Source of the DNA: an uncultured Pseudomonadales bacterium
GTDB lineage: Bacteria; Patescibacteriota; Microgenomatia; UBA1400; PJMF01
DNA: 64,000 nt
Direction of reading: 5' to 3'
NCBI GenBank assembly: GCA_964633875.1
Contig: CAZWKL010000001.1
Location: forward strand, 117,530-181,529
Part shown: positions 1 through 64,000 of the stretch, one piece after another
How positions within the stretch are numbered: the stretch's first letter is position 1
How the letters are laid out: every line of letters begins with the position of its first letter
Translations under genes and position numbers: made by a program
The notes under the pieces: model-generated
What the model was told of the DNA's origin: nothing
Databases searched by the model: none
Seen by the model: only the letters and a program-made list of their open reading frames with translations

Positions 1-59
1 GCTCCGCTCAACGCCACTACCGCATACTTAATTTTTGGCGAAAACCACATAAAAATCCT

Positions 60-1463
60 TTATTTACGTCTTACTTCGTAATTGGTCAAATATTTAATAA
101 ACACTGCCGGTGCATCTTCCAAGAAAAACTGCTGGAACTCTTCATAAATTTCCGTTCGCTCCTGCTGGTTAAAATTCTGCCGCCCTTGCTCCAGCAAATT
201 ATCAATCCGGGTGTTTTTGTAACCGGTAAAGTTGGTACTTTGCTCAGAGTGCCACAGGTGATACTGATCAGGATCCGAAGGCGACTCTTGCCCGACTAAC
301 AGCACCTGAAAATTGCTGGTATCCGGGAAGTTAGAAATTCTGATTTTCACATTGATTTTGGCGTTTTCGCAGGTAGATTTATCATCAACTGCGCTGCTGG
401 TTTGGCAATCCTGATAGGCTTTCTCGCCAAAAGTTTCCCACTGATTCTTGATTTCTTCCGCTTCTTTTTGGAAAAGAGCAGTAGTGGTGAGCTCAAAACC
501 GAGTGGCTCGGGTGGAATTTCAGCCAACAATCTTTCCACCCCTCTTTCCCAATCTTTTTCGTAGGTTTTAGCACCCTCCAAGTACGCCCAGGATTTAGGA
601 TTGATTGGCCCGTAAGCCCGCACTTCTTCAGGGGCTTTATCCAGAGCATAAGAAAGCGCTTGCCTGACATTTTTGTTGAAAAGCGGAGTGCGAATATTGA
701 AAAAAACAGCCAAGTACCGGTTAGTGGCCACTGTTTCAGTCACCTGAGTAGTGGGCCAGTCCATAATATCGTAATGTCCGGCTAGTTCAGGCAAAATATC
801 TACCTCGCCTTTTTTGAAAGCGGTGACAGCGTCTTGTTCTGTTAAGTAAAACTTATAAACAAACCGCTCGCTGTTGCCATCAATGGTAATTTTTGAGAGA
901 TGTTGGCCGCGAAGTTCATAATCCGTGATCCGGTACTCGCCAATCCCTACCAAACTGGGGCGGTCCATAAAGAAGTAATGACTCATTCGGCCGGACTTAA
1001 AAAGCGGCTGCGACACCACTCCAGGAAAAGGCGCGTAAGCATCAGGCAATTTAAAAACAATGTCGTTGGGGGTAATAATGGTTTCTACTTCGCTCAAGTT
1101 GAAATTAATATCTTCAGGTCTTAAGGGTGTGCCATCTTGCCAATAAATATTGTCTTTGAGTACAAACCGGTAGGTTTTGCCGTCCTGCTCAATGGTCCAG
1201 CGCTCGGCCAGTAGTGGCTCTACCGAGCCGTCTTCTTTAATTTGCGTCAGACCGGCACTGAGTTGATGGGTAATGACATCGGGCAAGTTAACAAAAGTGT
1301 ACTCACCAATCAAACCAATATACTGGCGATTGCTTTTTTCCATACTGCTGGCCACTCGAGGCACAATAAAAGAAAAAATCAAGATGGCGCCCAAGACCGA
1401 AAGAAAAAAGGTGATGCCATATTTTTTGGTGTAGGCAGTTAAGTACCAGTAAAACTTGCGCAT
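60..1463 (-). CDS. Membrane-anchored ABC-transporter substrate-binding protein, family 5 (Opp/Dpp peptide/nickel-binding-like)
   Basis: 467 aa with an N-terminal hydrophobic anchor. Overall length and composition resemble SBP_bac_5 proteins. No permease or ATPase partner is adjacent. Confidence 0.5.
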   Translation of the reverse strand: MRKFYWYLTAYTKKYGITFFLSVLGAILIFSFIVPRVASSMEKSNRQYIGLIGEYTFVNLPDVITHQLSAGLTQIKEDGSVEPLLAERWTIEQDGKTYRFVLKDNIYWQDGTPLRPEDINFNLSEVETIITPNDIVFKLPDAYAPFPGVVSQPLFKSGRMSHYFFMDRPSLVGIGEYRITDYELRGQHLSKITIDGNSERFVYKFYLTEQDAVTAFKKGEVDILPELAGHYDIMDWPTTQVTETVATNRYLAVFFNIRTPLFNKNVRQALSYALDKAPEEVRAYGPINPKSWAYLEGAKTYEKDWERGVERLLAEIPPEPLGFELTTTALFQKEAEEIKNQWETFGEKAYQDCQTSSAVDDKSTCENAKINVKIRISNFPDTSNFQVLLVGQESPSDPDQYHLWHSEQSTNFTGYKNTRIDNLLEQGRQNFNQQERTEIYEEFQQFFLEDAPAVFIKYLTNYEVRRK

Positions 1464-1474
1464 AATTATTCAAG

Positions 1475-1693
1475 CTATTGTGCGATCAGAATGCCGATTG
1501 AAGCGATGGTGAAAAGCACAACCAACCCAATTGTCGCATAAAAGAGCACTTTTTCCAGGCCCCTCTTGGTGTGATAGGTTTCGCCACCACCACCCCAAGC
1601 CGAACCTAGTCCTGTTCCTTGAGCTTGCAGCAGAATGGTCACCACAAGCAACAATGAAACGATGATTTGCAAGATAAGCCAAAAAGTTTGCAT
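1475..1693 (-). CDS. secG: Preprotein translocase subunit SecG
   Basis: 72 aa with two TM segments flanking the Gly-rich LLQAQGTGLGSAWGGGG motif typical of SecG. The overlapping ORF 1470..1682 was rejected. Confidence 0.8.
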   Translation of the reverse strand: MQTFWLILQIIVSLLLVVTILLQAQGTGLGSAWGGGGETYHTKRGLEKVLFYATIGLVVLFTIASIGILIAQ

Positions 1694-1711
1694 ATTTTTT
1701 TATTCTACCAC

Positions 1712-3313
1712 TTATTTTGCTACTTCCTGATGTCTGGTTTCGCGGATAACAGTGACGGTGACCGTGCCAGGATAAGTGACTTTGTTTTTAATCTCGTCAC
1801 GGATTTTCATGCTCAGCACTTTCACGTCGGCGTCTTTGGAACCTTCTGGCTCAAGCAACACCCGCACTTCGCGGCCGGCCTGAATAGCGTAGGCCTGCTT
1901 AACTGAATCATGAGCGGTGGCAATTTCTTCCAACTGTTCCAGACGCTCTACGTACTCTTCGTAGTTTTCGTAGCGAGCGCCCGGTCTGGCTCCGGAAATA
2001 GCGTCGGCGATATAAACCACCATTTGCTCTGGTCCGGTAAATGGCTCGTCTTCGTGGTGTTGGGCGATGGCATCAATTACCGGCTGGGGCAGGTTGTAGC
2101 GCTTGGCTATTTTTACCCCCAGCTCAACGTGGCTGCCTTCTTCCTCGTCGGAAACTTTACCGATATCATGCAGCAAACAACCCAGTTTGACGGTGTTCAC
2201 ATCTATACCAAGTTCATGCGCCAGCTTAATGCCGATTTTAGTCTCTTCCAAGGTGTGGGCGATGAGATTTTGACCGTAGGAGAACCGGTACTTGAACTTG
2301 CCCAGCATCTTAACCAGATCTTTGGGCAAGTTGTAAACATTGACCTCGTGGCAGAGTTTTTTGCCGGCCTCAAAAGTAAGTTTATCAATTTCTTTCTCGA
2401 CCTTATCCACCACCTCTTCGATCCTTGAAGGCTGAATTCTGCCGTCTTTGATTAACCGTTCCAAAGAAATTCGGGCAATTTCACGCCGGACCGGGTCAAA
2501 ACAAGAAAGCCTCACTTCGGTGGGGGACATATCCAGATCCACATCCACCCCAGTGCGTCTTTCAAAAGCATTGATATTACGCCCGCTTTTACCAATAATC
2601 TTGCCTTTGGCATCTTCTGAAGGCAGTTGAACGACGGACACGGTGTATTCCGGCACGTAGTCGGTGGCGCCGTGCTTCATGGCGTCGATCAGGATTTCCT
2701 TGACCCGCTCGTCGGCTTCAGATTCGGCCTCTTCTTCTTTTTGACGGATGAACTGAGCCATTTCTTTGGCCAGTTTTTTCTCCAGATTTTCGAAAAGAGC
2801 TTCTTTGGCCTCTTCTTTGGTAAGTTCGGCCACTTTTTCCAGGCGTTCAATTACATCCTGTCTGCGCTTAGCCAGATCAGCCTTAAGTTTTTCCACCTCT
2901 TTTCTGTCAGTTTCCAACTGGCTTTCCTTGCGGTCCATTTGGCTGAGGCGGTCATCAATTCTGTCCAATTTTTCGTTGAGGTTGCGCTGTTGTTCTTCCA
3001 ATTGCTTGGCCAACTCGCGGCTTTCGTTTTCCGCTTTACTGCGAATGGAAAGGGCTTCCGACTTTGCCTCCACCAAAACCTCTCGGGCTTTGGCCTCGGC
3101 ATCACGAACAATCTCGCGGCTTTTCTGCAACTCTTCATTAGTGGGTTGGAGCTGAGCGGGTTGGTTGCTTGGTTGAGTCGAAGCAGCTTTTTTTGCTGGT
3201 CGTTGTTTGACCCGAAAGCCCGCGTTGGCAGGCGATTTTATTTTTTGACTTTTTTGCTTGGATGACTCTTCTTGAGTGCCAAAAAGTGTAGATAGATTTC
3301 CAAAGAATGACAT
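1712..3313 (-). CDS. rny: Ribonuclease Y
   Basis: Coiled-coil N-terminal half, a KH domain (GKIIGKSGRNI), and an HD domain (LLHDIGK...). The reverse complement of the plus-strand sequence reads aggagaaatATG, a good SD before the start codon. The N-terminus lacks the usual TM helix. Confidence 0.9.
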   Translation of the reverse strand: MSFFGNLSTLFGTQEESSKQKSQKIKSPANAGFRVKQRPAKKAASTQPSNQPAQLQPTNEELQKSREIVRDAEAKAREVLVEAKSEALSIRSKAENESRELAKQLEEQQRNLNEKLDRIDDRLSQMDRKESQLETDRKEVEKLKADLAKRRQDVIERLEKVAELTKEEAKEALFENLEKKLAKEMAQFIRQKEEEAESEADERVKEILIDAMKHGATDYVPEYTVSVVQLPSEDAKGKIIGKSGRNINAFERRTGVDVDLDMSPTEVRLSCFDPVRREIARISLERLIKDGRIQPSRIEEVVDKVEKEIDKLTFEAGKKLCHEVNVYNLPKDLVKMLGKFKYRFSYGQNLIAHTLEETKIGIKLAHELGIDVNTVKLGCLLHDIGKVSDEEEGSHVELGVKIAKRYNLPQPVIDAIAQHHEDEPFTGPEQMVVYIADAISGARPGARYENYEEYVERLEQLEEIATAHDSVKQAYAIQAGREVRVLLEPEGSKDADVKVLSMKIRDEIKNKVTYPGTVTVTVIRETRHQEVAK

Positions 3314-3620
3314 ATTTCTCCTTTATATTGCATAGTACAGATTCATAGCTAACAATGCTGTGATGGAGAAAGTAAGGCTAGAAAAGAAGACGTACGGCAC
3401 TTGTGGCCGTTTTATAGGTCTATATCAGGCAAATTAAGAACTTGTGTAGGCTTAATCTATAAATATGCATGTTATCGCTAATTAGTCTTGCTTGTATTAC
3501 CAATTACTTTCTAAAATCCTGCCAGGTTTGGCCTGGTAAGAATGTGCTCAATCACAGCACATATTACATTGCATTGTACTCTTTTAAGAGCAAATTTGCA
3601 ACGTATTTTGTGCTATAAGG

Positions 3621-4682
3621 CTAATTTGCCTTATCTTTGGCTTGGTTCTTTTTTGTTTCTTTGGCTTTACCACTGACGGCAGCGCGGATTTGCTGATCAA
3701 CTTTTTTCATGAATTCAGGATTTTCTGCCAAGTATGTTTTAGCGGCTTCTCGGCCCTGTGCCAAGACTTCACTCTCATACTTGTAGAAACTGCCCGCTTT
3801 TTCAATGATCCCAAGCTGGGAGCCGAGGTCAATGATGTCTCCGGTGAGAGAAATGCCGTTTTCATCCATGTCGAACTCAGCTTCTTTGAACGGAGGGGCA
3901 ATTTTGTTTTTCTTAACTTTGACTCGATGCCGGCTGCCCACCACTTGGTCACCTTCTTGAATATTACCAATTTTTCTAATATCCAGTCTTTGAGAAGCGT
4001 AGAACTTCAGGGCATTGCCGCCGGTGGTAGTTTCCGGACTGCCGAACATAACGCCAATTTTATGACGAATTTGATTGGTGAAGATCACCAGCGTGTTGGT
4101 TTTGCCAATAGTGCCGGTGAGTTTTCTCATGGCTTGAGACATCAGGCGGGCTTGCATGCCCATGGGTGCATCGCCCATTTCACCTTCAATCTCGGCTTTA
4201 GGGACCAGGGCTGCCACTGAGTCGATTACTACCAAGCTAACCCCGCCAGAGCGAATCAGAGTTTCCGTAATTTCCAGAGCCTGTTCGCCGTAATCCGGCT
4301 GGGAAATCAGCAGTTCGTCAAGATTGACCCCAATGGCTTTCGCCCGGGCCGGATCTAGAGCGTGTTCAACATCCACGAAAGCAGCCACGCCGCCTTCTTT
4401 TTGCACATTGGCAATCGCGTGCAGACAGAGAGTGGTTTTGCCGGAAGCTTCCGGACCATATATCTCCACAATTCTGCCTTTGGGATAGCCGCCGATGCCT
4501 AGAGCAATATCCAGCGTCAAGGAGCCGCTGGAAATTGACGGAACTTTAGGAGCGCTCTTCATGGATTCTCCTAATTTCATAATCGAGCCTTCACCGAATT
4601 CTTTTTCAATTTGCTGCATAGCTATATTGACTGCTTGCAGTTTACCAGTTGCTGCTGTAGGTGCGGTGGGTTTCTTGGCCAT
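3621..4682 (-). CDS. recA: Recombinase RecA
   Basis: Walker [10 protein letters not shown], conserved RecA core ([18 protein letters not shown]), 353 aa. Confidence 0.95.
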
Positions 4683-4751
4683 AAATCTCCTTATGCTTGT
4701 TTTGGGTTTATTTAGTATTACTATACTAACTAAACCATATTTATTAAATAA

Positions 4752-4777
4752 TTGCTACTGATATTTGTGTGTATAAT
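4752..4777 (+). promoter_or_regulatory. Candidate sigma70-like promoter (TTGCTA -35, 14-nt spacer, TATAAT -10) upstream of tRNA-Pro
   Basis: -35-like ttgcta at 4752-4757 and an exact tataat at 4772-4777, about 60 nt upstream of the tRNA. The spacer is shorter than optimal. Confidence 0.3.
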
Positions 4778-4838
4778 ATGTGCTTGAGCTTGCATCTAGT
4801 GTAGTAATTTGGTGAGAGTTGTGAGGTTTAACAAAAAA

Positions 4839-4912
4839 CGGGCTGTAGCTCAGATGGCTAGAGTGCGCGCCTGGGGGGCGCGAGGTCGCAGGTTCGAGCC
4901 CTGTCAGCCCGA
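4839..4912 (+). tRNA. tRNA-Pro (anticodon GGG)
   Basis: Manual cloverleaf fold. Acceptor CGGGCTG/CAGCCCG, D-stem GCTC/GAGT, anticodon stem CGCGC/GCGCG with loop CUGGGGG (anticodon GGG, G37), T-stem GCAGG/CCTGT, T-loop TTCGAGC. No CCA is encoded. Confidence 0.85.
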
Positions 4913-4940
4913 CAAAAGCTGGAGTTTTGTCAGGAGTACC

Positions 4941-5609
4941 ATGAAAACCATTATTTTCTCCGACACCCACCTCACCAGGAGGTTTAATTTGCGTAAGTTT
5001 ATGTTCTTGGCCAACTTGATCAAGGACGCTGATCGGGTAGTGATCAATGGCGATTTTTGGGACAATACTTACACGGATTTTGATGGCTTTATCAATTCTA
5101 AGTGGAAGCTACTCTTTCCTATTCTCAAGAGCAAGGAAACCATTTACCTGTATGGCAATCATGACCGGGACTGGCAGGTTGATGACCGAGCGCGCCTATT
5201 TTCAGATTATCAAGGTTATGAATATCAAATTAATAATGGTTATTATGAGTTGCTCATCACTCATGGTCATACCATTAGAGAAGGCCTGGAAAGACTCAAT
5301 AGGCTTTATGGCATCAGAAGATTTAAAAAACTCGGCCAATTTATTTTTGAAATAATTGAGTGGTTGGGAGTCAAATTGGTTCGCCGGTTTGGCAAAAACA
5401 TTTTCCCCCATCGCTTTTTAGATAATCGAGCCATTAAGGCTCACGCTATCACTTTACCTCCCGGACAATATTTGGTCTGCGGCCATACTCATTTGGCTTT
5501 TTTCAAGCCCGGAAATCAGTATATTAACACCGGGTCAATCAGGTTTGGTCACGCTCACTACCTTGAGTTAACTGGTAAAACTTTAAAACTCCATCGCTGG
5601 CGCTATTAA
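4941..5609 (+). CDS. Metallophosphoesterase (calcineurin-like phosphoesterase family)
   Basis: Motifs DTHL, GDFWD, GNHD and GHTH. The track ORF starts at 4809 inside the tRNA, so the start was moved to the ATG at 4941, which is preceded by aggag. Confidence 0.7.
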   Translation: MKTIIFSDTHLTRRFNLRKFMFLANLIKDADRVVINGDFWDNTYTDFDGFINSKWKLLFPILKSKETIYLYGNHDRDWQVDDRARLFSDYQGYEYQINNGYYELLITHGHTIREGLERLNRLYGIRRFKKLGQFIFEIIEWLGVKLVRRFGKNIFPHRFLDNRAIKAHAITLPPGQYLVCGHTHLAFFKPGNQYINTGSIRFGHAHYLELTGKTLKLHRWRY

Positions 5610-5629
5610 AAAAAGCGAGTAATTGCGTT

Positions 5630-5869
5630 ATGATAGCCATGACCAATATGGCAAAAATTCCTTTATCCAAATCTCCCCAGTCTCCGGATCGCAAACAGTT
5701 GTTGGAGGAACGACTGCGAAATTCAATTGAAGAACGGCGAAAACTGGTTGCCATGGAAAGCTCAGAAATGGAAACTGTTCAGCAGTACGCCAAGCGAAAG
5801 GGCGGTTTTGTGGCTCGCAGCATTAACAGATTACAGCAACTCCTCAAGGAAGATGAAACCCAGATATGA
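5630..5869 (+). CDS. Small hypothetical protein (79 aa)
   Basis: ORF overlaps the following helicase start by 4 nt (ATGA), suggesting translational coupling. Charged, helical composition. No recognisable domain. Confidence 0.3.
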   Translation: MIAMTNMAKIPLSKSPQSPDRKQLLEERLRNSIEERRKLVAMESSEMETVQQYAKRKGGFVARSINRLQQLLKEDETQI

Positions 5870-8800
5870 CTTTTGAGGCAGTTTACGCCCGGCTTAATCC
5901 AGAGCAAAAAAAAGCGGTTGATACCACCGAGGGCCCGGTGATGGTAGTAGCCGGTCCGGGCACGGGCAAAACCCAAGTTTTAGCCGCCCGCATCGCCAAT
6001 ATTCTTCGCCAAACCGACACCAAGCCTCACAACATTTTAGCCCTAACTTTCACTGAGTCGGCCGCCAAAAATATGCGCGAACGGGTGGTGCGGATGATCG
6101 GCAAAACTGGCTATTATGTTCAAATTAGCACTTTTCACTCTTTTTGCAGTGAGATTATTCGCTCCAATCCCGAGTTTTTTCCTATCGACAGAGGCAGCGA
6201 GCCGCTAAGTGATCTGGAACGCTACGATCTTTTTCAGTCAATTATCTATGATTTGGATTTGTTGGCAATCAAGCCGATGACGATGAAGCTTTACTACATT
6301 CGCGACATTATGAGAGGAGTTTCCGATCTTAAAAGAGAAGGTGTTTCTCCTGAAGAATTTGCCAAAATTGTCGCTAAGGAAGCAGCGGCATTTGAAAATG
6401 AGAAGCAGGAATTGAGTCAGGCCGTGGCTAAGCGCCGGGAAAGTAATTTGAAAAAGCAGCAAGAGCTGATCTTGGTTTATCAAGAGTATGAAAAACGTTT
6501 GCGAGCCAGGCTGCGGTATGACTTTGACGACATGATTATTCTGGTGGTTCAGGCGTTCAAAGAGCATGAGTTACTGTTGAGGGAGTATCAGGAAAAGCTG
6601 CATTATTTTTTGGTGGATGAGTATCAGGATACTAATAATGCGCAAAATATGGTGGTGGACTTGCTGGCGGGGTATTGGGGTGAGCAGGCCAATATTTTTG
6701 TGGTGGGTGATCCGCACCAGGCTATTTACCGGTTTCAAGGCGCTTCGGTAGAAAACATGTTGGGGTTTATTGATAAGTATGATGAGGCGCTGGTGGTGAC
6801 CCTGGCAACGGGGTACCGGTGTTTTGGTTCTGTTTATGATGCCGCCCACACCTCGATTACTCACAACGAACTCACCAGCGCCGAAGCTTTCAAGATTAAA
6901 CAACACCAACAAACCATGGAAGAAGCGCTCAACAAAAAGCTGCTTAGTCCCAAAGGCCAGGGAGAAAAAATTCGCGTTTTTGACGCGCCCTCACAAACGG
7001 TGGAGCTGATCTATGTGGCCGAGCAGATCCAAAAGCTCATTGCTGCTGGTGTGTCACCGGAAGAAATTGCCGTGCTTTTTCGTCATAATCGCGATGTAGT
7101 TGAGTTGCAAGAAATTCTGGAAAAATGGTTGATACCTTATGAAATCGATGGCGGCGCCAATATTTTGGAGGCCGAGGAGATCCGCCAACTGCTAGAGTTT
7201 TTTGCTGTCATTGATGGCATTGGTAAAAATGAAGATGAAAGCAATCTTTTTGAAGTGATGTGTTACGAGTGGCTCGGGTTGGACAAGTTGCTGGTAATGA
7301 AAATTGCCAGAGCCGCGGGCGCCGCCAAACTCAGCATTATCGACACCATTTTAGCCGGTTATGACCATTTTCAAGCCAAACTTGAAGCTAATGGTACTTC
7401 CAGGGAGGAATTTGCTCGCCTAGAGCTTTTCGTCGAGAAATTAATGCTTTGGGCTAGCCAAGACGCACAACTGGTTTTCCCCCAATGGTTTGAACTGATC
7501 ATCACTGAGAGTGGTTATCTGGACTGGATTTTGCAGCATGAAGCTAAAATTGAGTTGTTGACTAACCTGAACTCGCTTTATCGGGAAGTAAAATCTCTGG
7601 CTGGCAGCAGGCGGAGACTGCGGCTGCGGGATTTTTTGGAAACTGTCGAGATCATGTACGAACACAAGATTTCTCTTCAGGCAGAGGATTTGAACGTGAC
7701 TACCGGCGCGGTCCGGCTTTCCACCGTCCACAAAGCCAAAGGCCAGGAGTGGCAGCACGTGTTTGTTATTCACTGTCTTGATGGCAAGTGGGGCAATAAT
7801 CACCGGCGCGAACTTTTACCTTTGCCTGAGGGATTGATCAAAAATACTGATCTGTCTAAAAAAGAGTTGAATGAAGACGAGCGGCGGCTGTTTTATGTGG
7901 CTATCACTCGGTCTAAAGGCACGGTGCAACTGAGTTATCCACAGACGATTGTGGCCGGCAACAGCTCGAAGGAAGTGGTTGGCAGCATGTTTATTACGGA
8001 AATTGAGCCAGAGGTGGAACGAGTTCCTGAAACTGAAACCAAGCAGTTTTTTGCGTCAGCCCAGGAGAGCTTAGCCAAGCTGCTTTTACCGGCCGATGTT
8101 TCAAAAAGAAGTATTTCGGAAGAAGAATTTTTCAAAAAAATTGTCAGCACGATGCCGCTGTCTGTGACCGCTCTCAACACCTACCTGAAAGATCCCCAAG
8201 AATTTGTTAACAATGTGCTGCTGAGAGTGCCGAGAGCAAAGGCTACGCCTATGGCTTTTGGGACGGCCATTCATAAGGCTTTAGAAGAGTATTTCAAGCA
8301 CTTTCAACAACACAACTCACCTCTGGAATTAGAAAAACTGCAGGCGATTTTTACGGAGAGCTTGAGTAAAGAATTGATCAACCCCGAAGATTTTGTCCGC
8401 CGGCTTGAGTATGGGCACAAAATTTTGGCAGCCTACCATGAGCAGAACAATTTTGAAAATATCAAACCATTGTTTATTGAGCGATTTTTTGGTACCGGTT
8501 TTAGTAAAACCATGCTTGGTGATATCCGCTTAACCGGTCGGATAGACCGGGTGGATTGGATAGATACAGCCAGTAAAACCGTTAGAGTTATAGATTACAA
8601 AACCGGTGTGCCCAAAACTATTGGGTTTATTGAAGGTAAGACTAAATCGGTTAAGCTTTCCGAGCGCGAACAACTCCTTCCTGACAGCATTAAGGGGCCA
8701 TACAAACGTCAGCTTTTATTTTACAAACTATTGACAGATTTGGATCCCACTTTTATTCCCACCGTTACTGAAGGGGTTTTTGATTTTGTGGAGCCGGACA

Positions 8801-8928
8801 AAAATTCCGGCAAGCTGGTTCGGCGGCAGTTCACTCTCCACCTCAGCGATGTCAAGGATCTCAAGGAGCTGATTTACACGGTGATGAGCGAAATTAGGAG
8901 TCTCAAGTTTTTGGAAAATCTTACTTAA
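5866..8928 (+). CDS. UvrD/PcrA-family ATP-dependent DNA helicase fused to a C-terminal PD-(D/E)XK (RecB/AddA-type) nuclease domain
   Basis: Walker A GPGTGKT, UvrD motifs (DEYQDTN, TVHKAKGQEW). The C-terminus has GRIDRVDWID...IDYKTG, typical of the RecB-family nuclease. 1020 aa. Confidence 0.85.
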   Translation: MTFEAVYARLNPEQKKAVDTTEGPVMVVAGPGTGKTQVLAARIANILRQTDTKPHNILALTFTESAAKNMRERVVRMIGKTGYYVQISTFHSFCSEIIRSNPEFFPIDRGSEPLSDLERYDLFQSIIYDLDLLAIKPMTMKLYYIRDIMRGVSDLKREGVSPEEFAKIVAKEAAAFENEKQELSQAVAKRRESNLKKQQELILVYQEYEKRLRARLRYDFDDMIILVVQAFKEHELLLREYQEKLHYFLVDEYQDTNNAQNMVVDLLAGYWGEQANIFVVGDPHQAIYRFQGASVENMLGFIDKYDEALVVTLATGYRCFGSVYDAAHTSITHNELTSAEAFKIKQHQQTMEEALNKKLLSPKGQGEKIRVFDAPSQTVELIYVAEQIQKLIAAGVSPEEIAVLFRHNRDVVELQEILEKWLIPYEIDGGANILEAEEIRQLLEFFAVIDGIGKNEDESNLFEVMCYEWLGLDKLLVMKIARAAGAAKLSIIDTILAGYDHFQAKLEANGTSREEFARLELFVEKLMLWASQDAQLVFPQWFELIITESGYLDWILQHEAKIELLTNLNSLYREVKSLAGSRRRLRLRDFLETVEIMYEHKISLQAEDLNVTTGAVRLSTVHKAKGQEWQHVFVIHCLDGKWGNNHRRELLPLPEGLIKNTDLSKKELNEDERRLFYVAITRSKGTVQLSYPQTIVAGNSSKEVVGSMFITEIEPEVERVPETETKQFFASAQESLAKLLLPADVSKRSISEEEFFKKIVSTMPLSVTALNTYLKDPQEFVNNVLLRVPRAKATPMAFGTAIHKALEEYFKHFQQHNSPLELEKLQAIFTESLSKELINPEDFVRRLEYGHKILAAYHEQNNFENIKPLFIERFFGTGFSKTMLGDIRLTGRIDRVDWIDTASKTVRVIDYKTGVPKTIGFIEGKTKSVKLSEREQLLPDSIKGPYKRQLLFYKLLTDLDPTFIPTVTEGVFDFVEPDKNSGKLVRRQFTLHLSDVKDLKELIYTVMSEIRSLKFLENLT

Positions 8929-8940
8929 ATTAATGAGTTT

Positions 8941-10290
8941 TTAGTTTTTCCAACTTTTGATGATAAAGTAAACTGAATCGGCAAAATCAGGGCTAACAGC
9001 AATGTTGGTCCAGTGAGGATACCAAATCGCAAAATTAACTGCAATCAACACCACCGCCACTAAGCTGATTTTCTTGACCAGAGGGCGCTTTTTTTCTATC
9101 CACATTTGCCAAAGCCAGTAAGCCAAGATGATACAGAGCAAGGGCACTGCCGGAGTGTAATGATAAAAGAACATAATTCGTGGCGAAAACTGCCAAGGTA
9201 ACCAAACGGCTAAATAAACGGCCAGTAGATATAATAATGGCAACCCGCCCTTGGTTTTGCCTTTTTTGACCAAGAGATCACCCAGCGTCCAGAGTATCGT
9301 TGCCGCTCCCAACCAAAACAACAGCGGGTTGCCAACAGCATAAATATTGCCTTCCTTGTCCGATGCCTGCCTTTCTACTGCAATCCAGACAGGTTTTAGG
9401 TTTAAGAACCATTGCCAAGGCTTTGATTGAGCGGGGTGAGTAGCTTCTAAATTGATCTGATAACGCCAGGTTTGATTGTGCATTTCAATCAAGTGTGTTA
9501 AATCCTTGCCTTGCCAGAACATTTGTGCATAGCTCAATAAATAAATAAATGCCGGCACTACCACCAAAGAGGCAGCAATTTTGGCCAGATTGAGCATCGC
9601 AACTCCTACATTTTTTTGGAAATTTTTCTTGGTTAAATAAAATTTGCTCAAGATTACTGCTTCTATCAATCCGGTAATCAGCAAAGCAAACACCCCCGAC
9701 CATTTGGTGGCGGTAGCCAGACCTCCGGCCACTCCGGTCAAGAGCAACCATTTTGAAAACTGATATTGACGCCGGCCATACTTAATCAGCTTCAAGTGTT
9801 TGAAGTAAAACAAAAGCGTTAGCAGGATAAAAAAAGCCACATGAATATCATTCATGGCAATTCTAGACATAACTAAAAGTAAGCCATCAAAAGCAGCCAG
9901 CAACGCCGCCAGTAAACTTAAAGCTTTGTTTTCAAAAAGTTCTTTAGCCAAGAGTGCTGTCAGCCAAATTATCGCCGTACCAAAAAGAGCGGAACTAAAC
10001 CTCCAGGAAAAAGCGTTCTCACCTAGGGTATAGATAAAAAACGCCTGAGTGTACTTAGCCAGCGGTGGGTGCAACCAATCCACCGCAGTGTCAGGTTCTG
10101 GAGGCGGATTCCACCACTCAAAAGCGCGCGGATCGTTGCGCGCCATTAGTTTAGCGGTGGCAGCGTGATAAACCTCATCAAATATATACGTCACCGGTTT
10201 ATGAAGCAGAAAAACTCGGCTCACAAAAGCAAACAGCAGGATTAGCAGCAAAATAGTCGAGTAATATCGATCAACATTTATTTTGATCAT
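8941..10290 (-). CDS. GT-C fold membrane glycosyltransferase, GT39/PMT-like (polyprenol-phosphate-sugar dependent)
   Basis: Multi-TM protein with a first-loop FDEVYH acidic motif and HPP motif, as in protein O-mannosyltransferase / ArnT-like enzymes. Confidence 0.65.
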   Translation of the reverse strand: MIKINVDRYYSTILLLILLFAFVSRVFLLHKPVTYIFDEVYHAATAKLMARNDPRAFEWWNPPPEPDTAVDWLHPPLAKYTQAFFIYTLGENAFSWRFSSALFGTAIIWLTALLAKELFENKALSLLAALLAAFDGLLLVMSRIAMNDIHVAFFILLTLLFYFKHLKLIKYGRRQYQFSKWLLLTGVAGGLATATKWSGVFALLITGLIEAVILSKFYLTKKNFQKNVGVAMLNLAKIAASLVVVPAFIYLLSYAQMFWQGKDLTHLIEMHNQTWRYQINLEATHPAQSKPWQWFLNLKPVWIAVERQASDKEGNIYAVGNPLLFWLGAATILWTLGDLLVKKGKTKGGLPLLYLLAVYLAVWLPWQFSPRIMFFYHYTPAVPLLCIILAYWLWQMWIEKKRPLVKKISLVAVVLIAVNFAIWYPHWTNIAVSPDFADSVYFIIKSWKN

Positions 10291-10291
10291 T

Positions 10292-11251
10292 TTAAGAAAG
10301 GACGTAAATAATAATCATCACTGCCAAACCAAAGAGAGAAGCAATGGCCAAAAGCGGCCGGTCAGTCAACAACACTTTTTCCGGTGACTCGCCGCGATTG
10401 TTCTCATAAACCAGCTGCAGATACCGCATAATCCCCAAAATCACGAAAGGCAAGGAAAACATCAGTAATTTTTGCGACTGCAAAGCTTTGGGCAAATAAG
10501 TGTAGAGATTTAAAAAGCGATGATCGGGGGTATCTATCTCATTTTGAAAAGCAAAAAGCGCAAAAGTTAGCCAGGTTGAATTAGCGAACATGCCCGTATA
10601 CTGATCCAGCAATCGTTGACTGTACCTTTTGAGCGCCTTACGAGTTGGCCCTACCTCTTCCGCCCGGTTTTTCATTAGGGTTCTTTCGCTTTGTCGTTTG
10701 CCCACCGCCAAGAAGAGTGAGGCGGAAATCACCGTCAACAAAAACCAAACATTCATATGCAGATTGACCACCACCGCACCGGCATAAATTCTGATCAAAA
10801 AACCGGTAGCAATTGAACCCACATCTAAAATTGGAATATGTTTTAGTTTGGTAGCATACAAGATTTGCAGTAATAAATAGCCAAGCAGCATCAATCTAAA
10901 GAAAACCGGAAACCAAAATGATGCCAGCAATACCACTGACAAACCAATCACCACCGCCAGCATGGCCACTTCCTTGGGTAATTTACCGGAAGCAATCGGC
11001 CTATTTTTTTTCACCGGGTGCTGTCGGTCTGCTTCGTAATCAATGATGTCGTTAATGAAATAAACAGTTGACGTTAGAACAGAAAATAATATGGCTGCCA
11101 AAGTAACAATAGTGAAATATGACAAGCCGTCAGGGGGGTCATAAAAGAAGAACCCGGAAAATACTAAAGTGGCATAGAGTGAAAGGTTCTTAATCCATTG
11201 CACCGGTCTGGCGGATTTAATTAGTAGCGCCAAGATGTTGCTGTCACTCAT
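10292..11251 (-). CDS. UbiA-family prenyltransferase, DPPR-synthase-like (decaprenyl-phosphate phosphoribosyltransferase-like)
   Basis: NDIIDYEADRQHPVKKNRPIASG (NDxxDxxxD plus a PIASG box), about 8 TM helices, 319 aa. Confidence 0.7.
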   Translation of the reverse strand: MSDSNILALLIKSARPVQWIKNLSLYATLVFSGFFFYDPPDGLSYFTIVTLAAILFSVLTSTVYFINDIIDYEADRQHPVKKNRPIASGKLPKEVAMLAVVIGLSVVLLASFWFPVFFRLMLLGYLLLQILYATKLKHIPILDVGSIATGFLIRIYAGAVVVNLHMNVWFLLTVISASLFLAVGKRQSERTLMKNRAEEVGPTRKALKRYSQRLLDQYTGMFANSTWLTFALFAFQNEIDTPDHRFLNLYTYLPKALQSQKLLMFSLPFVILGIMRYLQLVYENNRGESPEKVLLTDRPLLAIASLFGLAVMIIIYVLS

Positions 11252-11254
11252 TGT

Positions 11255-12328
11255 TTATGCTTTCTCCCGTGCCTGTAGGGTTTTCCATTTTGCCCAAATT
11301 AAGAAGCCAAAAACTCCTACAACAACCAGGGTGATAGTGACTATTTTACCAATTGTATTCAAGTAAAGCGAAAGGATTCCCAGAACTAAGCTGGCAAACC
11401 AGTAAAATACGGCAATTTTTCTCTTACTCCATTTTAAGACGTCAAGTAATTTATGGTGTAAATGTCCACGGTCTCCCCACAAAGGTGATTTTCCTGCTCT
11501 GATTCGGCGTAAAATGGTGAAAATAGCATCCGCGGTGGGTACTGCCAACACCATCAGGGTTGTAGCCACTTTAGCGCCGCTGATAATCGCCAAAATGCTG
11601 AGAAAATATCCGGCTAAGGAACCAGCGCCATAACCGGGCATAATTTTTTGCGGATACCAGTTCCAAAGCAAAAAACCGGCGTAAGCTCCAGCAATGATAA
11701 AACTAAAGTGCGCAGTGTCGAATTGAGTGGGGTCATCAATAAATCTCAACGATAAAATGCCGACAAATATCAGAGCAATAGCCACAAATCCGGGCATTTG
11801 TCCATCCAAACCCTTAGACCAATTAACAATATTCATGTTCCATAAAATAAAAATCAAAGCAAACAAATCAGCCAGCACCCAGATTGTTCTGGTTCGGCCG
11901 AAGATATCGATGGCTAGTTGAGGATGATTGAGATGAATTACTCCCGCGCTGAACGGGTCACTGATGTAAGCGATCCCGATACCGGAACCGACCACTATTA
12001 AAGCCGCTGCCAGGCCGGTTAGCAGCCTAATTAAAGGGTGAATATCAAAAATATCATCAAAAATTCCTACTACAGTTAGTAGTAACGCTCCCGCCATGAT
12101 GGCAATGAGGTAGCGATCAACTTGGAGGAAAAGCAAGGCGGCCATCAGGATGCTCAGGAAAATTACAATGCCGCCGCCTCTGGGAACGGGTTTGGAGTGG
12201 GTGTTTTTCAATCTAAGCTTGGAATTGTGTTCTCCCAGCCAATGATTTTTTCGATACCACTTGATTACCAATGGCGCAAGGCCGGCTGCAATTATAAAAG
12301 TGAAGATAAAACCAAGCATGGCTACCAA
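11255..12328 (-). CDS. Glycosyltransferase family 4 polyprenyl-phosphate sugar-1-phosphate transferase (WecA/MraY family)
   Basis: Multi-TM protein with IFDDIFD (DDxxD) and NMNIVNWSKGLDG motifs. Confidence 0.8.
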   Translation of the reverse strand: MVAMLGFIFTFIIAAGLAPLVIKWYRKNHWLGEHNSKLRLKNTHSKPVPRGGGIVIFLSILMAALLFLQVDRYLIAIMAGALLLTVVGIFDDIFDIHPLIRLLTGLAAALIVVGSGIGIAYISDPFSAGVIHLNHPQLAIDIFGRTRTIWVLADLFALIFILWNMNIVNWSKGLDGQMPGFVAIALIFVGILSLRFIDDPTQFDTAHFSFIIAGAYAGFLLWNWYPQKIMPGYGAGSLAGYFLSILAIISGAKVATTLMVLAVPTADAIFTILRRIRAGKSPLWGDRGHLHHKLLDVLKWSKRKIAVFYWFASLVLGILSLYLNTIGKIVTITLVVVGVFGFLIWAKWKTLQAREKA

Positions 12329-12696
12329 GTAATATATATGATTCTTAACAAAGCCAACAGTAAAAGAAACTGAATCACTACGGTGAAGAATCCAAACAAC
12401 CTCAGCAAAATAATTTCATAGTCTTTCATGGCTGAGAGTAATAAAAGGTGGATGAAATTAATTGCAAAAGCTATGCCCGGAAACAAAAACAACCAAGGTT
12501 TAGTTGCCAGCTGCTGGTTGGGTTGAGCCAGAGAATAAAACATCGGCACTGCGGGTTGAGCAGCAATAAAGTATGAAACAGCAGCTACAGTAATCAGCAG
12601 CGAAATGGCAACAGAATAAGACAGTGGTTTTTTGGCAGATTCAGGAATGACAAACTTTGGCAATCTGAAAAAGGTTCGCTTAACTATTTTCATCAT
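12322..12696 (-). CDS. Hypothetical small membrane protein (3 TM)
   Basis: Hydrophobic 124-aa ORF overlapping both neighbours in the minus-strand operon. Confidence 0.35.
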   Translation of the reverse strand: MMKIVKRTFFRLPKFVIPESAKKPLSYSVAISLLITVAAVSYFIAAQPAVPMFYSLAQPNQQLATKPWLFLFPGIAFAINFIHLLLLSAMKDYEIILLRLFGFFTVVIQFLLLLALLRIIYITW

Positions 12697-14353
12697 TTGC
12701 TATTCTACGCCACAGGATATAGTTGTCAAAGGTCGCTGCTGGCCGGTAGTGAGCATGAAGATAAGTGTAAAAATCAGGGAAATTGTAGCCTTCACTTTTC
12801 ATCACCACGATATAGCGCGGAGCTTCCTCAACCACTGCCTCCATGGTTTGGTCATAAACTTCCAGGTCTTTGATGTGAAAGGCTACCGTAAATTTTCCCA
12901 CCGGACTGGCTCCGGATTGGGCATAAAGCATCGGGTTGGTGCCCCAAACAAAAATTTTGTTTTCGCCTGAGGCTCTGATGATTTTTGCGGCGGTATAGTT
13001 ATCGTCCATCAGATAATTAAAACGGCGATTATACTCCTGAACACTTATTTGGCCGGTTCTGAGTTCCCACCAGTTTTGGTAATAGGCTTTGACGGGGTAA
13101 ACTCCAACCTGCAGTAGGAGCATCACCGTCCCAAACAAACCAACCCCACCAAGCGTAGCTAACCAGTTACCAGCCATGGAAAAATTAAATTGCTTTTTCT
13201 TTCTAATAACATCAAATAAATCATTGAAAAATATACCCATCAAAAGACTAAGCGGGGGCAATGCTTGCAGGAAATAATGTGGATATGGGCGGTTAGAAAG
13301 CAAACTGGCAAAAAGCGCCAAAATAAACCAGGCCAGTAAAAACTGGATGCCGGGTTTGAACAACTTTTTAAAAAAGGCGGCCAGCAAAATTAGCGCTGTC
13401 GCAATAGCAAATTTTCCCTGAAGGGTAAAAGCAAAAATAAGCAACCGGTTATCAAAAGGCAGTCCCCAGTTGCCGGCGTAATGGAAATTGTAAAGCAGGC
13501 CATACTGTAAGTAATCCGCCCCCGAGCCCTTGGCCACGAAGTACAGGGCCGAAACCACAATAGGAATCAGTATGCCGGCAATCAATAATCCCCACTGCCT
13601 GATCACCCTAAGCAAGAGCGGTCGCCACTTTTTCATTTGCTTGGGTGCGAAGGTAAAAGTGTTAGCCAAAATAAAGAAGCCGATAGTACCAAAAGCCGCA
13701 AAATCAAACAAGGCCGGCACTTTGGTTAAAACACCCAACCCAAAAGCCATGCCGGCGCCAAGCAGTAGCCAGACTTCTTTTTTATCAAGCTTGAGCGCCG
13801 TTTTTGGTTTGACCAACTTAGCAAAGTAACTCGAGTATGATACTAGCACCGCGCCCAGCATCACTAAGCCAATTACGAAAAGTTCACCATTGGGAATGTT
13901 GCCCTCAAACCAGGGCAAGGTAGTGAAAAGAGCAAAAATAATTGTGGCTATTCCTGCGGCCAGTCGCCTTTGAGAAAGTCTGAGAGCAAAAAGGTAAAAC
14001 AAAACTGTGGTGGCGCTCATCCAGAAAAAATTAAGAATCCTAAAATTAAGCTGAGTGCCCACTTGAGCCAACCAATAAATAATGGGTGTTTTGTGGTCTA
14101 CGATGTCAGTATAAAGTTGGGCGCCTTTATTCAAAGCCTGGCCAATGGTGAGGTAAATGCCTTCATCGCCGTACCAGTAAGGTTCGTAAAAATTGGGCAC
14201 TCTTAATATCACCACCAGGCCCAGTGCCACCAACAGCAAGGCGTGTTGATCCAAAAATTTATCTAACTTTTTGATGGACTTGAGGGCATTTGCTAACACA
14301 AAAACAGTATACTGAGGTTTTTTAAGAATGGAAAGTATGGAACTCATTGCCAA
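12680..14353 (-). CDS. GT-C fold membrane glycosyltransferase (ArnT/PMT-like, COG1807-type)
   Basis: About 12 TM helices, a YWYGDEGIY acidic first-loop motif, and a C-terminal soluble domain. Confidence 0.55.
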   Translation of the reverse strand: MAMSSILSILKKPQYTVFVLANALKSIKKLDKFLDQHALLLVALGLVVILRVPNFYEPYWYGDEGIYLTIGQALNKGAQLYTDIVDHKTPIIYWLAQVGTQLNFRILNFFWMSATTVLFYLFALRLSQRRLAAGIATIIFALFTTLPWFEGNIPNGELFVIGLVMLGAVLVSYSSYFAKLVKPKTALKLDKKEVWLLLGAGMAFGLGVLTKVPALFDFAAFGTIGFFILANTFTFAPKQMKKWRPLLLRVIRQWGLLIAGILIPIVVSALYFVAKGSGADYLQYGLLYNFHYAGNWGLPFDNRLLIFAFTLQGKFAIATALILLAAFFKKLFKPGIQFLLAWFILALFASLLSNRPYPHYFLQALPPLSLLMGIFFNDLFDVIRKKKQFNFSMAGNWLATLGGVGLFGTVMLLLQVGVYPVKAYYQNWWELRTGQISVQEYNRRFNYLMDDNYTAAKIIRASGENKIFVWGTNPMLYAQSGASPVGKFTVAFHIKDLEVYDQTMEAVVEEAPRYIVVMKSEGYNFPDFYTYLHAHYRPAATFDNYILWRRIANDENS

Positions 14354-14372
14354 ACCCCACTCATCCTACTGT

Positions 14373-15893
14373 TTAAACTTTTTCAGTCACTTTGTACTCA
14401 ATATACTTGCCTAGCATCAACCGCGTGTGAGCGTCAATTCCCGGCAAGGCAGAAAAGAAAAAGCCGACAATAGGCAAGAGGAAAAATTCAAGCGGCTGTA
14501 AAATATAAGAAAGCGGATTTTTGCGGTTGGGGCGCGGCGGTCTATTTAAAGCATCAATCACAAAAATCACCACCATCGAAATCAGGGCCATAGTTAGCAA
14601 AGTAGAAGTAACTTGCGGCAGTGTTTTCCCTAGGACAGTGCGATTAAACTCTTCATTTAAAAGTGGCGGCAAGAAAGCGGAGATAGTAATGGCAAACCAG
14701 TTCACCGGCCAGAGGAAATGATCCTCAATCGTTTGTGAAACCCTAATAGTTTTATCCAGAAAAGGAATGTCTTTGGCCTCAATATATTTGCGGATAATAT
14801 AAGCATCATCACTAACACCCCAAGCCCAGCGCTTGAGTTGCTCATATTGATTGACAAAAGTCCCCCACCAACTCGAAGACTCGGCAGCATCGGCATAAAT
14901 AGGCAGAAAAATCGGCAACACTTCAAAATCTCCTTTTTTGGCAAAATAAGACTTAAAGAAAAGCCGGTAATCTTCAGGAATGACATCGGTGTCCCAGTAG
15001 CCAATTTCGTGGACATGTTTGAGCGAAGTCGAGTAAGTAGAAAAATTGATCAATCTATCCGAGCGCATTAAAATATGCATTTGAATGACTGAGAACATCG
15101 AAGCCAGAACTCTCACTGGTGCCGGCACTCGCCAAATGTTGTTGTAAAAAACAATCGCTCCTTGCCAAATGGCATTAAAAGGTTTTTTGGTGGCAAGAAA
15201 ACTATGAGTGAAGGCGGCAAAATAATGTTTGTGAAACTGGGCATCGGCATCTTCGCTAGTAATAGTGATGTTTTCTATTGGCATACCAATTTCATCAACC
15301 AGTTTTCTCTTGGCAATTTTCGCCCCCCAACAAGTATTGGAAGATTTGCCCTTCACTTCTCCTTCAATATCCGGATGCTTGGTAGTCCACAAGTTGCCGA
15401 ATTTACCTTTGAATTGTTGTTCTATCTTGGCTGCTTTATCAGTCGCGTCCTGACCTTCTCGCTCTTCAAACGAAACCATAATATGAATATTTTTTCGCGG
15501 ATAACTTTGCTTAGAAAGTGCCAAAATCGTTCGCTCTAAAATTTCCACTGGTTCTTTATAGGTGGGAATGACCACAATATGATGAATAGAGTTCCATTTT
15601 TTGGGAAAGGTTTTTTTCAGATTTTCTACCCAGTCAAACCTGGAAGCGGCCTTAATCCTGAAATGAGCTACTACGGCCAGCACCGCCATAGTTAGTGAGC
15701 GAAAAAGCCAATAAACCGCGAAAGCAATGACGTAATAAGCTACCAGGGTGGGAACAAAAAATGAACCCCAGAAAGGAAAGAGGATCAGCGACCAAGAAAA
15801 CAAGCCCGGCAAAATTTCCAGCCCGCGCTGGGTTTTGACCGGATGGCGTTTAACGTATGTTCTAAGCCAATTTCCCATATCTTCCTTACTCAC
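14373..15893 (-). CDS. Processive family-2 glycosyltransferase (cellulose/chitin-synthase-like, membrane-embedded)
   Basis: VVIPTYKEP, D,D,D motifs and QYEQLKRW (QxxRW), with TM helices at both ends. Confidence 0.75.
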   Translation of the reverse strand: MSKEDMGNWLRTYVKRHPVKTQRGLEILPGLFSWSLILFPFWGSFFVPTLVAYYVIAFAVYWLFRSLTMAVLAVVAHFRIKAASRFDWVENLKKTFPKKWNSIHHIVVIPTYKEPVEILERTILALSKQSYPRKNIHIMVSFEEREGQDATDKAAKIEQQFKGKFGNLWTTKHPDIEGEVKGKSSNTCWGAKIAKRKLVDEIGMPIENITITSEDADAQFHKHYFAAFTHSFLATKKPFNAIWQGAIVFYNNIWRVPAPVRVLASMFSVIQMHILMRSDRLINFSTYSTSLKHVHEIGYWDTDVIPEDYRLFFKSYFAKKGDFEVLPIFLPIYADAAESSSWWGTFVNQYEQLKRWAWGVSDDAYIIRKYIEAKDIPFLDKTIRVSQTIEDHFLWPVNWFAITISAFLPPLLNEEFNRTVLGKTLPQVTSTLLTMALISMVVIFVIDALNRPPRPNRKNPLSYILQPLEFFLLPIVGFFFSALPGIDAHTRLMLGKYIEYKVTEKV

Positions 15894-16708
15894 TATAGCA
15901 AATTAAAAGTCCTAAGAGCATTGTCGTACAGCTGCTCTAAGCTGGTTTGCTTGATTTCCGCGATTGCGGCCGCGGTTTTTGTCACCATCCAAGGCTCGCA
16001 AATTTTACCCCGAAACTCTTGAGGAGGCAAATAGGGAGCGTCGGTTTCGGTTAAAACCCTGTCTTTTGGCGTTATTGCCAGCAATTTTCTGATGTTTTCT
16101 GCCTTTGGATAAGTGATATTGCCGGCAAAACTAATCAAGGCGCCTTGACGAACTGCTTCCTGAATATAGCTTTCCGGACCAGAAGCGCAGTGCAGAATCC
16201 AGGTGAGTTGTGAAGCATAGTCTTTCATCATTGCCAAAGTGTCCCAGTAGGCGTTGTCGCTCTCTGGTGTTATTGGGGTGTTTTTATCCCTTACATGGAT
16301 GCTGATCGGCAATTGATACTTTAAAGCCAGCTTGAGATGAGCCTGAAAAAGTTCTTTTTGTTTGGCAATAATTATTTTTTTTTCTTCGTTCTCTTTGAGC
16401 CAAAAGTAATCCAGACCAGTTTCACCAATGCCGGCTAATTTTACTGAGTGCTTGGCTGCTAAATCATTTAACTTGCTGATAGTTTCCTCAAGATTGAGCT
16501 GGGCTGCTTCACTGGGATGAATGCCAAGGCCACCTAAAATATTTGGCTGCTGTCCAGCCAGCTCAAGGCTCAATTCAGAGCTGGGCAAACTAGTGCCGGG
16601 GACAAAAGTATGAGTGACGCCGTTTTGATTGGCTTCCTGCCAATGTTGCTGCCATTTTTCTGCCAGCGGCGCCAGATTTAAGTGACCATGGGTGTCAAAA
16701 AAATTCAT
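15893..16708 (-). CDS. tatD: TatD-family metal-dependent hydrolase (DNase)
   Basis: N-terminal FDTHGHL motif, 271 aa, conserved TatD His/Asp/Glu pattern. Confidence 0.85.
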   Translation of the reverse strand: MNFFDTHGHLNLAPLAEKWQQHWQEANQNGVTHTFVPGTSLPSSELSLELAGQQPNILGGLGIHPSEAAQLNLEETISKLNDLAAKHSVKLAGIGETGLDYFWLKENEEKKIIIAKQKELFQAHLKLALKYQLPISIHVRDKNTPITPESDNAYWDTLAMMKDYASQLTWILHCASGPESYIQEAVRQGALISFAGNITYPKAENIRKLLAITPKDRVLTETDAPYLPPQEFRGKICEPWMVTKTAAAIAEIKQTSLEQLYDNALRTFNLL

Positions 16709-16723
16709 GTCAATCTCTAATTT

Positions 16724-18181
16724 CTAATCCAGCCTGGGAAATAAAGGCTTCAGGGGCTCGATTTCTTCAGCCTGAAAATGAGTAATAATTTGTTCGGCGG
16801 TGTCGGGCATCAAGGGCTGCAGTTTTCCGGCGATCAGCAATAGGTCTGAGATGGCTTGTTCCAGGATGGGTTGGGCAGCGGTTGCTTCAAGTTTCCAGGG
16901 TTGGGCTTCTGCCAAGTATTTGTCTAACTCGGCCACGCTTTTGGTTTTGCCGCCCGTTTGAGTGATCAGCGTTTGCAGCGCCTCGCCCAAGTTGTAGCTG
17001 GCCATCAACTTTTGATATTCATCAGGGCTAGCTAGGGGATTTTCAGTGCTTGGTGCTGTTGGCCGGTGGGCATAATTGGTTTTTTGGCTGATAGCTGCCA
17101 ATCGGGAACAAAGGTTGCCTAAACCATTGGCTAAGTCCGCTGTATAAACTGTGTCCAGCTTTTCCCAAGTAACGTCCATATCTTCGCCAAAGGGTCCAAG
17201 ATTGATGAGTAAGTACCTGGCGCCATCAACCCCGTAGCGCTCCACCATCTCGGTGGGAGTGATAACGTTGCCGAGCGACTTGCTCATTTTTTGGCCACCG
17301 ACATTAATAAAGCCGTTGATTAAAATTTTGGCTGAAGTGGGCAATCCGGCCGACATCAGCATGGCTTGCCACATGGCCGATTGCTGCCTGAGGTTGTCTT
17401 TGCCGGCAACTTGAACTCCCGGCCAATATTTTTGGTAATTGGCTTGATCTTCCGGCCAGCCCAAAGTAGAAACATAATTCACCAAAGCGTCAAACCAAAC
17501 ATACATCACGTGTTGGTCGTCGCCAGGCACAGGAATGCCCCAGGGCATTTTTTCTTTAAGGCGGGAAATGCTGAAGTCTTCCAGGCCTTGCTCAACAAAA
17601 CTAGTAATTTCCGCCAACTTTCCCCTTGGTACCATGAAAGCCTCGGTGTTTTCATAAAGATTTTGTAACTCATCCTGATATTTAGAAAAGCGGAAAAAGT
17701 AGTTTTCTTCCTCACGGGTTTCCAGCACTTTATTTGGATGTAGCGGGCATTTACCATTTTCCAGCTCAGAAGCCTGTTTTTCCAGCTCGCAACCAACACA
17801 GTACATGACCTTATACATGCGCTTATAAATATCTCCATTGGCTTCGCACCGGCGCCAAAACTCTTGGGCTGCTTTTTTGTGCTTGGGATCGGTGGTGCGG
17901 ATAAAATGCGTGTAACTCAAGTTCAGCAATTTTTTTAAATTTTCAAAGTGAGCAGCGTACTCGTCTGCATAAGCTTGAGGTTCTTTGTTTTCCTCCAAAG
18001 CTTTTTCGTAAATTTTCTGCCCATGCTCATCGGTGCCGGTATTGAAAACTACTTCCCGGCCCAGAGCACGCTGATGCCTGGCAATGACATCGGCAGCCAC
18101 AATTTCCAGCGCAAAGCCGATATGAGGCGAAGCATTCACATACGGCAAAGTAGTGGTGATATAAAAATAAGGCTCAATCAT
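16724..18181 (-). CDS. metG: Methionyl-tRNA synthetase (short form, no C-terminal tRNA-binding extension)
   Basis: PHIGF (HIGH-type) and KMSKS motifs. Zinc knuckle CVGC...C. 485 aa. Confidence 0.9.
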   Translation of the reverse strand: MIEPYFYITTTLPYVNASPHIGFALEIVAADVIARHQRALGREVVFNTGTDEHGQKIYEKALEENKEPQAYADEYAAHFENLKKLLNLSYTHFIRTTDPKHKKAAQEFWRRCEANGDIYKRMYKVMYCVGCELEKQASELENGKCPLHPNKVLETREEENYFFRFSKYQDELQNLYENTEAFMVPRGKLAEITSFVEQGLEDFSISRLKEKMPWGIPVPGDDQHVMYVWFDALVNYVSTLGWPEDQANYQKYWPGVQVAGKDNLRQQSAMWQAMLMSAGLPTSAKILINGFINVGGQKMSKSLGNVITPTEMVERYGVDGARYLLINLGPFGEDMDVTWEKLDTVYTADLANGLGNLCSRLAAISQKTNYAHRPTAPSTENPLASPDEYQKLMASYNLGEALQTLITQTGGKTKSVAELDKYLAEAQPWKLEATAAQPILEQAISDLLLIAGKLQPLMPDTAEQIITHFQAEEIEPLKPLFPRLD

Positions 18182-18205
18182 TCCAGGTTGGATTATACAG
18201 GATCT

Positions 18206-18697
18206 TTACTGATGTCTAAACCTGTTATTGACGCGGTTGGCCAAAAACTCAAAAATCGCTGCCGACCCAACCAGCGGCGCGGCCCAGCTCCACTCAAAAA
18301 TCACTCTTTGCAGTCTAAAAAAAACTAAAATAGCGATGACCAGGCTCAGAATTAAACCGCGGCGGGTATTAAGCATCAGATAGCTAAAAAAAAGTAAGTT
18401 GGCAAAAAAGAGCAACAGGGTGAAAGGTAGATAAGAATTGGGAAAAAGGACGTTAGCAATTTCGTTGGGATAGATATTGGCTAATAGCCAAAAGATTGAT
18501 AAGTAAAGCAGCATGCTAACTAAAAGCAGTGGCAAAAACTTGAGGTATTTTTCACTTTTTTTTGAGCCAGCTATTTTTCTAATAGCAGGTTTTCCAACAG
18601 CAGGATTTTTACTTACCGGTGGCCGAACTCGTTTTTTCCTAACTGCCGCCTTGCCAATTTTAGGAGATAATCTGGATTTGGCTTTTTGCATCTTCAC
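18206..18697 (-). CDS. Hypothetical membrane protein with basic N-terminus
   Basis: Lys/Arg-rich N-terminal 50 aa followed by 3-4 TM helices. No recognisable domain. Confidence 0.4.
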   Translation of the reverse strand: MKMQKAKSRLSPKIGKAAVRKKRVRPPVSKNPAVGKPAIRKIAGSKKSEKYLKFLPLLLVSMLLYLSIFWLLANIYPNEIANVLFPNSYLPFTLLLFFANLLFFSYLMLNTRRGLILSLVIAILVFFRLQRVIFEWSWAAPLVGSAAIFEFLANRVNNRFRHQ

Positions 18698-18721
18698 TTA
18701 ATTTAGTATACTGTATCCACG

Positions 18722-19864
18722 ATGTTTGAAGCATTAGTAATCATTATTTTAGTGGTAGGCTTGGTTGGTTTGTACTTGGCGATGAAGCAGTTGATGCAAA
18801 ATCAAAAACACGACCAACTGGAAGAAATAGTTGATAAAGTTTTTGGTATGAGCGCCACTAAAGTAGCTGAGCAAAGCAAGCAAATTTTAGCTGGCGAAAA
18901 AGAAACGATCAAAACTGACCTCGACAACAAGCAAAAAGCTTTCGAAAAACTGGTGACTCAGTTTCAGGAAGAAGTTCGTGAGCGGCAACGGGAGATCAGG
19001 GACCTGGAAAAAGATCGAAGCAAAAAGTTCTCAGAACTCAACACCGCCATGGAAGAGCACCGCAAACTTACCGATGAACTTTCAATTTCCACCAGACAGC
19101 TGGCCAAAGTACTGTCCAATAACCAACAGCGCGGCGGTTGGGGAGAGCGAATTATTGAAGACCTCTTGACTTCCAATGGCTTGATTGAAGGTGTTCATTA
19201 TTCGAGGCAGACGACACTAAAGTCTGGTTTGCGCCCAGACATCAGTCTGCTTTTACCAAATAACCGCACAGTACCAGTCGACGTCAAGTTTCCTTACCAA
19301 GAAATTCAGAAAATGTCAGTTGCCGAAGGTAAATCACAGCAAAACAGTCATTTTAACCAATTCCGCCGCGACCTGAAAACCAAAATCAACAAAGTGGCTG
19401 AGTATATTGACTCGGAGTCGAAAACCCTCGACTATGCCATCATGTTTGTGCCAAATGAGATGGTTTTTTCCTATATCAACCAAAAATGTCCTGACCTGAT
19501 AGACGAAGCCATGAGCAAGCGGGTGATGATCGTTTCACCGTTTACCTTTTTGATTGTGGCCAGGACAGTGCTGGAGAGTTATCGCAATTTTATGATTGGC
19601 GACACTCTTAAAGAAATAGTGAGCTATGTCGATGAGTTTGCTGGTGAGTGGGTCAAATTTGTAGAAAAGTTTGAAAAGTATGGCCGTTCTATCGACCGCT
19701 TGCAGAGTGACTATCAGGAAATTAGCAGCACCAGGGTGAGGCAGATGGAGAGGCGGATTGGCAAGATAAATTCATATCGAGAAGGCAGTTTGTTGCCCGG
19801 AAACGTGGTTGAGGGTAAGGTCAAGCAGCTAGATGGTGGTTTGTTTACAGAAGAAGAAGATTAA
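18722..19864 (+). CDS. rmuC: DNA recombination protein RmuC
   Basis: N-terminal TM helix plus coiled coil. Conserved RmuC C-terminal region including the AIMFVPNE motif. Confidence 0.85.
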   Translation: MFEALVIIILVVGLVGLYLAMKQLMQNQKHDQLEEIVDKVFGMSATKVAEQSKQILAGEKETIKTDLDNKQKAFEKLVTQFQEEVRERQREIRDLEKDRSKKFSELNTAMEEHRKLTDELSISTRQLAKVLSNNQQRGGWGERIIEDLLTSNGLIEGVHYSRQTTLKSGLRPDISLLLPNNRTVPVDVKFPYQEIQKMSVAEGKSQQNSHFNQFRRDLKTKINKVAEYIDSESKTLDYAIMFVPNEMVFSYINQKCPDLIDEAMSKRVMIVSPFTFLIVARTVLESYRNFMIGDTLKEIVSYVDEFAGEWVKFVEKFEKYGRSIDRLQSDYQEISSTRVRQMERRIGKINSYREGSLLPGNVVEGKVKQLDGGLFTEEED

Positions 19865-19868
19865 CGAT

Positions 19869-21062
19869 TTAAAGCTCCTGCTCAAAGAAAACTAAGTCTC
19901 TTTGTACAGCCGTACTCCAATTTGGTACCAAGTTATGGTCAGCTCCCGGGTATTTGAAGTATTGATAAACAATTGGTTCTAAAAGGTTGCTGGTTTCGCT
20001 GGCGGCAATTTCGTTTTGAATCTCAGCGACCTTGGCTTCGTTGGTGGCCACCACTTCATTTTCCAACTCCTCCCGCAGTTCGTTCAGCCGCTCTTGCAAC
20101 CTTGCTCGCCTGGAATTTTCTTTATCAACTTTGGCAAAAAACTCATCGCTCCAAACCGACAGCGCGGCTGTATCGGCAGTGCCATGATGTAACTGAAGCG
20201 GTCCAGTCAGGAGCGGCAGATGCTGGGTGAGAGAGAAATCAAAGACGTCATACTTGGCTTCAAGGTTGGCCACGTATTTTCTAAAATCTTTGCCCTCGTC
20301 GGCGTCTTCGTCGCTGAAAAATAACACCGAGTAGGGAAATGGTGCTACCACCGGCGCCCAAAGAGTGGCGGGGTAAGATTGGTTGGTAATTTCCAACGCT
20401 GTAAGAGCAATCTGGCCGCCATTGCTGTGGGCCCAAATACCGATGTGACTGGGGGTATATTTAGTGGTGGCTTCAGGCGTTAGCGGCACGCCCAACTCCT
20501 CAAGACTGCGAATTAATTCAATGACCACCATCGGTTTTTCAAATCGAGCCAGCCAAGAGTCAGCCGGCTCCGGCTCACTATCGCCATAGCCAAAGAAATC
20601 CGGCGCCAGAGTAATATAGCCGTTTTCCGCGAAGGCCGCCGCCGCATTTTTAGTGCCCATGCCGGTGTAGTAGGAAGCCAACGGCGCCCAGCCCCTAACC
20701 ATCACAATAGCTTGTGGATTGACGGGTAGTTCTTTGGGAATGTTTAACTGCCCCGACATCTTTCTGCCTAGTGGACTGTAAGAAAATTGATACGCGGTGT
20801 AGGTGGGATAGTCTTGAATAACGTCTTCTATAGTAATGTCACGAGCGGTAAAATCATATGAGCGCAAATTTTGAATAGTGTAGGGCAGGTAAGGAAGAGT
20901 TTCCTCCGGCTGAATTAACTCAGCTAAGGGGTTCTTCAGGTTGACTGGAGAATTGTCGCCGCGCAAGAAAGGCCCTGCAAAAACGCCAGCAGCAAAGATA
21001 AAAAGAATGGCTAGAAGGCCGAAAACAGTTCTTTTAATCATGAGCTCCAATCTTAAGGCCAA
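19869..21062 (-). CDS. Secreted/membrane-anchored alpha/beta hydrolase (esterase/peptidase-like) with C-terminal coiled coil
   Basis: Signal anchor and a GxSxG nucleophile elbow (WAHSNGG). Dienelactone-hydrolase/S9-like spacing. Confidence 0.55.
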   Translation of the reverse strand: MALRLELMIKRTVFGLLAILFIFAAGVFAGPFLRGDNSPVNLKNPLAELIQPEETLPYLPYTIQNLRSYDFTARDITIEDVIQDYPTYTAYQFSYSPLGRKMSGQLNIPKELPVNPQAIVMVRGWAPLASYYTGMGTKNAAAAFAENGYITLAPDFFGYGDSEPEPADSWLARFEKPMVVIELIRSLEELGVPLTPEATTKYTPSHIGIWAHSNGGQIALTALEITNQSYPATLWAPVVAPFPYSVLFFSDEDADEGKDFRKYVANLEAKYDVFDFSLTQHLPLLTGPLQLHHGTADTAALSVWSDEFFAKVDKENSRRARLQERLNELREELENEVVATNEAKVAEIQNEIAASETSNLLEPIVYQYFKYPGADHNLVPNWSTAVQRDLVFFEQEL

Positions 21063-21100
21063 GCGCTTGTAAAATCAACCGCAAACACTAACTCCGGCAA

Positions 21101-21352
21101 CTATTTTTCAATCTGGTAGCCGGTTTTTTCTATGGTTTTTCGAATGGTGGCCTCATCAATCACCTTTGGATCATAAATAACTTTGGTGCTGGCCTTGGCG
21201 TAACTGGTAGTCGCCTCCACTACCCCCTCTAAGTCTTCCAGTTCGCCGTCAATATTGAGACCGCAACTAACGCAGTGCATACCGCTAATTTTCAACTCAA
21301 TCAGTTGAGTTTCCGCCTCAGCTTTAGCTTTTCTCTGCAAAATATTAAACAT
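21101..21352 (-). CDS. copZ: Copper chaperone CopZ (heavy-metal-associated domain)
   Basis: GMHCVSCGLNI MxCxxC HMA motif, 83 aa. Confidence 0.8.
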   Translation of the reverse strand: MFNILQRKAKAEAETQLIELKISGMHCVSCGLNIDGELEDLEGVVEATTSYAKASTKVIYDPKVIDEATIRKTIEKTGYQIEK

Positions 21353-21360
21353 TTCTCTCC

Positions 21361-22434
21361 TTAAATTACTTCCAAAGTACCTGAATACATACCCATCGAG
21401 CAGGTATAAGTGTACTGGCCCTTTTGAGTGGGCGTAAAATTAAACACTTGCCTGTCTGTGGAATCCAAAAAGGTTCTAATACCAAACTCGCGCAGCACAA
21501 AGGAAAGGGCGCAGGAATATGCCTCATTGCTTTCCAGAGTAAGTTCTACGGGAGTTCCGGCCGCCACCTGGATGTAGTTGGGGCTGTAGCCGTTGTTGAG
21601 GACATTAATTTTGACCTTTTGAATACCGTTGATGGCCAGGGTTGAAGCGTTTGGTTTGGTTTTTTCGTTTGAGAAGAAGGAAGTCACTGGCCTCGCTATT
21701 TTTTGCAGAGTCACCGGTGAGCCGGCAACCAGCAAAATGCCGTTAAGACTGTAAATGGCCATAGCAATCAAAGCATAAGCGGCGACTTTTGAGAAAATTT
21801 TGTTCCATGTTTCTGAAAGTTTAGCTGTCAAGACTCCGATCAAAGTAAAAAGAGGACTGGTGCCAAGAACAAAAGCAAACATGATCAAAGCTCCATGCAC
21901 AGGGTTGCCGCTGTTAATGGCCAGCACTTCCATGGCCTGAGTGACACCGCAAGGAATAAAAATAGTCATGAATCCCAAAACCGCCGGTGCGAACAAAGCC
22001 TTGCTCTTGCTGGTATTGCGAATGTAGCGCTGCAAAAACTTGGGCGGTTTGAAAGCCAGAACCCGAAAAACCGGGTGAACATCGAGCAAGTTCATGGCTG
22101 TTGCAAACATGAAGAGAGCGGCAAAAACCTGAAAAGCGGCGCTGACTTCCAGGCTCAGCGAAACAACTGAGCCCAACGCGCCCAGCAAAAAGCCCAGCAG
22201 AGTATGAGACACCAGTTTGGCGCCCATAAACATTAGTACCGGCAGCCAGTCTAGCTCATCAAACGATTTCCAACTCAATTTTTTCTTGGATTTTTGCGAT
22301 TTTTCAGTTTTAGCGTCGTCAATTTCCGCTTCTTTTTGATTGGCGATGGCGCTGGTGAGCAAGCCTCCCTGCACGGCCAAGCATGACAGCCCGCCTGTAG
22401 TCAGTCCGGTAAGAAAGATAACAAATAAGTCCAT
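21361..22434 (-). CDS. Integral membrane permease (DsbD_2/TauE-like, Cys-containing TM1) fused to a C-terminal cupredoxin-like domain
   Basis: N-terminal GGLSCLAVQGG TM motif and about 6 TM helices. The C-terminal ~90 aa show a beta-rich YTYTCSMGMYSGTLEV cupredoxin-like pattern. Lies between copA and copZ. Confidence 0.5.
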   Translation of the reverse strand: MDLFVIFLTGLTTGGLSCLAVQGGLLTSAIANQKEAEIDDAKTEKSQKSKKKLSWKSFDELDWLPVLMFMGAKLVSHTLLGFLLGALGSVVSLSLEVSAAFQVFAALFMFATAMNLLDVHPVFRVLAFKPPKFLQRYIRNTSKSKALFAPAVLGFMTIFIPCGVTQAMEVLAINSGNPVHGALIMFAFVLGTSPLFTLIGVLTAKLSETWNKIFSKVAAYALIAMAIYSLNGILLVAGSPVTLQKIARPVTSFFSNEKTKPNASTLAINGIQKVKINVLNNGYSPNYIQVAAGTPVELTLESNEAYSCALSFVLREFGIRTFLDSTDRQVFNFTPTQKGQYTYTCSMGMYSGTLEVI

Positions 22435-22448
22435 AGGTAGCCTCCAAT

Positions 22449-24671
22449 TTATATTTTAACTGTTTTTAATCTTAAAGCATTCATCACTACTGACACGCTC
22501 GAGAAAGCCATAGCCGCGCCGGCCAGGATGGGGTTCAAAACAAGGCCAAAAAACGGGAAAAGCCCGCCCATGGCCACGGGAATCAGGGTGAGGTTATAGG
22601 CAAAGGCCCAAAACAGGTTTTGTTTGATGTTGCGCATGGTGGCTTTAGAAAGTTTGAGGGCGGCGGGGACCAGGCTAATATCACTCCTCAGTAGAGTAAT
22701 GCCGGCGGACTCTATGGCCACGTCTGTGCCGCCGCCCATAGCGATACCAACATCGGCTGTGGCCAAAGCTGGCGCGTCGTTGATGCCATCCCCAACCATC
22801 GCCACCACGCCATATTTTTCTCTAAGTTCTCTAACGATTCTTTCTTTGTCAGCAGGCATGACTTCGGCTTCGACCTTATCTATACCCACTGTCTTGGCAA
22901 TCGCTGTGGCGGTTTCGTAGTTGTCGCCGGTGACCATGACCGGAGTAATGCCCAGTTGCTTGAGAGCAGTGATTGTTTTTTTAGCCTGAGGTTTGACGGT
23001 ATCAGCAATACTCATCACTCCAGCCAATTGAGAGTTGGCGGCAATCAAAGCCAGCGAGTGCCCGAGCTCTTTCCAGGCTTGAATAGCAACCTTGACTTCA
23101 TCGGGAATTTTAATTTTATTTTCTTGCATTAACCGTTCATTACCAATTAACAGCGCCAGCTTGCCAACCTGAGCGCTCACGCCTTTGCCGGGAATATCCC
23201 GAAAAGCTTTCACCTTAATTTTTTGAGCCGAAATTTTTTCATTTTTCAAAAAAGTGACGACGGATTCAGCCAACGGATGATGCGACTGTTCTTCTACCGC
23301 CAAAACTGCAGCCTGCAGCGCACTGGTAGCTTCTTGAGCAAACCAAGTGTTTTGCACCGCTGGTTTGCCTTCAGTGATGGTGCCGGTTTTGTCAAAAACT
23401 ACCACTTTTACCTTGTTAGCCACCTCCAACGCCTGGGCGTCTTTGATCAAGATACCTCTTTGCGCGCCTTCACCAATACCCACCATTAAAGATGTTGGCG
23501 TGGCCAGACCCAAAGCGCAAGGGCAGGCAATAATTAGCACGTTAATCATACTTACCAGCCCAAACAAATAACTAGGTTCCGGGCCAAAAATCAGCCAAAT
23601 TATGAAAGTCACCGCCGCCAAGAAAATCACCACCGGCACAAAGTGAGCGGCAATGGTATCAACCAGTTTTTGGATCGGCGGGCGGCTGCCTTGCGCTGTT
23701 TTCACCAGCCGAATAATATTGGCCAGCATGGTGTCGCTGCCGATTTTTTCAGCCTTAATTTCCAGACTACCAGAGGTATTGAGAGTGGCGCCGATAACTT
23801 TGCTGCCCTTGATTTTCGTAACAGGCAGACTTTCGCCAGTAACCATGCTTTCATTGACGGCGCTTTGACTGGCAATCACCGCGCCGTCCACCGGAATTTT
23901 CTCCCCCGGTTTGACCAGCAGAATATCACCGACCTTAACTTGCTCAATAGAAACCTGCTGCCACTGGCCGTTAACTTTCAGGTGAGCCTGGGTAGGCTGG
24001 AGGTTTAAAAGTTTCTTGATAGCTGCCGAAGTCTGGCCTTTGGCTCGGATTTCCAGAAATTTTCCCAGCAGGATGAAAAAAATGATTGCTCCCGCCGCCT
24101 CAAAATAAATATGCGGCTCTATGCCTTGGGTTTCCAGCCAGTTGCCAAAAAGAACTACAAACAGCGAATAAAAGTAGGCGGCTGAAGTACCCAGTGCCAC
24201 CAGGGTATCCATGTTGGCGGTCCGGTTTTGCAGCGCAGACCAAGCGCTCTGGTAAAACCGCCGGCCTGCCCAGAACTGAACTGGTGTGGCCAGCGCCAGT
24301 TGCAGCCAGGGATTCATCAGCACCATCGGCGCCAACGGCAACATCCCCGACACCAAAAGCGCGGCCAGAATACCGGTAACGACCAGTTTAATTTTCAAGC
24401 TGGCAATTTCTTTGCTTCTTTCAGCTTCAGCCACATCTTCGGCGCCTTCAGTATGAAGATGAGCCTGGTATCCCAGAGAGCTCACCGCCTCCTCAATTTT
24501 TTCGGTTGCAGTATTTTGGTTTGCCAGCTCGACCGTAGCTTGCTCATTGGCATAGTTAACGCTGGCGGCTTTCACCCCCTCAGTTTTTTGCAGCTTTCTT
24601 TGAATATTGACCGCGCAGCTGGCACAGTGCATACCTGAAATATGGAAGGTGAGAGTTTTATTTGTTGACAT
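22449..24671 (-). CDS. copA: Copper-translocating P1B-type ATPase
   Basis: N-terminal HMA domain GMHCASC, TM CPC motif, DKTGTIT phosphorylation site and GDGINDAP hinge. The start was moved to the internal ATG at 24671 (MSTNK...) because the track ORF extends into the upstream regulator gene. Confidence 0.9.
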
Positions 24672-25143
24672 ATTGATTGGGGTTTTTCTCAAATTGTTTG
24701 ATACAGCCGCTGGCACAAAAGTAATAATGTTCTCCCTGGTGAAGAGTGTGGTAACCGGCGGTTTTGGGCGAGACCCGCATTTGACAGACCGGATCATGAA
24801 CTAACGGCACCAGCTCGTTCATGGAAAATTTCAGTTGTTTAAGAAAATTGCTGTCCTGGTTGGCTTCGATCAGAATTTCCCGCACCAGGTCACAAGCTTT
24901 AATAAAATTGGGATGGGCCAGGGAGTAATAAACCTGCTTGCCGTTTTTCTCGGTTTGAACGATTTTAGCTTCTCTCAGGATCATCAGGTGTTGGCTGACA
25001 TTAGCCTGGGGTAGATCCAGCATCGAGTAAATTTCCGAAACAGTCAATTTTTGCTCGCGCAGCAGGTGAATGATCTCCAGTCGCCTGGGATGAGACATGG
25101 CTTTCAGCATTTCAGCGTGGAGGGCAAATATTTTTGAGTACAT
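24658..25143 (-). CDS. ArsR/SmtB-family metalloregulator fused to a C-terminal YHS/TRASH-type metal-binding domain
   Basis: HTH region [11 protein letters not shown]...ANVSQHL (ArsR fold). C-terminal DPVCQMRV...YYFCASGC matches YHS/TRASH Cys pattern. First gene of the copper operon. Confidence 0.75.
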
Positions 25144-25161
25144 ATTCGATTATTCGAATAT
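25142..25161. promoter_or_regulatory. Perfect 8-4-8 inverted repeat (ATATTCGA-ttat-TCGAATAT) abutting the regulator start codon; candidate ArsR-type operator
   Basis: Seen directly in sequence. The palindrome overlaps the ATG of the ArsR-YHS gene by 2 nt. ArsR/SmtB operators are typically imperfect 12-2-12 palindromes near their own promoters. Confidence 0.35.
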
Positions 25162-25215
25162 ATATGATGGGATTGGATCGGGCAAGGACCAAAGGATCAA
25201 TGAGGGATAGGCAGA

Positions 25216-25785
25216 TTAAAACCTGTGTTTTGGAGTGGGGATGTTGAGTTGACGAGAGTTTATTTGCCTGGATTGCGCCGCTACTGCTGAATCATAGTGA
25301 TTACTCGAACGAGGAAGAGCGCCTCCACCCCTTCCTGCCGGCAGTTGATCCGGCAGACCTGAGCCTGTGCAAACAGTTTCTCCTGGCACGATTTTGTTTA
25401 ACTGACGATTATATTTGGGTGCACCAGTACGACTTGGGTCTTGTGTGCCTAAGACGTTGTAAACAGTCACCAAGGCGCTAAGAGCTTCTGAATCAGAATA
25501 ACCCATTTCTCTTAGGATTTTTAAAACTGTGTCGCCGGGATTAACTTCGTGACAAAATCCGCCCATGAGCTCTGGCGGTATGGGAGTATTTAGAAGGTCA
25601 TTCAGATCACTTGGATCACTTGGATCACTGGGCGGGTTGGGAGGAGGTGTGAAATCAAGAGTGTTGATCCTGGTAGAGTTTCTGTTAGCATTCAAATAAA
25701 GTATAGCCAGTGCCACAATGATAAGAAGTGTGGTGCATCCCACAAACCTTATTTCATCACTTCCGGGTCTTTCAAATCTTGGCAT
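25216..25785 (-). CDS. Membrane-anchored protein with (PSD)n linker and LysM-like C-terminal region
   Basis: N-terminal TM helix, PPPNPPSDPSDPSD low-complexity linker, and a segment (VNPGDTVLKIL...YNVLG...IVPGETV) with LysM-like spacing. Weak. Confidence 0.35.
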   Translation of the reverse strand: MPRFERPGSDEIRFVGCTTLLIIVALAILYLNANRNSTRINTLDFTPPPNPPSDPSDPSDLNDLLNTPIPPELMGGFCHEVNPGDTVLKILREMGYSDSEALSALVTVYNVLGTQDPSRTGAPKYNRQLNKIVPGETVCTGSGLPDQLPAGRGGGALPRSSNHYDSAVAAQSRQINSRQLNIPTPKHRF

Positions 25786-25989
25786 AAGTACGGTATTTTA
25801 ACACATTTACTTGTTTTGTCGGTATTTGCGTTTTTGTTCTTTATAAAACCGGTCGTTATGTTGGCCTTGAAACATTTCCACAGGATACTTCTTTTCGTTT
25901 TTAAGCATCTTGTCGTGAATGGCAGCTTCAAGGATGAGGGTTTTAAGGGTCGGCATTTGGTTTCTTTCTGTGAGGCGTGGTAGCGATTC

Positions 25990-26601
25990 CTACTTCCAAC
26001 TGGCAAATTTGTTTTGATATTTTCGCTTTACTAAATCCCAACAGGCCACAGTCACTGACGCGTTAATTTGATTTTTCTCAATCAGAGCTTCGATTTCAGC
26101 AAAATTATAAACCATAACTTCGATATCTTCGTTTTCGTCTAAGTGTTGTTGAGAATTAAAAATGGCGTTTTCAACCAGATAGCAATAAACTTTCTCTGTT
26201 GCCTTGGTTGTGAGGCCCGAAAATACTCCCAAATATTCAAGAGAGTTAGTCTGGATGCCGGTTTCTTCTGCCAATTCATGCAAAGCCGTTTCTTCAATAT
26301 TTTTGTGATTATTTTCTAGTCTTCCGGCTGGAAATTCCAAAATCACGTCATCGTATCCAGGCTTATATTGCTTCACTAGAACAATTTTTTCATCCGGTGT
26401 GACAGGGACCATCATAGCCACGTCGGCCAAGGTTGTAATAGTAAAGTCATCAACTATTTTTCCGTTAGGGAGCTTGTAGCTGCGCAGTTCAATGGGAAAC
26501 CATTTGCTAGGCGAGACATCTTTTTTTGACAGCAATTGCCACTTTTTTATTTTCATAAGTAGAAGTATAGATGTCGAAGGAGCTAGGGGCAAGTTATTCA
26601 C
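25990..26601 (-). CDS. NUDIX hydrolase (ADP-ribose pyrophosphatase-like)
   Basis: Nudix box GRLENNHKNIEETALHELAEETGI. The start may be the internal MKIKKW. Confidence 0.75.
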   Translation of the reverse strand: MNNLPLAPSTSILLLMKIKKWQLLSKKDVSPSKWFPIELRSYKLPNGKIVDDFTITTLADVAMMVPVTPDEKIVLVKQYKPGYDDVILEFPAGRLENNHKNIEETALHELAEETGIQTNSLEYLGVFSGLTTKATEKVYCYLVENAIFNSQQHLDENEDIEVMVYNFAEIEALIEKNQINASVTVACWDLVKRKYQNKFASWK

Positions 26602-26651
26602 ACAGGTGAGGCTCTGCTGGTTTCAGCCTCCTTTGAAACATTTTCGAACAC

Positions 26652-27116
26652 CTAGGCCATCTCTGCATCGCTTTTATCTTGCTGCCAGCCATATTCTGAA
26701 TAAGGAATTTCCTTGATAACGGCAGTGATAGCTTTGCGGATAGCACCAATTGTATTGGAGGGCAGTTTGTTTGCTTCAAACCATTTGAGCTCGCTACATT
26801 TATTTGGTTCTTTGTTGGTGATTTTGCCGCCCCATTTTTTAGCTAGAAAGTAAACGTCTACCCGCTCTGATTTGTCCAGGTCGGACTTGCGATGCATCAC
26901 GTGGACGACTTTCAGATAGTCCGGCTTCAGAGAAATACCGGCTTCTTCTTTGGCTTCCCGAATAATGGCATCGGTAAAAGTTTCGCCCGCCTCAACATGA
27001 CCGGCAATTAAGCCGTAATCACCATCGTGGTAACCGGTGTTCAATCTTTTCAGCAGCAGCACTTTTTTGCCTCTCATTAGTATCAAAAATGAGGCCACAA
27101 TGTTTTTGTGTTTCAT
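26652..27116 (-). CDS. NUDIX hydrolase (MutT-like)
   Basis: Nudix box GHVEAGETFTDAIIREAKEEAGI, 154 aa. Confidence 0.8.
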   Translation of the reverse strand: MKHKNIVASFLILMRGKKVLLLKRLNTGYHDGDYGLIAGHVEAGETFTDAIIREAKEEAGISLKPDYLKVVHVMHRKSDLDKSERVDVYFLAKKWGGKITNKEPNKCSELKWFEANKLPSNTIGAIRKAITAVIKEIPYSEYGWQQDKSDAEMA

Positions 27117-27118
27117 AA

Positions 27119-27820
27119 TTACAGCATTTTGGTTGCGATACCTTTTGTTTTATCAACGCCCTCAACTTCATCAATAAAAAAGTCTATGCCGTCACATCTG
27201 ATTTTCACATAGCCGGAATTTTTGAAAGTGCCCGGCGTTAGTTCGCCATGAGCAGCGAAACCCAGACGAGTAAGCAGGGTTCTTAAGTTGCCACCATGAG
27301 TGACCACCAAAACAGTTTTATTGGCGTAACCAACGGAAATTTCTCTCAGTGCCGTAATAAAACGGACAACTAATTCCTCATCACTCTCGTAACCCTCATT
27401 GAACTTAAACCGCCATCGTTCTTTTTCAGTTAGCTGCTCGTATTGATCCAACAGATGTCGGATGGCCTTTCCGTAGTCTTTACCAAAAGCGCCGTCATAT
27501 TTGCCAAAAGTACGTTCTCTGAGAGCTTGGTGAGTAGTTACGACAAGCCGGCGGTTGAGCTTGAGTATTTCCGCGGTTTGGGTGGCTCTTGATAAATCGG
27601 AAGAAAAAATAGCATCAAATTCAATATCCTTGAGTTTTTCCGCTTGTTTTTGACTTTCTAGGATACCTTTTGCTGTTAGTTTTGAATCAAGTTGACCCTG
27701 GATACGATGAAGCGCGTTCCACTCTGTTTCGCCATGTCGAACTAGGTAAAGTGAGCAGTAGAAATTGTTTTTGTTTTTAGTCACGGTTTGGTGCTGTGAG
27801 CCATACGGGTCTGTAACCAA
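27119..27820 (-). CDS. Histidine phosphatase family protein (phosphoglycerate-mutase-like)
   Basis: Catalytic LVRHGETEWN motif and a conserved C-terminal His (TVLVVTHGG). Confidence 0.8.
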   Translation of the reverse strand: MVTDPYGSQHQTVTKNKNNFYCSLYLVRHGETEWNALHRIQGQLDSKLTAKGILESQKQAEKLKDIEFDAIFSSDLSRATQTAEILKLNRRLVVTTHQALRERTFGKYDGAFGKDYGKAIRHLLDQYEQLTEKERWRFKFNEGYESDEELVVRFITALREISVGYANKTVLVVTHGGNLRTLLTRLGFAAHGELTPGTFKNSGYVKIRCDGIDFFIDEVEGVDKTKGIATKML

Positions 27821-27835
27821 GATATTCTTGATTAA

Positions 27836-28279
27836 CTAACGGCTTTTTAACAGGATAACAATAAAGAATATACTACTTAAAACATATATTAGGGCCATCA
27901 CTCCATAATTCAATTGAATTTCAAAAATTATCGAAGCAATCACACCGAGATTAAATAGTAGCGCCACACTGGAACTAACTTGCGACTCTGATCCTCGGCC
28001 GGGAATTTGCTCAGTACCAATAAGCTTAGTAACTCCGTAGTTATAGATGTAATCAAAGGGATGCATGGGCAGTATGACACCAAAAAGTGCAATCAGTGCA
28101 GTTATAGATAATATATATGGATTTGCCAGAAATATACCGAGGGCTACCACCGATATGTATAACGGGTAACTGAAACGAATGCCGTATTGAGCACTTTTTC
28201 TTCCTGATGTTACTTTACAAGCAAACCACCCTGTCATCAATTGATTTCTTACTGTTTTTAATGTTTTCTTGATCGTCAT
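27836..28279 (-). CDS. Hypothetical membrane protein (4 TM)
   Basis: Hydrophobic ORF. The track start (28303) overlaps tRNA-Glu, so the start was moved to the ATG at 28279 (MTIKK). Confidence 0.4.
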   Translation of the reverse strand: MTIKKTLKTVRNQLMTGWFACKVTSGRKSAQYGIRFSYPLYISVVALGIFLANPYILSITALIALFGVILPMHPFDYIYNYGVTKLIGTEQIPGRGSESQVSSSVALLFNLGVIASIIFEIQLNYGVMALIYVLSSIFFIVILLKSR

Positions 28280-28294
28280 AATTCTTGATTTTTG

Positions 28295-28367
28295 TGACCC
28301 CACCCGGATTCGAACCGGGGCTACCAGGATGAGAACCTGGCGTCCTAGGCCTCTAGACGATGGGGCC
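28295..28367 (-). tRNA. tRNA-Glu (anticodon CTC)
   Basis: Manual fold on the minus strand with tRNA-Glu-like architecture: GGCCCCA-TC-GTCT-AGAGGCCTA-GGAC-G-CCAGG-TTCTCAT-CCTGG-TAGC-CCCGG-TTCGAAT-CCGGG-TGGGGTC-A. Anticodon CUC. No CCA is encoded. Confidence 0.8.
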
Positions 28368-28471
28368 GATCATTAAAAGCATTTTTAAGTTATTAGATTG
28401 TTTTAAGAAGCTAAATTATATCAAGAAGCGGACCTGTTGAGCAAGTATCAGCCCATGTTATACTGAATAAG

Positions 28472-29578
28472 ATGACTAAAGCTCCGAATTTTTTCAAAAA
28501 TATTATTAAAATTGCCAGTTACACTTTTGTTGGCGTTTTTAGTTTGTTTACTTCCTTTTTTGTGATGTTTCTGGTCTTGATTGCTCTGGCAGCTGGACTG
28601 GCAGTTGGCAGTGTGGATACTGACACGACCGATCTTGATCTCGAACATCATGCCGGAACGCCCGACGCGGAGAGCCGGTTTGTCAGTTTGCCTATCAATG
28701 GCTTGATTCTGGGAGAAAGAGATGAGCTGCCCAGTTACATAGAATTTCTTTCTGATTTGGGCATTACTTATGGCTACGAAGTGAAGGAGAATCTGAAGAT
28801 TTTGGCAGAAAATGATGAAATTGAGGGCGTGATTTTGGAAATCCATTCCCCTGGTGGCACCATTTATGGTACCGCGGCCATTGCTGATGGAGTTGATTAT
28901 TACAAGAATATGACTGGCAAACCGGTGCTGGCTTATGTTGGCAGCACTGCTGCCTCGGGTTCTTATTGGGCTGCTGCCGGTGCTGATGAGATAGTGGCCG
29001 ATCATGGCACGATGATTGGTAGTATCGGCGTTATTGCCGGGCCGTTCAAGTATTATGACGGCGTGATGGAGGAAGATGGCGGCCTGTTTGGTACAGGGGT
29101 GACTACCAGCAATGGCATTGAGACAGAATATATTACTGCCGGCAGATCGAAAGATTTGGGCAATCCCTATCGGCCTTTGACAGCGGAAGAAAGAAACACT
29201 TTGCAGCGGAGCGTAAATAATTCGTATCTAAAATTTGTTGATTATGTCGCGTCTGGTCGAGAACTGGAGGTAGAGTTCCTGAGGGAGGAGATAGGGGCGC
29301 TAATATTTGATGAAGTGCAAGCGTTGGATTTGGGTTTGATTGATGCCATTTCGTCGAAAGATAATGCTTATACTAGGCTGGCTACTCTGGCAGATGTCGG
29401 CGAGTTTGAGATTTTAAGACCCAGAAGCGCTGGCGGGTTTTGGAGCGCTTTTGCTGGCGTGTTGATGCCCAATTTTGGTCATTTGAGTGCCCAATCCAGC
29501 AAAAGTTTGCCTGCTTTTTGTACTGAGAGGATGGCGGTCCTGGTTTATTCAGGTGATGTTGCCGCTCTTTGTCAGTAA
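28472..29578 (+). CDS. sppA: Signal peptide peptidase SppA (S49 family, 36K type)
   Basis: N-terminal TM and the GVILEIHSPGGTIYG active-site region of the ClpP/crotonase-like fold. The antisense ORF 28448..29005 was rejected. Confidence 0.8.
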   Translation: MTKAPNFFKNIIKIASYTFVGVFSLFTSFFVMFLVLIALAAGLAVGSVDTDTTDLDLEHHAGTPDAESRFVSLPINGLILGERDELPSYIEFLSDLGITYGYEVKENLKILAENDEIEGVILEIHSPGGTIYGTAAIADGVDYYKNMTGKPVLAYVGSTAASGSYWAAAGADEIVADHGTMIGSIGVIAGPFKYYDGVMEEDGGLFGTGVTTSNGIETEYITAGRSKDLGNPYRPLTAEERNTLQRSVNNSYLKFVDYVASGRELEVEFLREEIGALIFDEVQALDLGLIDAISSKDNAYTRLATLADVGEFEILRPRSAGGFWSAFAGVLMPNFGHLSAQSSKSLPAFCTERMAVLVYSGDVAALCQ

Positions 29579-29675
29579 TTTTCCATTTGCTTTTTTTGTT
29601 TAGTTTAGTACGGATTATGCTAGAAACTTGGTTTATGCTCCAGGGCAGTAATATTTAACCCAAGGAGGCTAGCTC

Positions 29676-30230
29676 ATGAAATCAATCATCAAGAGCTTAT
29701 TAACAATTATTACCGTTTTGGTGCTGTCGATAGGAGTAACATCAGCTTACTTTACCAGTCAGGCTACGGCTAATCCGGTGGTGTTTCCCAGTGGAACAGT
29801 CGATATTATTGTTACCCAGCAAGTTGCTGATGGAGACGATGATCTTTGGCCCGGTAGTAGTCATATTTTTGAATTTATAGTCCAAAATACAGGCACTTTG
29901 CCGGTAAATTTAAAGGGTTATTTTTCTGGGGAATGGAGCAATCCAGAATTATCTACGGACTTAATTTCATTTTCCAATTTTCAGGTTCTGAGCGGCGGTG
30001 ATTGGCATCCTATGCATGTTGGTGGCTTGATGATCGGTCAAGAAACCGAGCTGATTGACACCTTCACCGGTTCTAATGTTTTGTCTTCGGGGGAACACAA
30101 GGTTTACAGAATTACCATGGGTCTTGACGAGACTGCAGGTGATGAGTATCAGGGAGAGCATTTGACCCTGGGATTGCATGTGGCGGCTAAACAAATTAAT
30201 GATGGGGCAGATTGGCCTGCCGAGTATTAA
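29676..30230 (+). CDS. TasA/camelysin-like secreted protein with SipW-cognate-class signal peptide
   Basis: The signal peptide ends in the AYFTS motif. The mature region (FPSGTVDIIV...FEFIVQNTGTLPV) resembles the TasA/camelysin N-terminal beta region. Immediately upstream of SipW. Confidence 0.6.
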   Translation: MKSIIKSLLTIITVLVLSIGVTSAYFTSQATANPVVFPSGTVDIIVTQQVADGDDDLWPGSSHIFEFIVQNTGTLPVNLKGYFSGEWSNPELSTDLISFSNFQVLSGGDWHPMHVGGLMIGQETELIDTFTGSNVLSSGEHKVYRITMGLDETAGDEYQGEHLTLGLHVAAKQINDGADWPAEY

Positions 30231-30282
30231 TAAACTGGAGTTGGGGCGGCGCTTTTCAAGCGCCACCCACCAAAACACAAAA

Positions 30283-30750
30283 ATGAAAAAATTACTTCTC
30301 ACAATTACAACTTTAACTTTTTTAGTCACACTTGGTTTAGTGTTGCACTACAATTTCCGCATCCATTTAGTTAAATCCGGCTCAATGGAGCCGGAGATCA
30401 ACAAAGGCGATCTTATTATCACCGGAGGAAAAGATCATTACCAAATTGGCGACATTATCACTTTCCAACACGATCAAGGCAGGGTCACTCACCAAATTGC
30501 CGCCATTCAAACCCGCAACTCAATCACCAGCTTTCAAACCAAAGGCTTAGCCAACTCTGCCGCGGATAAGGAGTTGGTAAAGCTATCGGATGTCATCGGA
30601 GTCGTTAGGTTTGTTATTCCTAAACTAGGCGTCATTCTCCTGCTGCAGGAAAAGTATTATGTAGTTGCCGCTGTTTGGGTTATCAGTCTATTGATCATTG
30701 TTCTAGAGATACAAGAACTGGTTGCAAAATTAAAAGGGGCGGGCGCGTGA
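30283..30750 (+). CDS. sipW: Signal peptidase I, SipW type (archaeal/ER-type S26B)
   Basis: N-terminal TM then the catalytic Ser box VKSGSMEP, with a C-terminal TM. The start was set at the internal ATG 30283 (MKKLLL). Confidence 0.8.
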   Translation: MKKLLLTITTLTFLVTLGLVLHYNFRIHLVKSGSMEPEINKGDLIITGGKDHYQIGDIITFQHDQGRVTHQIAAIQTRNSITSFQTKGLANSAADKELVKLSDVIGVVRFVIPKLGVILLLQEKYYVVAAVWVISLLIIVLEIQELVAKLKGAGA

Positions 30751-31835
30751 TGCAGATGGTTGCCCGGTTTTTGCTATCCTTATTACTTTTGTTGTTGCTT
30801 GTTGTTCCGCCCGCCCACGCCTATTTTTCGGCAATTGCGAGCACGATTTTGTACATGGGCACCTTTGAGTATATCTATGCTGAACCAGACTTAATTCATC
30901 AAAGAAGCGGCGAAGCATTTATTCCGATCGAGCTAATTAACAACTCCTGGGAGCCTGTAGGAGACGTGACCACAGAGCCAGCCTGTTTCGAGAACGAACC
31001 ATGTTTTATTTTGGGAGGCAGTCAAGAAAATTATGAAAACGCTGCAACTATTACTCAAAATATCGAAATCGGTGAGGCTCATCCCTCAACACTGGTTTTT
31101 GCTCTCAAGACCGATTACTCAGAATACTTGCCTGGTTTTGACAGCCCATACTTTCAAGTGTTTATTAACAACCTCAATATCTATGAGGAACATTTTTCCA
31201 CCACCATTCCCAACGGTGGTTGGAGACAAATTTTTCTCCCTCTTCCTAATCTCGATCCAGGCATACACACAATAACTTTTGTTCAACAAAACACCGGCGA
31301 TGATCAATTTCCCTCCATTGTTAGTTTGGCGGCCATTTCAACCGATGCTATTTTATTCGGCAGCCAAGATAAGATCATCATCACCGGATCCAACAACAAC
31401 CTCATATCTGCCCAAGTGTTCAAATCAAACGGCTCTGAAACCTACCTAGCCACAACTCAACTAACTCTTGGCCTCGAAGTACTGAATCAAGCTACAGGCT
31501 TAGAATATTGGCCTGAAAATAATCCGGAAAGATCGGTGCAGATAAATTTATCAGCAGATTTATCTACCCCGGATCCTGCTGAAGTCACGCGCTTGGCCAT
31601 TGAGCATGACCAGCAATTATCTTTAGTCATTAACCAACCCGATGATGCTTACGCCTATCTGCTGAGCGCCGAAAATTTAGCAGAGATCATCCGCCTTTTT
31701 CCTGCTGCTAAATTTAAAAATACAACAGTATTAACCATTCCAATTAATTTGCTTAATTATGAATATCCAACCCTAACTGTCATGAACAGGGCAGGCAATG
31801 CTTCTCCGCCGACCAGCTTGAATAGTCCGCCATAA
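30750..31835 (+). CDS. Secreted protein with SipW-cognate-class signal peptide (possible TapA-like accessory/anchor protein)
   Basis: The start ATG overlaps the sipW stop (TGATG). The signal peptide LLLLLLLVVPPAHAYFSAIAS carries the AYFS motif. 361 aa, beta-rich, Asn/Thr-rich. Confidence 0.55.
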   Translation: MQMVARFLLSLLLLLLLVVPPAHAYFSAIASTILYMGTFEYIYAEPDLIHQRSGEAFIPIELINNSWEPVGDVTTEPACFENEPCFILGGSQENYENAATITQNIEIGEAHPSTLVFALKTDYSEYLPGFDSPYFQVFINNLNIYEEHFSTTIPNGGWRQIFLPLPNLDPGIHTITFVQQNTGDDQFPSIVSLAAISTDAILFGSQDKIIITGSNNNLISAQVFKSNGSETYLATTQLTLGLEVLNQATGLEYWPENNPERSVQINLSADLSTPDPAEVTRLAIEHDQQLSLVINQPDDAYAYLLSAENLAEIIRLFPAAKFKNTTVLTIPINLLNYEYPTLTVMNRAGNASPPTSLNSPP

Positions 31836-31883
31836 GCTGAGATACTTGTTTGTGTTATAAAAAGTGGTCATAATAATTCGACG

Positions 31884-32954
31884 GTGATATCTGCTCTGAA
31901 TAAAACATTAGCTCACTTATTTCGACCCGGCCGCTCCAACAATCATCGGCCACGACTTTTGCATCCTGAGTTGCTTTTTATTCTTTCTTTTTTAGTAGTT
32001 GTTTTTGGCTCAGCTGTCTATGTTGAGGCCCTACGCTATCAACCGCTTGAAAATATTTTGGGTTATGCCTCCAACATCAACCCAGACGATGTTGTGCGTC
32101 TTACCAATGCTGAGCGAGCCAAACAAGGCCTGCATGAGCTTACTTTCAACTCCACACTAGCAGCAGCCGCCCAAGCCAAGGGGCAGGACATGTTTAACAA
32201 TCAATATTGGGCTCACACTTCACCAACAGGCAGAGAACCCTGGGATTTTATGAATGAGTCTGGGTATAGTTACCGCGTGGCAGGCGAAAATTTAGCCAGA
32301 GATTTTATGACCACTACAGCCATGATAGATGCCTGGATGGCTTCGCCAACCCATCGCGCCAATGTCGTTAATTCACGTTATACAGAAATTGGCATAGCAG
32401 TCATCAACGGCAATTTACAGGGGGTGGATACAACCTTAGTAGTACAAATGTTTGGTACGCCAAGAGCTGTGGCCGCTGTACCTACTACCACCAACCAAGC
32501 CGTGCAGACAACCGACAACGCCAACACTCAACTGCCATCAGCTCCACCAAATATCAATCCCCCAACTGTGGAACCACCGGCCCCAAATCCCACTACCAAT
32601 CCCATAATTTATCAGGACGGCGAAACCGAGTTGGTCAGTCTTGATGCTTCTCGTCTCGCCAACAATACTATTCAGCCAACTTCGGTCACCCCGACCAATC
32701 CTCCTCAAGTCTTAGCGCAATTTTTAGTCCCGATTGGAGAAATTAACCCTCACATCCTGTTTTCCCCAAGAGAGCTGGCTAAAGCTTTTGCTTTGGCGGT
32801 TAGTATTTTGTTATTGTTGGTTTTGATATATGATCTACACCTTTCCAACAAACACCATACAGTGAGGTTGGTGGGTAAGAATTTGGGCCATATCATGCTT
32901 TTTCTCACGGTGGTATTTTTACTAATTTTCTTAAAAGGAGGAGTGGTGGGCTAG
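31884..32954 (+). CDS. CAP/SCP/PR1-like domain protein with N-terminal anchor and C-terminal TM
   Basis: The stretch LTNAERAKQGL...AQAKGQDMFNNQYWAHTSPTGREPWDFM...GENLARD...AWMASPTHRANV matches a CAP (YkwD-like) domain. Pro/Thr-rich linker, C-terminal TM. Confidence 0.6.
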   Translation: MISALNKTLAHLFRPGRSNNHRPRLLHPELLFILSFLVVVFGSAVYVEALRYQPLENILGYASNINPDDVVRLTNAERAKQGLHELTFNSTLAAAAQAKGQDMFNNQYWAHTSPTGREPWDFMNESGYSYRVAGENLARDFMTTTAMIDAWMASPTHRANVVNSRYTEIGIAVINGNLQGVDTTLVVQMFGTPRAVAAVPTTTNQAVQTTDNANTQLPSAPPNINPPTVEPPAPNPTTNPIIYQDGETELVSLDASRLANNTIQPTSVTPTNPPQVLAQFLVPIGEINPHILFSPRELAKAFALAVSILLLLVLIYDLHLSNKHHTVRLVGKNLGHIMLFLTVVFLLIFLKGGVVG

Positions 32955-32955
32955 A

Positions 32956-33213
32956 ATGAGAAAAGAATTTTTGCACCACTATCTGGCCTATACTATTTTA
33001 GTTTTGGCGTTAGTACTGATTGTTTTGAGTTTTTTCACGGTTTGGCCAAATGTCATTGCTCAAAGGTATCTCATCTTAATTCTCAGCGCCTTTTACTTTA
33101 TGTGGGGAGTAATTTCACACACTAAAACAGACCACATTACTACCAAGGTTATTGTTGAGTACTTGGCTGTTTCAATCTTGGCCGGGCTTTTGCTATCACT
33201 GGTGACCTTTTAA
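32956..33213 (+). CDS. Hypothetical small membrane protein (2-3 TM)
   Basis: Hydrophobic 85-aa ORF starting 2 nt after the previous stop. Confidence 0.35.
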   Translation: MRKEFLHHYLAYTILVLALVLIVLSFFTVWPNVIAQRYLILILSAFYFMWGVISHTKTDHITTKVIVEYLAVSILAGLLLSLVTF

Positions 33214-33264
33214 TATCAGTATGTTAGACTAACCGAGTATGAACTTATGTGACAAGGAGAGCCT

Positions 33265-33996
33265 ATGAAAGGGATTATTTTGGCTGGTGGATCTGGAAGC
33301 CGCTTAAGTCCACTCACCAAAGTGACCAGCAAACAGCTACTGCCCATTTACAACAAACCCATGATTTATTATCCGTTGTTCACGCTTTTGAATGCCGGAA
33401 TCAAAGATATTCTCATCATTGTTGCCCCTGACCACGCGGGCGACTTTCTCAAATTACTGGGCAGTGGGCGGGAGTTTAACTGCAAATTTACTTACGAAAT
33501 TCAAGATAAACCCGAGGGGATTGCTCAGGCATTCATAATCGGAGAAAATTTTATCGGCAAAGACAGCGTCACTCTTATTCTTGGTGATAATATTTTTGAA
33601 GATGATTTTTCTACCGATATCAAGAATTTTCAATCAGGCGGCAGAGTTTTTGCCAAAGAAGTTGAAGACCCGCAACGGTTTGGGGTAGTAGAATTTGATG
33701 AAAACAGACAAGCTATTTCCATTGAAGAAAAACCAGCACAACCCAAATCTAACTTTGCAGTGACCGGCATGTACATTTACGATAACACCGTAGTTGAAAA
33801 AGCCCGATCGCTCCAGCCTTCAGCGCGGGGGGAGTACGAAATCACCGATGTCAACAACCTCTATCTTCAAGACGGAGCCCTGGATGTTGCCTTTGTTAAA
33901 AGCCGATGGTTTGATACCGGCACCTTTGAGTCACTGCATGCGGCCATTGAAGTCGCCCGGACCAAAGCTCTGGCAGAAGCATCATCCGAGCAATAA
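33265..33996 (+). CDS. Sugar-phosphate nucleotidyltransferase (glucose-1-phosphate thymidylyltransferase RmlA-like, short form)
   Basis: N-terminal MKGIILAGGSGSRLSPLT...KQLLPIYNKPMIYYPL signature. 243 aa. Confidence 0.8.
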   Translation: MKGIILAGGSGSRLSPLTKVTSKQLLPIYNKPMIYYPLFTLLNAGIKDILIIVAPDHAGDFLKLLGSGREFNCKFTYEIQDKPEGIAQAFIIGENFIGKDSVTLILGDNIFEDDFSTDIKNFQSGGRVFAKEVEDPQRFGVVEFDENRQAISIEEKPAQPKSNFAVTGMYIYDNTVVEKARSLQPSARGEYEITDVNNLYLQDGALDVAFVKSRWFDTGTFESLHAAIEVARTKALAEASSEQ

Positions 33997-34026
33997 ATTA
34001 CAAATACTCAAGGAACTGGTATAGTA

Positions 34027-34854
34027 GTGCTAATGAATAAACTGATATTTTTATTTACTTCAGCTTTTATCTTGCTTGTCATGTTTCACCCTGGTCAAAT
34101 CACGGCTCAGGAAGAAACAAGGGAAGCCACCGAAGGCGCCAACATTGACAAAATCACCGAGTTGAACAAACTTTATATTTTACAAATCGAGTCTTACCGT
34201 TTTGCAGAACGCGAACAAGTGATTGCTAAACAACAGTATCAAGATTTGCAAACCCTCCGGCTTTTGGAAGACGCGGTCAACGCCACTAAAAAAGCCCTAA
34301 TTGAGCGCAATAACGTTTTGCTCACCTATCTTGAACTGCACTATTTTAACTTACAAGACGCCGCTGGCATCAATTTAACATACAAAGAAGACACTCTTAG
34401 CGTTCTGGTGGAACAGATTGGTGTATTAAGAACTTATGGTGAAAAGTTGGCCAACATTTCCAATCGAGACGAACTCAAAGAACGCACTGACGAATTTAAG
34501 GAAATATATCCTCAAATTGAGTCAGTAGCTTACCGCTCGCTAACTCTCATCTCCATAGGCAAACTCCAAACAGTTCATGATCGCGGCAGAATTATTTTAA
34601 ATGATTTGAAAGCGCTTGAAGCGGATCAGGAAGCTGATACTTTTAGGAGTGCCCGGTACCAAAGAGCTATCACTGAAACTGAGCGCAATCTGGAAAATAT
34701 TAATAATCAGCTCAGAGAAGCCAACAATAATTATGAGACGCGTTTTAAACAATTTAATCGCTCTGGTTATAACAATATTTTGGATAAATTGAAGCCGGTT
34801 TACACAGAATTATCTCAGCTTGTTGCTTATTTGAAAGAATTACTAACGATTTAA
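34027..34854 (+). CDS. Hypothetical secreted coiled-coil protein
   Basis: Signal peptide followed by a charged heptad-like sequence. No recognisable domain. Confidence 0.4.
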   Translation: MLMNKLIFLFTSAFILLVMFHPGQITAQEETREATEGANIDKITELNKLYILQIESYRFAEREQVIAKQQYQDLQTLRLLEDAVNATKKALIERNNVLLTYLELHYFNLQDAAGINLTYKEDTLSVLVEQIGVLRTYGEKLANISNRDELKERTDEFKEIYPQIESVAYRSLTLISIGKLQTVHDRGRIILNDLKALEADQEADTFRSARYQRAITETERNLENINNQLREANNNYETRFKQFNRSGYNNILDKLKPVYTELSQLVAYLKELLTI

Positions 34855-34857
34855 ATT

Positions 34858-35244
34858 ATGGCCATAAAATCAGATTTTAACCAGACTACTTTTTCAGAAA
34901 GACGACCATTTTACGAGCAAGAGCTTCATGTTTTGCCGCCGGAACCCGCTCCAGAACTTCCTGATGCTGAAAAACCAAAACCGATTTTTAAACGTAAAAT
35001 TTTTTGGCTGATTTTGTCGTTGTTAATTTTGATCTTGATCATCGTGTTGATGGCGGCGCTCAATAATAAAGGAGCTACTCCAGAGCTTGAGCCGGTCATT
35101 GAAGAAACACCGCTGGTGCTGGAAAATCATGACCCTCTGCTCAGAAGAATAATGCAACTTGAAGCAGAATTAAAAGAAGCCGACCCGACTAAGCCAACAT
35201 TGGTTTTTCCGGCATTAAAATTGGATATAGTTTTAGATAATTAG
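34858..35244 (+). CDS. Hypothetical single-pass membrane protein
   Basis: Central TM helix, Pro-rich N-terminus. Confidence 0.35.
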   Translation: MAIKSDFNQTTFSERRPFYEQELHVLPPEPAPELPDAEKPKPIFKRKIFWLILSLLILILIIVLMAALNNKGATPELEPVIEETPLVLENHDPLLRRIMQLEAELKEADPTKPTLVFPALKLDIVLDN

Positions 35245-35269
35245 CTTAAAATCACCTAATGATTGGGGT

Positions 35270-35704
35270 TTGGTAATGAGTACAATTTTAGTTAGCCTTG
35301 GCTTAATTTCTGCGTTGATATCTTTGTTGAGTTATAAATTGGCTAAAAATAACCAATTCTACTCGGATGTTCCCTTGCCACTGTTGCTGTCAGGAATTTA
35401 CGTTTGGGGAGATGGTTTAGTTCTCGGGCCTTTTTGGTTGGTAAGTATTTTATTGTGGTATTTTTTGGCTTATTCACCTACCCAAGTATTTCGCTACTTT
35501 TTGCTTTTTCTCGTTATCAGATCAGCTTACGAAATCATTTATTGGCTTCAGCATCAAATGTTGAAAAAAGATTATATTCCTCCTCTTTTTCGCCGCATCA
35601 AGTGGTTGACTGCCGAGCAGCACGGGATACTTTACCAATTATTACACACTGTCATAATTGTTCTGGCCATTTCAATTTATCTTTATACACTTGAAATCAA
35701 CTAG
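35270..35704 (+). CDS. Hypothetical 4-TM membrane protein
   Basis: Hydrophobic 144-aa ORF. Confidence 0.35.
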   Translation: MVMSTILVSLGLISALISLLSYKLAKNNQFYSDVPLPLLLSGIYVWGDGLVLGPFWLVSILLWYFLAYSPTQVFRYFLLFLVIRSAYEIIYWLQHQMLKKDYIPPLFRRIKWLTAEQHGILYQLLHTVIIVLAISIYLYTLEIN

Positions 35705-36524
35705 CCATTTTTCCGAAGATATTTCTGCCAAGAGTACTGAGAGCAAAAAGCAATCCGCCAACAACGGCAATAGTTGCACCTGATGGCGTGTCTAAAATAG
35801 CAGACACCAAAATACCCAATGAAGTTATCGCCACAGCCAACAGGGGGGCGAGTATAAGTAGGGATTTGAGTGACTTGGCAAATTGTGAAGAAATACTGGC
35901 GGGGATAACGAGCAGGGCGTTAACCAAAACCACTCCCACTAATTTTACTCCGGCAATGATGCTCAGAGCTAACAGAAAATGGTAAGCCAGGTCAACAAGC
36001 TTGATATTAATGCCAATGATTTGAGCGTAATTGCTGTCAATGCTGACGATCAGCATTTTTTCCAGTAACCAAATGAACATAAGGCAAATCAAGAAGGTCA
36101 ACATGAAAAGGAAAAAGAGCTCTGTGGCAGTAACAGAAAGAATGTTGCCAAACAAAAAGCTAAACAACTCCGGTTGGTATCCTGGTAGCAAAGAAAAAAT
36201 CAGCACACTTAAACCCATTGATACAGGCAATAATATACCCAGCACCGCGTCCAGTGATAAGCGCGATTTTTTTTGTACTAATGGCAATGATACGGCTGCG
36301 GTCACAGCATAAATCGCACCCGACAAAACAGGGGAAATATGAAAAAATACCCCAAAGGCGACTCCGGCCAGGGCGCTATGAGCAATGGCGTCGCCAAAAA
36401 AAGCTCCTTTCCTAATCAAGGCAAACACACCCATAATACCCACCGCCACCGCTATCAATAATCCGGCAATGATTGCTCGTTGCATAAAGCCATATGAGAG
36501 AAGATCAAGCAAAGTTGTGAACAT
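35697..36524 (-). CDS. Metal (Zn/Mn) ABC transporter permease, ABC-3 family
   Basis: ZnuB/MntB-like 8-TM pattern with an N-terminal QRAIIAGLL...GDAIAHSALAGVA motif. Confidence 0.8.
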   Translation of the reverse strand: MFTTLLDLLSYGFMQRAIIAGLLIAVAVGIMGVFALIRKGAFFGDAIAHSALAGVAFGVFFHISPVLSGAIYAVTAAVSLPLVQKKSRLSLDAVLGILLPVSMGLSVLIFSLLPGYQPELFSFLFGNILSVTATELFFLFMLTFLICLMFIWLLEKMLIVSIDSNYAQIIGINIKLVDLAYHFLLALSIIAGVKLVGVVLVNALLVIPASISSQFAKSLKSLLILAPLLAVAITSLGILVSAILDTPSGATIAVVGGLLFALSTLGRNIFGKMAS

Positions 36525-36527
36525 AAT

Positions 36528-37250
36528 TTAGTGTCTGTGCTCCAGTTCGTGGACTTTTTCTTGATACAAAGATGCTAAGTTTTTTTTGGTTAGTACTTTT
36601 AAAGGATCGCCTTCAAAAATCACGGTTTTATTTAAACAAAAAACTTTATCAGCGTATTCTCTAACCAGGGAAATCTCATGAGAAGCGATCAGCGCGGTCA
36701 CTTGTTTTTTAGCCACTAATTTTTTAATGAGTTGATAAAAAACCTTTTCTCCCCCCGGATCTACTCCGGCTTCCGGTTCATCCAACAAAAGCAAGCTGGG
36801 ATTGTGCACAATGGCTCTGGCCAGGAGCACTCTTTGCAATTGTCCTCCGGAAAGATCTTTGATTTTTTCTTTAGCAAAGCTTTCTGCCTCGACTTTTTGC
36901 AAAGCAGCAGCAATCATCAAGTGTTTTTCTTGTCGGTTGTGCTTGCAGGTGCTTAGAGCCAAGAACAACAATTCGTGCGCAGTGACAGGAATGTAAGGAT
37001 CAAATTGAAAACGTTGAGGCAAATAACCAACTTGATAGTTTTGATCACTAATTGTCTTGCTCAAAACTATCTCGCCGTTTGCCTTTTCTAATCCCAGAAT
37101 CAGCCGAAATAAAGTAGTTTTCCCCGATCCGTTTGGCCCAATGACCACATTAATCGAGTTCTTGGCAACGCTCATATTAACGTTTTCCAAAGCGTTAATT
37201 TTTTGTTGTTCGTAACGAAAGCTGAGATTTTTAATGTTTAATAAAGCCAT
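36528..37250 (-). CDS. Metal ABC transporter ATP-binding protein (ZnuC-like)
   Basis: Walker A GPNGSGKTT, signature LSGGQLQRV, Walker B LLLDEP. Confidence 0.85.
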   Translation of the reverse strand: MALLNIKNLSFRYEQQKINALENVNMSVAKNSINVVIGPNGSGKTTLFRLILGLEKANGEIVLSKTISDQNYQVGYLPQRFQFDPYIPVTAHELLFLALSTCKHNRQEKHLMIAAALQKVEAESFAKEKIKDLSGGQLQRVLLARAIVHNPSLLLLDEPEAGVDPGGEKVFYQLIKKLVAKKQVTALIASHEISLVREYADKVFCLNKTVIFEGDPLKVLTKKNLASLYQEKVHELEHRH

Positions 37251-38141
37251 TTATTGTAAAGTCCTCTGAAACTCAAAAGTATTATATCTCATTAATTCAA
37301 TGTATGTTTCTCTGCCCGGAACCCCTCCCAAAGGGTCAATTATTCCCATCGGTACCTGGTATTCTGACGCAATCGCCCTCAATCGCTCTGTAGGCAATTG
37401 TGGTTCTGAAAAAACAGCATCGATATTCCCGTTTGCCAGCAAATTAGAAAATTCAGCTAAATACTGTGGTCCTGGCAATTGCCCCGGGAACTCTTCAAAA
37501 ACAGCCACCAGGTTTAAACCATATTCATCAGCATAATACTGCATGCTGTTGTGAAAAGTGGCAATATCTTTTTTGGGTAATGAGGCAATTATTTGCGTAA
37601 TCTCAGTGTTGGTGGTTTCAAGTTCCGCGATATATTGCCGCAAATTGAGACGATAAGCTTCGGCATTTTCGGGATCAATTTCGCTCAGTTTTTCGGTAAT
37701 TTGCTCTGACATAATGATAGCGTTTTTGATATTCAACCAATAATGAGGTTCATTTTCATGCTCGTTTTCTTCGTTATTTTCTTTATGAGCAACTAAGTCA
37801 TTATCAAGAAAATGAATTCCCTGATTGATTGTCATTACCTTGGCCTCATCACCTGTTTTATAGGCCCATTCGTCAAGAATGCCGGCGGCAAAAATAACCT
37901 GACTGTTGTTAATAGCTTCAGCAGTTTTGGGCGTAGGTTCGAAAGTGTGAGGACTTGCTCCCGGAGGCAACAACAAATACACCTCAAAATTATCTCCGGC
38001 AATTTGCCTAGTCATATCATAGATGGGGTAGATGGTGGCAGCCACTACTTGCCGATCAACAACCTTTTCAGGCACAGCGAAATGTATCCAGATTGCCGCT
38101 ACTAATACCGATAAAATGAAGAGAGTTGGTAAAAATTTCAT
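37251..38141 (-). CDS. Metal ABC transporter substrate-binding protein (ZnuA/TroA-like) with acidic/His-rich loop
   Basis: Signal anchor, cluster-9 SBP fold, and an HKENNEENEHENEPHYW His/Glu-rich insertion typical of ZnuA. Confidence 0.8.
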   Translation of the reverse strand: MKFLPTLFILSVLVAAIWIHFAVPEKVVDRQVVAATIYPIYDMTRQIAGDNFEVYLLLPPGASPHTFEPTPKTAEAINNSQVIFAAGILDEWAYKTGDEAKVMTINQGIHFLDNDLVAHKENNEENEHENEPHYWLNIKNAIIMSEQITEKLSEIDPENAEAYRLNLRQYIAELETTNTEITQIIASLPKKDIATFHNSMQYYADEYGLNLVAVFEEFPGQLPGPQYLAEFSNLLANGNIDAVFSEPQLPTERLRAIASEYQVPMGIIDPLGGVPGRETYIELMRYNTFEFQRTLQ

Positions 38142-38274
38142 AACTGCATTATAGTCAGAAGATTAAATTAATGCAACATTGTCGCATTATCCCAATTAAA
38201 TGGCGGTCCAACTCGGGTGTTCTTGGTTGATAAACTCTGTTACAATATGATGGTGCGAAAGGAATTATTGATTT

Positions 38275-38829
38275 ATGACATTCAACTTTAATGAATTTAC
38301 AGATAAGGCAGAAAAAACTCTCGTCCATGTCAGGCAGGACCTTGGCACTTTGAGAACCGGCAGAGCCACAGCCCAGTTGCTTGATCCGGTCACAGTTGAA
38401 GCCTATGGCACCAGCATGAAAATAGGTGAGGTGGCCACCGTTCAAGCTCCTGATTCAACACTGTTGGTTGTTAGTCCTTGGGATAAATCCTTGATGGAAA
38501 ACATTGAAAAAGGCATCGCCAAAGCTGGCTTGAATCTCAATCCGGTCGTCAGTGGCGATGTGATCAGGATCGCGGTACCACCGCTCACAGAGGAAAAACG
38601 CCGGGAAATGGTCAAGCTGCTGCAAAAGAAAATTGAAGCTGGCAGAGTGATGCTTAGAAACATTAGAGCCGCCACCAAGCAAGACATTGAAGATCAAAAA
38701 GGAGCAGAGGGAGTGAGTGAAGACGATATTAAGCGTGATTTGCAAGATCTTGATAAAAAGTTGCAAAATTATATAGACCAACTCGATCAGCTCGAGTCTT
38801 CCAAAGAGCAAGAACTAATGACCGTCTAG
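38275..38829 (+). CDS. frr: Ribosome recycling factor
   Basis: 184 aa. Conserved RRF sequence (LRTGRA...VVSPWDKS...LNLNP...IRIAVPPLTEE-R). Confidence 0.9.
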   Translation: MTFNFNEFTDKAEKTLVHVRQDLGTLRTGRATAQLLDPVTVEAYGTSMKIGEVATVQAPDSTLLVVSPWDKSLMENIEKGIAKAGLNLNPVVSGDVIRIAVPPLTEEKRREMVKLLQKKIEAGRVMLRNIRAATKQDIEDQKGAEGVSEDDIKRDLQDLDKKLQNYIDQLDQLESSKEQELMTV

Positions 38830-38842
38830 GAATGAAGGATTT

Positions 38843-39985
38843 ATGTTTGCCGTAATTGCATTTATTTTAATTCTATCTTTTTTAGTTTTTATCCACGAAC
38901 TGGGACATTTTCTGGCGGCCAAAAAATCAGGAGTGATTGTGGAAGAGTTTGGCATTGGTTATCCTCCCAGAGCGATTAAACTTTTCACCTGGAAAGAAAC
39001 GGTTTTTACTCTCAATTACATTCCTTTTGGTGGTTTTGTGCGCCTGGCAGGCGAGCAAGCTGAGTACGAAGAAGTACACACCAAGGCAGAAAGGGAGAAA
39101 TTCAAAAAAACTGATCAGGGCAAGTTTTACGCGGCTGCTACGCCGCAAAAGCTTTTGATTTTATTGGCCGGCGCGGCCTTTAACTTAATTTTTGGCCTTT
39201 TGGCTTTTACTTTCATTTACTCTCATTTGGGCATTCCCGAACCAATTAGTACCCCTCGCATTGGAGCGGTCATGCCTGATACGCCGGCAGCTGAAGCCGG
39301 TATGAGAGAAGGAGTGGAAATTTTACATATCAAAGCTGATGAAGTCACTCACTTAGTTAGCACCCCGGAACAAGTAGTAGATCTTGTGGCCGAAAATTCA
39401 GGCAAAACGGTCACAATTATGACTACTGGCAACTGCGAAGGATTTTCTTGTGCTGAATCTCTGGAAAGTTACGAAATTTACTTAAGGACAGAAGCGGAAA
39501 CTCCGGAAGGCCAAGGCTCCATGGGGATTATTTTCCAGCCGACAGCATTTATTGAATACCCCTGGTGGCAAATGCCTTTCAAAAGCGCCTGGTATGGTTT
39601 GCAGCAAACTGTTTTTTTGAGCGAGCAGATTTTAATCGCTCTAGGCAGTATGATGAGCGATTTGATTTTTGGCGGCGAAGTGCCCCGGGATGTGGCCGGT
39701 CCAATCGGCATTGTTCATCAAGCTTCCACTGCCGGTATCTTTGCCGACGGCTTTGTTACGATCTTGTCTTTTGCGGCCATGCTTTCGATTAATTTGGCCA
39801 TTATGAACGTTTTACCGATTCCTCCTCTTGATGGCGGCAGAGCGGTCTTTATAGTTTTTCAAAGTTTTGTCAGTGAAAAGTACGCTAAGCCACTTGAATA
39901 TTACCTCAATTATGGTGGATACTTCTTATTACTGGTTTTAATTGTATTGATCACAGCCAGAGATATCTGGAGGATTTTTGGATAA
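38843..39985 (+). CDS. rseP: RseP-like site-2 protease (M50 zinc metalloprotease with PDZ domain)
   Basis: HELGHFLAAK HExxH in TM1, a central PDZ-like region, and a C-terminal LDGG-containing TM region. Confidence 0.85.
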   Translation: MFAVIAFILILSFLVFIHELGHFLAAKKSGVIVEEFGIGYPPRAIKLFTWKETVFTLNYIPFGGFVRLAGEQAEYEEVHTKAEREKFKKTDQGKFYAAATPQKLLILLAGAAFNLIFGLLAFTFIYSHLGIPEPISTPRIGAVMPDTPAAEAGMREGVEILHIKADEVTHLVSTPEQVVDLVAENSGKTVTIMTTGNCEGFSCAESLESYEIYLRTEAETPEGQGSMGIIFQPTAFIEYPWWQMPFKSAWYGLQQTVFLSEQILIALGSMMSDLIFGGEVPRDVAGPIGIVHQASTAGIFADGFVTILSFAAMLSINLAIMNVLPIPPLDGGRAVFIVFQSFVSEKYAKPLEYYLNYGGYFLLLVLIVLITARDIWRIFG

Positions 39986-40215
39986 TGGCAAAAAAAAGAA
40001 CCAAAAAACAAAAAATTACTGCCAAACATCAAGTGCCGCTCTCCTTTGAATTGCCGACGACAGATACTCCGAGGGCAAGTCGTGAACCATCTATTGCCGA
40101 GATTGCTTCTACGGGCGAAAAGGTTTATTTAATCAAAAATGACTTGATTAAGACCTTGCTATTAACAGCATTTATGTTTATTCTGCTATTTGGCATTTAC
40201 ATATTCATACGCTAG
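39985..40215 (+). CDS. Hypothetical tail-anchored small protein
   Basis: The start ATG overlaps the rseP stop (TAATG). Basic N-terminus with a C-terminal TM helix. Confidence 0.3.
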   Translation: MAKKRTKKQKITAKHQVPLSFELPTTDTPRASREPSIAEIASTGEKVYLIKNDLIKTLLLTAFMFILLFGIYIFIR

Positions 40216-40256
40216 AATAAATTGCATTCCTACTGCAGATAATTAAAGGAGAAGTA

Positions 40257-41441
40257 ATGAATAAAAAAACCCTGCTCATTTCACTTGGAATTTATCTTCT
40301 GAGTTCAATCGCGTCTTATGCCGTTTTTTCTAACCTGGGAAGCGCTGTTCAAGTAATTGAAAATGATCCTAGTCTCTTAGATCAAGATACTCAACTAGGA
40401 GCTCTTTTGAACATCGACCCCAATGAGCCCAGAGATCAAACTTGTCCGCTTAATGGAACTTTGTACACTCAAACTGAGCGCAATGCTTGGGAAAAACGCC
40501 GCCCATTGGCGGTAATGATTGAAAATTCTCCTGATGCCAGACCTCAGTCTGGTTTGTCGAGAGCAGATGTGGTTTTTGAAGCCATCGCGGAAGGCGGCGT
40601 TACTCGCTTTATGGCCATGTATTATTGTGCCGCTCAGCGTTACGACACCACCATTGCGCCGGTTCGCTCGGCCAGAACTTACTTTGTTGATTGGGCATCA
40701 GGATTTAACCTGCCCATGTACGTGCATGTTGGTGGAGCCAACACTCCTGGACCAACCAACGCCTTGGGTCAAATTAATGATTACGGCTGGGCGTTGCAAA
40801 ATGACATCAATCAGTTTTCTGTTGGTTATCCCACTTTCATTAGAAACGCTGCGCGCTTGGGAAGACAAGTAGCCACCGAGCACACCATGGAAACTACGTC
40901 AGAAAAGCTCTGGGCGGTGGCAGCAGACAGAGGTTGGACCAATATGACTCCAGCCAGGACAGTGGCTGGCAGAGCTGCAGCCGCGACCGATTGGGCAGAT
41001 GGTTTCACACCTTGGCAATATCAAGATTCCGTCCCCGCTTCCGGCAGTGTGAGAACAATTGCTCATGATTTTTGGTCCGGTTACAATCAGTACTCAATTA
41101 GATGGGAATACAATCCGGAAAACAACACCTACGCCAGATTTATGGGTGGCGAAGCTCACCTGGATCTCAACAATGATAGCCAGATTGAGGCAGCTAACGT
41201 CATTGTGCTGTTAGCCACTGAGAGAGGTCCGCTCAATGAACTCAAGCACATGCTTTACCAAACCACCGGTACTGGCAGGGCTTTGATTTTCAAAAACGGC
41301 GATGTCGTAGAAGCCAGATGGTCCAAGCAGACCCGAACCGATGAACTCAAGTTTACCGATGCTCGAGGCACACCCGTTCCTCTTGCTCGCGGCATGGTGT
41401 GGATTTCTGTTGTCAGTGATGCCACCAAGGTAAATTACTAA
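40257..41441 (+). CDS. DUF3048-domain secreted/lipo-protein (YerB-like)
   Basis: Signal anchor. The SRADVVFEAIAEGGVTRFMAMY block matches the conserved DUF3048 core. Confidence 0.65.
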   Translation: MNKKTLLISLGIYLLSSIASYAVFSNLGSAVQVIENDPSLLDQDTQLGALLNIDPNEPRDQTCPLNGTLYTQTERNAWEKRRPLAVMIENSPDARPQSGLSRADVVFEAIAEGGVTRFMAMYYCAAQRYDTTIAPVRSARTYFVDWASGFNLPMYVHVGGANTPGPTNALGQINDYGWALQNDINQFSVGYPTFIRNAARLGRQVATEHTMETTSEKLWAVAADRGWTNMTPARTVAGRAAAATDWADGFTPWQYQDSVPASGSVRTIAHDFWSGYNQYSIRWEYNPENNTYARFMGGEAHLDLNNDSQIEAANVIVLLATERGPLNELKHMLYQTTGTGRALIFKNGDVVEARWSKQTRTDELKFTDARGTPVPLARGMVWISVVSDATKVNY

Positions 41442-41478
41442 TTGAGTACAAAAATTACTTGGTTTACAATAGGGTCAT

Positions 41479-42081
41479 ATGGCAGAACTCCAAGATTTCA
41501 TGATTTCTCGTGTCAGAGTGAAAATGATCGAGCTTTTTTATTCGAACACGGAAGGAATGTTCTATGTCAGAGAAATTACCAGGCAAATCAAAGAAGAAAT
41601 CAACGCGGTTAGACGTGAGCTGGATCGGATGATTAGCAACGGGATTCTCAAGAGTGAACAACGCGGCAACAGACTTTACTATTATCTCAACAAGCGTTAC
41701 CCCTACTACAACGAAATCTTGCAGATGGTAGCTAAAAGCACCGGTTTGGGGCAAAAAATTCGTAAAATGCGCCGCAAATTGGGCAGAGTTTCTTTTGTGA
41801 TGTTTTCTCTGAAATTTCTTAAACACATCCCACCTAAGCAAGGTGAAGTAGATTTGTTGGTGGTTGGTGATGTGGTGCTACCGGAATTAGACTCGTTGAT
41901 CAAAAAAGAAGAGAAAAGTTTTGGCAGAGAGATCAATTACGCTGTTTTTGACGAGGAAGAGTTTGAGTTCCGTAAGACCCGCCGTGACCCGTTCATTATG
42001 GAAGTGCTGTATGGCAGCCGAGTAATGGTGATCGGCAGCGAAGAAGAGTTTGTGGAGCGCAAGATTCCTGGTATTGCTTAA
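41479..42081 (+). CDS. Winged-helix DNA-binding protein with C-terminal nucleotidyltransferase-like region
   Basis: N-terminal ArsR/MarR-like wHTH (ISRVRVKMIELF...YVREI). The C-terminal GEVDLLVVGD...YAVFDEEEF is reminiscent of minimal NTase folds. Weak. Confidence 0.4.
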   Translation: MAELQDFMISRVRVKMIELFYSNTEGMFYVREITRQIKEEINAVRRELDRMISNGILKSEQRGNRLYYYLNKRYPYYNEILQMVAKSTGLGQKIRKMRRKLGRVSFVMFSLKFLKHIPPKQGEVDLLVVGDVVLPELDSLIKKEEKSFGREINYAVFDEEEFEFRKTRRDPFIMEVLYGSRVMVIGSEEEFVERKIPGIA

Positions 42082-42086
42082 ATAAT

Positions 42087-43505
42087 ATGACCAGTACGCA
42101 AAAAACTTTGGTATTGATTTATATTCTCACTTTACTTGGTGCCTTGATTGCTCTGCCGCGCCAACTCAATATTGGTTTGCCTTTTTCAATTCCTAGAGTT
42201 CCACGCGAGTTTACTATTGGCTCGCCAGTGATTGATTTTACCCTAGGCGGGAAGCGCTATTACAAAACTTTTGAGTTTAGGCAGGGCCTTGATATTCAGG
42301 GCGGTATGCAAGTAGTCTTGAAGGCGGACATGTCTGGTTTGGCTGAACAAGATCGCTTAACTGCGTTGCAGTCAGCCCGCGAAGTGATTTTAAGAAGAGT
42401 GGATTTGTACGGTATTACCGAGCCAACCGTGCAAACTGCCATTTCCGGAGATGAGTACCGGCTGTTGGTGTCACTGCCCGGCGTGGATGACCCGCAGGAA
42501 GCATTGCGGTTGGTCGGCCAGACTGCTCAGTTGGATTTTAGATTGCTGAAGGAAGCTCCTCCTGAAGAACTGCCTCAAGTCGAAGAAGGCAGTGAAGAAG
42601 CTGAAATTATTACTCAACCATCGGTGGAGTTAGTGCCAACTGGCTTAACCGGACAGCAGCTCAACCGTTCCAGCGTTCAGTTTGACCCCACCACGGGCGA
42701 GCCGGTGGTGATGCTTGATTTCAATGATGAAGGCAGGGAGCTTTTTGCTGATATTACCACCCAAAACACCGGCGAGTTACTGGGGATTTTTATTGATAAC
42801 GGTTTGCTGATGGCGCCGGTGATCAACCAGCCGATTATCAATGGTCAAGCCACCATCACCGGCGCCTTTACTCTCGACGAAGCCAAGCAACTCAACATTC
42901 AGCTCAACGCCGGCGCCTTGCCGATCCCGATTGAAGTGCTGGAGCAGAGAACGGTGGGCGCGAGTTTGGGGCAAGAGTACGTGGCGCAAAGTGTTGAGGC
43001 CGGGTTGATTGGTCTGGGGCTAGTGATGCTTTTTATGATCTTTTATTATGGCATTAAGGGTGTGATCGCCAGCATGGCTTTGGTAGTTTATGCGATTTTG
43101 ACTGCCGCTACTTACAAAATCTTTGGCGTAGTTTTGACTTTGCCGGGCATTGCTGGTTTGTTGCTTTCTATTGGTATGGCGGTGGATGCCAACATTCTCA
43201 TTTTTGAGCGCATGAAAGAAGAGCAGCGGGTGGGTAAGCCGTTTGCTCGGGCGATGGAGCTGGGTTTTGGCAGAGCTTGGGATAGCATCAAAGATGCTAA
43301 TCTAGCGACGATTATTACCTCGCTGATTCTGATCAATCCTCTCAATTTCAACTTTTTGAATACCAGCGGCTTGGTGCGCGGTTTTGGTATTACCCTTTTT
43401 GTGGGGGTGCTGTTATCGCTTTTTACAGGCGTGGTAGTGACCAGAACTTTTATGCGAACTTTTCTCAAAGAAACTAAGTTGTCTACCAAGGAGGCGACAG
43501 CATGA
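42087..43505 (+). CDS. secD: Protein translocase subunit SecD
   Basis: N-terminal TM, LDIQGGMQV motif, periplasmic domain, and a C-terminal 5-TM bundle (GFGITLFVG). Confidence 0.85.
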   Translation: MTSTQKTLVLIYILTLLGALIALPRQLNIGLPFSIPRVPREFTIGSPVIDFTLGGKRYYKTFEFRQGLDIQGGMQVVLKADMSGLAEQDRLTALQSAREVILRRVDLYGITEPTVQTAISGDEYRLLVSLPGVDDPQEALRLVGQTAQLDFRLLKEAPPEELPQVEEGSEEAEIITQPSVELVPTGLTGQQLNRSSVQFDPTTGEPVVMLDFNDEGRELFADITTQNTGELLGIFIDNGLLMAPVINQPIINGQATITGAFTLDEAKQLNIQLNAGALPIPIEVLEQRTVGASLGQEYVAQSVEAGLIGLGLVMLFMIFYYGIKGVIASMALVVYAILTAATYKIFGVVLTLPGIAGLLLSIGMAVDANILIFERMKEEQRVGKPFARAMELGFGRAWDSIKDANLATIITSLILINPLNFNFLNTSGLVRGFGITLFVGVLLSLFTGVVVTRTFMRTFLKETKLSTKEATA

Positions 43506-44386
43506 AAATCATGAAGTACCGGCCGGTCTTTTTCGCGATTTCGCTACTGGTTTTAATTCCCAGCCTTTATTTTTTAATCAGACATGGCTTACAACCAGCC
43601 ATTGATTTTGCCGGTGGCTCTTTGCTTGAGGTGAGAGTGGTTGAAGAAATTGAGTTTTCTCACGCCGAAGTGGAAGCAGTAGTTTCGGCTGTTTACGATG
43701 TTGATATGGTCCAGCCTATCAGCCATGACCAGTACTCGATTCAGGGCGATATTATTTCTAATGATCAAAAAGAGCAAGTTTTGGCTTTGCTGGCTGAGCG
43801 GTTTGGTGAAGTTGAGGAGCTGCGCTTTGAGTCGGTGGGAGCCACTGTCAGCCGGGAATTGTTAACTAAAACCATTACAGCGGTGATTTTAGTGGCCGGT
43901 ATCATTACTCTTTATGTTTGGCGGCAGTTTCATGAACTGAAATTTGGTATTTGTGCAATTTTGGCCATGTTCCATGATTCGTTGGTGTTGCTGGGCGCTT
44001 TTAGCATTTTGGGTTACTTTTATGGAGTTCAGGTTGATATTTTGTTTGTCACTGCCCTGCTAACCACGCTTTCTTTTTCCATTCATGACACTATTGTGGT
44101 TTATGACCGTATTCGTGAGTTGCTGGCGAAAAATAAGAACGTGCGCTTTGAGACTATCGTGAATACAGCCGTCATTGAAACTCTCGGTCGCTCAATTAAC
44201 AACTCGGTGACCATTATTGTTATGCTGGCGGCGCTGTTCATGCTGGGTGGCGAAACCATTCGCTGGTTCTCGCTGGCTCTCTTGATTGGAGCGGTGACTG
44301 GCACCTACTCTTCTACTTTTATTGCTGCTCCGCTTTTGCTTTTGTGGGATGATGTTCGTAGTAAGATAAGAAAGAGGAGGAGATAA
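43502..44386 (+). CDS. secF: Protein translocase subunit SecF
   Basis: 4-nt overlap with secD. SecF pattern including DFAGGSLLEV and a C-terminal TM bundle. Confidence 0.85.
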   Translation: MKIMKYRPVFFAISLLVLIPSLYFLIRHGLQPAIDFAGGSLLEVRVVEEIEFSHAEVEAVVSAVYDVDMVQPISHDQYSIQGDIISNDQKEQVLALLAERFGEVEELRFESVGATVSRELLTKTITAVILVAGIITLYVWRQFHELKFGICAILAMFHDSLVLLGAFSILGYFYGVQVDILFVTALLTTLSFSIHDTIVVYDRIRELLAKNKNVRFETIVNTAVIETLGRSINNSVTIIVMLAALFMLGGETIRWFSLALLIGAVTGTYSSTFIAAPLLLLWDDVRSKIRKRRR

Positions 44387-44387
44387 A

Positions 44388-44585
44388 ATGACGGAAAAGA
44401 GATTTCCAGCATCAGAAATTGAAGGTGCGGAACAAGCGCAGAATAAAGATAAAAAAGGTTTAGCGGATAGACATGCAGCCAGAGTCGAGGCTGCTGAGGC
44501 AAGTGTTGAGGAATGGAGAAATCGGGACAAAGCTGCTTTTAAAGCGTCTGTAACTCCGCCTCCGCTTAGGCGTCAAAATCGCTAA
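44388..44585 (+). CDS. Small hypothetical charged protein
   Basis: 65-aa ORF directly after secF. Its 3' end overlaps the convergent cca stop. Confidence 0.3.
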   Translation: MTEKRFPASEIEGAEQAQNKDKKGLADRHAARVEAAEASVEEWRNRDKAAFKASVTPPPLRRQNR

Positions 44586-46200
44586 TTATTTTTTTCGCCT
44601 CTTTCATCAGAGTTTCTTTCTGATTAAGTTGAGGATTTTCCAGAACCAGCTCAAAAAGTTGGTTTAAAACTTTGCCTACCTGCGGACCAGGCTGAAGATC
44701 AAAATTATCCATTAGATCATGGCCATCGATAGCCAAATCTCTGACCTCTAGCGGCTGGTTGAGTTGTTCGAGCATGCGCTGTTTCATTTCCTCAAGACGC
44801 CAGCTGGTTTTGCGTGCGCCGCTACCCAAGCGGTCTCCTTCACGCAGTTGCAAAATGTCATCAATATTTTCCAGGCCCACCTTGCGCATAAAACGCCGGA
44901 TTGAAGCATCGCTATTTTTCGGTTGATAGTAAAACATGTGATAGCGAACCAGAGTAAAAATCCGGTTTTGGTCCTTTTTGGAAAGCCTGAGGCGGGCGGC
45001 AATTTTTTTAGCTATTCTGGCACCCACCACTTCGTGGTTGTAAAAAGTAATGCTGCCGTCCGTTTCGTTGTAGGTCTGAGGTTTAGCGATATCGTGGAGT
45101 AAAGTGGCCAGTTTGACCACTGGATCGCTGGATGGGCACTCAGCCAAAGCGTCCAGACTGTGAGTCCAAACATCGGTAGTGTGGTGGCCGCCTTGTTCAA
45201 CACCTTTAGCCGCCAACAGCTCCGGCAAAATAATTTTCAGCAAGCCCGTGTCATCAAGCAGCTCAATGGCTGCTTTGGGATGATCACTGGCAATCATTTT
45301 CAAAAATTCCGCGCCAATTCGCTCCCAACTGATGTGCTCCAATAATTCCTGCTGCTTGATAATGGCTTCATAAGTTGAGTTGCCAATTTGCAGATTCAGT
45401 TGTACCGCCAGGCGCAAGGCCCGCAGGATGCGCAGAGCGTCTTCAGTAAATCTTTGTTCAGGATCGCCAACGGTGTTGATCATTCCGGCTGCCAGGTCGC
45501 GAAGACCATGGTGTGGGTCGATAATTTGGTATTGTTCCGGATTGAGGTTGATAAATTCTGAGTTTTCAGCTTCGTTTTCAGCTTCCGAAATTAATTGATC
45601 CAAGGACTCTGGTTTGATTTGCAGCGCCATGGCATTGATGGTGAAGTCGCGTCTCTCCAAATCTTCTTCTAGCGTTTGCCCCCAACTCACTGCTTCTGGG
45701 TGGCGGTGGTCGGCGTAAGCGCCGTCGGAGCGGTAGGTGGTAATTTCAAAATTTCTTTCTTGAGCGTTGATGGGCAGTTTGAAGTCATCGGGTTTTGGTA
45801 CGACTAAAGAATCATGGATTTTTGAGGCTGCTTCCAGGTTGATTAACTTTTGCTTGGCAGTAGCGCTGAGAATGTCTTCAACCGCTGGCTCAGGCAAGTT
45901 GAACTGGGCTCTCAAATCTTGCGGGGTGATCATAACTGTGCCGAACTGATTTTCGTAAAAAGCTTCAGGAAAAAGTTTGAGGATTTCTTCCGGCCTGGCG
46001 TTGGTGGTGAAGTCGTAGTCGTAGGGCGGCGCGGCCTCAATTTCGCCCGCGGTGGCTTGACCGGCGCTGTGTGTTTTCATCATGTTCACCAAAATATCCC
46101 GCACCGCGCCGCCAACAATATAAGCAGCAAAACCAGCATCCCGCAAAGCCCGCAAAATATAAAGCGGCTCCCGACTTAAAGTAATAGTATGCAATTCCAT
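44566..46200 (-). CDS. cca: CCA tRNA nucleotidyltransferase with C-terminal HD domain
   Basis: Head-domain GGAVRDIL motif, an insertion, and an HD motif (LLHDIAKP). 544 aa. Confidence 0.8.
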   Translation of the reverse strand: MELHTITLSREPLYILRALRDAGFAAYIVGGAVRDILVNMMKTHSAGQATAGEIEAAPPYDYDFTTNARPEEILKLFPEAFYENQFGTVMITPQDLRAQFNLPEPAVEDILSATAKQKLINLEAASKIHDSLVVPKPDDFKLPINAQERNFEITTYRSDGAYADHRHPEAVSWGQTLEEDLERRDFTINAMALQIKPESLDQLISEAENEAENSEFINLNPEQYQIIDPHHGLRDLAAGMINTVGDPEQRFTEDALRILRALRLAVQLNLQIGNSTYEAIIKQQELLEHISWERIGAEFLKMIASDHPKAAIELLDDTGLLKIILPELLAAKGVEQGGHHTTDVWTHSLDALAECPSSDPVVKLATLLHDIAKPQTYNETDGSITFYNHEVVGARIAKKIAARLRLSKKDQNRIFTLVRYHMFYYQPKNSDASIRRFMRKVGLENIDDILQLREGDRLGSGARKTSWRLEEMKQRMLEQLNQPLEVRDLAIDGHDLMDNFDLQPGPQVGKVLNQLFELVLENPQLNQKETLMKEAKKIISDFDA

Positions 46201-46263
46201 AGTCCGATTATAACTAAAGTTCTCCTATTGAGCGACCTGGGTTTTCCCAGTACTATAAGCTGC

Positions 46264-47961
46264 ATGAAGACTTGGAACTTACTCCACCAAGACACTCCCC
46301 AAACCATTGATGAAGTGATTAAAATTTTGCTCAAGAACCGGGGTATTGAAAATATTGATTCGTTTTTGAACGTCAAACACCCCGCGGATTTAACTTTGGC
46401 AGAAGTGGGCATCAACCAGCAGCAGATGAAAAAGGCTGTTAAAAGAATTATCAAAGCCCAAAAAACCGGCGAAAAAGTGCTGATTTTTGGCGATTATGAC
46501 GCTGATGGCATTTGTGCCACTGCTATTCTTTGGCTGACTCTTCACCACCTAAAAATCAATGCTTGGCCCTTTATTCCTCACCGTGGCAAGCATGGCTACG
46601 GTGTTTCTGATGCAGCCCTGGATGGAATTTTAAGCGAAAAAGAAAAACCGGCATTGATTATTACCGTAGACAATGGCATTGTTGCCCACAAATCTCTGGC
46701 CAGGTTGTTGGAGCAAGAAAAAATTGATGTCATTGTCACCGACCACCATCAACCGGAAACTGATAATGACAAGCCCGTATTTCCGCCCGCCACGGCCGTA
46801 GTCCATACTACTCAACTTTGCGGCGCAACGGTATCATGGCTGCTCTCAAGAGAACTTGATAAAGACTTGGCTATGGAACAGTTGGATTTGGCTGGTATTG
46901 CCACTATTGCCGACCAGGTTTCGCTAATTGGCGCTAACAGAAGTTTTGCCAAATTTGGTTTGGAGGCTTTAGCCAAGACAGAGAAAATAGGCTTGAATCA
47001 ACTCTTCCAGGCGGCGACAATCGAGAAAAAAAATATTTCCAGCGGCACGGTTGGTTTTAGTCTGGTGCCCAGAATTAATGCCATGGGTAGGCTTAAACAT
47101 GGTCTGGATGCTCTCAGACTTTTGTGTACCAACAGTCACAGTCAAGCCACCAACTTAGTCAAAATTTTAATGGAGACCAACATTGAGCGCCAAGACCTCA
47201 CCAACGAGCTGCTGGCAGACGCGATTTTGCAGGCAGAAAAACAAGCCAAGGAGCACCTCATTATTGTTTCTTCCCCCAACTATCATGAAGGAGTGATCGG
47301 CTTGATTGCCGGCCGGCTAATGGAAAAATATCACAAACCCGCCATCGCTTTGAGCCTTGATCACAACACCGCCAAAGCTTCCGCCAGAAGCGTTCCGGGC
47401 GTCAATATCACTGAACTGCTCCGGCAAGTTCAAGCCGATTTAATTGATGTCGGTGGCCATCCTTTAGCCGCTGGCTTTAGTGTAGAAGTAAAAAAACTGC
47501 CTCAGGTTAAGCAAAAACTAGCAGAAATTGCTTTGGTGGAAATTCCCGCTGAACTACTCCAACCAACCCTTGACATCGAACTGGAATTACCCTGGGAGTT
47601 GGTGGGCGAGGAACTAGTTGCCGCCACCGAAAAACTGGCTCCTTTTGGTCAAGACAACCCCAGACCATTTTTTTTGCTCAGCCACCTCAAGATTCTCAAT
47701 GTCATGAGTATGGGTAAGGAAAATAATCATTTGAAAATGGTGGTGGGCCAGCCGGAGGCTGCCAATCCAGCTACCAGCACTAAAACCCTCAATATTTTAG
47801 CCTGGCGCAGGGGACATTTGGCAAAAGATCTTCAGGAAGGCCAAATAGTATCGTTGGTGGGATCGTTGGAACTCAATCACTGGAACGGCAAAACTAGCGT
47901 ACAGATGGTGTTGAAAGAGTTAGCGGTTAATCAACCTTTTCCACCAATTGACGGGAATTAA
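46264..47961 (+). CDS. recJ: Single-stranded-DNA-specific exonuclease RecJ
   Basis: DHH motifs (IFGDYDADGIC, VTDHHQP), DHHA1 region (GGHPLAAG) and a C-terminal OB region. The start was set at the internal ATG 46264 to avoid overlap with the divergent cca start. Confidence 0.85.
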   Translation: MKTWNLLHQDTPQTIDEVIKILLKNRGIENIDSFLNVKHPADLTLAEVGINQQQMKKAVKRIIKAQKTGEKVLIFGDYDADGICATAILWLTLHHLKINAWPFIPHRGKHGYGVSDAALDGILSEKEKPALIITVDNGIVAHKSLARLLEQEKIDVIVTDHHQPETDNDKPVFPPATAVVHTTQLCGATVSWLLSRELDKDLAMEQLDLAGIATIADQVSLIGANRSFAKFGLEALAKTEKIGLNQLFQAATIEKKNISSGTVGFSLVPRINAMGRLKHGLDALRLLCTNSHSQATNLVKILMETNIERQDLTNELLADAILQAEKQAKEHLIIVSSPNYHEGVIGLIAGRLMEKYHKPAIALSLDHNTAKASARSVPGVNITELLRQVQADLIDVGGHPLAAGFSVEVKKLPQVKQKLAEIALVEIPAELLQPTLDIELELPWELVGEELVAATEKLAPFGQDNPRPFFLLSHLKILNVMSMGKENNHLKMVVGQPEAANPATSTKTLNILAWRRGHLAKDLQEGQIVSLVGSLELNHWNGKTSVQMVLKELAVNQPFPPIDGN

Positions 47962-49459
47962 TCCCTGACTCCCTTTGACCCTTGGTAAAGAAATAATTTT
48001 GAAGCCTGAGTCTTTGAATTTCTAGTTGTTCTTCTATTGACCTGGAAGTTTCAACATCAGCCTGATTTATATTGAAGATGTCATAATGCTCAAACAATAT
48101 GCTTGCAACATCCCACATTCTCCTTTGTCCAAATAATGAGTGTGCAAGCCCAGATTCAAAACCACCATCCACAGAATATTTATAATCCAAATAACGTTGA
48201 TAATTAAAGATTAAAATTTCAATTACTTTACCCTGATGTTTGCCTTCATGAAATCTTACTTTCATCCTTTTCCATTTAACTTCTGCGCTTTGTCCCCGTC
48301 CGTTCCCAACCTCATCATCTGGAGTAACTGAAACAACACCCTCTTTAAAACTTTGAAGAATTATGGTCTCAATTTCATTGTATAGCTCTAGCTGATCTTC
48401 CTCGCTAAAAGTTATAAATTTTATTCCAGCATAGTCTTCAATATCTTCTACTGCTATTCTGCTTTCGCTCCCTCTTTGTAAAGCTTTAGCAATCATTTTT
48501 GCCACAGTCGAGGTCGGCGTTTTCTCCCTAGGTTGGGTCGTGAACTTTTTTCCACAATTTGAAGTGCGGACTTGCATGGTTTCTTTTTTCCAATATCTAT
48601 CGCTAGGAGGTTGATCTATAGGTTCTTGACAAGTAAAAGACAGACATGTGTTCGTCTCATAGCTGTGCAATGAGTAAATATCTAAAGTATTCGTTTCACC
48701 AATCTTTTCCTCGGGGTCATAAAGATGCTTTTCAAATACTGCCTCCAAATCTTTTATTAGGCTTCTATATGAACCATTGCCCATTTTTTCTTCAATTTGT
48801 AATAAAAGTAAGACAATGCCTAGTTGTCGTTGCAATTCGTATTTAAATCTATTGCTAACATCATGGTTCCCAAGCAAGTATCTTCCAACTGCTAAAATTC
48901 CTCCTGCAGGGTACTCCGTTTGATTCAAAAGCCCAAGATTCTCCTCTTTTCCAGGATAAGCTGTATCGCGGATCTCATCAATGATCCTGTTCGCTGATTC
49001 CATAAGTCCCTCTAGGTGGTTGTTTAGAGCGGTATAGTCGCTCCCTGCTTGGTATTTCTTTAAGTGAGGAAAACACTGACAGAGAAAATTAAAAAAAGCT
49101 CTTTCCAGCTCAACTTTTTTAAGAATCTCTATACGTGAAGCCTCTCTCTCTGATCGTTGACTTTCTCTTTCCAATTTTTCCGGGTTTTCAGACAAATTTA
49201 TGTTGCCTTCGCTACCGTTTTGCGATCGTGTTTTTGCCCTAAGTTGCCAAGCTTTTAACTTGTGAGCTGCAGCTTGCTCTTTGGATGGCCATTCCTGAGA
49301 CAAATACAGTTTCATCAATTGATAAATTTTATCTTCATCAGCGAACATCGCGCGGATAAATTCTACAGCTGCCGGACCTAGCACGGAATCAAAAACCTCA
49401 ATTTTAGGCTTGAACGGCTCATGCGTGCTGGGGGGTTGTTCAATAGTCTTACTTAACAT
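47927..49459 (-). CDS. Hypothetical protein with C-terminal RelA/SpoT-like (small-alarmone-synthetase/toxSAS-like) nucleotidyltransferase signature
   Basis: The block REKTPTSTVAKMIAKALQRGSESRIAVEDIEDYAGIKFITF...VIEILIF...YLDYKY aligns by eye to the RelQ/RelA synth motifs (R-K-SPxS-IxxKxxRK, D-x-AG-I-R-h-h, EIQIRT, H/YxxYK). The N-terminal 330 aa are unknown. The gene is ~34% GC against ~47% in its neighbours. It is certain as a CDS; the function is tentative. Confidence 0.45.
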   Translation of the reverse strand: MLSKTIEQPPSTHEPFKPKIEVFDSVLGPAAVEFIRAMFADEDKIYQLMKLYLSQEWPSKEQAAAHKLKAWQLRAKTRSQNGSEGNINLSENPEKLERESQRSEREASRIEILKKVELERAFFNFLCQCFPHLKKYQAGSDYTALNNHLEGLMESANRIIDEIRDTAYPGKEENLGLLNQTEYPAGGILAVGRYLLGNHDVSNRFKYELQRQLGIVLLLLQIEEKMGNGSYRSLIKDLEAVFEKHLYDPEEKIGETNTLDIYSLHSYETNTCLSFTCQEPIDQPPSDRYWKKETMQVRTSNCGKKFTTQPREKTPTSTVAKMIAKALQRGSESRIAVEDIEDYAGIKFITFSEEDQLELYNEIETIILQSFKEGVVSVTPDDEVGNGRGQSAEVKWKRMKVRFHEGKHQGKVIEILIFNYQRYLDYKYSVDGGFESGLAHSLFGQRRMWDVASILFEHYDIFNINQADVETSRSIEEQLEIQRLRLQNYFFTKGQRESGINSRQLVEKVD

Positions 49460-49483
49460 TTCAGTTTATCGTGCAGCTAAGCA

Positions 49484-49513
49484 CTAAAAAAAGCCCTCCT
49501 GAGGGGCTTTTTT
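49484..49513. terminator. Bidirectional intrinsic terminator (A7-GC-rich hairpin-T6)
   Basis: The sequence aaaaaaagccctcctgaggggcttttttc forms a GC stem flanked by A-tract and T-tract. It lies between the start of the minus-strand 510-aa gene and the aspS leader. Confidence 0.6.
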
Positions 49514-49649
49514 CACAAAGGTACACCCCTCAGTTACCTAATACTAAGCGTAAAAATAACTCGAGAGAAATGCCTTAATTTGTGCATTTTTGATTAAATT
49601 CTACTTTTAATTACTATGTTTAGTCGTCGTCGGCAAGGCCATACGTTAT

Positions 49650-49899
49650 GTAAGCAAATTGTATCAAGATTTAGCTGATTGTCAACCAGGCTAAGATTAG
49701 TTAAAATAAAGTTATAATACAAAAGCTTTTTGTTTGGGTGACGCCAAACAGCCACTTGGCAAGCGCTCAGGGTCGCAACTGAGCCGGGTAAGCCCGTGAC
49801 AGCAGGAATGAAGGCAGCCTCCAGCTGTATTGAGAGGTGGCACCGCTTTTACTCGAAAGCCCTCTTAGAACCATCGCGGTGGTTTTAAGAGGGCTTTTT
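49650..49899 (+). promoter_or_regulatory. T-box riboswitch-like leader of aspS (T-box motif, antiterminator/terminator, GAC-A specifier candidate)
   Basis: T-box-like tgagaggtggcaccgc at 49831-49846 (consensus AGGGUGGNACCGCG). Downstream gcggtgg can pair with it as an antiterminator. Mutually exclusive perfect 11-bp terminator aagccctctta/taagagggctt plus T5 at 49857-49899. Candidate specifier GAC followed by A at 49798-49801. The 5' boundary is uncertain. Confidence 0.5.
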
Positions 49900-49934
49900 G
49901 GCTTTTAATTGATACTTAAACGAAGAAAGGAAAC

Positions 49935-51341
49935 ATGTCGTTGCTAACAGACAGAACAAAAGTCATTGACACTTCAGAGAAAGTAGGCGAAACCGTGACG
50001 CTTTTCGGTTGGGTGGCAACCAAACGGGATCACGGCAAGCTTACTTTCATTGATTTGCGGGACAAATCTGGGACGGTGCAGTGCGTGGGTTATCAGCTTT
50101 TGGGCGAGCTTACGCCTGAATCTGTAGTCAAAATCACTGGCGAGGTCAAAGCCCGGCCGGAAAAAATGATCAACCCAAATTTGTCTACCGGCACGGTTGA
50201 AATTGACGTCAAGGCATACGAAGTGCTCAATCCGGCCATAGAGTTGCCCATTCCGGTTGAGGGCGATGGTTATGAAATTAATGAAGAAGTTCGGCTGAAA
50301 TACCGCTATCTTGACTTGCGCCGAGAGAGAATGCGCCGCAATCTTGAACTGCGCTCTGAGTTTACCAAAGCCATCAGAGCCGAGCTGGATCAGGCTGAGT
50401 TCACCGAAGTGGAAACTCCGATGCTCACCAAGTCTACCAAAGAAGGCTCCAGGGATTTTATCGTCCCGTCCCGGCATCAGCCTGGCAAGTTTTACGCTTT
50501 GCCGCAAAGTCCGCAGCAGTACAAACAGTTACTCATGACCGCTGGTGTGGAGCGCTACTTTCAGTTTGCCAGGTGCATTCGTGATGAGGACCTGCGCGCA
50601 GATCGAGGTTATGAGCACACCCAAATAGACCTAGAGATGAGTTTTGTTGAGAGAGAAGATGTCATGGCTGTCGTGGAGCAACTAGTGGCGAACTCAGTGC
50701 AAGCGGTGGGGGGAGTGTTGCGCGATACTAAGTTTCCCGTTCTTACCTACGAAGAAGCCATGGCTAAGCATGGCGATGATAAATTCGATCTTCGCACGCC
50801 GGAAGAAAAGGAGCGGGGAGTGCTGGGTTTTGCTTGGGTAGTGGACTATCCCTTTTTTAAGGCAGTTAATCCTCAAGACCCGGCCGAAGTGGCGGATGGC
50901 AAGAGCGGCTGGACTTTCACCCACAACCCCTTCAGCATGCCTAAAGTGGAATTTTTAGAAGATCACCTTGCCGGTCAAAACATTGGCAAAATCCTTACTA
51001 CTCAGTATGACCTGGTTTGTAACGGTTACGAAATTGGTAGCGGTAGTATCAGGGCGCATAGGCCGGAAATTTTGACAGCCACCTTTAAGATCATGGGCTA
51101 CTCGGATGAGGAGATTAAAAAAGGCGTGGGTCACATGCTGGAAGCTTTCGCGGTCGGCACTCCGCCGCATGGTGGCATTGCTCTGGGTTTGGAGCGTTTA
51201 ATCATGATTTTGGCAGGAGAAAAGTCCCTCAAAGAAATAGTGGCTTTCCCCATGACTTCAACCGGCCGGGCGGCGGTAATGGCTGCTCCAGGCGAAGTGG
51301 AGGCAGCGCTGCTCAAAGAGCTGAAAATTAAAATCGCTTAG
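49935..51341 (+). CDS. aspS: Aspartyl-tRNA synthetase, archaeal/eukaryotic-type (short, no GAD insertion)
   Basis: N-terminal OB anticodon-binding domain, class II motifs (FRDE-like RCIRDED, GSGSIRAH, GLERL). 468 aa, much shorter than the bacterial-type ~590 aa. Confidence 0.9.
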   Translation: MSLLTDRTKVIDTSEKVGETVTLFGWVATKRDHGKLTFIDLRDKSGTVQCVGYQLLGELTPESVVKITGEVKARPEKMINPNLSTGTVEIDVKAYEVLNPAIELPIPVEGDGYEINEEVRLKYRYLDLRRERMRRNLELRSEFTKAIRAELDQAEFTEVETPMLTKSTKEGSRDFIVPSRHQPGKFYALPQSPQQYKQLLMTAGVERYFQFARCIRDEDLRADRGYEHTQIDLEMSFVEREDVMAVVEQLVANSVQAVGGVLRDTKFPVLTYEEAMAKHGDDKFDLRTPEEKERGVLGFAWVVDYPFFKAVNPQDPAEVADGKSGWTFTHNPFSMPKVEFLEDHLAGQNIGKILTTQYDLVCNGYEIGSGSIRAHRPEILTATFKIMGYSDEEIKKGVGHMLEAFAVGTPPHGGIALGLERLIMILAGEKSLKEIVAFPMTSTGRAAVMAAPGEVEAALLKELKIKIA

Positions 51342-51387
51342 GATAACTAGCCTAGTTTTTAGCCGCGTACTTGCGTAAAATAAGATA

Positions 51388-52371
51388 GTGCTGATAACCA
51401 ACCGGATTCGTACTGACCAAATTATTAGTCTTATTGCTTTGGGCCTGGTGATATTACTTTACCGGAGTTTGGAAGATGTTGGCCGAACAACGTCGGTTTT
51501 GGCTGATTGGCAGTTACAACGGGAAAAATTAGTTTACAGTACTCAAATGATGCCGGTTCCGCTGTGGCATCCCCCTCAGGCTACCGATTCCGCCAGCCCA
51601 TTAACTCAAGAAGCCATGCTTGCCAACCTCACTGCTACCAGCGCAGCGGTGATCGACCTTGATTCCAGCACCATTTTGTTGGCCAAAAATGGCACGGAAA
51701 AATTGCTGCCGGCTTCTACCAGCAAGCTGATGACGGCTATTATCGCCAGGGAGTTATTTCAGCTGGATGAGGTGGTGACTGTTAACGAACCACCGGCGGT
51801 CAATGGAGCGGCCATTACTTTCCACCAGGGTGAACAACTAACAATGGACAGTCTGATTCAGGCGCTCTTGATTCAATCCGGCAACGACGCGGCTCTGATT
51901 ATTGCCAACCACCATCCAAAAGGAGAAGCCGGTTTTGTCCGGGAGATGAACTTGAAAGCTCAGGCGCTCAACATGACCAACACCCACTTTCAAAACGTTA
52001 TTGGCTTTGATCACCCAGAGCATTACTCTACCGCCATTGATCTGGCGCTTTTGAGCCGGGAAGCCATGAAAGACGAAGTGATTAGGGCTATTGTCAGGCA
52101 GCCCCGCACACTGATTACCGACATTACTGGCATGAGGCAACACTTTTTGTACAGCACCAACCTGCTTTTAGCTCAGGATCCCACGGTAGTGGGCATCAAA
52201 ACCGGCACCACTGAAGGCGCTGGCGAGGTTTTAATTACTCAAGTTGAGCGAGAGGGCAGAAGAATCTTAATTGTGGTGATGGGCAGCGCTGATCGCTATC
52301 TCGACACCAAGGAACTGATAGAATGGACTTACAGTCATTACCAGTGGGTAGAGTTTGAAGACCTCAACTAA
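51388..52371 (+). CDS. D-alanyl-D-alanine carboxypeptidase (S11, PBP5/DacA-like)
   Basis: SxxK (ASTSKLM), SGN (QSGNDAA) and KTG (IKTGTTEG) motifs with a signal anchor. The start is probably a non-ATG codon. Confidence 0.8.
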   Translation: MLITNRIRTDQIISLIALGLVILLYRSLEDVGRTTSVLADWQLQREKLVYSTQMMPVPLWHPPQATDSASPLTQEAMLANLTATSAAVIDLDSSTILLAKNGTEKLLPASTSKLMTAIIARELFQLDEVVTVNEPPAVNGAAITFHQGEQLTMDSLIQALLIQSGNDAALIIANHHPKGEAGFVREMNLKAQALNMTNTHFQNVIGFDHPEHYSTAIDLALLSREAMKDEVIRAIVRQPRTLITDITGMRQHFLYSTNLLLAQDPTVVGIKTGTTEGAGEVLITQVEREGRRILIVVMGSADRYLDTKELIEWTYSHYQWVEFEDLN

Positions 52372-52427
52372 GTAGTGCTATACTCACTCTATTGTCTGCT
52401 CAAGTAAAAATTAAAGGCGCCTGAACC

Positions 52428-53720
52428 ATGAACTTAACAATAATTGGAACCGGATTTGTTGGGGTTGTTTCTGCGGCAGTTTTTGCCTCTTTTGGTAATA
52501 AAGTTATTGGTCTTGATATTGATGAAAACAAAGTTTTAGCTTTGGAAAAAGGTGAAGTTCCGTTTTATGAGCCAAGCTTGCCGGAACTACTGCTTCAAGA
52601 GGTAGGGGTTGGCCGGTTGAGTTTTACTACCAATTACAAAAAAGCTATTGAAGACGCCGATATTATCATCATTGCGGTGGGTACGCCGTCTACGCCTGAA
52701 GGAAAGGCCGATCTGTCTTATGTGAACGCTGCCGCGGAGTCTTTGGCGCCATTTATCAAAAAAGAGGCCATTGTGGTGGTGAAATCCACTGTTCCTCCTG
52801 GCACACTTGATCTGGTTCAGGCTGAAATTAAAAAACACACCAAGACCAAGTTTTACTTGGCTTCCGTACCTGAATTTCTCAAAGAGGGTAGCGCGGTTGC
52901 CGACACTTTGCACCCGGATAGGGTGGTTTTGGGGGCAGTTGAAAATGAGGTTTTTGAGAAGTTGGAAGAACTGCACGCCCCTCTCCAAGCTCCAGTGGTG
53001 AGAATGAGTCCTGAATCAGCCCAGATGACCAAGTATGCGGCCAATGCTTATTTGGCCACCAGAATTACTTTCATCAATGATATCGCGGACTTGTGCGAAC
53101 ACAACAGCGCCGATATCGAGGATGTCATTAAAGGCATCGGTTTTGATAAGCGCATCGGTAGTCATTATTGGTATCCGGGATTGGGGTATGGCGGCTCCTG
53201 TTTCCCCAAGGACGTGAGGGAGCTGTCATTTTATTCTCGAGAAGTGGGTTTGGAGCAGAACTTATTGAATAAAGTTAATGAGCTAAATGAACTGAGAATC
53301 CCCAAAATTTTGCATAAAATTAAAACTGAGGCGAGCGGCATTAAAGGCAAAAAAGCCGCTGTGTTGGGACTGGCTTTCAAGCCTAATACCGACGACATGA
53401 GAGAGGCTCCCAGCACCAAAGTGATTCCTTGGTTGTTGCAAGAGGGCGCATTGGTGACGGGTTATGATCCCAAGGCTTTGGAGGCAGCCAAAAATCTTTT
53501 TCCGAACCAAGACAACCTAACTTTTCACAACAGTGTCGCTGACGCGGCTGTAGATGCTGACATTATTTTTTACCTGATCGAGTGGCCGGAAATTGTTGGT
53601 TTTGATTTATTGTCTGTGAGAGACAAAAATAAAGAGCAATGGGTGATTGATGCTCGCAACCAGCTGGACCGCTCTCAGGTGGAGGGCGCGGGCTTTAATT
53701 ATTTGGGAATAGGAAGATAG
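52428..53720 (+). CDS. ugd: UDP-glucose 6-dehydrogenase family (nucleotide-sugar dehydrogenase)
   Basis: N-terminal Rossmann IIGTGFVG and a catalytic GGSCFPKD Cys motif. 430 aa. Confidence 0.85.
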   Translation: MNLTIIGTGFVGVVSAAVFASFGNKVIGLDIDENKVLALEKGEVPFYEPSLPELLLQEVGVGRLSFTTNYKKAIEDADIIIIAVGTPSTPEGKADLSYVNAAAESLAPFIKKEAIVVVKSTVPPGTLDLVQAEIKKHTKTKFYLASVPEFLKEGSAVADTLHPDRVVLGAVENEVFEKLEELHAPLQAPVVRMSPESAQMTKYAANAYLATRITFINDIADLCEHNSADIEDVIKGIGFDKRIGSHYWYPGLGYGGSCFPKDVRELSFYSREVGLEQNLLNKVNELNELRIPKILHKIKTEASGIKGKKAAVLGLAFKPNTDDMREAPSTKVIPWLLQEGALVTGYDPKALEAAKNLFPNQDNLTFHNSVADAAVDADIIFYLIEWPEIVGFDLLSVRDKNKEQWVIDARNQLDRSQVEGAGFNYLGIGR

Positions 53721-53721
53721 C

Positions 53722-54675
53722 ATGACCAGAATTCTCATTACCGGCGGCACCGGCTTTGCCGGTTCTCATTTGATCGAGGCCTTATTGAATGAGGGCTATG
53801 AAGATATTTATGCTACTTCGTATGGCCAGGTGCCCTCAGAGTTGAAACACCTGCTTCCCGAACATCATTTTCACCAAATTGACTTGACCGACGCGACGGC
53901 CACCACCGCTCTCATCAAAGAAATCCAGCCTGACCACATTTATCATTTAGCCTCTTTTGCTTTTGTCGGCGAGAGTTTTGCCAGAGCTGGCGAAGTTTTT
54001 CAAAATAATGTCACCCTGCAAATCAATCTTCTTGATGCAGTTAGAGAACATTGTCCCGGCGCCAGGGTTTTAATTGTTGGTTCTGCGGAGGAGTATGGTA
54101 TTAGCGAATCACCCAATGAGCTGCCCATCAACGAAGAACACCCTTTGCGTCCGGTTAATCCCTACGCGGTCTCAAAAGTGACTCAAGATTTATTAGGCTA
54201 CTCTTTCGGCAAATCGTTCAATCTGCAAATTTTGCGAGTCAGACCTTTCAATCATATTGGTGAAAGGCAAACTACCGATTTTGTTGTTCCCGCTTTTATC
54301 AGTCAAGTTGTAGCTATTGAGAATGGTAAACAAGACGTGCTGAGGGTAGGCAACCTCAACTCGGTGCGGGACTTTACGGATGTTAAAGATATGGTCCGCG
54401 CTTACATCACAGTCATGGAAAAGGGTCTGCCGCTGGAAGTTTATAACATTGGTAGTGGGCAGGGTATCAGCATGGCAGAGTTGTTAGAAAAGATTAAAGC
54501 TTTGGCTAAAACTGAAATCATTGTTGAAGAAGATCAAAGCAGAATGCGGCCGGCCGACATTCCGGAAATGGTGGCAGATCCTAGTAAAATTAAACAACTA
54601 GGCTGGCAGCCGCGTATATCTTTGGACGAAACTATCAGGCGAGTATTTCAAAGTATCAGGAAAGTAAAAATATGA
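53722..54675 (+). CDS. NAD-dependent epimerase/dehydratase, likely GDP-4-keto-6-deoxy-D-mannose reductase (Rmd-like)
   Basis: [12 protein letters not shown] Rossmann motif and a YxxxK SDR catalytic pair (YAVSK). Immediately upstream of, and overlapping, gmd. Confidence 0.65.
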
Positions 54676-55649
54676 AAAAAGCCTTTATTACCGGTATCAC
54701 CGGACAAGACGGATCGTACCTGGCTGAGTTTTTGTTGGATAAGGGTTACCGGGTTTATGGCATGACCAGAAGAACCAGTACCCAAAACTTTGCCCGGATT
54801 CAGCATATTATTCATAACGAAAATTTGGAGCTGGTTTCAGGAGATCTGGTTGATCAGCACTCAATTACTTACGCGCTTCAGGAAATTCAGCCGGATGAAA
54901 TTTATAACTTAGCTGCCCAGTCTTTTGTCAAAGCCAGTTGGTCGCAGCCGGTTTTAACGGGGGAGTTCACCGCCATTGGTGTCACTCGGGTTTTGGACGC
55001 GATGAAGCTGGTTTGTCCTCAGGCGAAGTTTTACCAGGCCAGTTCGAGTGAGATGTTTGGCAAAGTGCAAGAAGTGCCGCAAAATGAGAACACGCCGTTT
55101 TATCCGCGCTCTCCCTACGGGGTAGCCAAAGTTTACGGTCACTGGATTACGGTTAATTATCGTGAGTCTTTTGATATGTTCGCGGTTTCCGGGATTTTAT
55201 TTAATCATGAGTCTCCTCGACGTGGCTTGGAGTTTGTGACCAGAAAGATCGCTAACGCAGTAGCTAGAATTAAACTGGGCAGACAGCAGTTTGTGGAACT
55301 CGGCAATCTTGATGCCAAAAGAGACTGGGGTTACGCCAAAGATTATGTTGAAGCCATGTGGCTGATGTTGCAACAGGAAGAACCGGAAGATTATGTTATC
55401 GCCACCGGAGAAACTCACTCAGTGCGCGAGTTTTTGGACTTGTCTTGTCAAGCCGCGGGGCTGGACAATTGGGAAAATTATTACCGGCACAACCCGGAAT
55501 TTGACCGGCCGGCAGAAGTGGATTTGCTAGTGGGCGATGCTACTAAGGCCAAAGAAAAATTCGGCTGGCAACCGAAAGTTACTTTTGAAGAGCTGGTGAG
55601 TTTGATGGTAGAAGCTGAAATCAAGAAGGAAAGCAAGAGATCTGAATGA
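54672..55649 (+). CDS. gmd: GDP-mannose 4,6-dehydratase
   Basis: N-terminal [21 protein letters not shown], catalytic YGVAK, and C-terminal [12 protein letters not shown] typical of Gmd. Confidence 0.9.
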
Positions 55650-56833
55650 AGCAAGCCGCAATTATTATTCCCACCTATAATGAGCGCGAAAATATTAAAC
55701 TGGTTATCCCTAAGCTCTTAGAAGTTTTTGCCACTATTAAAGACTGGCAAATGTCGATTTTGGTGGTTGATGACACTTCCCCGGACAAAACTTATGAGGT
55801 AGTAGAGGAATTTTCCCGAAAAAACCGCAATGTTCATTTACTGAAAAATAAAAACAAATCCGGCCTAGGAGGAGCCTATCTTAAAGGTATGGATTATGCT
55901 TTTAATTCATTGCAAGCTGACGCGGTTTTTGAGTTTGACGCGGATCTTTCCCATGATCCCAGCAAAATTCCGGTTTTTTTAGCAGAGCTGGAAAAAGGTG
56001 CGGATATGGTTTTGGGCTCGCGCTATATTCCGGGTGGTAGTATTCCTAAGAATTGGGGCTGGCACCGAAAATTTCTCAGTATTTTTGGTAATCTCACCAT
56101 TGCTGCAGTTCTAACCAACTTCAGTATTCGTGATTGGACCACTGGTTATCGGGCTTTAACCAAAGAAGTATATAAAAAAGTGCATCCGTATTTGCACTCC
56201 GAACAGTTTAGTGGCTATACTTTTCAGATAGGATTTCTTCATCAAGCCATACAAAATGGATTTACTATAAAGGAGGTACCTTTTATGTTTGTAGACAGAA
56301 CTATTGGAGAATCAAAAATTGGTCCGGAGTACATTAAAAATACTTTGTTGTATATTTTTAAAGTGAGAATTAGGCAGTTTTTACGGAGCGAGGTGTTTAA
56401 GTTTTTGGTAGTGGGCGGAATTGGCGCTATGGTTCAACTGGCTTCACTCCAGCTCTATCGCGCTCTTTTGCCTGACTTTCAGTTTTTAGTGATTACTAGT
56501 TACTTATTTGCCACGCTTTTAAGTATTGAAACCGCCATTATTTCCAACTTCACTTTCAACAATATTTGGACTTTCGCGGACAGGAAGTTGAAAGCGGCGC
56601 AAATACCCGGCAAATTTTTGCAATTTAATCTTACTTCTATGGGATCACTGGCCATTCAATTGGTAGTAGCCGGCTTGGGTGAGTTTGCGATTGGTTTATT
56701 CGATCTCTTTACTGTGCCGATTGTAGGTATCACTGTAGATACGGGATTGGTATACGTGGTAGCTGGTATTTTACTGGGTATGGCTTGGAACTTTTTTGCT
56801 TACACCACTTTTATTTGGAAAAAGAAAAAATAA
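55646..56833 (+). CDS. GT2 polyprenol-phosphate mannose/glycose synthase (Dpm1/Ppm1-like) fused to C-terminal GtrA-like 4-TM domain
   Basis: [18 protein letters not shown] and DADLSHDP motifs of DPM-synthase-type GT2, plus a C-terminal GtrA-like TM bundle. Confidence 0.8.
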
Positions 56834-56839
56834 CGGTAT

Positions 56840-58384
56840 ATGCAAAAATATTTTTTGAGGGTCGGAAAGACAATCTCTGGTTTTACCATTTATGATTGGC
56901 TGGCTATTGGTCTGATAGCAATTGGCGCTTTTCTCAGACTGTACAACCTTGAGAACTCTCAGCAGTTTTTGGGTGATCAGGGTAGAGATTCGATGGTGGT
57001 TTCGCGCATTTTCAAGGAGGGAGATTTGGTTTTCATTGGCCCGGTGACCAGTGTTGGCAATATGTACTTGGGGCCGATTTATTATTATTTTATGCTGCCT
57101 TTTTTATGGCTGAGCTATCCCAGTCCTATGGGGCCAATTTATGCCATGGCAATTTTAGGAACGGTAACTATTGGCGTGTTGTATTGGGTGGGCAAGAAAA
57201 TGTTTGGTGAAAGGGCGGCGCTGGCGGCGACTCTAATGTTTACTTTTTCCAGTGCGGTAGTGGTGCATTCCAGGTTCAGCTGGAATCCCAACCCAGCGCC
57301 GCTGCCCTCAATTCTAATGTTCTATTTTATTTACCTTGCCTGGAAGAAAAGTTCAGTTTATTGGCTAGCGGCTGCAACCATGTTTAGTATTCTTTTGCAA
57401 CTTCACTATGTAGCCTTACTGGCAGGAGGAGTAATCGGTGTTATTTGGCTCACCTCTTTAATTCAGCAAATTCGCCAAAAAAAACCAATCAAAAAGTTGT
57501 TTCTTCATACCTTTGGCGCTGTCGCTATTGTGCTGTTGTTTTTTCTACCTCTCCTTTTGTTTGATCTGAAAAATAACTGGTTAAATTTTCAGGCTTTGCA
57601 AAATTTATTCACTGCTGAAGAAGCTTTTGAGGCCAGTCGTCCACCCGGAATCATCGATAAAACCATTGATATAGCCAGAGATTTTCGCAGTCGCGCTGCT
57701 TTGGTATTACTGAGCACTTATTTTGGGATGGTTAAAGCCAGAACCACTGTTTTAATATCAATTGTTGTGGCTGGAACGTTTTGGCTGAGCAAAAATCAAA
57801 AATCAAAAAAATTTGCCCCCACCTTGATTCTTTTGATCTATATTTTCATTACTATTCTAGGTTTGGCTTTTTATAATGGCAACGTTTACACCCACTATAT
57901 TTCATTTATTTTTCCCGCAGTCTTTCTTTTTTTTGGTGTGCTGTTTGATTATTTCATTAAGCTTAATAAATACTTAGGCTGGAGTATTTTTTTAGCCGTT
58001 ATGGCGGTGTTTTTGAGCTACAATCTCAACACAATGCCTTTTCAAGATGCTGGCTGGAAGTTGAGCGACATCAGCAGGACGGCTGATACCATTGCGGAAC
58101 GAGTAGAGCCTGGTGAAAGTTACAACATTGTGCTGCTTTCCGAAACTCAAGATTTGTACGGCCAAAATTATCGTTATTTTCTAACCACCAAAAAAGGTAA
58201 GGAACCGATCAACCCCGAACGTCCTGTAGAAACTAGCAAGTTGTTTATTATTAATGAACAAAAAGTGGCTGAGGACGTGGTCAATCTCCCTATCTACGAA
58301 ATTCAAATTTTTCCCAGCAAAGAACCGGTGGAAATTTATCAAGTGGAAGACGGCCCAGACATTTATGTGCTGGAAACGAAATAG
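56840..58384 (+). CDS. GT-C fold membrane glycosyltransferase (ArnT/PMT-family, COG1807-like)
   Basis: About 12 TM helices. Acidic first loop (GDQGRD) and overall GT83/39-like topology. A soluble C-terminal domain. Confidence 0.5.
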   Translation: MQKYFLRVGKTISGFTIYDWLAIGLIAIGAFLRLYNLENSQQFLGDQGRDSMVVSRIFKEGDLVFIGPVTSVGNMYLGPIYYYFMLPFLWLSYPSPMGPIYAMAILGTVTIGVLYWVGKKMFGERAALAATLMFTFSSAVVVHSRFSWNPNPAPLPSILMFYFIYLAWKKSSVYWLAAATMFSILLQLHYVALLAGGVIGVIWLTSLIQQIRQKKPIKKLFLHTFGAVAIVLLFFLPLLLFDLKNNWLNFQALQNLFTAEEAFEASRPPGIIDKTIDIARDFRSRAALVLLSTYFGMVKARTTVLISIVVAGTFWLSKNQKSKKFAPTLILLIYIFITILGLAFYNGNVYTHYISFIFPAVFLFFGVLFDYFIKLNKYLGWSIFLAVMAVFLSYNLNTMPFQDAGWKLSDISRTADTIAERVEPGESYNIVLLSETQDLYGQNYRYFLTTKKGKEPINPERPVETSKLFIINEQKVAEDVVNLPIYEIQIFPSKEPVEIYQVEDGPDIYVLETK

Positions 58385-58387
58385 TGT

Positions 58388-59170
58388 ATGATAAAAAACA
58401 TGAATCCCTATTTGTCTGTAGTAATCCCGTCTTATAACGAGAAACCCAACCTGGAAAAAGGGGTTTTAAATGAAGTTTTAGAGTACTTGCGCCGGCAAAA
58501 TTACCAGTGGGAAATTATCTTGAGTGATGATGGCTCAACTGATGGAACGCTGGAAGCGCTCCGCAAATTTGCTAAAGGCCAGCCTAATATCAAAGTTCAA
58601 GCTAATGTTCACGCAGGTAAAGCGCCCACAGTTAAAGCAGGCATGCTGGCTGCTTCTGGCCAATGGCGACTTTTTACCGATTTTGACCAATCCACACCCA
58701 TTAGCGAAGTAGAGAACCTGCTTGATTACGCCCGGCGCGGCTTTGATGTAGTCATTGGTTCCAGAGAGATGATTGGAGCCAAGCGCGACAAAGAGCCTTT
58801 TCACCGGCATTTAATGGGTCGAGGCTTCAACATTTTGGTGCAAATTTTGGCAGTACCCGGATTTTTGGATACTCAGTGCGGCTTTAAACTATTTTCCGCG
58901 GCGGCCACCGAAAAACTGTTTCACAGCCTTTATATTTACGGCGATCAAAAAGAGCGCAAAGATGCCTTTACTGGCGCTTTTGACGTGGAGTTGCTTTATT
59001 TAGCCAGAAAATTTAATTATAAAATTCGCGAAGTACCAATTTTTTGGAAACACAACGAAACCGATCGAGTCAGTCCAATTAAGGATTCGGTGCGGATGCT
59101 TCGTGACATTATGCGCATTAGAATTGCTGATATATCCGGAAAATATCATGAAAATGACAAAAGTCGTTAA
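58388..59170 (+). CDS. Family-2 glycosyltransferase (Dpm1/GtrB-like, soluble)
   Basis: VVIPSYNEKPNL...ILSDDGSTDGT...DFDQS motifs. 260 aa. Confidence 0.8.
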   Translation: MIKNMNPYLSVVIPSYNEKPNLEKGVLNEVLEYLRRQNYQWEIILSDDGSTDGTLEALRKFAKGQPNIKVQANVHAGKAPTVKAGMLAASGQWRLFTDFDQSTPISEVENLLDYARRGFDVVIGSREMIGAKRDKEPFHRHLMGRGFNILVQILAVPGFLDTQCGFKLFSAAATEKLFHSLYIYGDQKERKDAFTGAFDVELLYLARKFNYKIREVPIFWKHNETDRVSPIKDSVRMLRDIMRIRIADISGKYHENDKSR

Positions 59171-60410
59171 GTACGGATTTTTATATTTTATTGCTTTAGT
59201 TTTTTTCAGTCTTTTTTCTTATTCGTTGACCGATCCCAACTTGGTTTTGTTGAATCATCCCGGATATTGGCAGTTCCAGCAAATGATGTGGCAGACCTTT
59301 TTTGCAAATAGACAACTGTTGGCTGCCAGTTACTTGATTTTACTTACTTTTTTATTTGTCATTTATTTTTTCTTAATCAAAGCTCTGCGGGCAGTTCAGC
59401 AAAAAATTCCGCTTCATCGGCAAATTATTGTTTACTTTTTGCTTATTTCTCCGCTGGTGTTTGCTTATAACGCCCTCTCTCATGATGTTTTTAACTACAT
59501 CTTTAATGCCAGAATGATGGTTGAGTACGGCGCGGATCCGCACCTCCACACCGCCATTGAGTTCCCCAACGATCTCTGGACCAGATTTATGCATAATACT
59601 CACACCCCCGCGCCGTACGGTCGAGGCTGGACGCTGCTGTCACTACTGCCTTACAGCTTAGGGCTGGGCAAGTTTTTTCTAACCTGGTTGTCTTTCCGGT
59701 TTTTTGCCTTGATCAGCATCATCCTCACTTTTTTTGCTGTTCGTTTCTTTAGCTTGAAAGTATTGGGCAAAGAGCCAAAACTTTGGCTGCTGGCGGCCCT
59801 GTTTTTAAACCCGCTTTTGATTATTGAAGTGGGGGCCAACCAACACAATGACCTCTGGATGATGGCTCCGGCAGTTGCCGGTTTAGGAGCGCTGATTTTT
59901 GCTCTAAAACAAAAAAAGCCGAACTATCAATATTTAGTGGCTGGCTTATTACTTTGGGGAGTATCAATTTATCTCAAACTGGCAACCGTGGTTTTAGCTC
60001 CGCTAGTGATCGTGACCGTATTAATCTGGTATCTAAAAACCAAACTGGCCCGCAGTGATTTTTTATTGACAACGCTCAAATCATTTTTAGCTAAAATTTA
60101 CCCCTACTTTCCGGATCTGGCCGTTATTTTATTATTCATGCTGCTTTTCACCAACCGCTCACAACAGTTTCACCCCTGGTACTTACTATGGATTCTGCCT
60201 TGGTTGCCACTGGTTAAAACTGGCTTATTGAGAGTTTTAATCTTGATTTTTTCCGTTACTTCAATGTGGCGCTACTTGCCGTGGTTGCTCGAAGGCGGAT
60301 TTACTCCAGACGTTTTATGGCAACAGCGGGCAATTACTTGGATAGTGCCGCTAATTTACTTGCTCATCAAACTCAACTTCCGCTTTGCCAAGCATAAACT
60401 GGTAGAATAA
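59148..60410 (+). CDS. Integral membrane protein, possible GT-C-fold mannosyltransferase (DUF2029/GT87-like)
   Basis: About 11 TM helices and a conserved-looking HDVFNY...DPH loop. The start was set at the internal ATG 59148. Weak functional call. Confidence 0.4.
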   Translation: MKMTKVVKYGFLYFIALVFFSLFSYSLTDPNLVLLNHPGYWQFQQMMWQTFFANRQLLAASYLILLTFLFVIYFFLIKALRAVQQKIPLHRQIIVYFLLISPLVFAYNALSHDVFNYIFNARMMVEYGADPHLHTAIEFPNDLWTRFMHNTHTPAPYGRGWTLLSLLPYSLGLGKFFLTWLSFRFFALISIILTFFAVRFFSLKVLGKEPKLWLLAALFLNPLLIIEVGANQHNDLWMMAPAVAGLGALIFALKQKKPNYQYLVAGLLLWGVSIYLKLATVVLAPLVIVTVLIWYLKTKLARSDFLLTTLKSFLAKIYPYFPDLAVILLFMLLFTNRSQQFHPWYLLWILPWLPLVKTGLLRVLILIFSVTSMWRYLPWLLEGGFTPDVLWQQRAITWIVPLIYLLIKLNFRFAKHKLVE

Positions 60411-60414
60411 AGCT

Positions 60415-61953
60415 ATGCGTCGCCACGAAATTATTATCATAGGACTTTTAGGACTGTTTTACTTGGTAACACATTTGGCAAGCTTAGACTTGCTGCCGGT
60501 TTTTGCAGACGAAGGCATTTACATTCGCTGGGCGCAAATTATCATTGATGATCCGGGCAGGTATCTCTTTTTCGCTCTTAATGATGGTAAAACACCGCTG
60601 TTTATTTGGCTGATGGTGCCATTGCTAAAATATCTTGGTGATCCTCTCATTGCTGGTAGGCTGGCCTCGGTGTTGGTGGGATTGTTGCAGTTGCCGCTGT
60701 TTTATTTACTTCTCAAAGAATTAAAAGTCAATAATAAAATCGCCTATCTTGGTACTTTGCTGGTGACAATTTTGCCTTTTTGGTATTTCCATCATCGCTT
60801 GGCCTTGATGGACGGACTGTTGACTTTGGGCATGTCGCTAGCGCTGTGGGGCGCAATCAAGGCTTCAAGAGGAAAATTTCAATTAAAAACTGCCGCCATT
60901 GTTGGTTTGGGACTCGGATTGGCGTTGTGGAGTAAGTTGCCGGCTTTGTTGGCGACGCCAACACTTTTCGCTCCGGTAATATTTAAGCACCTTAACCACC
61001 TGAAAAAATCAATTCCGGGTTTGAAAACGGTAGCGTTGGGAACAGTGATTGGTTTGATTTTATTTTTGACTCTGGCTTTACAGCCCGCTTTTGGTCAGCT
61101 TTTTAATCGGGGAGGAGACTTTTTATATCCCTTTAGTGAAGTTTTCTTGAATGGTTTGTGGCAAGAGACCTTACCAAATGTGCCGACCTACATCAATTAC
61201 TTTATTGCTTACCTGACTCCGAGCTTGATGGTCTTAGCGTTAGCTGGCTTGTTTTTATCGTATCAGCGGGAGCGAACTCACGCGCTGTTTTGGAGCGGAG
61301 TGATTTTTTGTGCTCCCATCGCGCTTTTAGGCAAGGTTGTTTACCCTCGATATTTGTTTCCGGCGGCAATTTATTTTACTTTAGCAGCAGTTGTTTCCCT
61401 TGACGCCATTTATCACTCTTGGTTTGATGAGCAGCAAGCTTCGCGCGCTAAAGAAATTAAAACCAAGTTGTTGGTTGGTGTTATTACGGCTTTGCTTTTG
61501 GCCAACACTGTTGCCTCAAGCCTGAGCTTCATGATTTATAGCCTAACTGATGTGGAAAAAATGCCTTTGGTGGCGGCGGATACCTCTCAATATCTCACTA
61601 GTTGGTCATCCGGCCATGGTCTTAAAGAAACGGCGGCTATGATCAAAGATGAGGCGCGAAGTAATAGCCTGGCGGTAGCAACAGAAGGCTATTTTGGCAC
61701 GTTACCGGATGGCTTGTTGATGTACTTCCATGACGACTATCCCAATGTTGCTATTGACGGCATTGGTCAGCCGGTGAGCGGGATTCCTAGTGAGTTTCTT
61801 GAAAATGCCGCGCGTTATGACAAGATTTGGTTAGTGGTTAACAGTCACCGTCTGAATCTTAGTCTTCCTCACCAAAACAAAATTTACGAACACTGTCGCC
61901 CCTTGAATGCCCCTTGTCTTCAGGTTTGGGACATCACTGAAATTGAATTGTAG
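60415..61953 (+). CDS. GT-C fold membrane glycosyltransferase, GT39/GT83 (PMT_2/ArnT-like)
   Basis: First-loop FADEGIY (DE motif) and about 12 TM helices with a C-terminal soluble domain. Confidence 0.65.
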   Translation: MRRHEIIIIGLLGLFYLVTHLASLDLLPVFADEGIYIRWAQIIIDDPGRYLFFALNDGKTPLFIWLMVPLLKYLGDPLIAGRLASVLVGLLQLPLFYLLLKELKVNNKIAYLGTLLVTILPFWYFHHRLALMDGLLTLGMSLALWGAIKASRGKFQLKTAAIVGLGLGLALWSKLPALLATPTLFAPVIFKHLNHLKKSIPGLKTVALGTVIGLILFLTLALQPAFGQLFNRGGDFLYPFSEVFLNGLWQETLPNVPTYINYFIAYLTPSLMVLALAGLFLSYQRERTHALFWSGVIFCAPIALLGKVVYPRYLFPAAIYFTLAAVVSLDAIYHSWFDEQQASRAKEIKTKLLVGVITALLLANTVASSLSFMIYSLTDVEKMPLVAADTSQYLTSWSSGHGLKETAAMIKDEARSNSLAVATEGYFGTLPDGLLMYFHDDYPNVAIDGIGQPVSGIPSEFLENAARYDKIWLVVNSHRLNLSLPHQNKIYEHCRPLNAPCLQVWDITEIEL

Positions 61954-62042
61954 CTCTACATCAATCAATATCAAAATATTAATAATTTACCCAAATGCAA
62001 TTTTAATTTATAATCTCGCACGTATAATCTGCTCATTAGAAT

Positions 62043-62762
62043 ATGGAGGTGGTCAAGCGCTATTTGCGCTACTCAACACAGCTTGCTCATTGGTTTATCA
62101 AACAGCCTTTTAAAAATAAAAAGGTTGAGGCTATTTCTATGCTGCTTTCAAGCGATACTTTCCGTCACGCTTGCAAAACTCCTATGAGTGTCTTGCTCTG
62201 CAACCTCGAGTCGGCGATGGATACTGAAGCGAATAGGGAAATTTTTCGCAGCTCCTTTTTGGCAGCCAAAAATCTGAGCTTAATTCTGGGCAACTTGGAA
62301 AATCCCAAAGCCCAAAGCGGAGTAGTGTTTGATGTGGGAGAAACGATTAAACAAGTAGTGATTTTGGTTAATAGCAAATTTCCTGGTACTAAAATTGAGT
62401 ATAAGGTTCGGGAAGCTTTGATCACGGGAAACAAATTACTTTTTCAAGAGTCGATTCAATGTTTGCTAGTCAATGCCATTGAGGCGCAGATTGACGGAGT
62501 GAACGCCAGGCCGCTGGTGATTATTAGAGAGAGAATTATCAATCATGATTTACTCAGAATTGATGTCATTGACTTTGGTAAGGGCATGAGTTTAGCTGAA
62601 CTGCGCTTAGCCAGTTTGAGAGGGATTAGTTATAAAAAGTCCGGCACCGGTTTGGGCCTGTCTTTTGCTATTGAAGCGATCGAGCAAGTTTTCGGTGGTA
62701 AAATCTGCATTTCTTCAGCTGTGGGCATGGGTACCAGGATTAAAATGGAAATACCGATTTAA
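62043..62762 (+). CDS. Cytoplasmic histidine kinase (HisKA-like H-box + HATPase_c), no sensor/TM domain
   Basis: H-box RHACKTPMS. The N box and G boxes (DFGKGM, GTGLGLSF) of the HATPase are present. 239 aa, no TM. Confidence 0.65.
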   Translation: MEVVKRYLRYSTQLAHWFIKQPFKNKKVEAISMLLSSDTFRHACKTPMSVLLCNLESAMDTEANREIFRSSFLAAKNLSLILGNLENPKAQSGVVFDVGETIKQVVILVNSKFPGTKIEYKVREALITGNKLLFQESIQCLLVNAIEAQIDGVNARPLVIIRERIINHDLLRIDVIDFGKGMSLAELRLASLRGISYKKSGTGLGLSFAIEAIEQVFGGKICISSAVGMGTRIKMEIPI

Positions 62763-63433
62763 TAATTTTCGACTACAGAATAGCCAAAACCCCTAATGGT
62801 TTTGATAATTCCGGCGTATTCCTTGAGAATCACGCGAATTTTCCTGACATATGCATCAATAGTGGAGTGAGTAGGAAACCGCATTGATGAGCCCCAGATA
62901 CCTTCAATAATTTGTTCTCTGCTAATGATTTGATTTTTGCGCACCATTAAAAAGTGCAAGATTTCCGACTCCTTTTTTCTGAGCTGGCAAGTAAAACCAG
63001 GCGTGGTTACTAAGCCGGTATTTGGCGCCAAAACGATTTTTCCGGCAGAGATGGTTTGAGTATTATTAATTTTCTCTGAATGCAGCGCTTTTTGCACATA
63101 GAGCTTGAGCATTCTTTTGCTGAACGGTTTGGGTAGGTACAGATCGGCGCCATTTTTCAGTCCTTGCAGGCTATTTTCCAGATCACCAACCGTAGAAAGA
63201 ATGATAATTTTGGTGGGAAAACTGATGTCGTTGAGATACTCGGCAATTTCCAAGCCATCACCGTCATCCAGCAGCCGGTCAAGCAAAACTAAGTCAAACT
63301 TGGCTTTTTCTAACAAGTAGTAAGCAGCGTCTAAAGTGGCGGCGTGAAAAATTTCGGCCTCAAACTCTGACAGGATCATTTTTAACGTCTGGGCGAGGGT
63401 GGAATCATTCTCTACAATTAAGATTTTGTGCAT
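62759..63433 (-). CDS. OmpR-family response regulator (REC + winged-helix)
   Basis: REC motifs (ILIVEND, LDRLLDDGDG, KP) and a C-terminal trans_reg_C (RKIRVIL...IKTIRGFGY). The start was set at the internal ATG 63433; the TTG at 63454 is an alternative. Confidence 0.8.
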   Translation of the reverse strand: MHKILIVENDSTLAQTLKMILSEFEAEIFHAATLDAAYYLLEKAKFDLVLLDRLLDDGDGLEIAEYLNDISFPTKIIILSTVGDLENSLQGLKNGADLYLPKPFSKRMLKLYVQKALHSEKINNTQTISAGKIVLAPNTGLVTTPGFTCQLRKKESEILHFLMVRKNQIISREQIIEGIWGSSMRFPTHSTIDAYVRKIRVILKEYAGIIKTIRGFGYSVVENY

Positions 63434-63593
63434 GATTGGAATAATACTGATCAACCTTGCAAAAACAAGAGAAGAATGTAAGAATTTTTTTTGATATACT
63501 CTTTTCTTCGCTTAAATTTTCTCTCTCAAACCTAACTGAAAACGCCAGAACCTAGCTAAAAAGCAAAAATTTGATAAACTATACAGGTCATAA

Positions 63594-63664
63594 TCCCGAG
63601 TAGTGAAATGGCATCACAACAGGCTCTGAACTTGTTATTCTAGGTTCGAATCCTAGCTCGGGAT
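63594..63664 (+). tRNA. tRNA-Gln (anticodon CTG)
   Basis: Manual fold. Acceptor TCCCGAG/CTCGGGA with a U1:A72 pair typical of tRNA-Gln, D-stem GTGA/TCAC, anticodon stem ACAGG/CTTGT with loop CUCUGAA (CUG), T-stem CTAGG/CCTAG, T-loop TTCGAAT. Confidence 0.65.
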
Positions 63665-63796
63665 CAGTATCATTATATTTGTTGGTTTCCCAATGCAGAG
63701 CGGTTAGAATATGAGCATCAACAAACTATAGACTATCCTGTATGGTGATACTAATTTAAAAAAAATCTAAAAATAAATTAAGTAAGAAGCATTTTC

Positions 63797-64000
63797 ATGA
63801 AACTGATAAAAAGATTCTTGACCGCCCTTTTCATACTTGCCCTATCACTTTTTACTATAGGTCTAATTTATGAAAATTGGACCACTAGCAATGTTCTCAC
63901 ACCAAGCACTGATTTTAGCCATGAGATCAATACAAAAGCAGAAACGGAAGCAGAAACGGAAGCAGAAACGGAAGCAGAAACGGAAGCAGAAACGGAAGCA
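63797..64000 (+). CDS. Partial CDS (5' end): membrane-anchored protein with (AETE)n tandem repeats, continues beyond window
   Basis: ATG at 63797. An N-terminal TM helix (FLTALFILALSLFTIGLI) followed by the TEAE repeat encoded by a 12-bp tandem repeat. Truncated by the window edge. Confidence 0.45.
   Translation, partial: MKLIKRFLTALFILALSLFTIGLIYENWTTSNVLTPSTDFSHEINTKAETEAETEAETEAETEAETEA
63938..64000 (+). repeat. 12-bp perfect tandem repeat gcagaaacggaa, 5 or more copies, running off the window
   Basis: Seen directly: five complete identical copies at 63938-63997 plus a partial sixth at the window end. In frame within the partial CDS. Confidence 0.85.

Follow-up and report, generated by a model that had tools for sequence, protein, structure and literature searches.

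A TasA-type gene cluster with a SipW-like signal peptidase and a previously undescribed secreted partner protein in an uncultured bacterium

TasA-type donor-strand fibres are a cross-domain design of extracellular scaffold. The closest described systems are the tapA-sipW-tasA operon of Bacillus subtilis and the sipW-tasA-calY genes of B. cereus, which encode a jelly-roll subunit of the TasA family (PF12389), an ER-type signal peptidase in the same cluster, and two substrates whose signal peptides end in A, followed across the cleavage point by x-F, with an aromatic P2' residue. The donor strand of TasA was placed experimentally at residues 28-38 and arises through cleavage by SipW, and the N-terminus of the accessory protein TapA mimics that strand (PMC9674648). 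In Pyrodictium abyssi, abpX encodes a compact TasA-superfamily subunit and is followed by a TIGR02228 peptidase gene; lattice formation by AbpX is calcium-dependent, and TasA-superfamily genes often lie beside SPase I genes (bioRxiv 10.64898/2026.01.04.697558). In Pyrobaculum calidifontis, the gene after that of the donor-strand TasA-superfamily subunit AbpA encodes AbpB, a secreted protein of ~400 aa that is larger than the subunit, is built of several beta domains and has been proposed to act as initiator or adhesin; no dedicated peptidase was found near this operon (PMC9245690). The subunits of haloarchaeal Tafi pili are exported by the Tat pathway. An intercistronic stem-loop follows the major-pilin gene papA in the pap operon of Escherichia coli.

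Here we describe a cluster, in an uncultured and probably Patescibacteria-like bacterium, that encodes a secreted protein of the TasA surface-fibre type, a special signal peptidase predicted to trim that protein and a second secreted partner protein not described before. Systems of this kind are already known from Bacillus and archaea, so the locus is a new example and the mechanism is not new; TasA homologues from Patescibacteria, and the location of TasA-type genes next to genes of SPase I, are likewise already in the literature. The product of the TasA-like gene is called P1, the gene of the SipW-like peptidase sipW and the 361-aa product P3, and the gene order is P1-sipW-P3-CAP (Table 1). 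The window is the whole 64-kb stretch of DNA that was analysed. Inspection of the sequence and its open reading frames located all of the features that an earlier sequence-only reading had reported.

Table 1. Features of the locus and its flanking genes
Feature	Coordinates	Strand	Evidence
SppA-type signal peptide peptidase, 368 aa, one N-terminal TM segment	28472..29578	+	PF01343, E 1.9e-35
Strong Shine-Dalgarno sequence, AAGGAGG	29662..29668	+	Read in the sequence, 7 nt 5' of the P1 ATG
P1, TasA-superfamily precursor, putative major fibre subunit, 184 aa	29676..30230	+	PF12389, TIGR04088, profile and fold matches
Putative N-terminal donor strand of mature P1, residues 25-40, YFTSQATANPVVFPSG	29748..29795	+	Aligned to TasA residues 28-42
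GC-rich intercistronic hairpin without U-tract	30243..30268	+	MFE -19.4 kcal/mol, z -3.9
SipW-like ER/archaeal-type signal peptidase I, 155 aa	30283..30750	+	TIGR02228, alignment of the triad
P3, secreted protein of an uncharacterised family, 361 aa	30750..31835	+	Start overlap, signal ending, family search
Membrane-anchored CAP/YkwD-domain protein, 356 aa	31884..32954	+	PF00188

The locus shares with the Bacillus operon the jelly-roll subunit, the ER-type peptidase in the same cluster, the two substrates with aromatic P2' residues and an accessory protein that resembles the donor strand of the subunit at its mature N-terminus. It differs in its order (subunit-peptidase-accessory), in a mature subunit of 160 aa compared with 234 in Bacillus, in an accessory protein that is not homologous to TapA, in the hairpin after the subunit gene and in its host. 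The order of subunit and peptidase genes and the size of the mature subunit (163 aa in AbpX) agree with the P. abyssi locus, whereas the AbpX-associated peptidases have ten TM helices, the peptidase described here has an N-terminal TM segment and a C-terminal hydrophobic anchor only, and the minimal P. abyssi locus lacks a P3-like gene. With the Pyrobaculum operon the locus has in common a TasA-superfamily subunit gene and, after it, a gene for a larger secreted protein. The AbpA and Tafi sequences are much more distant from P1 and have no detectable relation to P3. The pap operon resembles the locus in having a stable hairpin after the gene of an abundant subunit and before low-dose genes, while its protein families and assembly pathway are unrelated.

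P1 begins with MKSIIKSLLTIITVLVLSIGVTSA and continues with YFTSQ... after the cleavage point. Cleavage is predicted between TSA and YF, which gives a signal peptide of residues 1-24 (29676-29747). The sequence-only reading had called this protein TasA/camelysin-like, and the profile searches bear it out: PF12389 (Peptidase_M73/camelysin) matched residues 10-78 only with 29.9 bits (gathering score 22.5), and TIGR04088 matched the signal region, residues 9-42, with 26.5 bits (cutoff 19). Word-indexed homologue searches returned three relatives for P1 and two for P3, and a search with the P1 alignment added five further distant TasA-like proteins. A profile built from the alignment of P1 homologues (A2) was searched against the PDB and matched TasA (8aur/5of1) at E ~4e-5 and AbpX at E 3.6e-4, over a region that takes in the N-terminal F..GTLD and the C-terminal NEYQG..Q motifs. 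The AF2 model of P1 is all-beta and of moderate quality (core pLDDT 80-90, mean pLDDT 70). Its top match in a Foldseek search of the PDB was the TasA fibre 8aur_A (E 2.5e-5, probability 1.00, TM 0.49), which was also the one match at E<=1e-3; the Pyrobaculum bundling pilin 7ueg was found at rank 36. The jelly-roll or beta-sandwich fold anticipated for the 184-aa protein was thus recovered. On profiles and predicted fold, P1 belongs to the beta-sandwich proteins of the TasA family and carries a signal peptide of the SipW-cognate class. Within A2, residues A24, F26 and G40 are invariant, and residues 25-40 are unstructured in the monomer model (pLDDT below 50). This segment, laid bare by cleavage, would function as a donor strand, as its alignment suggests.

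The second gene had been read as an archaeal/ER-type signal peptidase I with an SGSMEP box, and both parts of that statement hold. The box lies in the 155-aa form, which spans positions 7-151 of the 158 of model TIGR02228 and scores 88.9 bits against it (cutoff 51.85), and the score on the bacterial P-type model TIGR02227 is 27.8, under the cutoff of 47. Longer gene-caller starts at 30178 and 30199 run through the hairpin and overlap the first gene. The best PDB sequence match is human SEC11A (E 1.6e-9), with S34, H70 and D95 aligned to S56, H96 and D122; these three residues are invariant in five homologues, and in box E, Leu89 stands in the place of the first conserved Asp, D116 of SEC11A. 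By this alignment the Ser-His-Asp triad is intact, and the protein is identified as a signal peptidase I of the ER/archaeal type. Against the Bacillus SipW equivalog NF046067 it scores 65.1 bits, under the cutoff of 190, and we regard it as the same type of enzyme as Bacillus SipW and not as its orthologue. No Shine-Dalgarno sequence could be read ahead of sipW.

The stop codon of sipW (TGA, 30748-30750) overlaps the ATG of P3 (30750-30752) in the string TGATG, as the sequence-only reading had noted. P3 starts with MQMVARFLLSLLLLLLLVVPPAHA, followed by YFSA..., so that its signal peptide ends in AHA before YFS; P3 is an exported protein sharing the A-Y-F ending with P1. The view of both endings as SipW-cognate holds for this shared motif and fails for the profile, since TIGR04088 recognises P1 only, without a match to P3 at E<=1 or to any of 21 P3-family members at E<=0.1. 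P3 had no match in Pfam or NCBIfam at E<=1, and its family is small, with 31 cluster representatives among 1.84 billion (exhaustive phmmer, E<=1e-3). In the 21 aligned members the motifs GFDxPxF and NTGD are kept, and 13 have a signal peptide ending in [A/S][Y/F]F. Weak family-level profile matches, on which the domain assignment rests, were found to the CBM-like domain of the Cry1Ac protoxin, to an OmpL47-type barrel and to Big_13, and a multi-domain, mostly beta protein is predicted from them; the single-sequence AF2 model (pLDDT 36) is not usable. P3 was rejected as a second TasA-like subunit, as hhalign against the TasA family aligned the signal peptide and AYF only (probability 9.6%). It is not a TapA homologue either, its relatives forming a separate family. 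The former designation as tapA-like therefore stands for position and signal type, and the likeness to TapA is one of function and position, without homology. P3 is a candidate for the terminal subunit of the fibre, as its nucleator or adhesin.

Related loci (L004 to L018) were compared for gene order. The order TasA-like gene then sipW recurs in three other diverged loci, each with a hairpin in between; a TIGR02228 peptidase gene comes directly after the TasA-like gene in both L013 and L014. A P3 gene adjoins the TasA-like gene in L004, L008 and L015. The 365-aa protein encoded after sipW in L014 is not related to P3. In L016 and L018 the P3-like genes are followed by a ~200-aa, C-terminally anchored protein that is absent from the window and that gave a probability of 2.5% when compared as a possible TasA-like anchor. 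The SppA-type gene lies directly 5' of the TasA-like gene in L004, L008 and L015 and not in L013 and L014; its product (TIGR00706, 155.7 bits, cutoff 155.45), tied to the module by synteny alone, may clear released signal peptides. The CAP gene is syntenic in L004, L008, L015 and L018, with an NTP-transferase gene further downstream, and its product is a conserved neighbour by synteny, as are the downstream housekeeping genes. Of the earlier description as a CAP-domain surface protein, the domain is well supported (PF00188, 75.4 bits against 21.1, residues 71-188, E about 9e-21); the YkwD subfamily model TIGR02909 gave 121.7 bits, under its cutoff of 171. The protein is not a free surface protein, having TM-like segments at residues 29-47, 298-316 and 337-355 in the layout TM, CAP domain, Pro/Thr-rich linker and two TM segments.

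All genes are under purifying selection (dN/dS 0.02-0.20 against a 95%-identical relative), and P1 and P3 are the only real ORFs of the window with an N-terminal [AGS][YFW]F[ST..] after a hydrophobic stretch. Because the family scores exceed their cutoffs, the motif is unique to P1 and P3 in the window and selection is purifying, the set of features is beyond chance. The profiles and the model support the core reading of a TasA/camelysin protein, an ER/archaeal SipW-like peptidase and a further substrate whose signal peptide ends in the same unusual way.

The peptidase could instead serve the organism as its general type I signal peptidase, and perhaps be the only one, with P1 and P3 as ordinary secreted neighbours and P1 as a soluble or wall-associated monomer (e.g. 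a matrix or antimicrobial protein) that forms no fibre; TasA itself was reportedly first described as a protein of antimicrobial or matrix type. No LepB-type motif was found in the window, and a Pfam scan of 36 of its ORFs gave no LepB-type peptidase, but the window is a small part of the genome and such an absence says little. L015 has TasA-like and P3-like genes and no sipW within 6 kb, so the peptidase need not belong to the cluster; against this stands the tight coupling of sipW to TasA-like genes in four diverged loci, including the stop/start overlap with P3. The general signal peptidase of archaea is of this enzyme type (PMC2913515), and monomeric TasA is stable and soluble (PMC9674648), yet the rare aromatic P1'/P2' motif occurs on both neighbours of sipW and nowhere else in the window, and P1 conserves the residues that align with the donor strand of TasA. 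We judge a general peptidase beside ordinary secreted proteins, with P1 as a monomer, to be rather unlikely. The family name Peptidase_M73 would suggest that P1 is a secreted metalloprotease of the camelysin type, with P3 as substrate or partner. This is highly improbable: P1 has neither HExxH nor another zinc-binding motif, a single His (H168) is invariant in close homologues and none in the wider alignment, and the structurally characterised relatives TasA, AbpX and AbpA are jelly-roll fibre subunits. A protease identity of P1 was rejected on the absence of the metal-binding motif.

The hairpin, GGGGCGGCGC-TTTTCAA-GCGCCACCC, starts 12 nt past the P1 stop and ends 14 nt ahead of the sipW ATG; the stem-loop of the sequence-only reading is real, with bounds that are those of Table 1 and not 30241-30270. 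None of 200 shuffles was as stable. It might simply mark a transcript end or insulate in a generic way, or be a mobile palindromic repeat, with no part in the ratio of P1 to SipW. The stem is followed by ACCAAAACACAAAAATG without a U-tract, so it is not an intrinsic terminator, and it is not among the calls of the consensus terminator scan; promoter and terminator scans gave counts not above those of shuffled sequence, and relaxed Rfam searches returned no family for the hairpin nor for the 49.5-kb gap. Local hairpins of -14 kcal/mol or stronger number 55 on the + strand of the window, but about four 36-nt windows on that strand reach -18 kcal/mol or stronger, and this hairpin is within the four strongest. 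In L015 no hairpin follows the TasA-like gene, and the hairpin of L008 is a perfect-stem variant, while the same spacer in L004 (z -6.5), L013 (z -7.0) and L014 (z -5.2) holds strong hairpins of unrelated sequence, also without a clear U-tract, which are hard to explain without selection on structure. Since hairpins of unrelated sequence recur at this position in three diverged loci, a role in expression is supported; the site also coincides with the switch from a strong Shine-Dalgarno sequence to none. We judge a generic element to be rather unlikely. The hairpin probably ends or stabilises the P1 transcript, or attenuates read-through, and would thereby set the stoichiometry of P1 relative to the peptidase.

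We consider it fairly probable that the module is a TasA-superfamily extracellular fibre system working as follows. The precursors of P1 and P3 would leave the cell via Sec and be cut after Ala24 by the SipW-like enzyme, their aromatic P2' residues being ones with which LepB-type enzymes would cope poorly, as LepB cleavage is inefficient at such sites (PMC10269814). Cleavage would bare strand 25-40 of P1 for insertion into the beta-sandwich of the following subunit, and P1 would polymerise into fibres by donor-strand exchange, each subunit complemented by its neighbour's strand, as B. subtilis TasA does. P3, with a similar mature N-terminus and no TasA acceptor domain, would give its strand to one P1 subunit and so occupy one fibre end, acting there as nucleator, anchor or adhesin, probably as a multi-domain protein (CBM-like and Ig-like). 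It would take the role proposed for TapA, an unrelated protein. The strong Shine-Dalgarno sequence of P1, the hairpin and the lack of such a sequence on sipW would keep the structural subunit far in excess of peptidase and accessory protein.

Work on attachment in ultrasmall host-dependent bacteria has centred on type IV pili, and to our knowledge no TasA-type fibre has been studied in such bacteria. The fibre may serve in host attachment. More speculatively, and in our view improbably, a P1 fibre with a P3 tip would serve as an organelle of host attachment that does not depend on type IV pili; P3 would determine host specificity, and TasA-type fibres would be nucleated here without TapA. This takes P3 to combine Ig-like domains and a CBM-like jelly roll with an N-terminus that resembles a donor strand, and to evolve faster than its neighbours, and assumes an uncultured, probably episymbiotic bacterium with a small genome. 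The locus offers a compact testable system, with a subunit of 160 aa, a peptidase of 155 aa and a single accessory protein, and the recurrent hairpin without U-tract is a simple candidate for the means of subunit excess. P3 defines a small, unannotated accessory family bearing the peptidase-specific signal, a candidate functional replacement of TapA or AbpB and possibly an adhesin. The locus thus widens the range of a known mechanism and adds an accessory component to it, leaving the mechanism itself unchanged.

The cluster lies at 28.4-33.3 kb of the window, where five co-directional ORFs are found on the + strand. The sequence-only reading had given its coordinates and sequence details correctly: the ORFs, the TGATG overlap between the peptidase stop and the P3 start (30748-30752) and the hairpin were all found. 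An AAGGAGG sequence is located at 29662-29668, upstream of P1, and inspection of the sequence revealed no Shine-Dalgarno sequence before the peptidase gene. Database gene callers begin the peptidase ORF at 30178 or 30199, running through the hairpin and into P1; because the 155-aa form spans positions 7-151 of the 158 in TIGR02228 and aligns with four homologues from its first Met on, the start was taken as 30283. SppA clears TIGR00706 narrowly (155.7 bits vs 155.45). No paralogues of P1, P3 or the peptidase were detected elsewhere in the window.

Features of the putative fibre cluster, in window coordinates
Feature	Coordinates	Strand	Length
SppA	28472-29578	+	
P1, TasA-superfamily protein	29676-30230	+	184 aa
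Peptidase gene (sipW)	30283-30750	+	155 aa
P3, secreted protein	30750-31835	+	361 aa
CAP-domain gene	31884-32954	+	356 aa
Two-TM ORF just after the CAP-domain gene	32956-33213	+	85 aa

P1 had been read as TasA/camelysin-like, and this is borne out by profile and structure searches. It matches Pfam PF12389 over residues 10-78 (29.9 bits, gathering score 22.5) and the SipW-cognate signal-peptide model TIGR04088 (26.5 bits, cutoff 19). A profile built from P1 and eight homologues retrieved TasA (8aur, E 3.6e-5; 5of1, E 4.4e-5) and archaeal AbpX (E 3.6e-4) from the PDB, in an alignment that spans both 'F..GTLD' near the N-terminus and 'NEYQG...Q' near the C-terminus. The AF2 model generated from the same P1-family alignment is an all-beta domain with a mean pLDDT of 70 (80-90 in the core) and a disordered stretch of 37 residues at its start. 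With Foldseek, one PDB entry alone matched it at E<=1e-3: 8aur_A (E 2.5e-5), the TasA fibre solved by cryo-EM. The bundling pilin 7ueg of Pyrobaculum ranked lower in the same list. Since the HExxH motif is absent from the P1 sequence, the name 'camelysin protease' implies no function for this protein.

The peptidase was likewise confirmed as an archaeal/ER-type signal peptidase I. It scores 88.9 bits against TIGR02228 (cutoff 51.85), and stays under the cutoffs of the bacterial P-type model (27.8 bits, cutoff 47) and the Bacillus SipW equivalog (65 bits, cutoff 190). Among PDB sequences it comes closest to human SEC11A (E 1.6e-9), whose established catalytic triad S56/H96/D122 (bioRxiv 10.1101/2020.11.11.378711) is aligned with S34, H70 and D95, invariant across five peptidase homologues. 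At the position of SEC11A D116 this peptidase clade carries Leu89; mutation of D116 mainly affects stability and largely keeps activity (bioRxiv 10.1101/2020.11.11.378711), and in archaeal enzymes one of two conserved Asp is essential and the other is not (PMC2913515). No LepB-type motif occurs within the 64-kb window, itself one part of a contig of 294 kb. A SipW-type peptidase of 525 aa was observed beside a distant TasA-like gene in the relative locus L014 (5753-7330), with its peptidase domain at residues 7-165 followed by an unannotated extension of ~340 aa.

The third protein, P3, had been called both a second substrate-like protein with an AYFS-type signal ending and 'tapA-like', and only the former description is supported. 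P3 is not a TapA homologue; it has no match in Pfam or NCBIfam and belongs to a separate, unannotated family. When 1.84 billion cluster representatives were searched exhaustively with phmmer, 31 relatives were retrieved at E<=1e-3, mostly of 290-400 aa. Among 21 aligned family members, 13 share the signal-peptide ending [A/S][Y/F]F at one alignment position. Likeness to the P1 family is confined to the signal peptide and AYF (hhalign probability 9.6%). The mature part holds the conserved motifs E.L.GFD.P.F.V, W...L and NTGD, and many members have a first strand 'NG.F...L.GW', for which the family profile finds a weak counterpart in the Cry1Ac protoxin, in its CBM-like domain (E 1.3e-3). A few members have weak matches to the small beta-barrel of OmpL47 type (at best 33 bits, against a cutoff of 40) and to Big_13 in the C-terminal half; single-sequence AF2 of P3 gave a pLDDT of 36. 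P3 is thus described as a secreted beta protein that probably has several domains.

The exact P1 sequence is present on several metagenomic contigs, and orthologous clusters were found in L008, a MAG contig (P1 95% identical), and in L004, where identities are 52% for P1, 42% for SipW, 30% for P3 and 65% for the CAP protein. Both share the order SppA-P1-sipW-P3-CAP-85aa-NTP transferase. Relative to L008, dN/dS is 0.10 for P1, 0.11 for SipW, 0.20 for P3 and 0.02-0.07 for the other neighbours; the genes are therefore real and constrained. P3 is the fastest-evolving and least constrained gene of the block, a divergence that fits what would be an exposed, interaction-determining protein. In the loci L013 and L014, a TIGR02228 peptidase immediately follows a much more distant TasA-like gene (28-31% identity). 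In L015 (4500-8400), where SppA, TasA-like, P3-like and CAP genes are kept and sipW was not found within 6 kb, the P3 relative (~21% identity) comes straight after the TasA-like gene, between SppA and CAP. The P1-P3 and P1-sipW pairings are therefore each present in several lineages. In L018 a ~200-aa protein is encoded between the P3-like gene and CAP-86aa-NTP transferase.

That ~200-aa protein has a C-terminal TM segment and lies directly after the P3-like gene in both L016 (1182-1778) and L018 (1224-1865). The two copies are 30% identical, and their likeness to TasA is limited to a faint motif at the C-terminus (hhalign probability 2.5%); the protein may be a subunit that serves as membrane anchor, and the window lacks a counterpart. 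A type I restriction-modification system directly upstream of SppA in L004 (1-8341), in which the gene for a reverse transcriptase of 506 aa (RVT_1) separates hsdS from hsdM, is likewise missing from the window. One P3 relative stems from the Rifle groundwater data set.

The CAP domain reported for the gene after P3 is plainly present (PF00188, E 9e-21). This domain and a Pro/Thr-rich linker lie between hydrophobic segments, one on the N-terminal side and two on the C-terminal side, and the protein is tethered to the membrane and extracytoplasmic. The adjacency of CAP and SppA is conserved, but unrelated housekeeping genes are kept as well, so that it speaks for lineage synteny rather than for a functional link.

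The intergenic stem-loop was recovered as GGGGCGGCGC/TTTTCAA/GCGCCACCC at 30243-30268, where it nearly fills the 52-nt spacer between P1 and the peptidase gene. Its folding energy is -19.4 kcal/mol (z -3.9; none of 200 shuffles folds as well), and among 36-nt hairpins on the window's + strand it ranks in the top four by strength. In L008 a variant has a perfect stem, and the same spacer holds hairpins of wholly different sequence in the diverged loci L004 (z -6.5), L013 (z -7.0) and L014 (z -5.2). That the structure persists while its sequence changes speaks for a function. The L015 locus has no hairpin after its TasA-like gene, and its spacer (5901-6001) contains a 30-nt tandem duplication. 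A U-tract is absent after the window and L014 hairpins and the L013 tail is only moderately U-rich; the window hairpin was not called by a consensus terminator scan and matches no Rfam family. Stem-loops are found after major-pilin genes, and by this analogy the most economical reading is that the hairpin would act in partial termination or in 3'-end stabilisation of the P1 message. Together with the Shine-Dalgarno contrast, it would yield an excess of subunit.

In Bacillus, SipW cuts TasA between A27 and A28, which leaves residues 28-38 (with F29, I32 and F39) at the new N-terminus as the donor strand completing the next subunit; the TapA N-terminus is similar and is predicted to serve as the initial donor strand (PMC9674648). 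LepB works inefficiently on substrates with an aromatic P2', and the TasA site resists it (PMC10269814). In P1, A24/Y25-F26...F37..G40-T41 aligns with A27/A28-F29...F39..G42-T43 of TasA. The mature N-terminus of P3 (YFSAIAS....GT) resembles that of P1, and the TasA acceptor domain is absent from P3. The signal peptides strongly suggest that P1 and P3 would be exported via Sec and cut after Ala24 by the SipW-like enzyme. We infer that P1 would then polymerise by donor-strand complementation and that P3 would cap one fibre end as nucleator, anchor or adhesin.

The window encodes RNase Y, TasA/SipW, many PMT-type glycosyltransferases and DUF3048, and no outer-membrane genes, a content that is at odds with a gammaproteobacterium. 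These genes suggest a Patescibacteria-like monoderm, and the 'uncultured Pseudomonadales bacterium' label of the 95%-identical relative (L012/L008, CAZESB010000002.1) is probably wrong. Two large glycosylation gene blocks (8941-15893 and 52428-61953) encode, among others, five PMT-family membrane glycosyltransferases, GT2 and GT4 enzymes, UDP-glucose dehydrogenase and enzymes resembling GDP-mannose dehydratase. Judging from these blocks, the cell seems to glycosylate its surface or its proteins extensively, and the Pro/Thr-rich linker of the CAP protein could be among the targets. Three strong hairpins (49499-49534, 49763-49798, 49859-49894) lie in a 475-nt gene-free gap (49460-49934); the third is a 16-bp perfect palindrome and, at -25 kcal/mol, the strongest of the window. 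No Rfam family was found for the gap at E<=0.3, and it may be an undescribed RNA or regulatory region.

TasA homologues (PF12389) are already known in Patescibacteria (PMC9245690), and genes of the TasA superfamily that have a TIGR02228 peptidase gene next in line, together with accessory proteins particular to the lineage, have been described (bioRxiv 10.64898/2026.01.04.697558). New here are the P3 accessory family with the cognate ending of its signal peptide, the order subunit-hairpin-peptidase and the type of organism in which the cluster occurs. The locus offers no new mechanism; it stands as a clean candidate, open to testing, for a surface fibre other than the type IV pilus in an ultrasmall bacterium.

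Follow-up and report, generated by a model that had tools for sequence, protein, structure and literature searches.

In the window (the whole 64-kb stretch of DNA that was analysed), gene X is located on the minus strand and encodes a protein of 510 amino acids, as the sequence-only reading had stated. It is surrounded by housekeeping genes, namely aspS, recJ, cca and the genes encoding an S11 peptidase and SecDF (Table 1). The gene map shows a monocistronic unit, in agreement with the earlier remark that X has no operon partners; its 3' side is convergent with recJ with an overlap of 35 nt, and its 5' side is divergent from aspS. The GC content of X is 38.7% (GC3 33%), compared with 45.9% in recJ and 50.7% in aspS, and its GC3 of 0.33 stands against 0.48–0.55 in the neighbours. 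No other 1.5-kb stretch in the window has a lower GC content than X, and only 0.6% of all 1533-nt segments are equally low. The GC contrast described by the sequence-only reading was thus correct in direction, but its value of ~34% was too low. Neither mobility genes, an integrase gene, a tRNA gene nor meaningful flanking repeats were found near X. No antitoxin gene was found beside X at the window locus or at the compared loci, and the protein carries no recognisable fused antitoxin domain. The earlier statement that no antitoxin-like small ORF is adjacent thus holds; a small ORF is present next to X, but this upstream ORF (uORF) resembles a leader peptide.

Table 1. Positions of gene X, its leader elements and its protein regions in the window
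Feature	Position	Strand	Basis
CDS of protein X	47927..49459	minus	510 aa + stop; ORF list
Strong sigma-70-like promoter match TTGACA-16-TACAAT with TG, directed towards X	49658..49685	minus	consensus scan, 11/12 matches
-10-like hexamer TAGAAT, 10 nt upstream of uORF ATG	49598..49603	minus	sequence reading
uORF, candidate leader peptide MHKLRHFSRVIFTLSIR plus stop, 17 codons	49534..49587	minus	uORF scan
Segment 1 (CTCTCGAG), inside uORF	49560..49567	minus	
Segment 2, anti-terminator 5' strand (CTGAGGGG)	49526..49533	minus	alternative fold
Intrinsic-terminator hairpin and T7 run, segments 3 and 4	49486..49514	minus	sequence, folding
aa 1–140, variable N-terminus	49040..49459	minus	alignment occupancy 0.02–0.11 at aa 70–110
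aa 141–250, helical region, family-conserved (E208, R211, 'ELxRQ' motif)	48710..49039	minus	occupancy and conservation
aa 251–310, beta-strand region, family-conserved, ahead of NTase core	48530..48709	minus	AlphaFold2 and conservation
aa 311–460, divergent RSH (RelA/SpoT synthetase)-type NTase core	48080..48529	minus	Syn motifs

Residence and divergence of gene X

An exhaustive HMM search retrieved 172 relatives of X at E ≤ 1e-3. All of them are unannotated ('hypothetical protein' or nameless), and those with a named source carry the label Pacebacteria; the family is confined to one Patescibacteria clade (Microgenomates/'Pacebacteria'-type). The gene order aspS-X-recJ-cca was found in 11 of the 13 loci examined, while in the other two lineages X is located upstream of mutS-mutL. 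Orthologues in the same slot share 24–49% identity, against 58–91% for the aspS proteins there. The closest relative among 1.8 billion representatives (P0002) is itself a syntenic orthologue, and the identical X protein was recovered in several independent samples. In many related genomes recJ abuts aspS and X is absent, which indicates an insertion of X into this array at some point.

The sequence-only reading regarded X as an AT-rich single-gene island that had been acquired horizontally. The lowest GC in the window, the low GC3 and the X-less recJ-aspS junctions agree with a recent acquisition, and the deep divergence confined to the ORF, described below, would fit the import of a foreign allele. 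However, composition was the only mark of a recent island that we found: the site is occupied by orthologues in 11 loci, repeats, an integrase and a tRNA target are all absent, and a GC content below that of the neighbours is repeated at four other orthologous loci (L001, L008, L011 and L015). The shared slot, the syntenic closest relative and the recurrent low GC therefore indicate that any transfer would consist of an ancient insertion followed by allele exchange within the clade, and a recent arrival is highly improbable. On the basis of these comparisons, X is a long-resident, lineage-specific gene and not a recent import.

X shows 46% identity to its closest relative, compared with 84–91% for the neighbouring genes, and its dN of 0.45 against 0.05–0.07 corresponds to an approximately 8-fold faster evolution. 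Fourfold sites differed at 57 of 79 positions in X (72%) and at 372 of 859 in the neighbours (43%, p = 8.5e-7), a comparison that comes from one informative genome pair only; the excess persists when only stretches of 5 or more identical residues are considered. DNA identity drops exactly at the edges of the X ORF, while the leader is 88.8% identical and the rest of the locus 82–89%. X was also the most divergent gene in all syntenic pairs compared. Because the synonymous sites of X are saturated, the data suggest that old X alleles have been exchanged by recombination within the clade. The synonymous saturation confined to the ORF clearly illustrates how alleles turn over in unculturable organisms while the chromosomal slot stays fixed, and it is a possible mark of a conflict interface.

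Leader of gene X

The promoter match directed towards X is conserved in L001 and L008. The hexamer TAGAAT lies 10 nt from the uORF start codon, and the uORF is therefore a near-leaderless candidate; at each other locus a -10-like hexamer was found 6–13 nt upstream of the uORF ATG. The uORF stop codon adjoins segment 2. This segment pairs with CCCCTCAG, which is the 5' arm of the terminator, and the alternative fold without the 3' arm reaches -15.0 kcal/mol. The terminator alone, a GC hairpin between A/T runs that precedes the X start codon by 27 nt, folds at -12.6 kcal/mol, and the leader fold has a z-score of -4.25. It was described earlier as an orphan bidirectional terminator bounding the gene; the hairpin with its A/T runs does exist, but it lies in the 5' leader and not at the 3' boundary. 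The gap between the T-run and the X ATG is 10–35 nt, which is too short for a promoter. Judging from this arrangement, X transcription must pass the terminator.

A terminator was located between promoter and X start in 8–9 of the 13 loci. Equivalent hairpins with a T-run and other stem sequences were present in L001, L008, L011, L013, L015, L099, L100 and L102, while L019, L034, L101 and L103 have either no attenuator or a changed one. Terminator and competing helix occur together in 8 loci, the pairing being found in 7 besides the window; in L008, L011, L015, L099, L100 and L102 differing sequences give the same pairing topology, as judged by per-locus folds and not by a formal covariation statistic. 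In each of the 7 syntenic leaders, an ATG uORF of 15–18 codons ends at -3 to +5 nt relative to segment 2, with L102 as an eighth case. Shuffled sequences gave this placement at a frequency of 2.4–4.2% per locus, indicating that the predicted uORF stops are placed at segment 2 in a highly non-random manner. No Shine-Dalgarno sequence was found at the uORFs, none of the 8 uORF peptides contains a run of regulatory codons, and the peptide sequences are poorly conserved. A search of the leader against Rfam gave no family match, Thr_leader and Phe_leader being sub-threshold only (E 0.8–4.6).

It is conceivable that the promoter-to-terminator unit encodes an independent 17-aa peptide or sRNA unrelated to X, which would then be transcribed by constitutive leaky read-through. 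A full unit of promoter, short ORF and terminator is indeed present, and it is missing at some X loci. On the other hand, a separate gene would need neither the mutually exclusive anti-terminator helix, which outlasts full sequence turnover in 8 loci, nor a uORF stop that always falls at the anti-terminator 5' strand. The unit also accompanies X into the mutS context (L102), and the peptides show poor sequence conservation. An independent small gene is accordingly very unlikely. The X leader rather appears to have the layout of a leader-peptide attenuator, with the uORF as a candidate peptide.

Fold and active site of protein X

The AlphaFold2 model of X, built on a 78-sequence alignment, had a pLDDT of 89.3 and a pTM of 0.87. 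The sequence-only reading had proposed a novel N-terminal domain of 330 aa; this region is not one domain, since residues ~140–310 are family-conserved and only ~1–140 are variable. The variable part includes a charged helical insert (~aa 60–130), which in the alignments is common only to X and P0002. No homologue of the helical region at aa 141–250 was detectable, its consensus giving no Pfam match and no significant hhalign result against RSH. Strands at 257–266, 272–276, 288–300 and 305–312 were modelled with pLDDT >95; G254, H265, N270, K291 and R298 are near-invariant in the beta-strand region, and residues ~140–310 pass directly into the NTase sheet.

When Foldseek was run against the PDB, the best 19 matches were all RSH, and in the viral library phage RelA/SpoT proteins ranked first. 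The alignment of the X family with RSH by hhalign gave a score of 35.7 (P = 7.1e-5) with five motifs in register, at a probability of only 63% and with an RSH template alignment of low diversity; 30 column shuffles scored at most 23.0 and reversed controls ~12–13. The four motif matches seen earlier by eye were all aligned with RSH Syn1, Syn2, Syn4 and Syn5. The proposed Pfam check failed, as RelA_SpoT (PF04607) scored X at 14 bits (E = 0.063) against a gathering cut-off of 27 bits; such weak matches fall on the same motif, the best family member (1 of 78) reaching E = 0.0027. The family consensus search and the PDB profile search recovered no RSH, neither RelA nor SpoT of E. coli was picked up by the X-family HMM, and no sequence-to-profile method was significant for X against RSH. 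The structural check was borne out, the NTase sheet being modelled and the catalytic Asp and Glu being invariant. Taken together, the modelled fold, three structure searches and the profile alignment, which outscores all of its controls, show the predicted C-terminal half of X to be a highly divergent RSH synthetase-type nucleotidyltransferase domain, as the sequence-only reading had recognised.

Residue counts refer to the 78-member family alignment, in which K313, K321, D342 and E414 are invariant (78/78). The basic Syn1 pattern R-x-K-x3-S-x3-K, which in RSH binds the phosphates of ATP, is present with RSH spacing (R311 67/78, S317 40/78). In Syn2, D342-x-x-G345 (G345 67/78), hhalign pairs the D342 region with DIAGLR of YjbM; the Asp of D-x-x-G-x-R, equivalent to FaRel2 D90, coordinates Mg2+ (bioRxiv 10.1101/2021.04.30.441581). 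Syn4 is represented by E414 and Syn5 by Y423-L-D-Y-K-Y428, followed by A439-H440. The basic Syn1 residues R311, K313 and K321 together with D342 and E414 show that the putative donor-ATP/Mg2+ machinery is kept.

The acceptor side differs. Syn3 is degenerate (R388-G-Q-S391): the acceptor-stacking Tyr of G-Y-[RQ]-S-x-H, equivalent to FaRel2 Y128, is absent, with an hhalign gap opposite it. Neither SAS nor toxSAS enzymes work without this Tyr (bioRxiv 10.1101/2021.04.30.441581), and pyrophosphokinase activity of X is therefore not assured. Position 396 is aromatic (F/W/Y) in 69 of 78 members and might substitute for the Tyr. In the ExQxRT strand, the Glu is invariant; I, M, V or L stands where RSH have Gln (Gln is kept in 4/78), Y or F replaces the Arg, and the last position holds T, D, S or N. 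With the Tyr and Q/R/T gone and the family-specific, near-invariant R298 (77/78), R398 (75/78), H440 (74/78), N270 and H265 in their place, the alignment shows a predicted acceptor pocket that has been rebuilt.

Resistance genes that respond to ribosome-targeting antibiotics are typically controlled by leader-peptide attenuators. The leader of X and the loss of the RSH acceptor-site signatures would both suit another functional class of Pol-beta NTase that moves NMP instead of pyrophosphate, such as an RNA-tailing enzyme, a cyclic-oligonucleotide synthase or an antibiotic-modifying NTase with a drug-sensing leader. However, RSH alone was at the top of the Foldseek results in two libraries, X shares 14–20% sequence identity with RSH against 6–10% with other NTases, and hhalign recovered the RSH-specific motif order including Syn1 and Syn5. 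As putative metal ligands X also has one Asp and one Glu as in RSH, with no invariant second Asp by D342 as in the Pol-beta DxD. We consider this identity quite unlikely.

It was also suggested earlier that X might be a fused toxin-sensor or defence protein, and a search for homologues in phage-defence islands was proposed. A fused toxin-sensor of the toxSAS/CapRel type would be engaged in an arms race with phages or hosts, and both the attenuator and the N-terminal domain of X would keep it silent. Its terminator-gated expression agrees with this, as does its rank as the most divergent gene per syntenic pair with synonymous saturation against the flanks, which is typical of conflict loci. PADLOC, however, matched only Cas11e (E = 9.4e-4); this match falls on the charged helical N-terminus and was judged to be noise. 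PHROGs gave zero matches, and neither a known defence model nor defence or mobile neighbours were found. The bicistronic partner or fused antitoxin domain that marks a toxSAS is lacking, and so is the Tyr needed there for stacking of the tRNA-CCA or nucleotide acceptor. In addition, the neighbours are housekeeping genes, the slot was kept across deep divergence, and the same protein occurs in several independent samples. The context thus disfavours a toxSAS-like toxin or sensor, which we regard as unlikely; a conflict role is possible in view of the deep divergence confined to the ORF.

Proposed function and comparison with known systems

Both as stress-signalling enzymes and as toxins, RSH enzymes hold a central place in bacteria. 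Our results suggest, with a probability of roughly 0.55, that X is a long-resident, divergent RSH-type gene encoding an active enzyme, induced by translation stress through a leader-peptide attenuator, with old alleles exchanged. X is likely a stalling-induced pyrophosphokinase, for which ATP would most likely be the pyrophosphate donor and the 3'-OH of an acceptor the target. We infer that this acceptor, a nucleotide or an RNA/tRNA end, would be bound unlike GDP/GTP in classical alarmone synthetases. A ribosome completing the uORF would sit on the anti-terminator strand, so that the terminator folds and X is off; a ribosome stalled within the uORF would leave the anti-terminator free and X would be made, so that translation stress would induce the enzyme. 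More tentatively, and with considerable doubt, the rebuilt acceptor pocket may yield a non-(p)ppGpp product or RNA-end pyrophosphorylation, the attenuator may be leaderless and gated by stalling, and conflict-type selection may keep the alleles ancient and divergent; if true, this would be a minimal RNA-gated counterpart to the RelA stringent response in ultra-small bacteria.

The best structural matches to X are the synthetase domains (PF04607) of SAS (SAS1/YjbM/RelQ and SAS2/YwaC/RelP) and long RSH (Rel, RelA, SpoT). X shares with them the motif order of Syn1 RxKxxxSxxxK, Syn2 DxxG, a Syn3 GQS remnant, the Syn4 Glu and an LNYKY-like Syn5, and the single invariant Asp and Glu. Like SAS, whose regulation is mainly transcriptional, and unlike long RSH, it lacks the ribosome-sensing C-terminal domains. 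It differs from both in lying below Pfam detection, in ~300 extra N-terminal residues, in the lost acceptor-stacking Tyr and ExQxRT Q/R/T, in its restriction to one Patescibacteria clade, in its attenuator-type leader and in evolving faster than its neighbours. The RSH catalogue rests on profile HMMs, by which the X family was entirely missed. If active, X would extend the RSH fold by a branch whose acceptor pocket is different, in Patescibacteria; nothing on alarmone signalling in this group was reported in the literature searched.

The toxSAS (FaRel, FaRel2, PhRel, PhRel2, CapRel) and the T6SS effector Tas1 use the RSH fold on acceptors other than GDP/GTP, namely ATP or the tRNA CCA end (PMC7229694; bioRxiv 10.1101/2021.04.30.441581). 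X resembles them in fold and fast divergence, but it has no bicistronic antitoxin, its extra domain is N-terminal instead of C-terminal, and it resides among housekeeping genes with no phage, defence-island or T6SS association; the Tyr essential in FaRel2 is missing. The earlier observation that its layout is unlike fused CapRel was therefore correct, and the layout also differs from long RSH and SAS.

As in the trp, his, thr and phe leaders and the antibiotic-inducible resistance leaders, the X leader has a promoter-proximal short ORF, 1:2 / 2:3 / 3:4 pairing of four segments and an intrinsic terminator just before the regulated gene. Unlike those leaders, it has no regulatory codon run, no Shine-Dalgarno sequence and no Rfam family, its uORF is leaderless-looking, and the regulated gene is RSH-like, a combination for which no counterpart was found in the literature searched. 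This coupling suggests an alternative link between translation status and an RSH-type enzyme that dispenses with the ribosome-binding domains of RelA.

An RSH-type fold in the C-terminal half of X

X, the 510-aa product under study, is encoded by a minus-strand ORF that is present as the sequence-only reading described it; it is convergent with recJ, which it overlaps by 35 nt, and divergent from aspS. Its GC content is 38.7% (GC3 33%), against 45.9% for recJ, 50.7% for aspS and 44.4% for the whole window, and only 0.6% of the 1533-nt stretches scanned in the window were equally AT-rich. The AT-rich dip is therefore real but smaller than the ~34% GC that had been claimed. A nadA-riboswitch-like match, antisense within the ORF, is sub-threshold (23.5 bits, E=0.024; gathering score 37.5) and probably due to chance.

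Searches with X or its family against NCBIfam, PHROGs, PDB sequences (phmmer) and PDB profiles gave no usable matches. A word-indexed search of 5.8 billion clusters returned only X itself and its closest relative, P0002 (46% identical), and one further protein when it was repeated with the family profile; an exhaustive HMM search from X and P0002 gave 172 representatives at E<=1e-3, 72 of them at E<=1e-10. The relatives are mostly 420–450 aa long and align to X residues ~150 to 490, and those with a source name carry the label "hypothetical protein" and come from metagenome-assembled genomes of Candidatus Pacebacteria/Paceibacterota. Four columns of the 78-member family alignment are invariant (K313, K321, D342 and E414), and the near-invariant ones include R298, R398, H440, N270 and G254.

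The AlphaFold2 model obtained with this alignment was confident (pLDDT 89.3, pTM 0.87), while prediction from two sequences only was unusable (pLDDT 40). All of the top 19 Foldseek matches of the model in the PDB were chains of the RelA/SpoT homologue (RSH) family, and phage RelA/SpoT proteins ranked top among viral structures. The Pfam RelA_SpoT profile located its match at aa 311–365 of X, but at 14 bits (E=0.063) this falls below the 27-bit cut-off; the family consensus had no significant match in Pfam, and the family HMM had none to E. coli RelA and SpoT. We then compared the family domain by hhalign with an RSH profile of B. subtilis YjbM (its sequence checked residue for residue against 5DED), YjbM relatives and the synthetase domains of E. 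coli RelA and SpoT. The alignment scored 35.7 over 128 columns (P=7.1e-5, probability 63%), against at most 23.0 for 30 column-shuffled templates and ~12–13 for reversed controls.

All five RSH synthetase motifs were in register with the X family: Syn1 (RxKxxxSxxxK) as R311-x-K313...S317...K321, Syn2 (DxxGxR) as D342-x-x-G345, Syn3 (GY[RQ]SxH) as R-G-Q-S, Syn4 (ExQxRT) as E414 only, and Syn5 (LNYKY) as Y-L-N/D-x-x-Y. These are the segments picked out by eye in the sequence-only reading, and its proposal of a C-terminal RelA/SpoT-type nucleotidyltransferase is borne out by the model, with the catalytic Asp and Glu (D342, E414) conserved, by Foldseek and by hhalign. We conclude that the C-terminal half of X is homologous to RSH synthetase domains, beyond the reach of Pfam recognition.

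Two RSH hallmarks are missing from the family, namely the acceptor-stacking Tyr and the Q, R and T of ExQxRT. Judged from these residues, the donor ATP and Mg2+ machinery looks intact and the acceptor site looks rebuilt. X is probably an active enzyme, which would most likely transfer pyrophosphoryl groups from ATP to a non-canonically bound acceptor. Residues ~140–310, also conserved among the relatives, have no known counterpart; here a helical region with E208 and R211 precedes four long beta-strands. Residues 1–140 are variable and contain a charged helical insert common to P0002 alone. A PADLOC match to Cas11e (E=9.4e-4, aa 52–159) sits on this insert and was judged to be compositional noise.

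Conserved position and deep divergence of the X gene

The order aspS-X-recJ-cca found in the window was also found at the P0002 locus (GCA_964515115.1) and, at identities of 24–30% or less, for P0003, P0004, P0012, P0037, P0052, P0157 and P0011 and in L019 and L034, two species genomes reached via aspS. The exceptions are P0007 and P0008 (loci L013/L014 and L102), an X-family subclade placed directly upstream of mutS-mutL. In many of the 80 aspS-anchored Patescibacteria genomes, such as L025, L045, L083 and L091, recJ directly abuts aspS without X; X must therefore have entered a pre-existing cca-recJ-aspS array in one subclade, where it has been retained since. At four further orthologous loci (L001, L008, L011 and L015), the GC content of X is below that of all or most neighbours, which is not the case in L099 or L100. 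Neither flanking repeats nor a nearby tRNA were found at the X locus, and the gene tables of the examined X loci held no mobility or defence genes. The claim of a recently acquired single-gene island is not supported, as orthologues at 24–30% identity hold the same slot.

The recJ/aspS junction carries other material elsewhere in Patescibacteria: unrelated ORFs of ~505–510 aa on the strand opposite to X (L069, 3461–4990 (+); L074, 3354–4868 (+)) and a 1.9-kb low-GC gap (L058, 3129–5001). Variable genes may have been inserted at this junction repeatedly.

X diverged more than any other gene in every pair compared; in the L099–L100 pair it is 30% identical, against 61–82% for the neighbours. In the comparison of the window with L001, protein identity is 84–91% for the neighbours and 46% for X, with a dN of 0.45 for X against 0.05–0.07. 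In blastn, both flanks were 82–84% identical and no identity was found between 47822 and 49481, an interval that covers the X ORF and, overlapping it, the ~45 terminal codons of recJ. This recJ 3' end is as divergent as X, the remaining recJ being 84% identical, so the divergent block reaches slightly past the X ORF. On its other side, identity is 88.8% in the adjoining leader and intergenic DNA.

Because dS for X was undefined in NG86/YN00 owing to saturation, we compared fourfold-degenerate codons for the same amino acid between X and five neighbours by Fisher's test, which was informative for this one genome pair only, synonymous sites being saturated in all others. In X, 57/79 such sites differed (72%), against 372/859 (43%) in the neighbours (p=8.5e-7); within runs of >=5 identical residues the values were 76% and 41% (p=0.005). 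Relaxed protein constraint alone cannot account for this, and the two X alleles appear, by this sequence comparison, to be older than their flanks. Such a history suggests either allele replacement by recombination or long-maintained alleles, and we infer that members of the clade exchange alleles. An elevated mutation rate limited to the X ORF would be the alternative. Identical X copies in at least four independent samples indicate that X does not hypermutate on short timescales. A diversity-generating retroelement or short-term hypermutation was rejected, the whole ORF being divergent and identical proteins occurring in several independent samples.

This evolutionary pattern lends some probability to the earlier suggestion that X is a toxin of the toxSAS type (toxin relatives with the RSH fold) or a defence protein, a less likely reading for which antitoxin, defence context and the key Tyr are all missing. 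We continue to regard an enzyme with a rebuilt acceptor site as the most likely reading.

Terminator, anti-terminator and uORF: a conserved arrangement upstream of X

The hairpin that had been read as an orphan bidirectional terminator bounding X lies 27 nt upstream of its start codon; it therefore belongs to the 5' leader and not to the 3' end.

Features of the X gene and its surroundings (positions in the window)
Feature	Position	Strand	Remark
X ORF	47927..49459	minus	510 aa
-10-like hexamer TAGAAT	49603..49598	minus	
uORF, MHKLRHFSRVIFTLSIR and stop	49587..49534	minus	
Segment 1, CTCTCGAG	49567..49560	minus	inside uORF
Segment 2, CTGAGGGG	49533..49526	minus	anti-terminator strand
Terminator hairpin and T-run	49514..49486	minus	segments 3 and 4
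ORF MALPTTTKHSN and stop	49642-49607	minus	
nadA-riboswitch-like match	48101-48149	plus	
recJ 3' end	47822-47961	plus	last ~45 codons
aspS leader	49740-49900	plus	
T-box-like sequence AGAGGTGGCACCGC	~49833-49847	plus	
Terminator hairpin of aspS leader	49855-49898	plus	20 bp

Seven syntenic loci (the window, L001, L008, L011, L015, L099 and L100) share one leader layout: a hairpin and T-run (-10 to -14 kcal/mol) precede the X ATG by 10–35 nt, and an upstream strand is able to pair with the terminator 5' arm (-14 to -18 kcal/mol); the layout is kept while the terminator and anti-terminator sequences are entirely different. In 7/7 loci an ATG uORF of 15–18 codons ends -3 to +5 nt from the anti-terminator strand, a placement that shuffled leaders reproduced in 2.4–4.2% of trials per locus. 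Its ATG follows a -10-like hexamer by 6–13 nt in each locus, which would leave the transcript with little or no leader ahead of the uORF. The 107-nt leader of the window folds with segments 1:2 and 3:4 paired at -34.6 kcal/mol (z=-4.25). There is no room for a promoter between T-run and ATG, and X transcription must therefore read through the terminator.

In the mutS context, L102 retains the same layout, uORF and terminator included, and L013 fits partially, with a GTG start. In L101 a uORF of 17 codons is present without the terminator, L103 has the hairpin without a uORF, and L019 and L034 are without the element. In the leader and the intergenic region, Rfam detected neither a riboswitch nor a leader family. 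An 11-aa upstream ORF, MALPTTTKHSN, was rejected as the leader peptide: it ends 73 nt before the anti-terminator and is not conserved in L001, where it reads MIFGPADGG, so it is probably non-functional. It has three consecutive Thr codons and lies downstream of a strong TTGACA/TACAAT promoter and upstream of the 17-codon uORF.

The neighbouring aspS leader is also conserved and structured, and its elements, the T-box-like sequence and the terminator hairpin, are kept in L001, L008, L011 and L015. An Rfam scan of it gave no T-box match even at E<=10, and the T-box assignment is that of a candidate.

The element upstream of X is a candidate leader-peptide transcription attenuator in the seven syntenic loci and L102. 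A ribosome reaching the uORF stop would mask segment 2, and transcription would terminate; a ribosome stalled earlier would free segment 2, the anti-terminator would form and X would be made. Ribosome stalling would, by this scheme, induce X. Literature searches returned nothing relevant on the X family, RSH or ppGpp in Patescibacteria/CPR bacteria, or on small alarmone synthetase genes under leader-peptide attenuators. We class the family as RSH-fold enzymes that current profiles do not cover and whose architecture, acceptor site and mode of regulation would be new. The layout of the X leader is like that of the trp-type leader-peptide attenuators, but its uORF differs from theirs in having no run of regulatory codons.

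Follow-up and report, generated by a model that had tools for sequence, protein, structure and literature searches.

The leader of the aspartyl-tRNA synthetase gene aspS, at 49722-49906 of the 64-kb stretch of DNA that was analysed (here called the window), is very probably a T-box riboswitch that senses tRNA-Asp and controls aspS by transcription attenuation. A tRNA-sensing T-box leader had been proposed for this gene in a first-pass annotation, and is borne out by the architecture of the element, by a covariance model built for this class of leaders (R1), by covariation, and by the gene context of related leaders. The remark made there that T-boxes are not the textbook expectation in this lineage also holds.

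The aspS gene is located on the plus strand from 49935 (ATG) to 51341 (stop) and encodes an aspartyl-tRNA synthetase (AspRS) of 468 aa. The gap 5' of the gene (49460-49934) is 475 nt long and non-coding, as had been noted, and it is divergent, because the neighbouring ORF (47927-49459) lies on the minus strand. The enzyme had been described as archaeal-type, which was not upheld. It scores 583 bits with the bacterial aspS model NF001750 (cut-off 443, matched in two stretches), and stays below the cut-offs of the archaeal/non-discriminating models NF003483 (226 vs 353) and TIGR00458 (194 vs 368). The Pfam matches are just PF01336 (OB anticodon-binding) and PF00152 (class II core); the GAD insertion domain is absent. 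Judged by these profiles, the protein is a bacterial-type AspRS without GAD insertion and not an archaeal-type one. The closest 80 aspS loci in a species-level genome collection are all from MAGs of the Candidate Phyla Radiation (CPR), with a top identity of 71%. Among the T-box-regulated CPR enzymes, the AspRS downstream of leader L110 has 611 aa; about 140 of these form a C-terminal extension, which the other enzymes, of about 470 aa, do not have.

Neither gatCAB nor asnS was found among the 24 annotated ORFs of the window. A tRNA-Asp gene was found neither in the window nor in the metagenome/MAG DNA searched, and genes for tRNA-Asp, tRNA-Ser and tRNA-Ile were sought beside the matching leaders and not found. 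The sole other aminoacyl-tRNA synthetase (aaRS) gene found in the window encodes a short MetRS (485 aa; 16724-18181, minus strand); it has no leader, and only 24 nt separate it from the preceding gene.

The same intergenic region may hold a second attenuator, predicted on the minus strand. A strong candidate promoter on the minus strand in the segment 49455-49690 (TTGACA at 49685, TG-TACAAT ending at 49658) has 11 of 12 consensus matches and would provide ORF 47927-49459, the 510-aa product of which has no NCBIfam or Pfam match, with a leader of about 190 nt. Within this leader there is a GC hairpin with U7 behind it (49512-49484), and CUGAGGGG upstream can pair with CCCCUCAG of the hairpin.

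A putative promoter for aspS (49679-49718, plus strand) consists of TTGTCA (49679-84), a 17-nt spacer and TAAAAT (49702-07), with 10 of 12 positions matching the consensus. A perfect TATAAT at 49713-49718, also on the plus strand, is an alternative -10 box. Transcription would start at about 49714-49725.

The Stem I domain (49725-49764, plus strand) is delimited by MFE folds, by the alignment to R1, and by a loop triplet which tracks the downstream aaRS gene in a set of 66 leaders. In the MFE fold it consists of a basal helix (49725-28 / 49761-64), a 7-bp Stem I (49731-37 / 49744-50) and an extra mini-hairpin of 3 bp (49751-53 / 49758-60). The terminal loop of Stem I, GUGACG (49738-43), carries the specifier GAC at 49740-49742, followed by the purine G49743. 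Stem I is thus short and platform-free, with the specifier shown by a hairpin, which is a feature of class II T-boxes. Basal helix, Stem I and mini-hairpin together form a three-way junction in the window; most relatives have a GA/GA K-turn there. R1 places the mini-hairpin inside the Stem I loop; the thermodynamic fold was preferred at this point because the R1 placement has a low posterior probability.

Stem II (49765-49784, plus strand) is supported by the fold, by R1 and by covariation. It is a 6-bp hairpin (49765-70 / 49779-84) with the loop GGUCGCAA, which corresponds to the GGUNNNAA loop of the family and is similar to the AGUAGAA strand that long-form relatives have in the S-turn of Stem II. 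The Ile leaders and the subfamily-B relatives have an explicit GAA / AGUAGAA S-turn; the window has the 6-bp hairpin only. Stem IIA, recovered by fold and R1, is the 4-bp hairpin CGGG-UAAG-CCCG (49785-88 / 49793-96), with the F-box CCGUGA (49794-49799; definition from PMC7583486) directly on its 3' side. The IIB pseudoknot, in which GC(A) at 49802-04 faces (A)GC at 49791-93, completes the IIA/B element (49785-49804, plus strand) and is weak in the window, with two Watson-Crick pairs plus A.A. Linker and Stem III follow on the plus strand (49805-49828; MFE helix 49799-49803 / 49824-49828, inner pairs 49805-07 / 49820-22). Stem III is an insert relative to R1 and is missing in many relatives; its lowest pairs compete with IIB in the window.

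The near-consensus T-box sequence noticed earlier, gagaggtggcaccgc, is present at 49832-49846. It belongs to the antiterminator, or discriminator (49830-49868, plus strand), composed of AGAGG, the UGGCACC bulge, GCUUU-loop-AAAGC and CCUCU. In the constrained fold, an 8-bp A1 helix (49830-37 / 49861-68) and a 6-bp A2 helix (49845-50 / 49855-60, loop 49851-54) enclose the 7-nt T-box bulge UGGCACC at 49838-49844, the UGGC of which would pair with the 3' GCCA of the tRNA. This fold has -12.6 kcal/mol, with UGGCACC held unpaired and the distal strand left out. The intrinsic terminator (49852-49906, plus strand) consists of a hairpin with the core G49859-C49894, a U-run (49895-99) and a further UUUU (49903-06). 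It contains the perfect 11-bp hairpin with U-tract that had been reported (aaagccctctt / aagagggcttt), which extends to a stem of 20 pairs at 49855-49898. When folded without constraint, 49826-49905 adopts the terminator at -36.7 kcal/mol; the z value for the terminator is -4.8. The 5' strand of the terminator (49852-74) includes the whole 3' strand of the antiterminator (49855-68). As this strand is shared, the two structures are mutually exclusive, which had been expected (-36.7 vs -12.6 kcal/mol). The terminator ends about 26 nt before the Shine-Dalgarno (SD) sequence AAGGA (49927-49931, plus strand), which is single-stranded in the terminator state.

The first-pass annotation had placed the specifier at a GAC followed by A (49798-49801) and had let gcggtgg pair with the T-box. 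Both sequences exist, and an Asp specifier was the right expectation, but GAC 49798-49800 is at the wrong site, within the F-box. Likewise gcggtgg is found at 49876-49882 and is complementary over 6 nt to CACCGC at 49841-46, but is not the partner strand of the antiterminator. A canonical Firmicutes-type class I T-box would need both assignments, with GAC-A in a long Stem I and an antiterminator formed by the T-box and gcggtgg. This reading, which draws on GAC-A and on the complementarity of CACCGC to GCGGUG (49876-81), is highly improbable. The F-box lies just 3' of the IIA hairpin, and the closest relatives (L001, L003, L041) have CCGUAA, CCAUGA or CCGUCA in its place. The triplet at 49798 is AAU, GAU or CAG in the closest relatives, and a set of 84 leaders shows it to be free to vary; as an Asp codon it is not conserved, and what these relatives keep is a 5' hairpin with GAC in its loop. 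The window does not have a long Stem I with the K-turn, the internal Specifier Loop, the AG bulge and the distal loop. Its Stem I has 7 bp and a loop of 6 nt, and the -10 boxes directly 5' of this hairpin leave no space for a long one. A match to the Rfam T-box model RF00230 is absent, and the fold with A1, 7-nt bulge and A2 takes 49855-68.

The window copy is a divergent member of its family, with a three-way junction in place of the K-turn, a reduced Stem II, a weak IIB and Stem III as an insert. Such divergence, together with zero RF00230 signal, could also be expected of a decayed or constitutive element, either the remnant of a T-box or a plain attenuator, that has lost its response to tRNA. 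Decay is nevertheless judged very improbable. Specifier loop, UGGC bulge, A1/A2 helices and shared strand are all intact and in register. L001 has the same GUGACG loop as the window on a different stem sequence. Moreover, a strong terminator without an antitermination route before an essential single-copy aaRS gene would be deleterious.

As a tRNA-Asp-responsive attenuator, the leader would work as follows. The nascent RNA would first fold the compact decoding module, in which the Stem I loop offers GAC to the GUC anticodon of tRNA-Asp, and which would be braced by the short Stem II hairpin and by the IIA/B pseudoknot carrying the F-box; no contact with the tRNA elbow would be made. The 3' GCCA of an uncharged tRNA would pair with UGGC (49838-41) in the bulge and stabilise the weak antiterminator, and the RNA polymerase would read through into aspS. 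With the tRNA charged or absent, the far more stable terminator would form on the shared strand, and transcription by the host polymerase would stop at the U-run, with about 35 nt left to the start codon.

The T-box core GGTGGNACCGC occurs twice in the window against 1.9 expected matches, which is not above chance alone. The second exact occurrence, GGTGGTACCGC at 38572-38582 on the minus strand, was rejected as a chance match; it lies inside a 184-aa ORF of the plus strand (38275-38829). Significance rests on the whole architecture, for which the independent model R1 was used. R1 was built from a MAFFT alignment of 18 compact leaders, with the window left out. It gives a single match in the 64 kb, at 49722-49846, over its full length, with 57.7 bits and E = 2e-11. 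Among the aspS loci R1 also finds L041, L003, L001 and L019, and it recovers 87 of 92 leaders from a metagenome scan, high-GC ileS leaders with an AUC loop among them.

In the first-pass annotation the lack of an RF00230 match had been named as a refutation of the T-box. At the gathering score (93 bits) RF00230 indeed has no match in the window, in 11 aspS loci or in 12 metagenome loci; at a permissive E <= 10 it finds nothing for the window leader (in 601 nt or 197 nt) nor for L001, L003 and L041. The refutation was rejected, since sister leaders, searched permissively, reach 62, 54, 36, 35, 30, 29 and 25 bits (E = 1e-11 to 0.05), all short of that gathering score. These sub-threshold scores, which include E values of 1e-9 to 1e-11, tie the class to the T-box family. 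The membership of the window leader itself rests on the discriminator anatomy, on R1, and on the RF00230 signal of the members of the R1 seed.

Related leaders were found in two ways. Just 5' of aspS, about 12 of the 80 CPR loci have GGUGGCACC together with the antiterminator/terminator geometry, and the same type of leader stands 5' of aspS in labelled Patescibacteria MAGs. Metagenome sequences were scanned with a pattern consisting of the IIA hairpin, F-box, GGAA and bulge, which put no constraint on the 5' hairpin or on the bulge N. The scan yielded 92 loci, several of which share contigs of 1.0-1.4 Mb. A downstream ORF was called for 80 loci, and in 71 of these it is an aaRS gene (SerRS 24, IleRS 19, AspRS 14, ValRS 10, TrpRS 3, ProRS 1), as counted by clustering plus NCBIfam annotation of the cluster representatives alone. 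The AspRS genes from the scan are 70-98% identical to those of the labelled Patescibacteria MAGs.

Of 70 leaders, 53 have a -10 box no more than 35 nt 5' of the model start, 32 of these boxes being of the extended TGn type, vs 17 of 70 in a control window. From this position it follows that the transcript starts at the short Stem I and that no long Stem I is hidden upstream. The geometry of A1, 7-nt bulge and A2 was recovered by direct search in 69 of 81 leaders vs 10% of shuffled controls. A generic constrained-fold test for antiterminators was dropped because partial terminators confounded it.

At least 58 of 71 low-GC leaders have a hairpin with a U-run behind it, which is mostly missing in the high-GC ileS leaders caught by the same pattern. 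The high-GC hits L094, L098 and L165 of the scan are without U-run. These hits, and the combination of ultrashort Stem I, Stem II and IIA/B known from translational ileS T-boxes (PMC7583486, PMC11297988), could be taken to mean that the window holds a translational T-box of the actinobacterial type, with the downstream hairpin acting as sequestrator of the ribosome-binding site and not as a terminator. This is very improbable. In the window UUUUU directly follows the hairpin, and most low-GC relatives likewise have a U-run after a hairpin; the hairpin ends well 5' of a free SD, and no SD sequestrator platform is present.

The leaders of the scan differ in their terminators. In short-type leaders (L129, L142, L161, L156, L103, L159, L109, L130, L172) the terminator base is GCACC:GGUGC, followed by a U-run, and the GCACC is the 3' part of the T-box bulge. 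The OFF state of these leaders, as modelled, would directly sequester the acceptor-binding bulge, unlike the canonical switching topology. Long-type terminators, that of the window included, have a conserved apical helix (..AUCAC..GUGGUG..), the 3' strand of which is complementary to CACCRY beside the bulge (in the window 49841-46 with 49876-81, within gcggtgg).

Other leaders depart further. A third type is seen 5' of aspS in L010, L015 and L013, with GGUGGCACC and a terminator and without IIA/B; a AGAUAGUGAGAA-like hairpin loop is followed by AGUAGAA-GU-GAC-A, and R1 does not detect it. It resembles an intermediate Stem I whose specifier loop is internal. At L064:2530-2790, about 340 nt 5' of aspS, there is a T-box with the bulge UGGU, after which comes a Cys-rich ORF of 51 aa. 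The loop of the 5' hairpin of this T-box is AAUC, which holds no Asp codon. Leaders of the type sought in the scan also precede genes outside the aaRS families. L107 stands before an archaeal-type PEP carboxylase (loop CACGACA, N = U). By eye, the downstream products were labelled as a HAD-like protein for L103, as a histidine-phosphatase-like protein for L159 (loop CU-UCA-AA, a Ser codon), and as small NUDIX-like ORFs for L085 and L127 (UCC, a Ser codon); L148 likewise stands before a non-aaRS gene. Some of these targets may be enzymes of serine or aspartate pathways.

The loop of the 5' hairpin typically has 7 nt, arranged N-N-codon-A-N, and its triplet tracks the downstream gene: GAC for AspRS, AUC for IleRS, AGC, UCC or AGU for SerRS, GUC for ValRS, CCC for ProRS and UGG for TrpRS. 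This was quantified by a blind rule, which takes the longest hairpin with a 6-7-nt loop located 16-85 nt before IIA and reads loop nucleotides 3-5. By this rule, 37 of 66 non-redundant leaders yield the cognate amino acid; with shuffled labels (1e5 trials) the mean was 12 and the maximum 24. Cross-assignment is nearly absent, GAC is decoded in Asp leaders alone, and the window is read as GAC. Three other procedures were set aside: the longest hairpin anywhere caught AT-rich promoter hairpins, counting any frame in any loop was noisy though significant (48 of 62 cognate vs a shuffle maximum of 41), and RNAfold on segments delimited by the covariance model over-extended stems into palindromic loops.

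The discriminator base of tRNA-Asp is G73. All 16 Asp leaders have C as bulge N, and pairing with this base would fit. The Val leaders uniformly have U, as does Pro, and Trp has C. Among L081-L172 the bulge N is mixed in the SerRS leaders (C 12, U 8) and in the IleRS leaders (U 9, C 8); the CPR tRNA-Ser genes searched include both G73 and A73.

In two CPR aspS leaders the specifier frame reads AAC (Asn). These are L019:2781-2905, with AU-AAC-A and the bulge UGGC, and L070:189-345, with AA-AAC-A and the bulge UGGU, where the operon consists of a 196-aa ORF and then aspS. A further candidate Asn leader, L149, was rejected as ambiguous, as it has two alternative hairpins. The two AAC loops suggest a gating of aspS by tRNA-Asn in some lineages; if true, this would imply a non-discriminating AspRS. 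Extended to the window, they would mean a leader that senses tRNA-Asn instead of tRNA-Asp, on account of a non-discriminating enzyme. The probability of such a leader is close to nil, the window loop being GU-GAC-G without AAC, and all Asp leaders of its subfamily having GAC.

Covariation supports the proposed structure. The seed alignment of the 18 leaders was made by MAFFT without regard to structure. In it 96.6% of cells are paired, vs 23-44% with slid partners, which backs the basal helix, Stem I and Stem II. Compensatory changes are found in 13 pairs. In each of the 11 pairs of Stems I and II both partners vary, and all six pairs of Stem II are compensatory. The invariance of IIA is due solely to the search pattern, in which this hairpin was fixed. 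Two positions free in the pattern, the IIA-loop nucleotide and the N of GC-N-GGAA, covary with a mutual information of 0.79 bit (0 of 10,000 permutations; A.A 45, A-U 15, U.U 10, G-C 7, C-G 4). This pattern of exchanges supports a short IIB pseudoknot helix.

Taken as a whole, the leaders point, with somewhat better than even probability, to a widespread minimal T-box class in Patescibacteria, which serves at least six aaRS families and joins an elbow-independent decoding module to an intrinsic terminator. T-box regulation would thereby be extended to the Candidate Phyla Radiation, for which no report of a T-box was found in the open-access literature. With the RF00230 gathering score at 93 bits, such leaders are unannotated in CPR genomes and invisible to Rfam-based annotation. 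The TBDB has a separate 'class II' model for T-boxes with a short Stem I, run on Actinobacteria alone (PMC7778990). Transcriptional T-boxes are said to need the platform of a long Stem I for fast capture of the tRNA, and a short Stem I has been associated with translational control (PMC7583486 sec. 6.2, PMC11297988). If the minimal class works as it appears to, it contradicts the view that this platform is a kinetic necessity in transcriptional T-boxes. Possible explanations are a slow or pausing polymerase, a higher tRNA affinity gained from Stem II and IIA/B, or others. The dozens of natural leaders with a Stem I of about 5-7 bp and a terminator with U-run make the kinetic argument directly testable. 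At about 180 nt with the terminator, and with a 7-nt specifier loop resembling an anticodon loop, they are among the smallest natural full T-boxes, and this size makes them attractive scaffolds for engineering.

The canonical RF00230 T-boxes, such as those of Bacillus subtilis tyrS and glyQS, share with the window leader the competition between antiterminator and terminator, the T-box with its 7-nt bulge, and a specifier codon that matches the regulated aaRS, here aspS under an Asp codon. Unlike them, the window leader has no long Stem I, no internal Specifier Loop, no AG bulge and no distal-loop platform. In Clostridium acetobutylicum, a T-box with an Asn specifier reportedly controls an operon of non-discriminating AspRS and GatCAB, as Saad et al. 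are said to have described in 2012. The CPR leaders L019 and L070 have in common with it the idea of an aspS gated by the status of tRNA-Asn. The clostridial T-box has a canonical long Stem I and is specific for Asn; the window leader carries GAC (Asp).

The nearest architecture is that of the actinobacterial ileS T-boxes with short or 'ultrashort' Stem I, known from Mycobacterium smegmatis, M. tuberculosis and Nocardia farcinica (Sherwood et al. 2015 via PMC7583486, PMC11297988, PMC12647780). Like the window leader, these have a short Stem I without elbow-docking platform, Stem II, the IIA/B pseudoknot, a CCGUCA-like F-box, a linker, Stem III and a discriminator with the UGGN bulge. The module of ultrashort Stem I, Stem II and IIA/B is so far known only from these translational leaders, in which an SD sequestrator controls ileS in Actinobacteria. 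Unlike them, the window leader carries an intrinsic terminator with U-run, leaves the SD free, stands before aspS, and belongs to Patescibacteria. Its Stem II amounts to no more than a hairpin of 6 bp, and a three-way junction takes the place of the K-turn.
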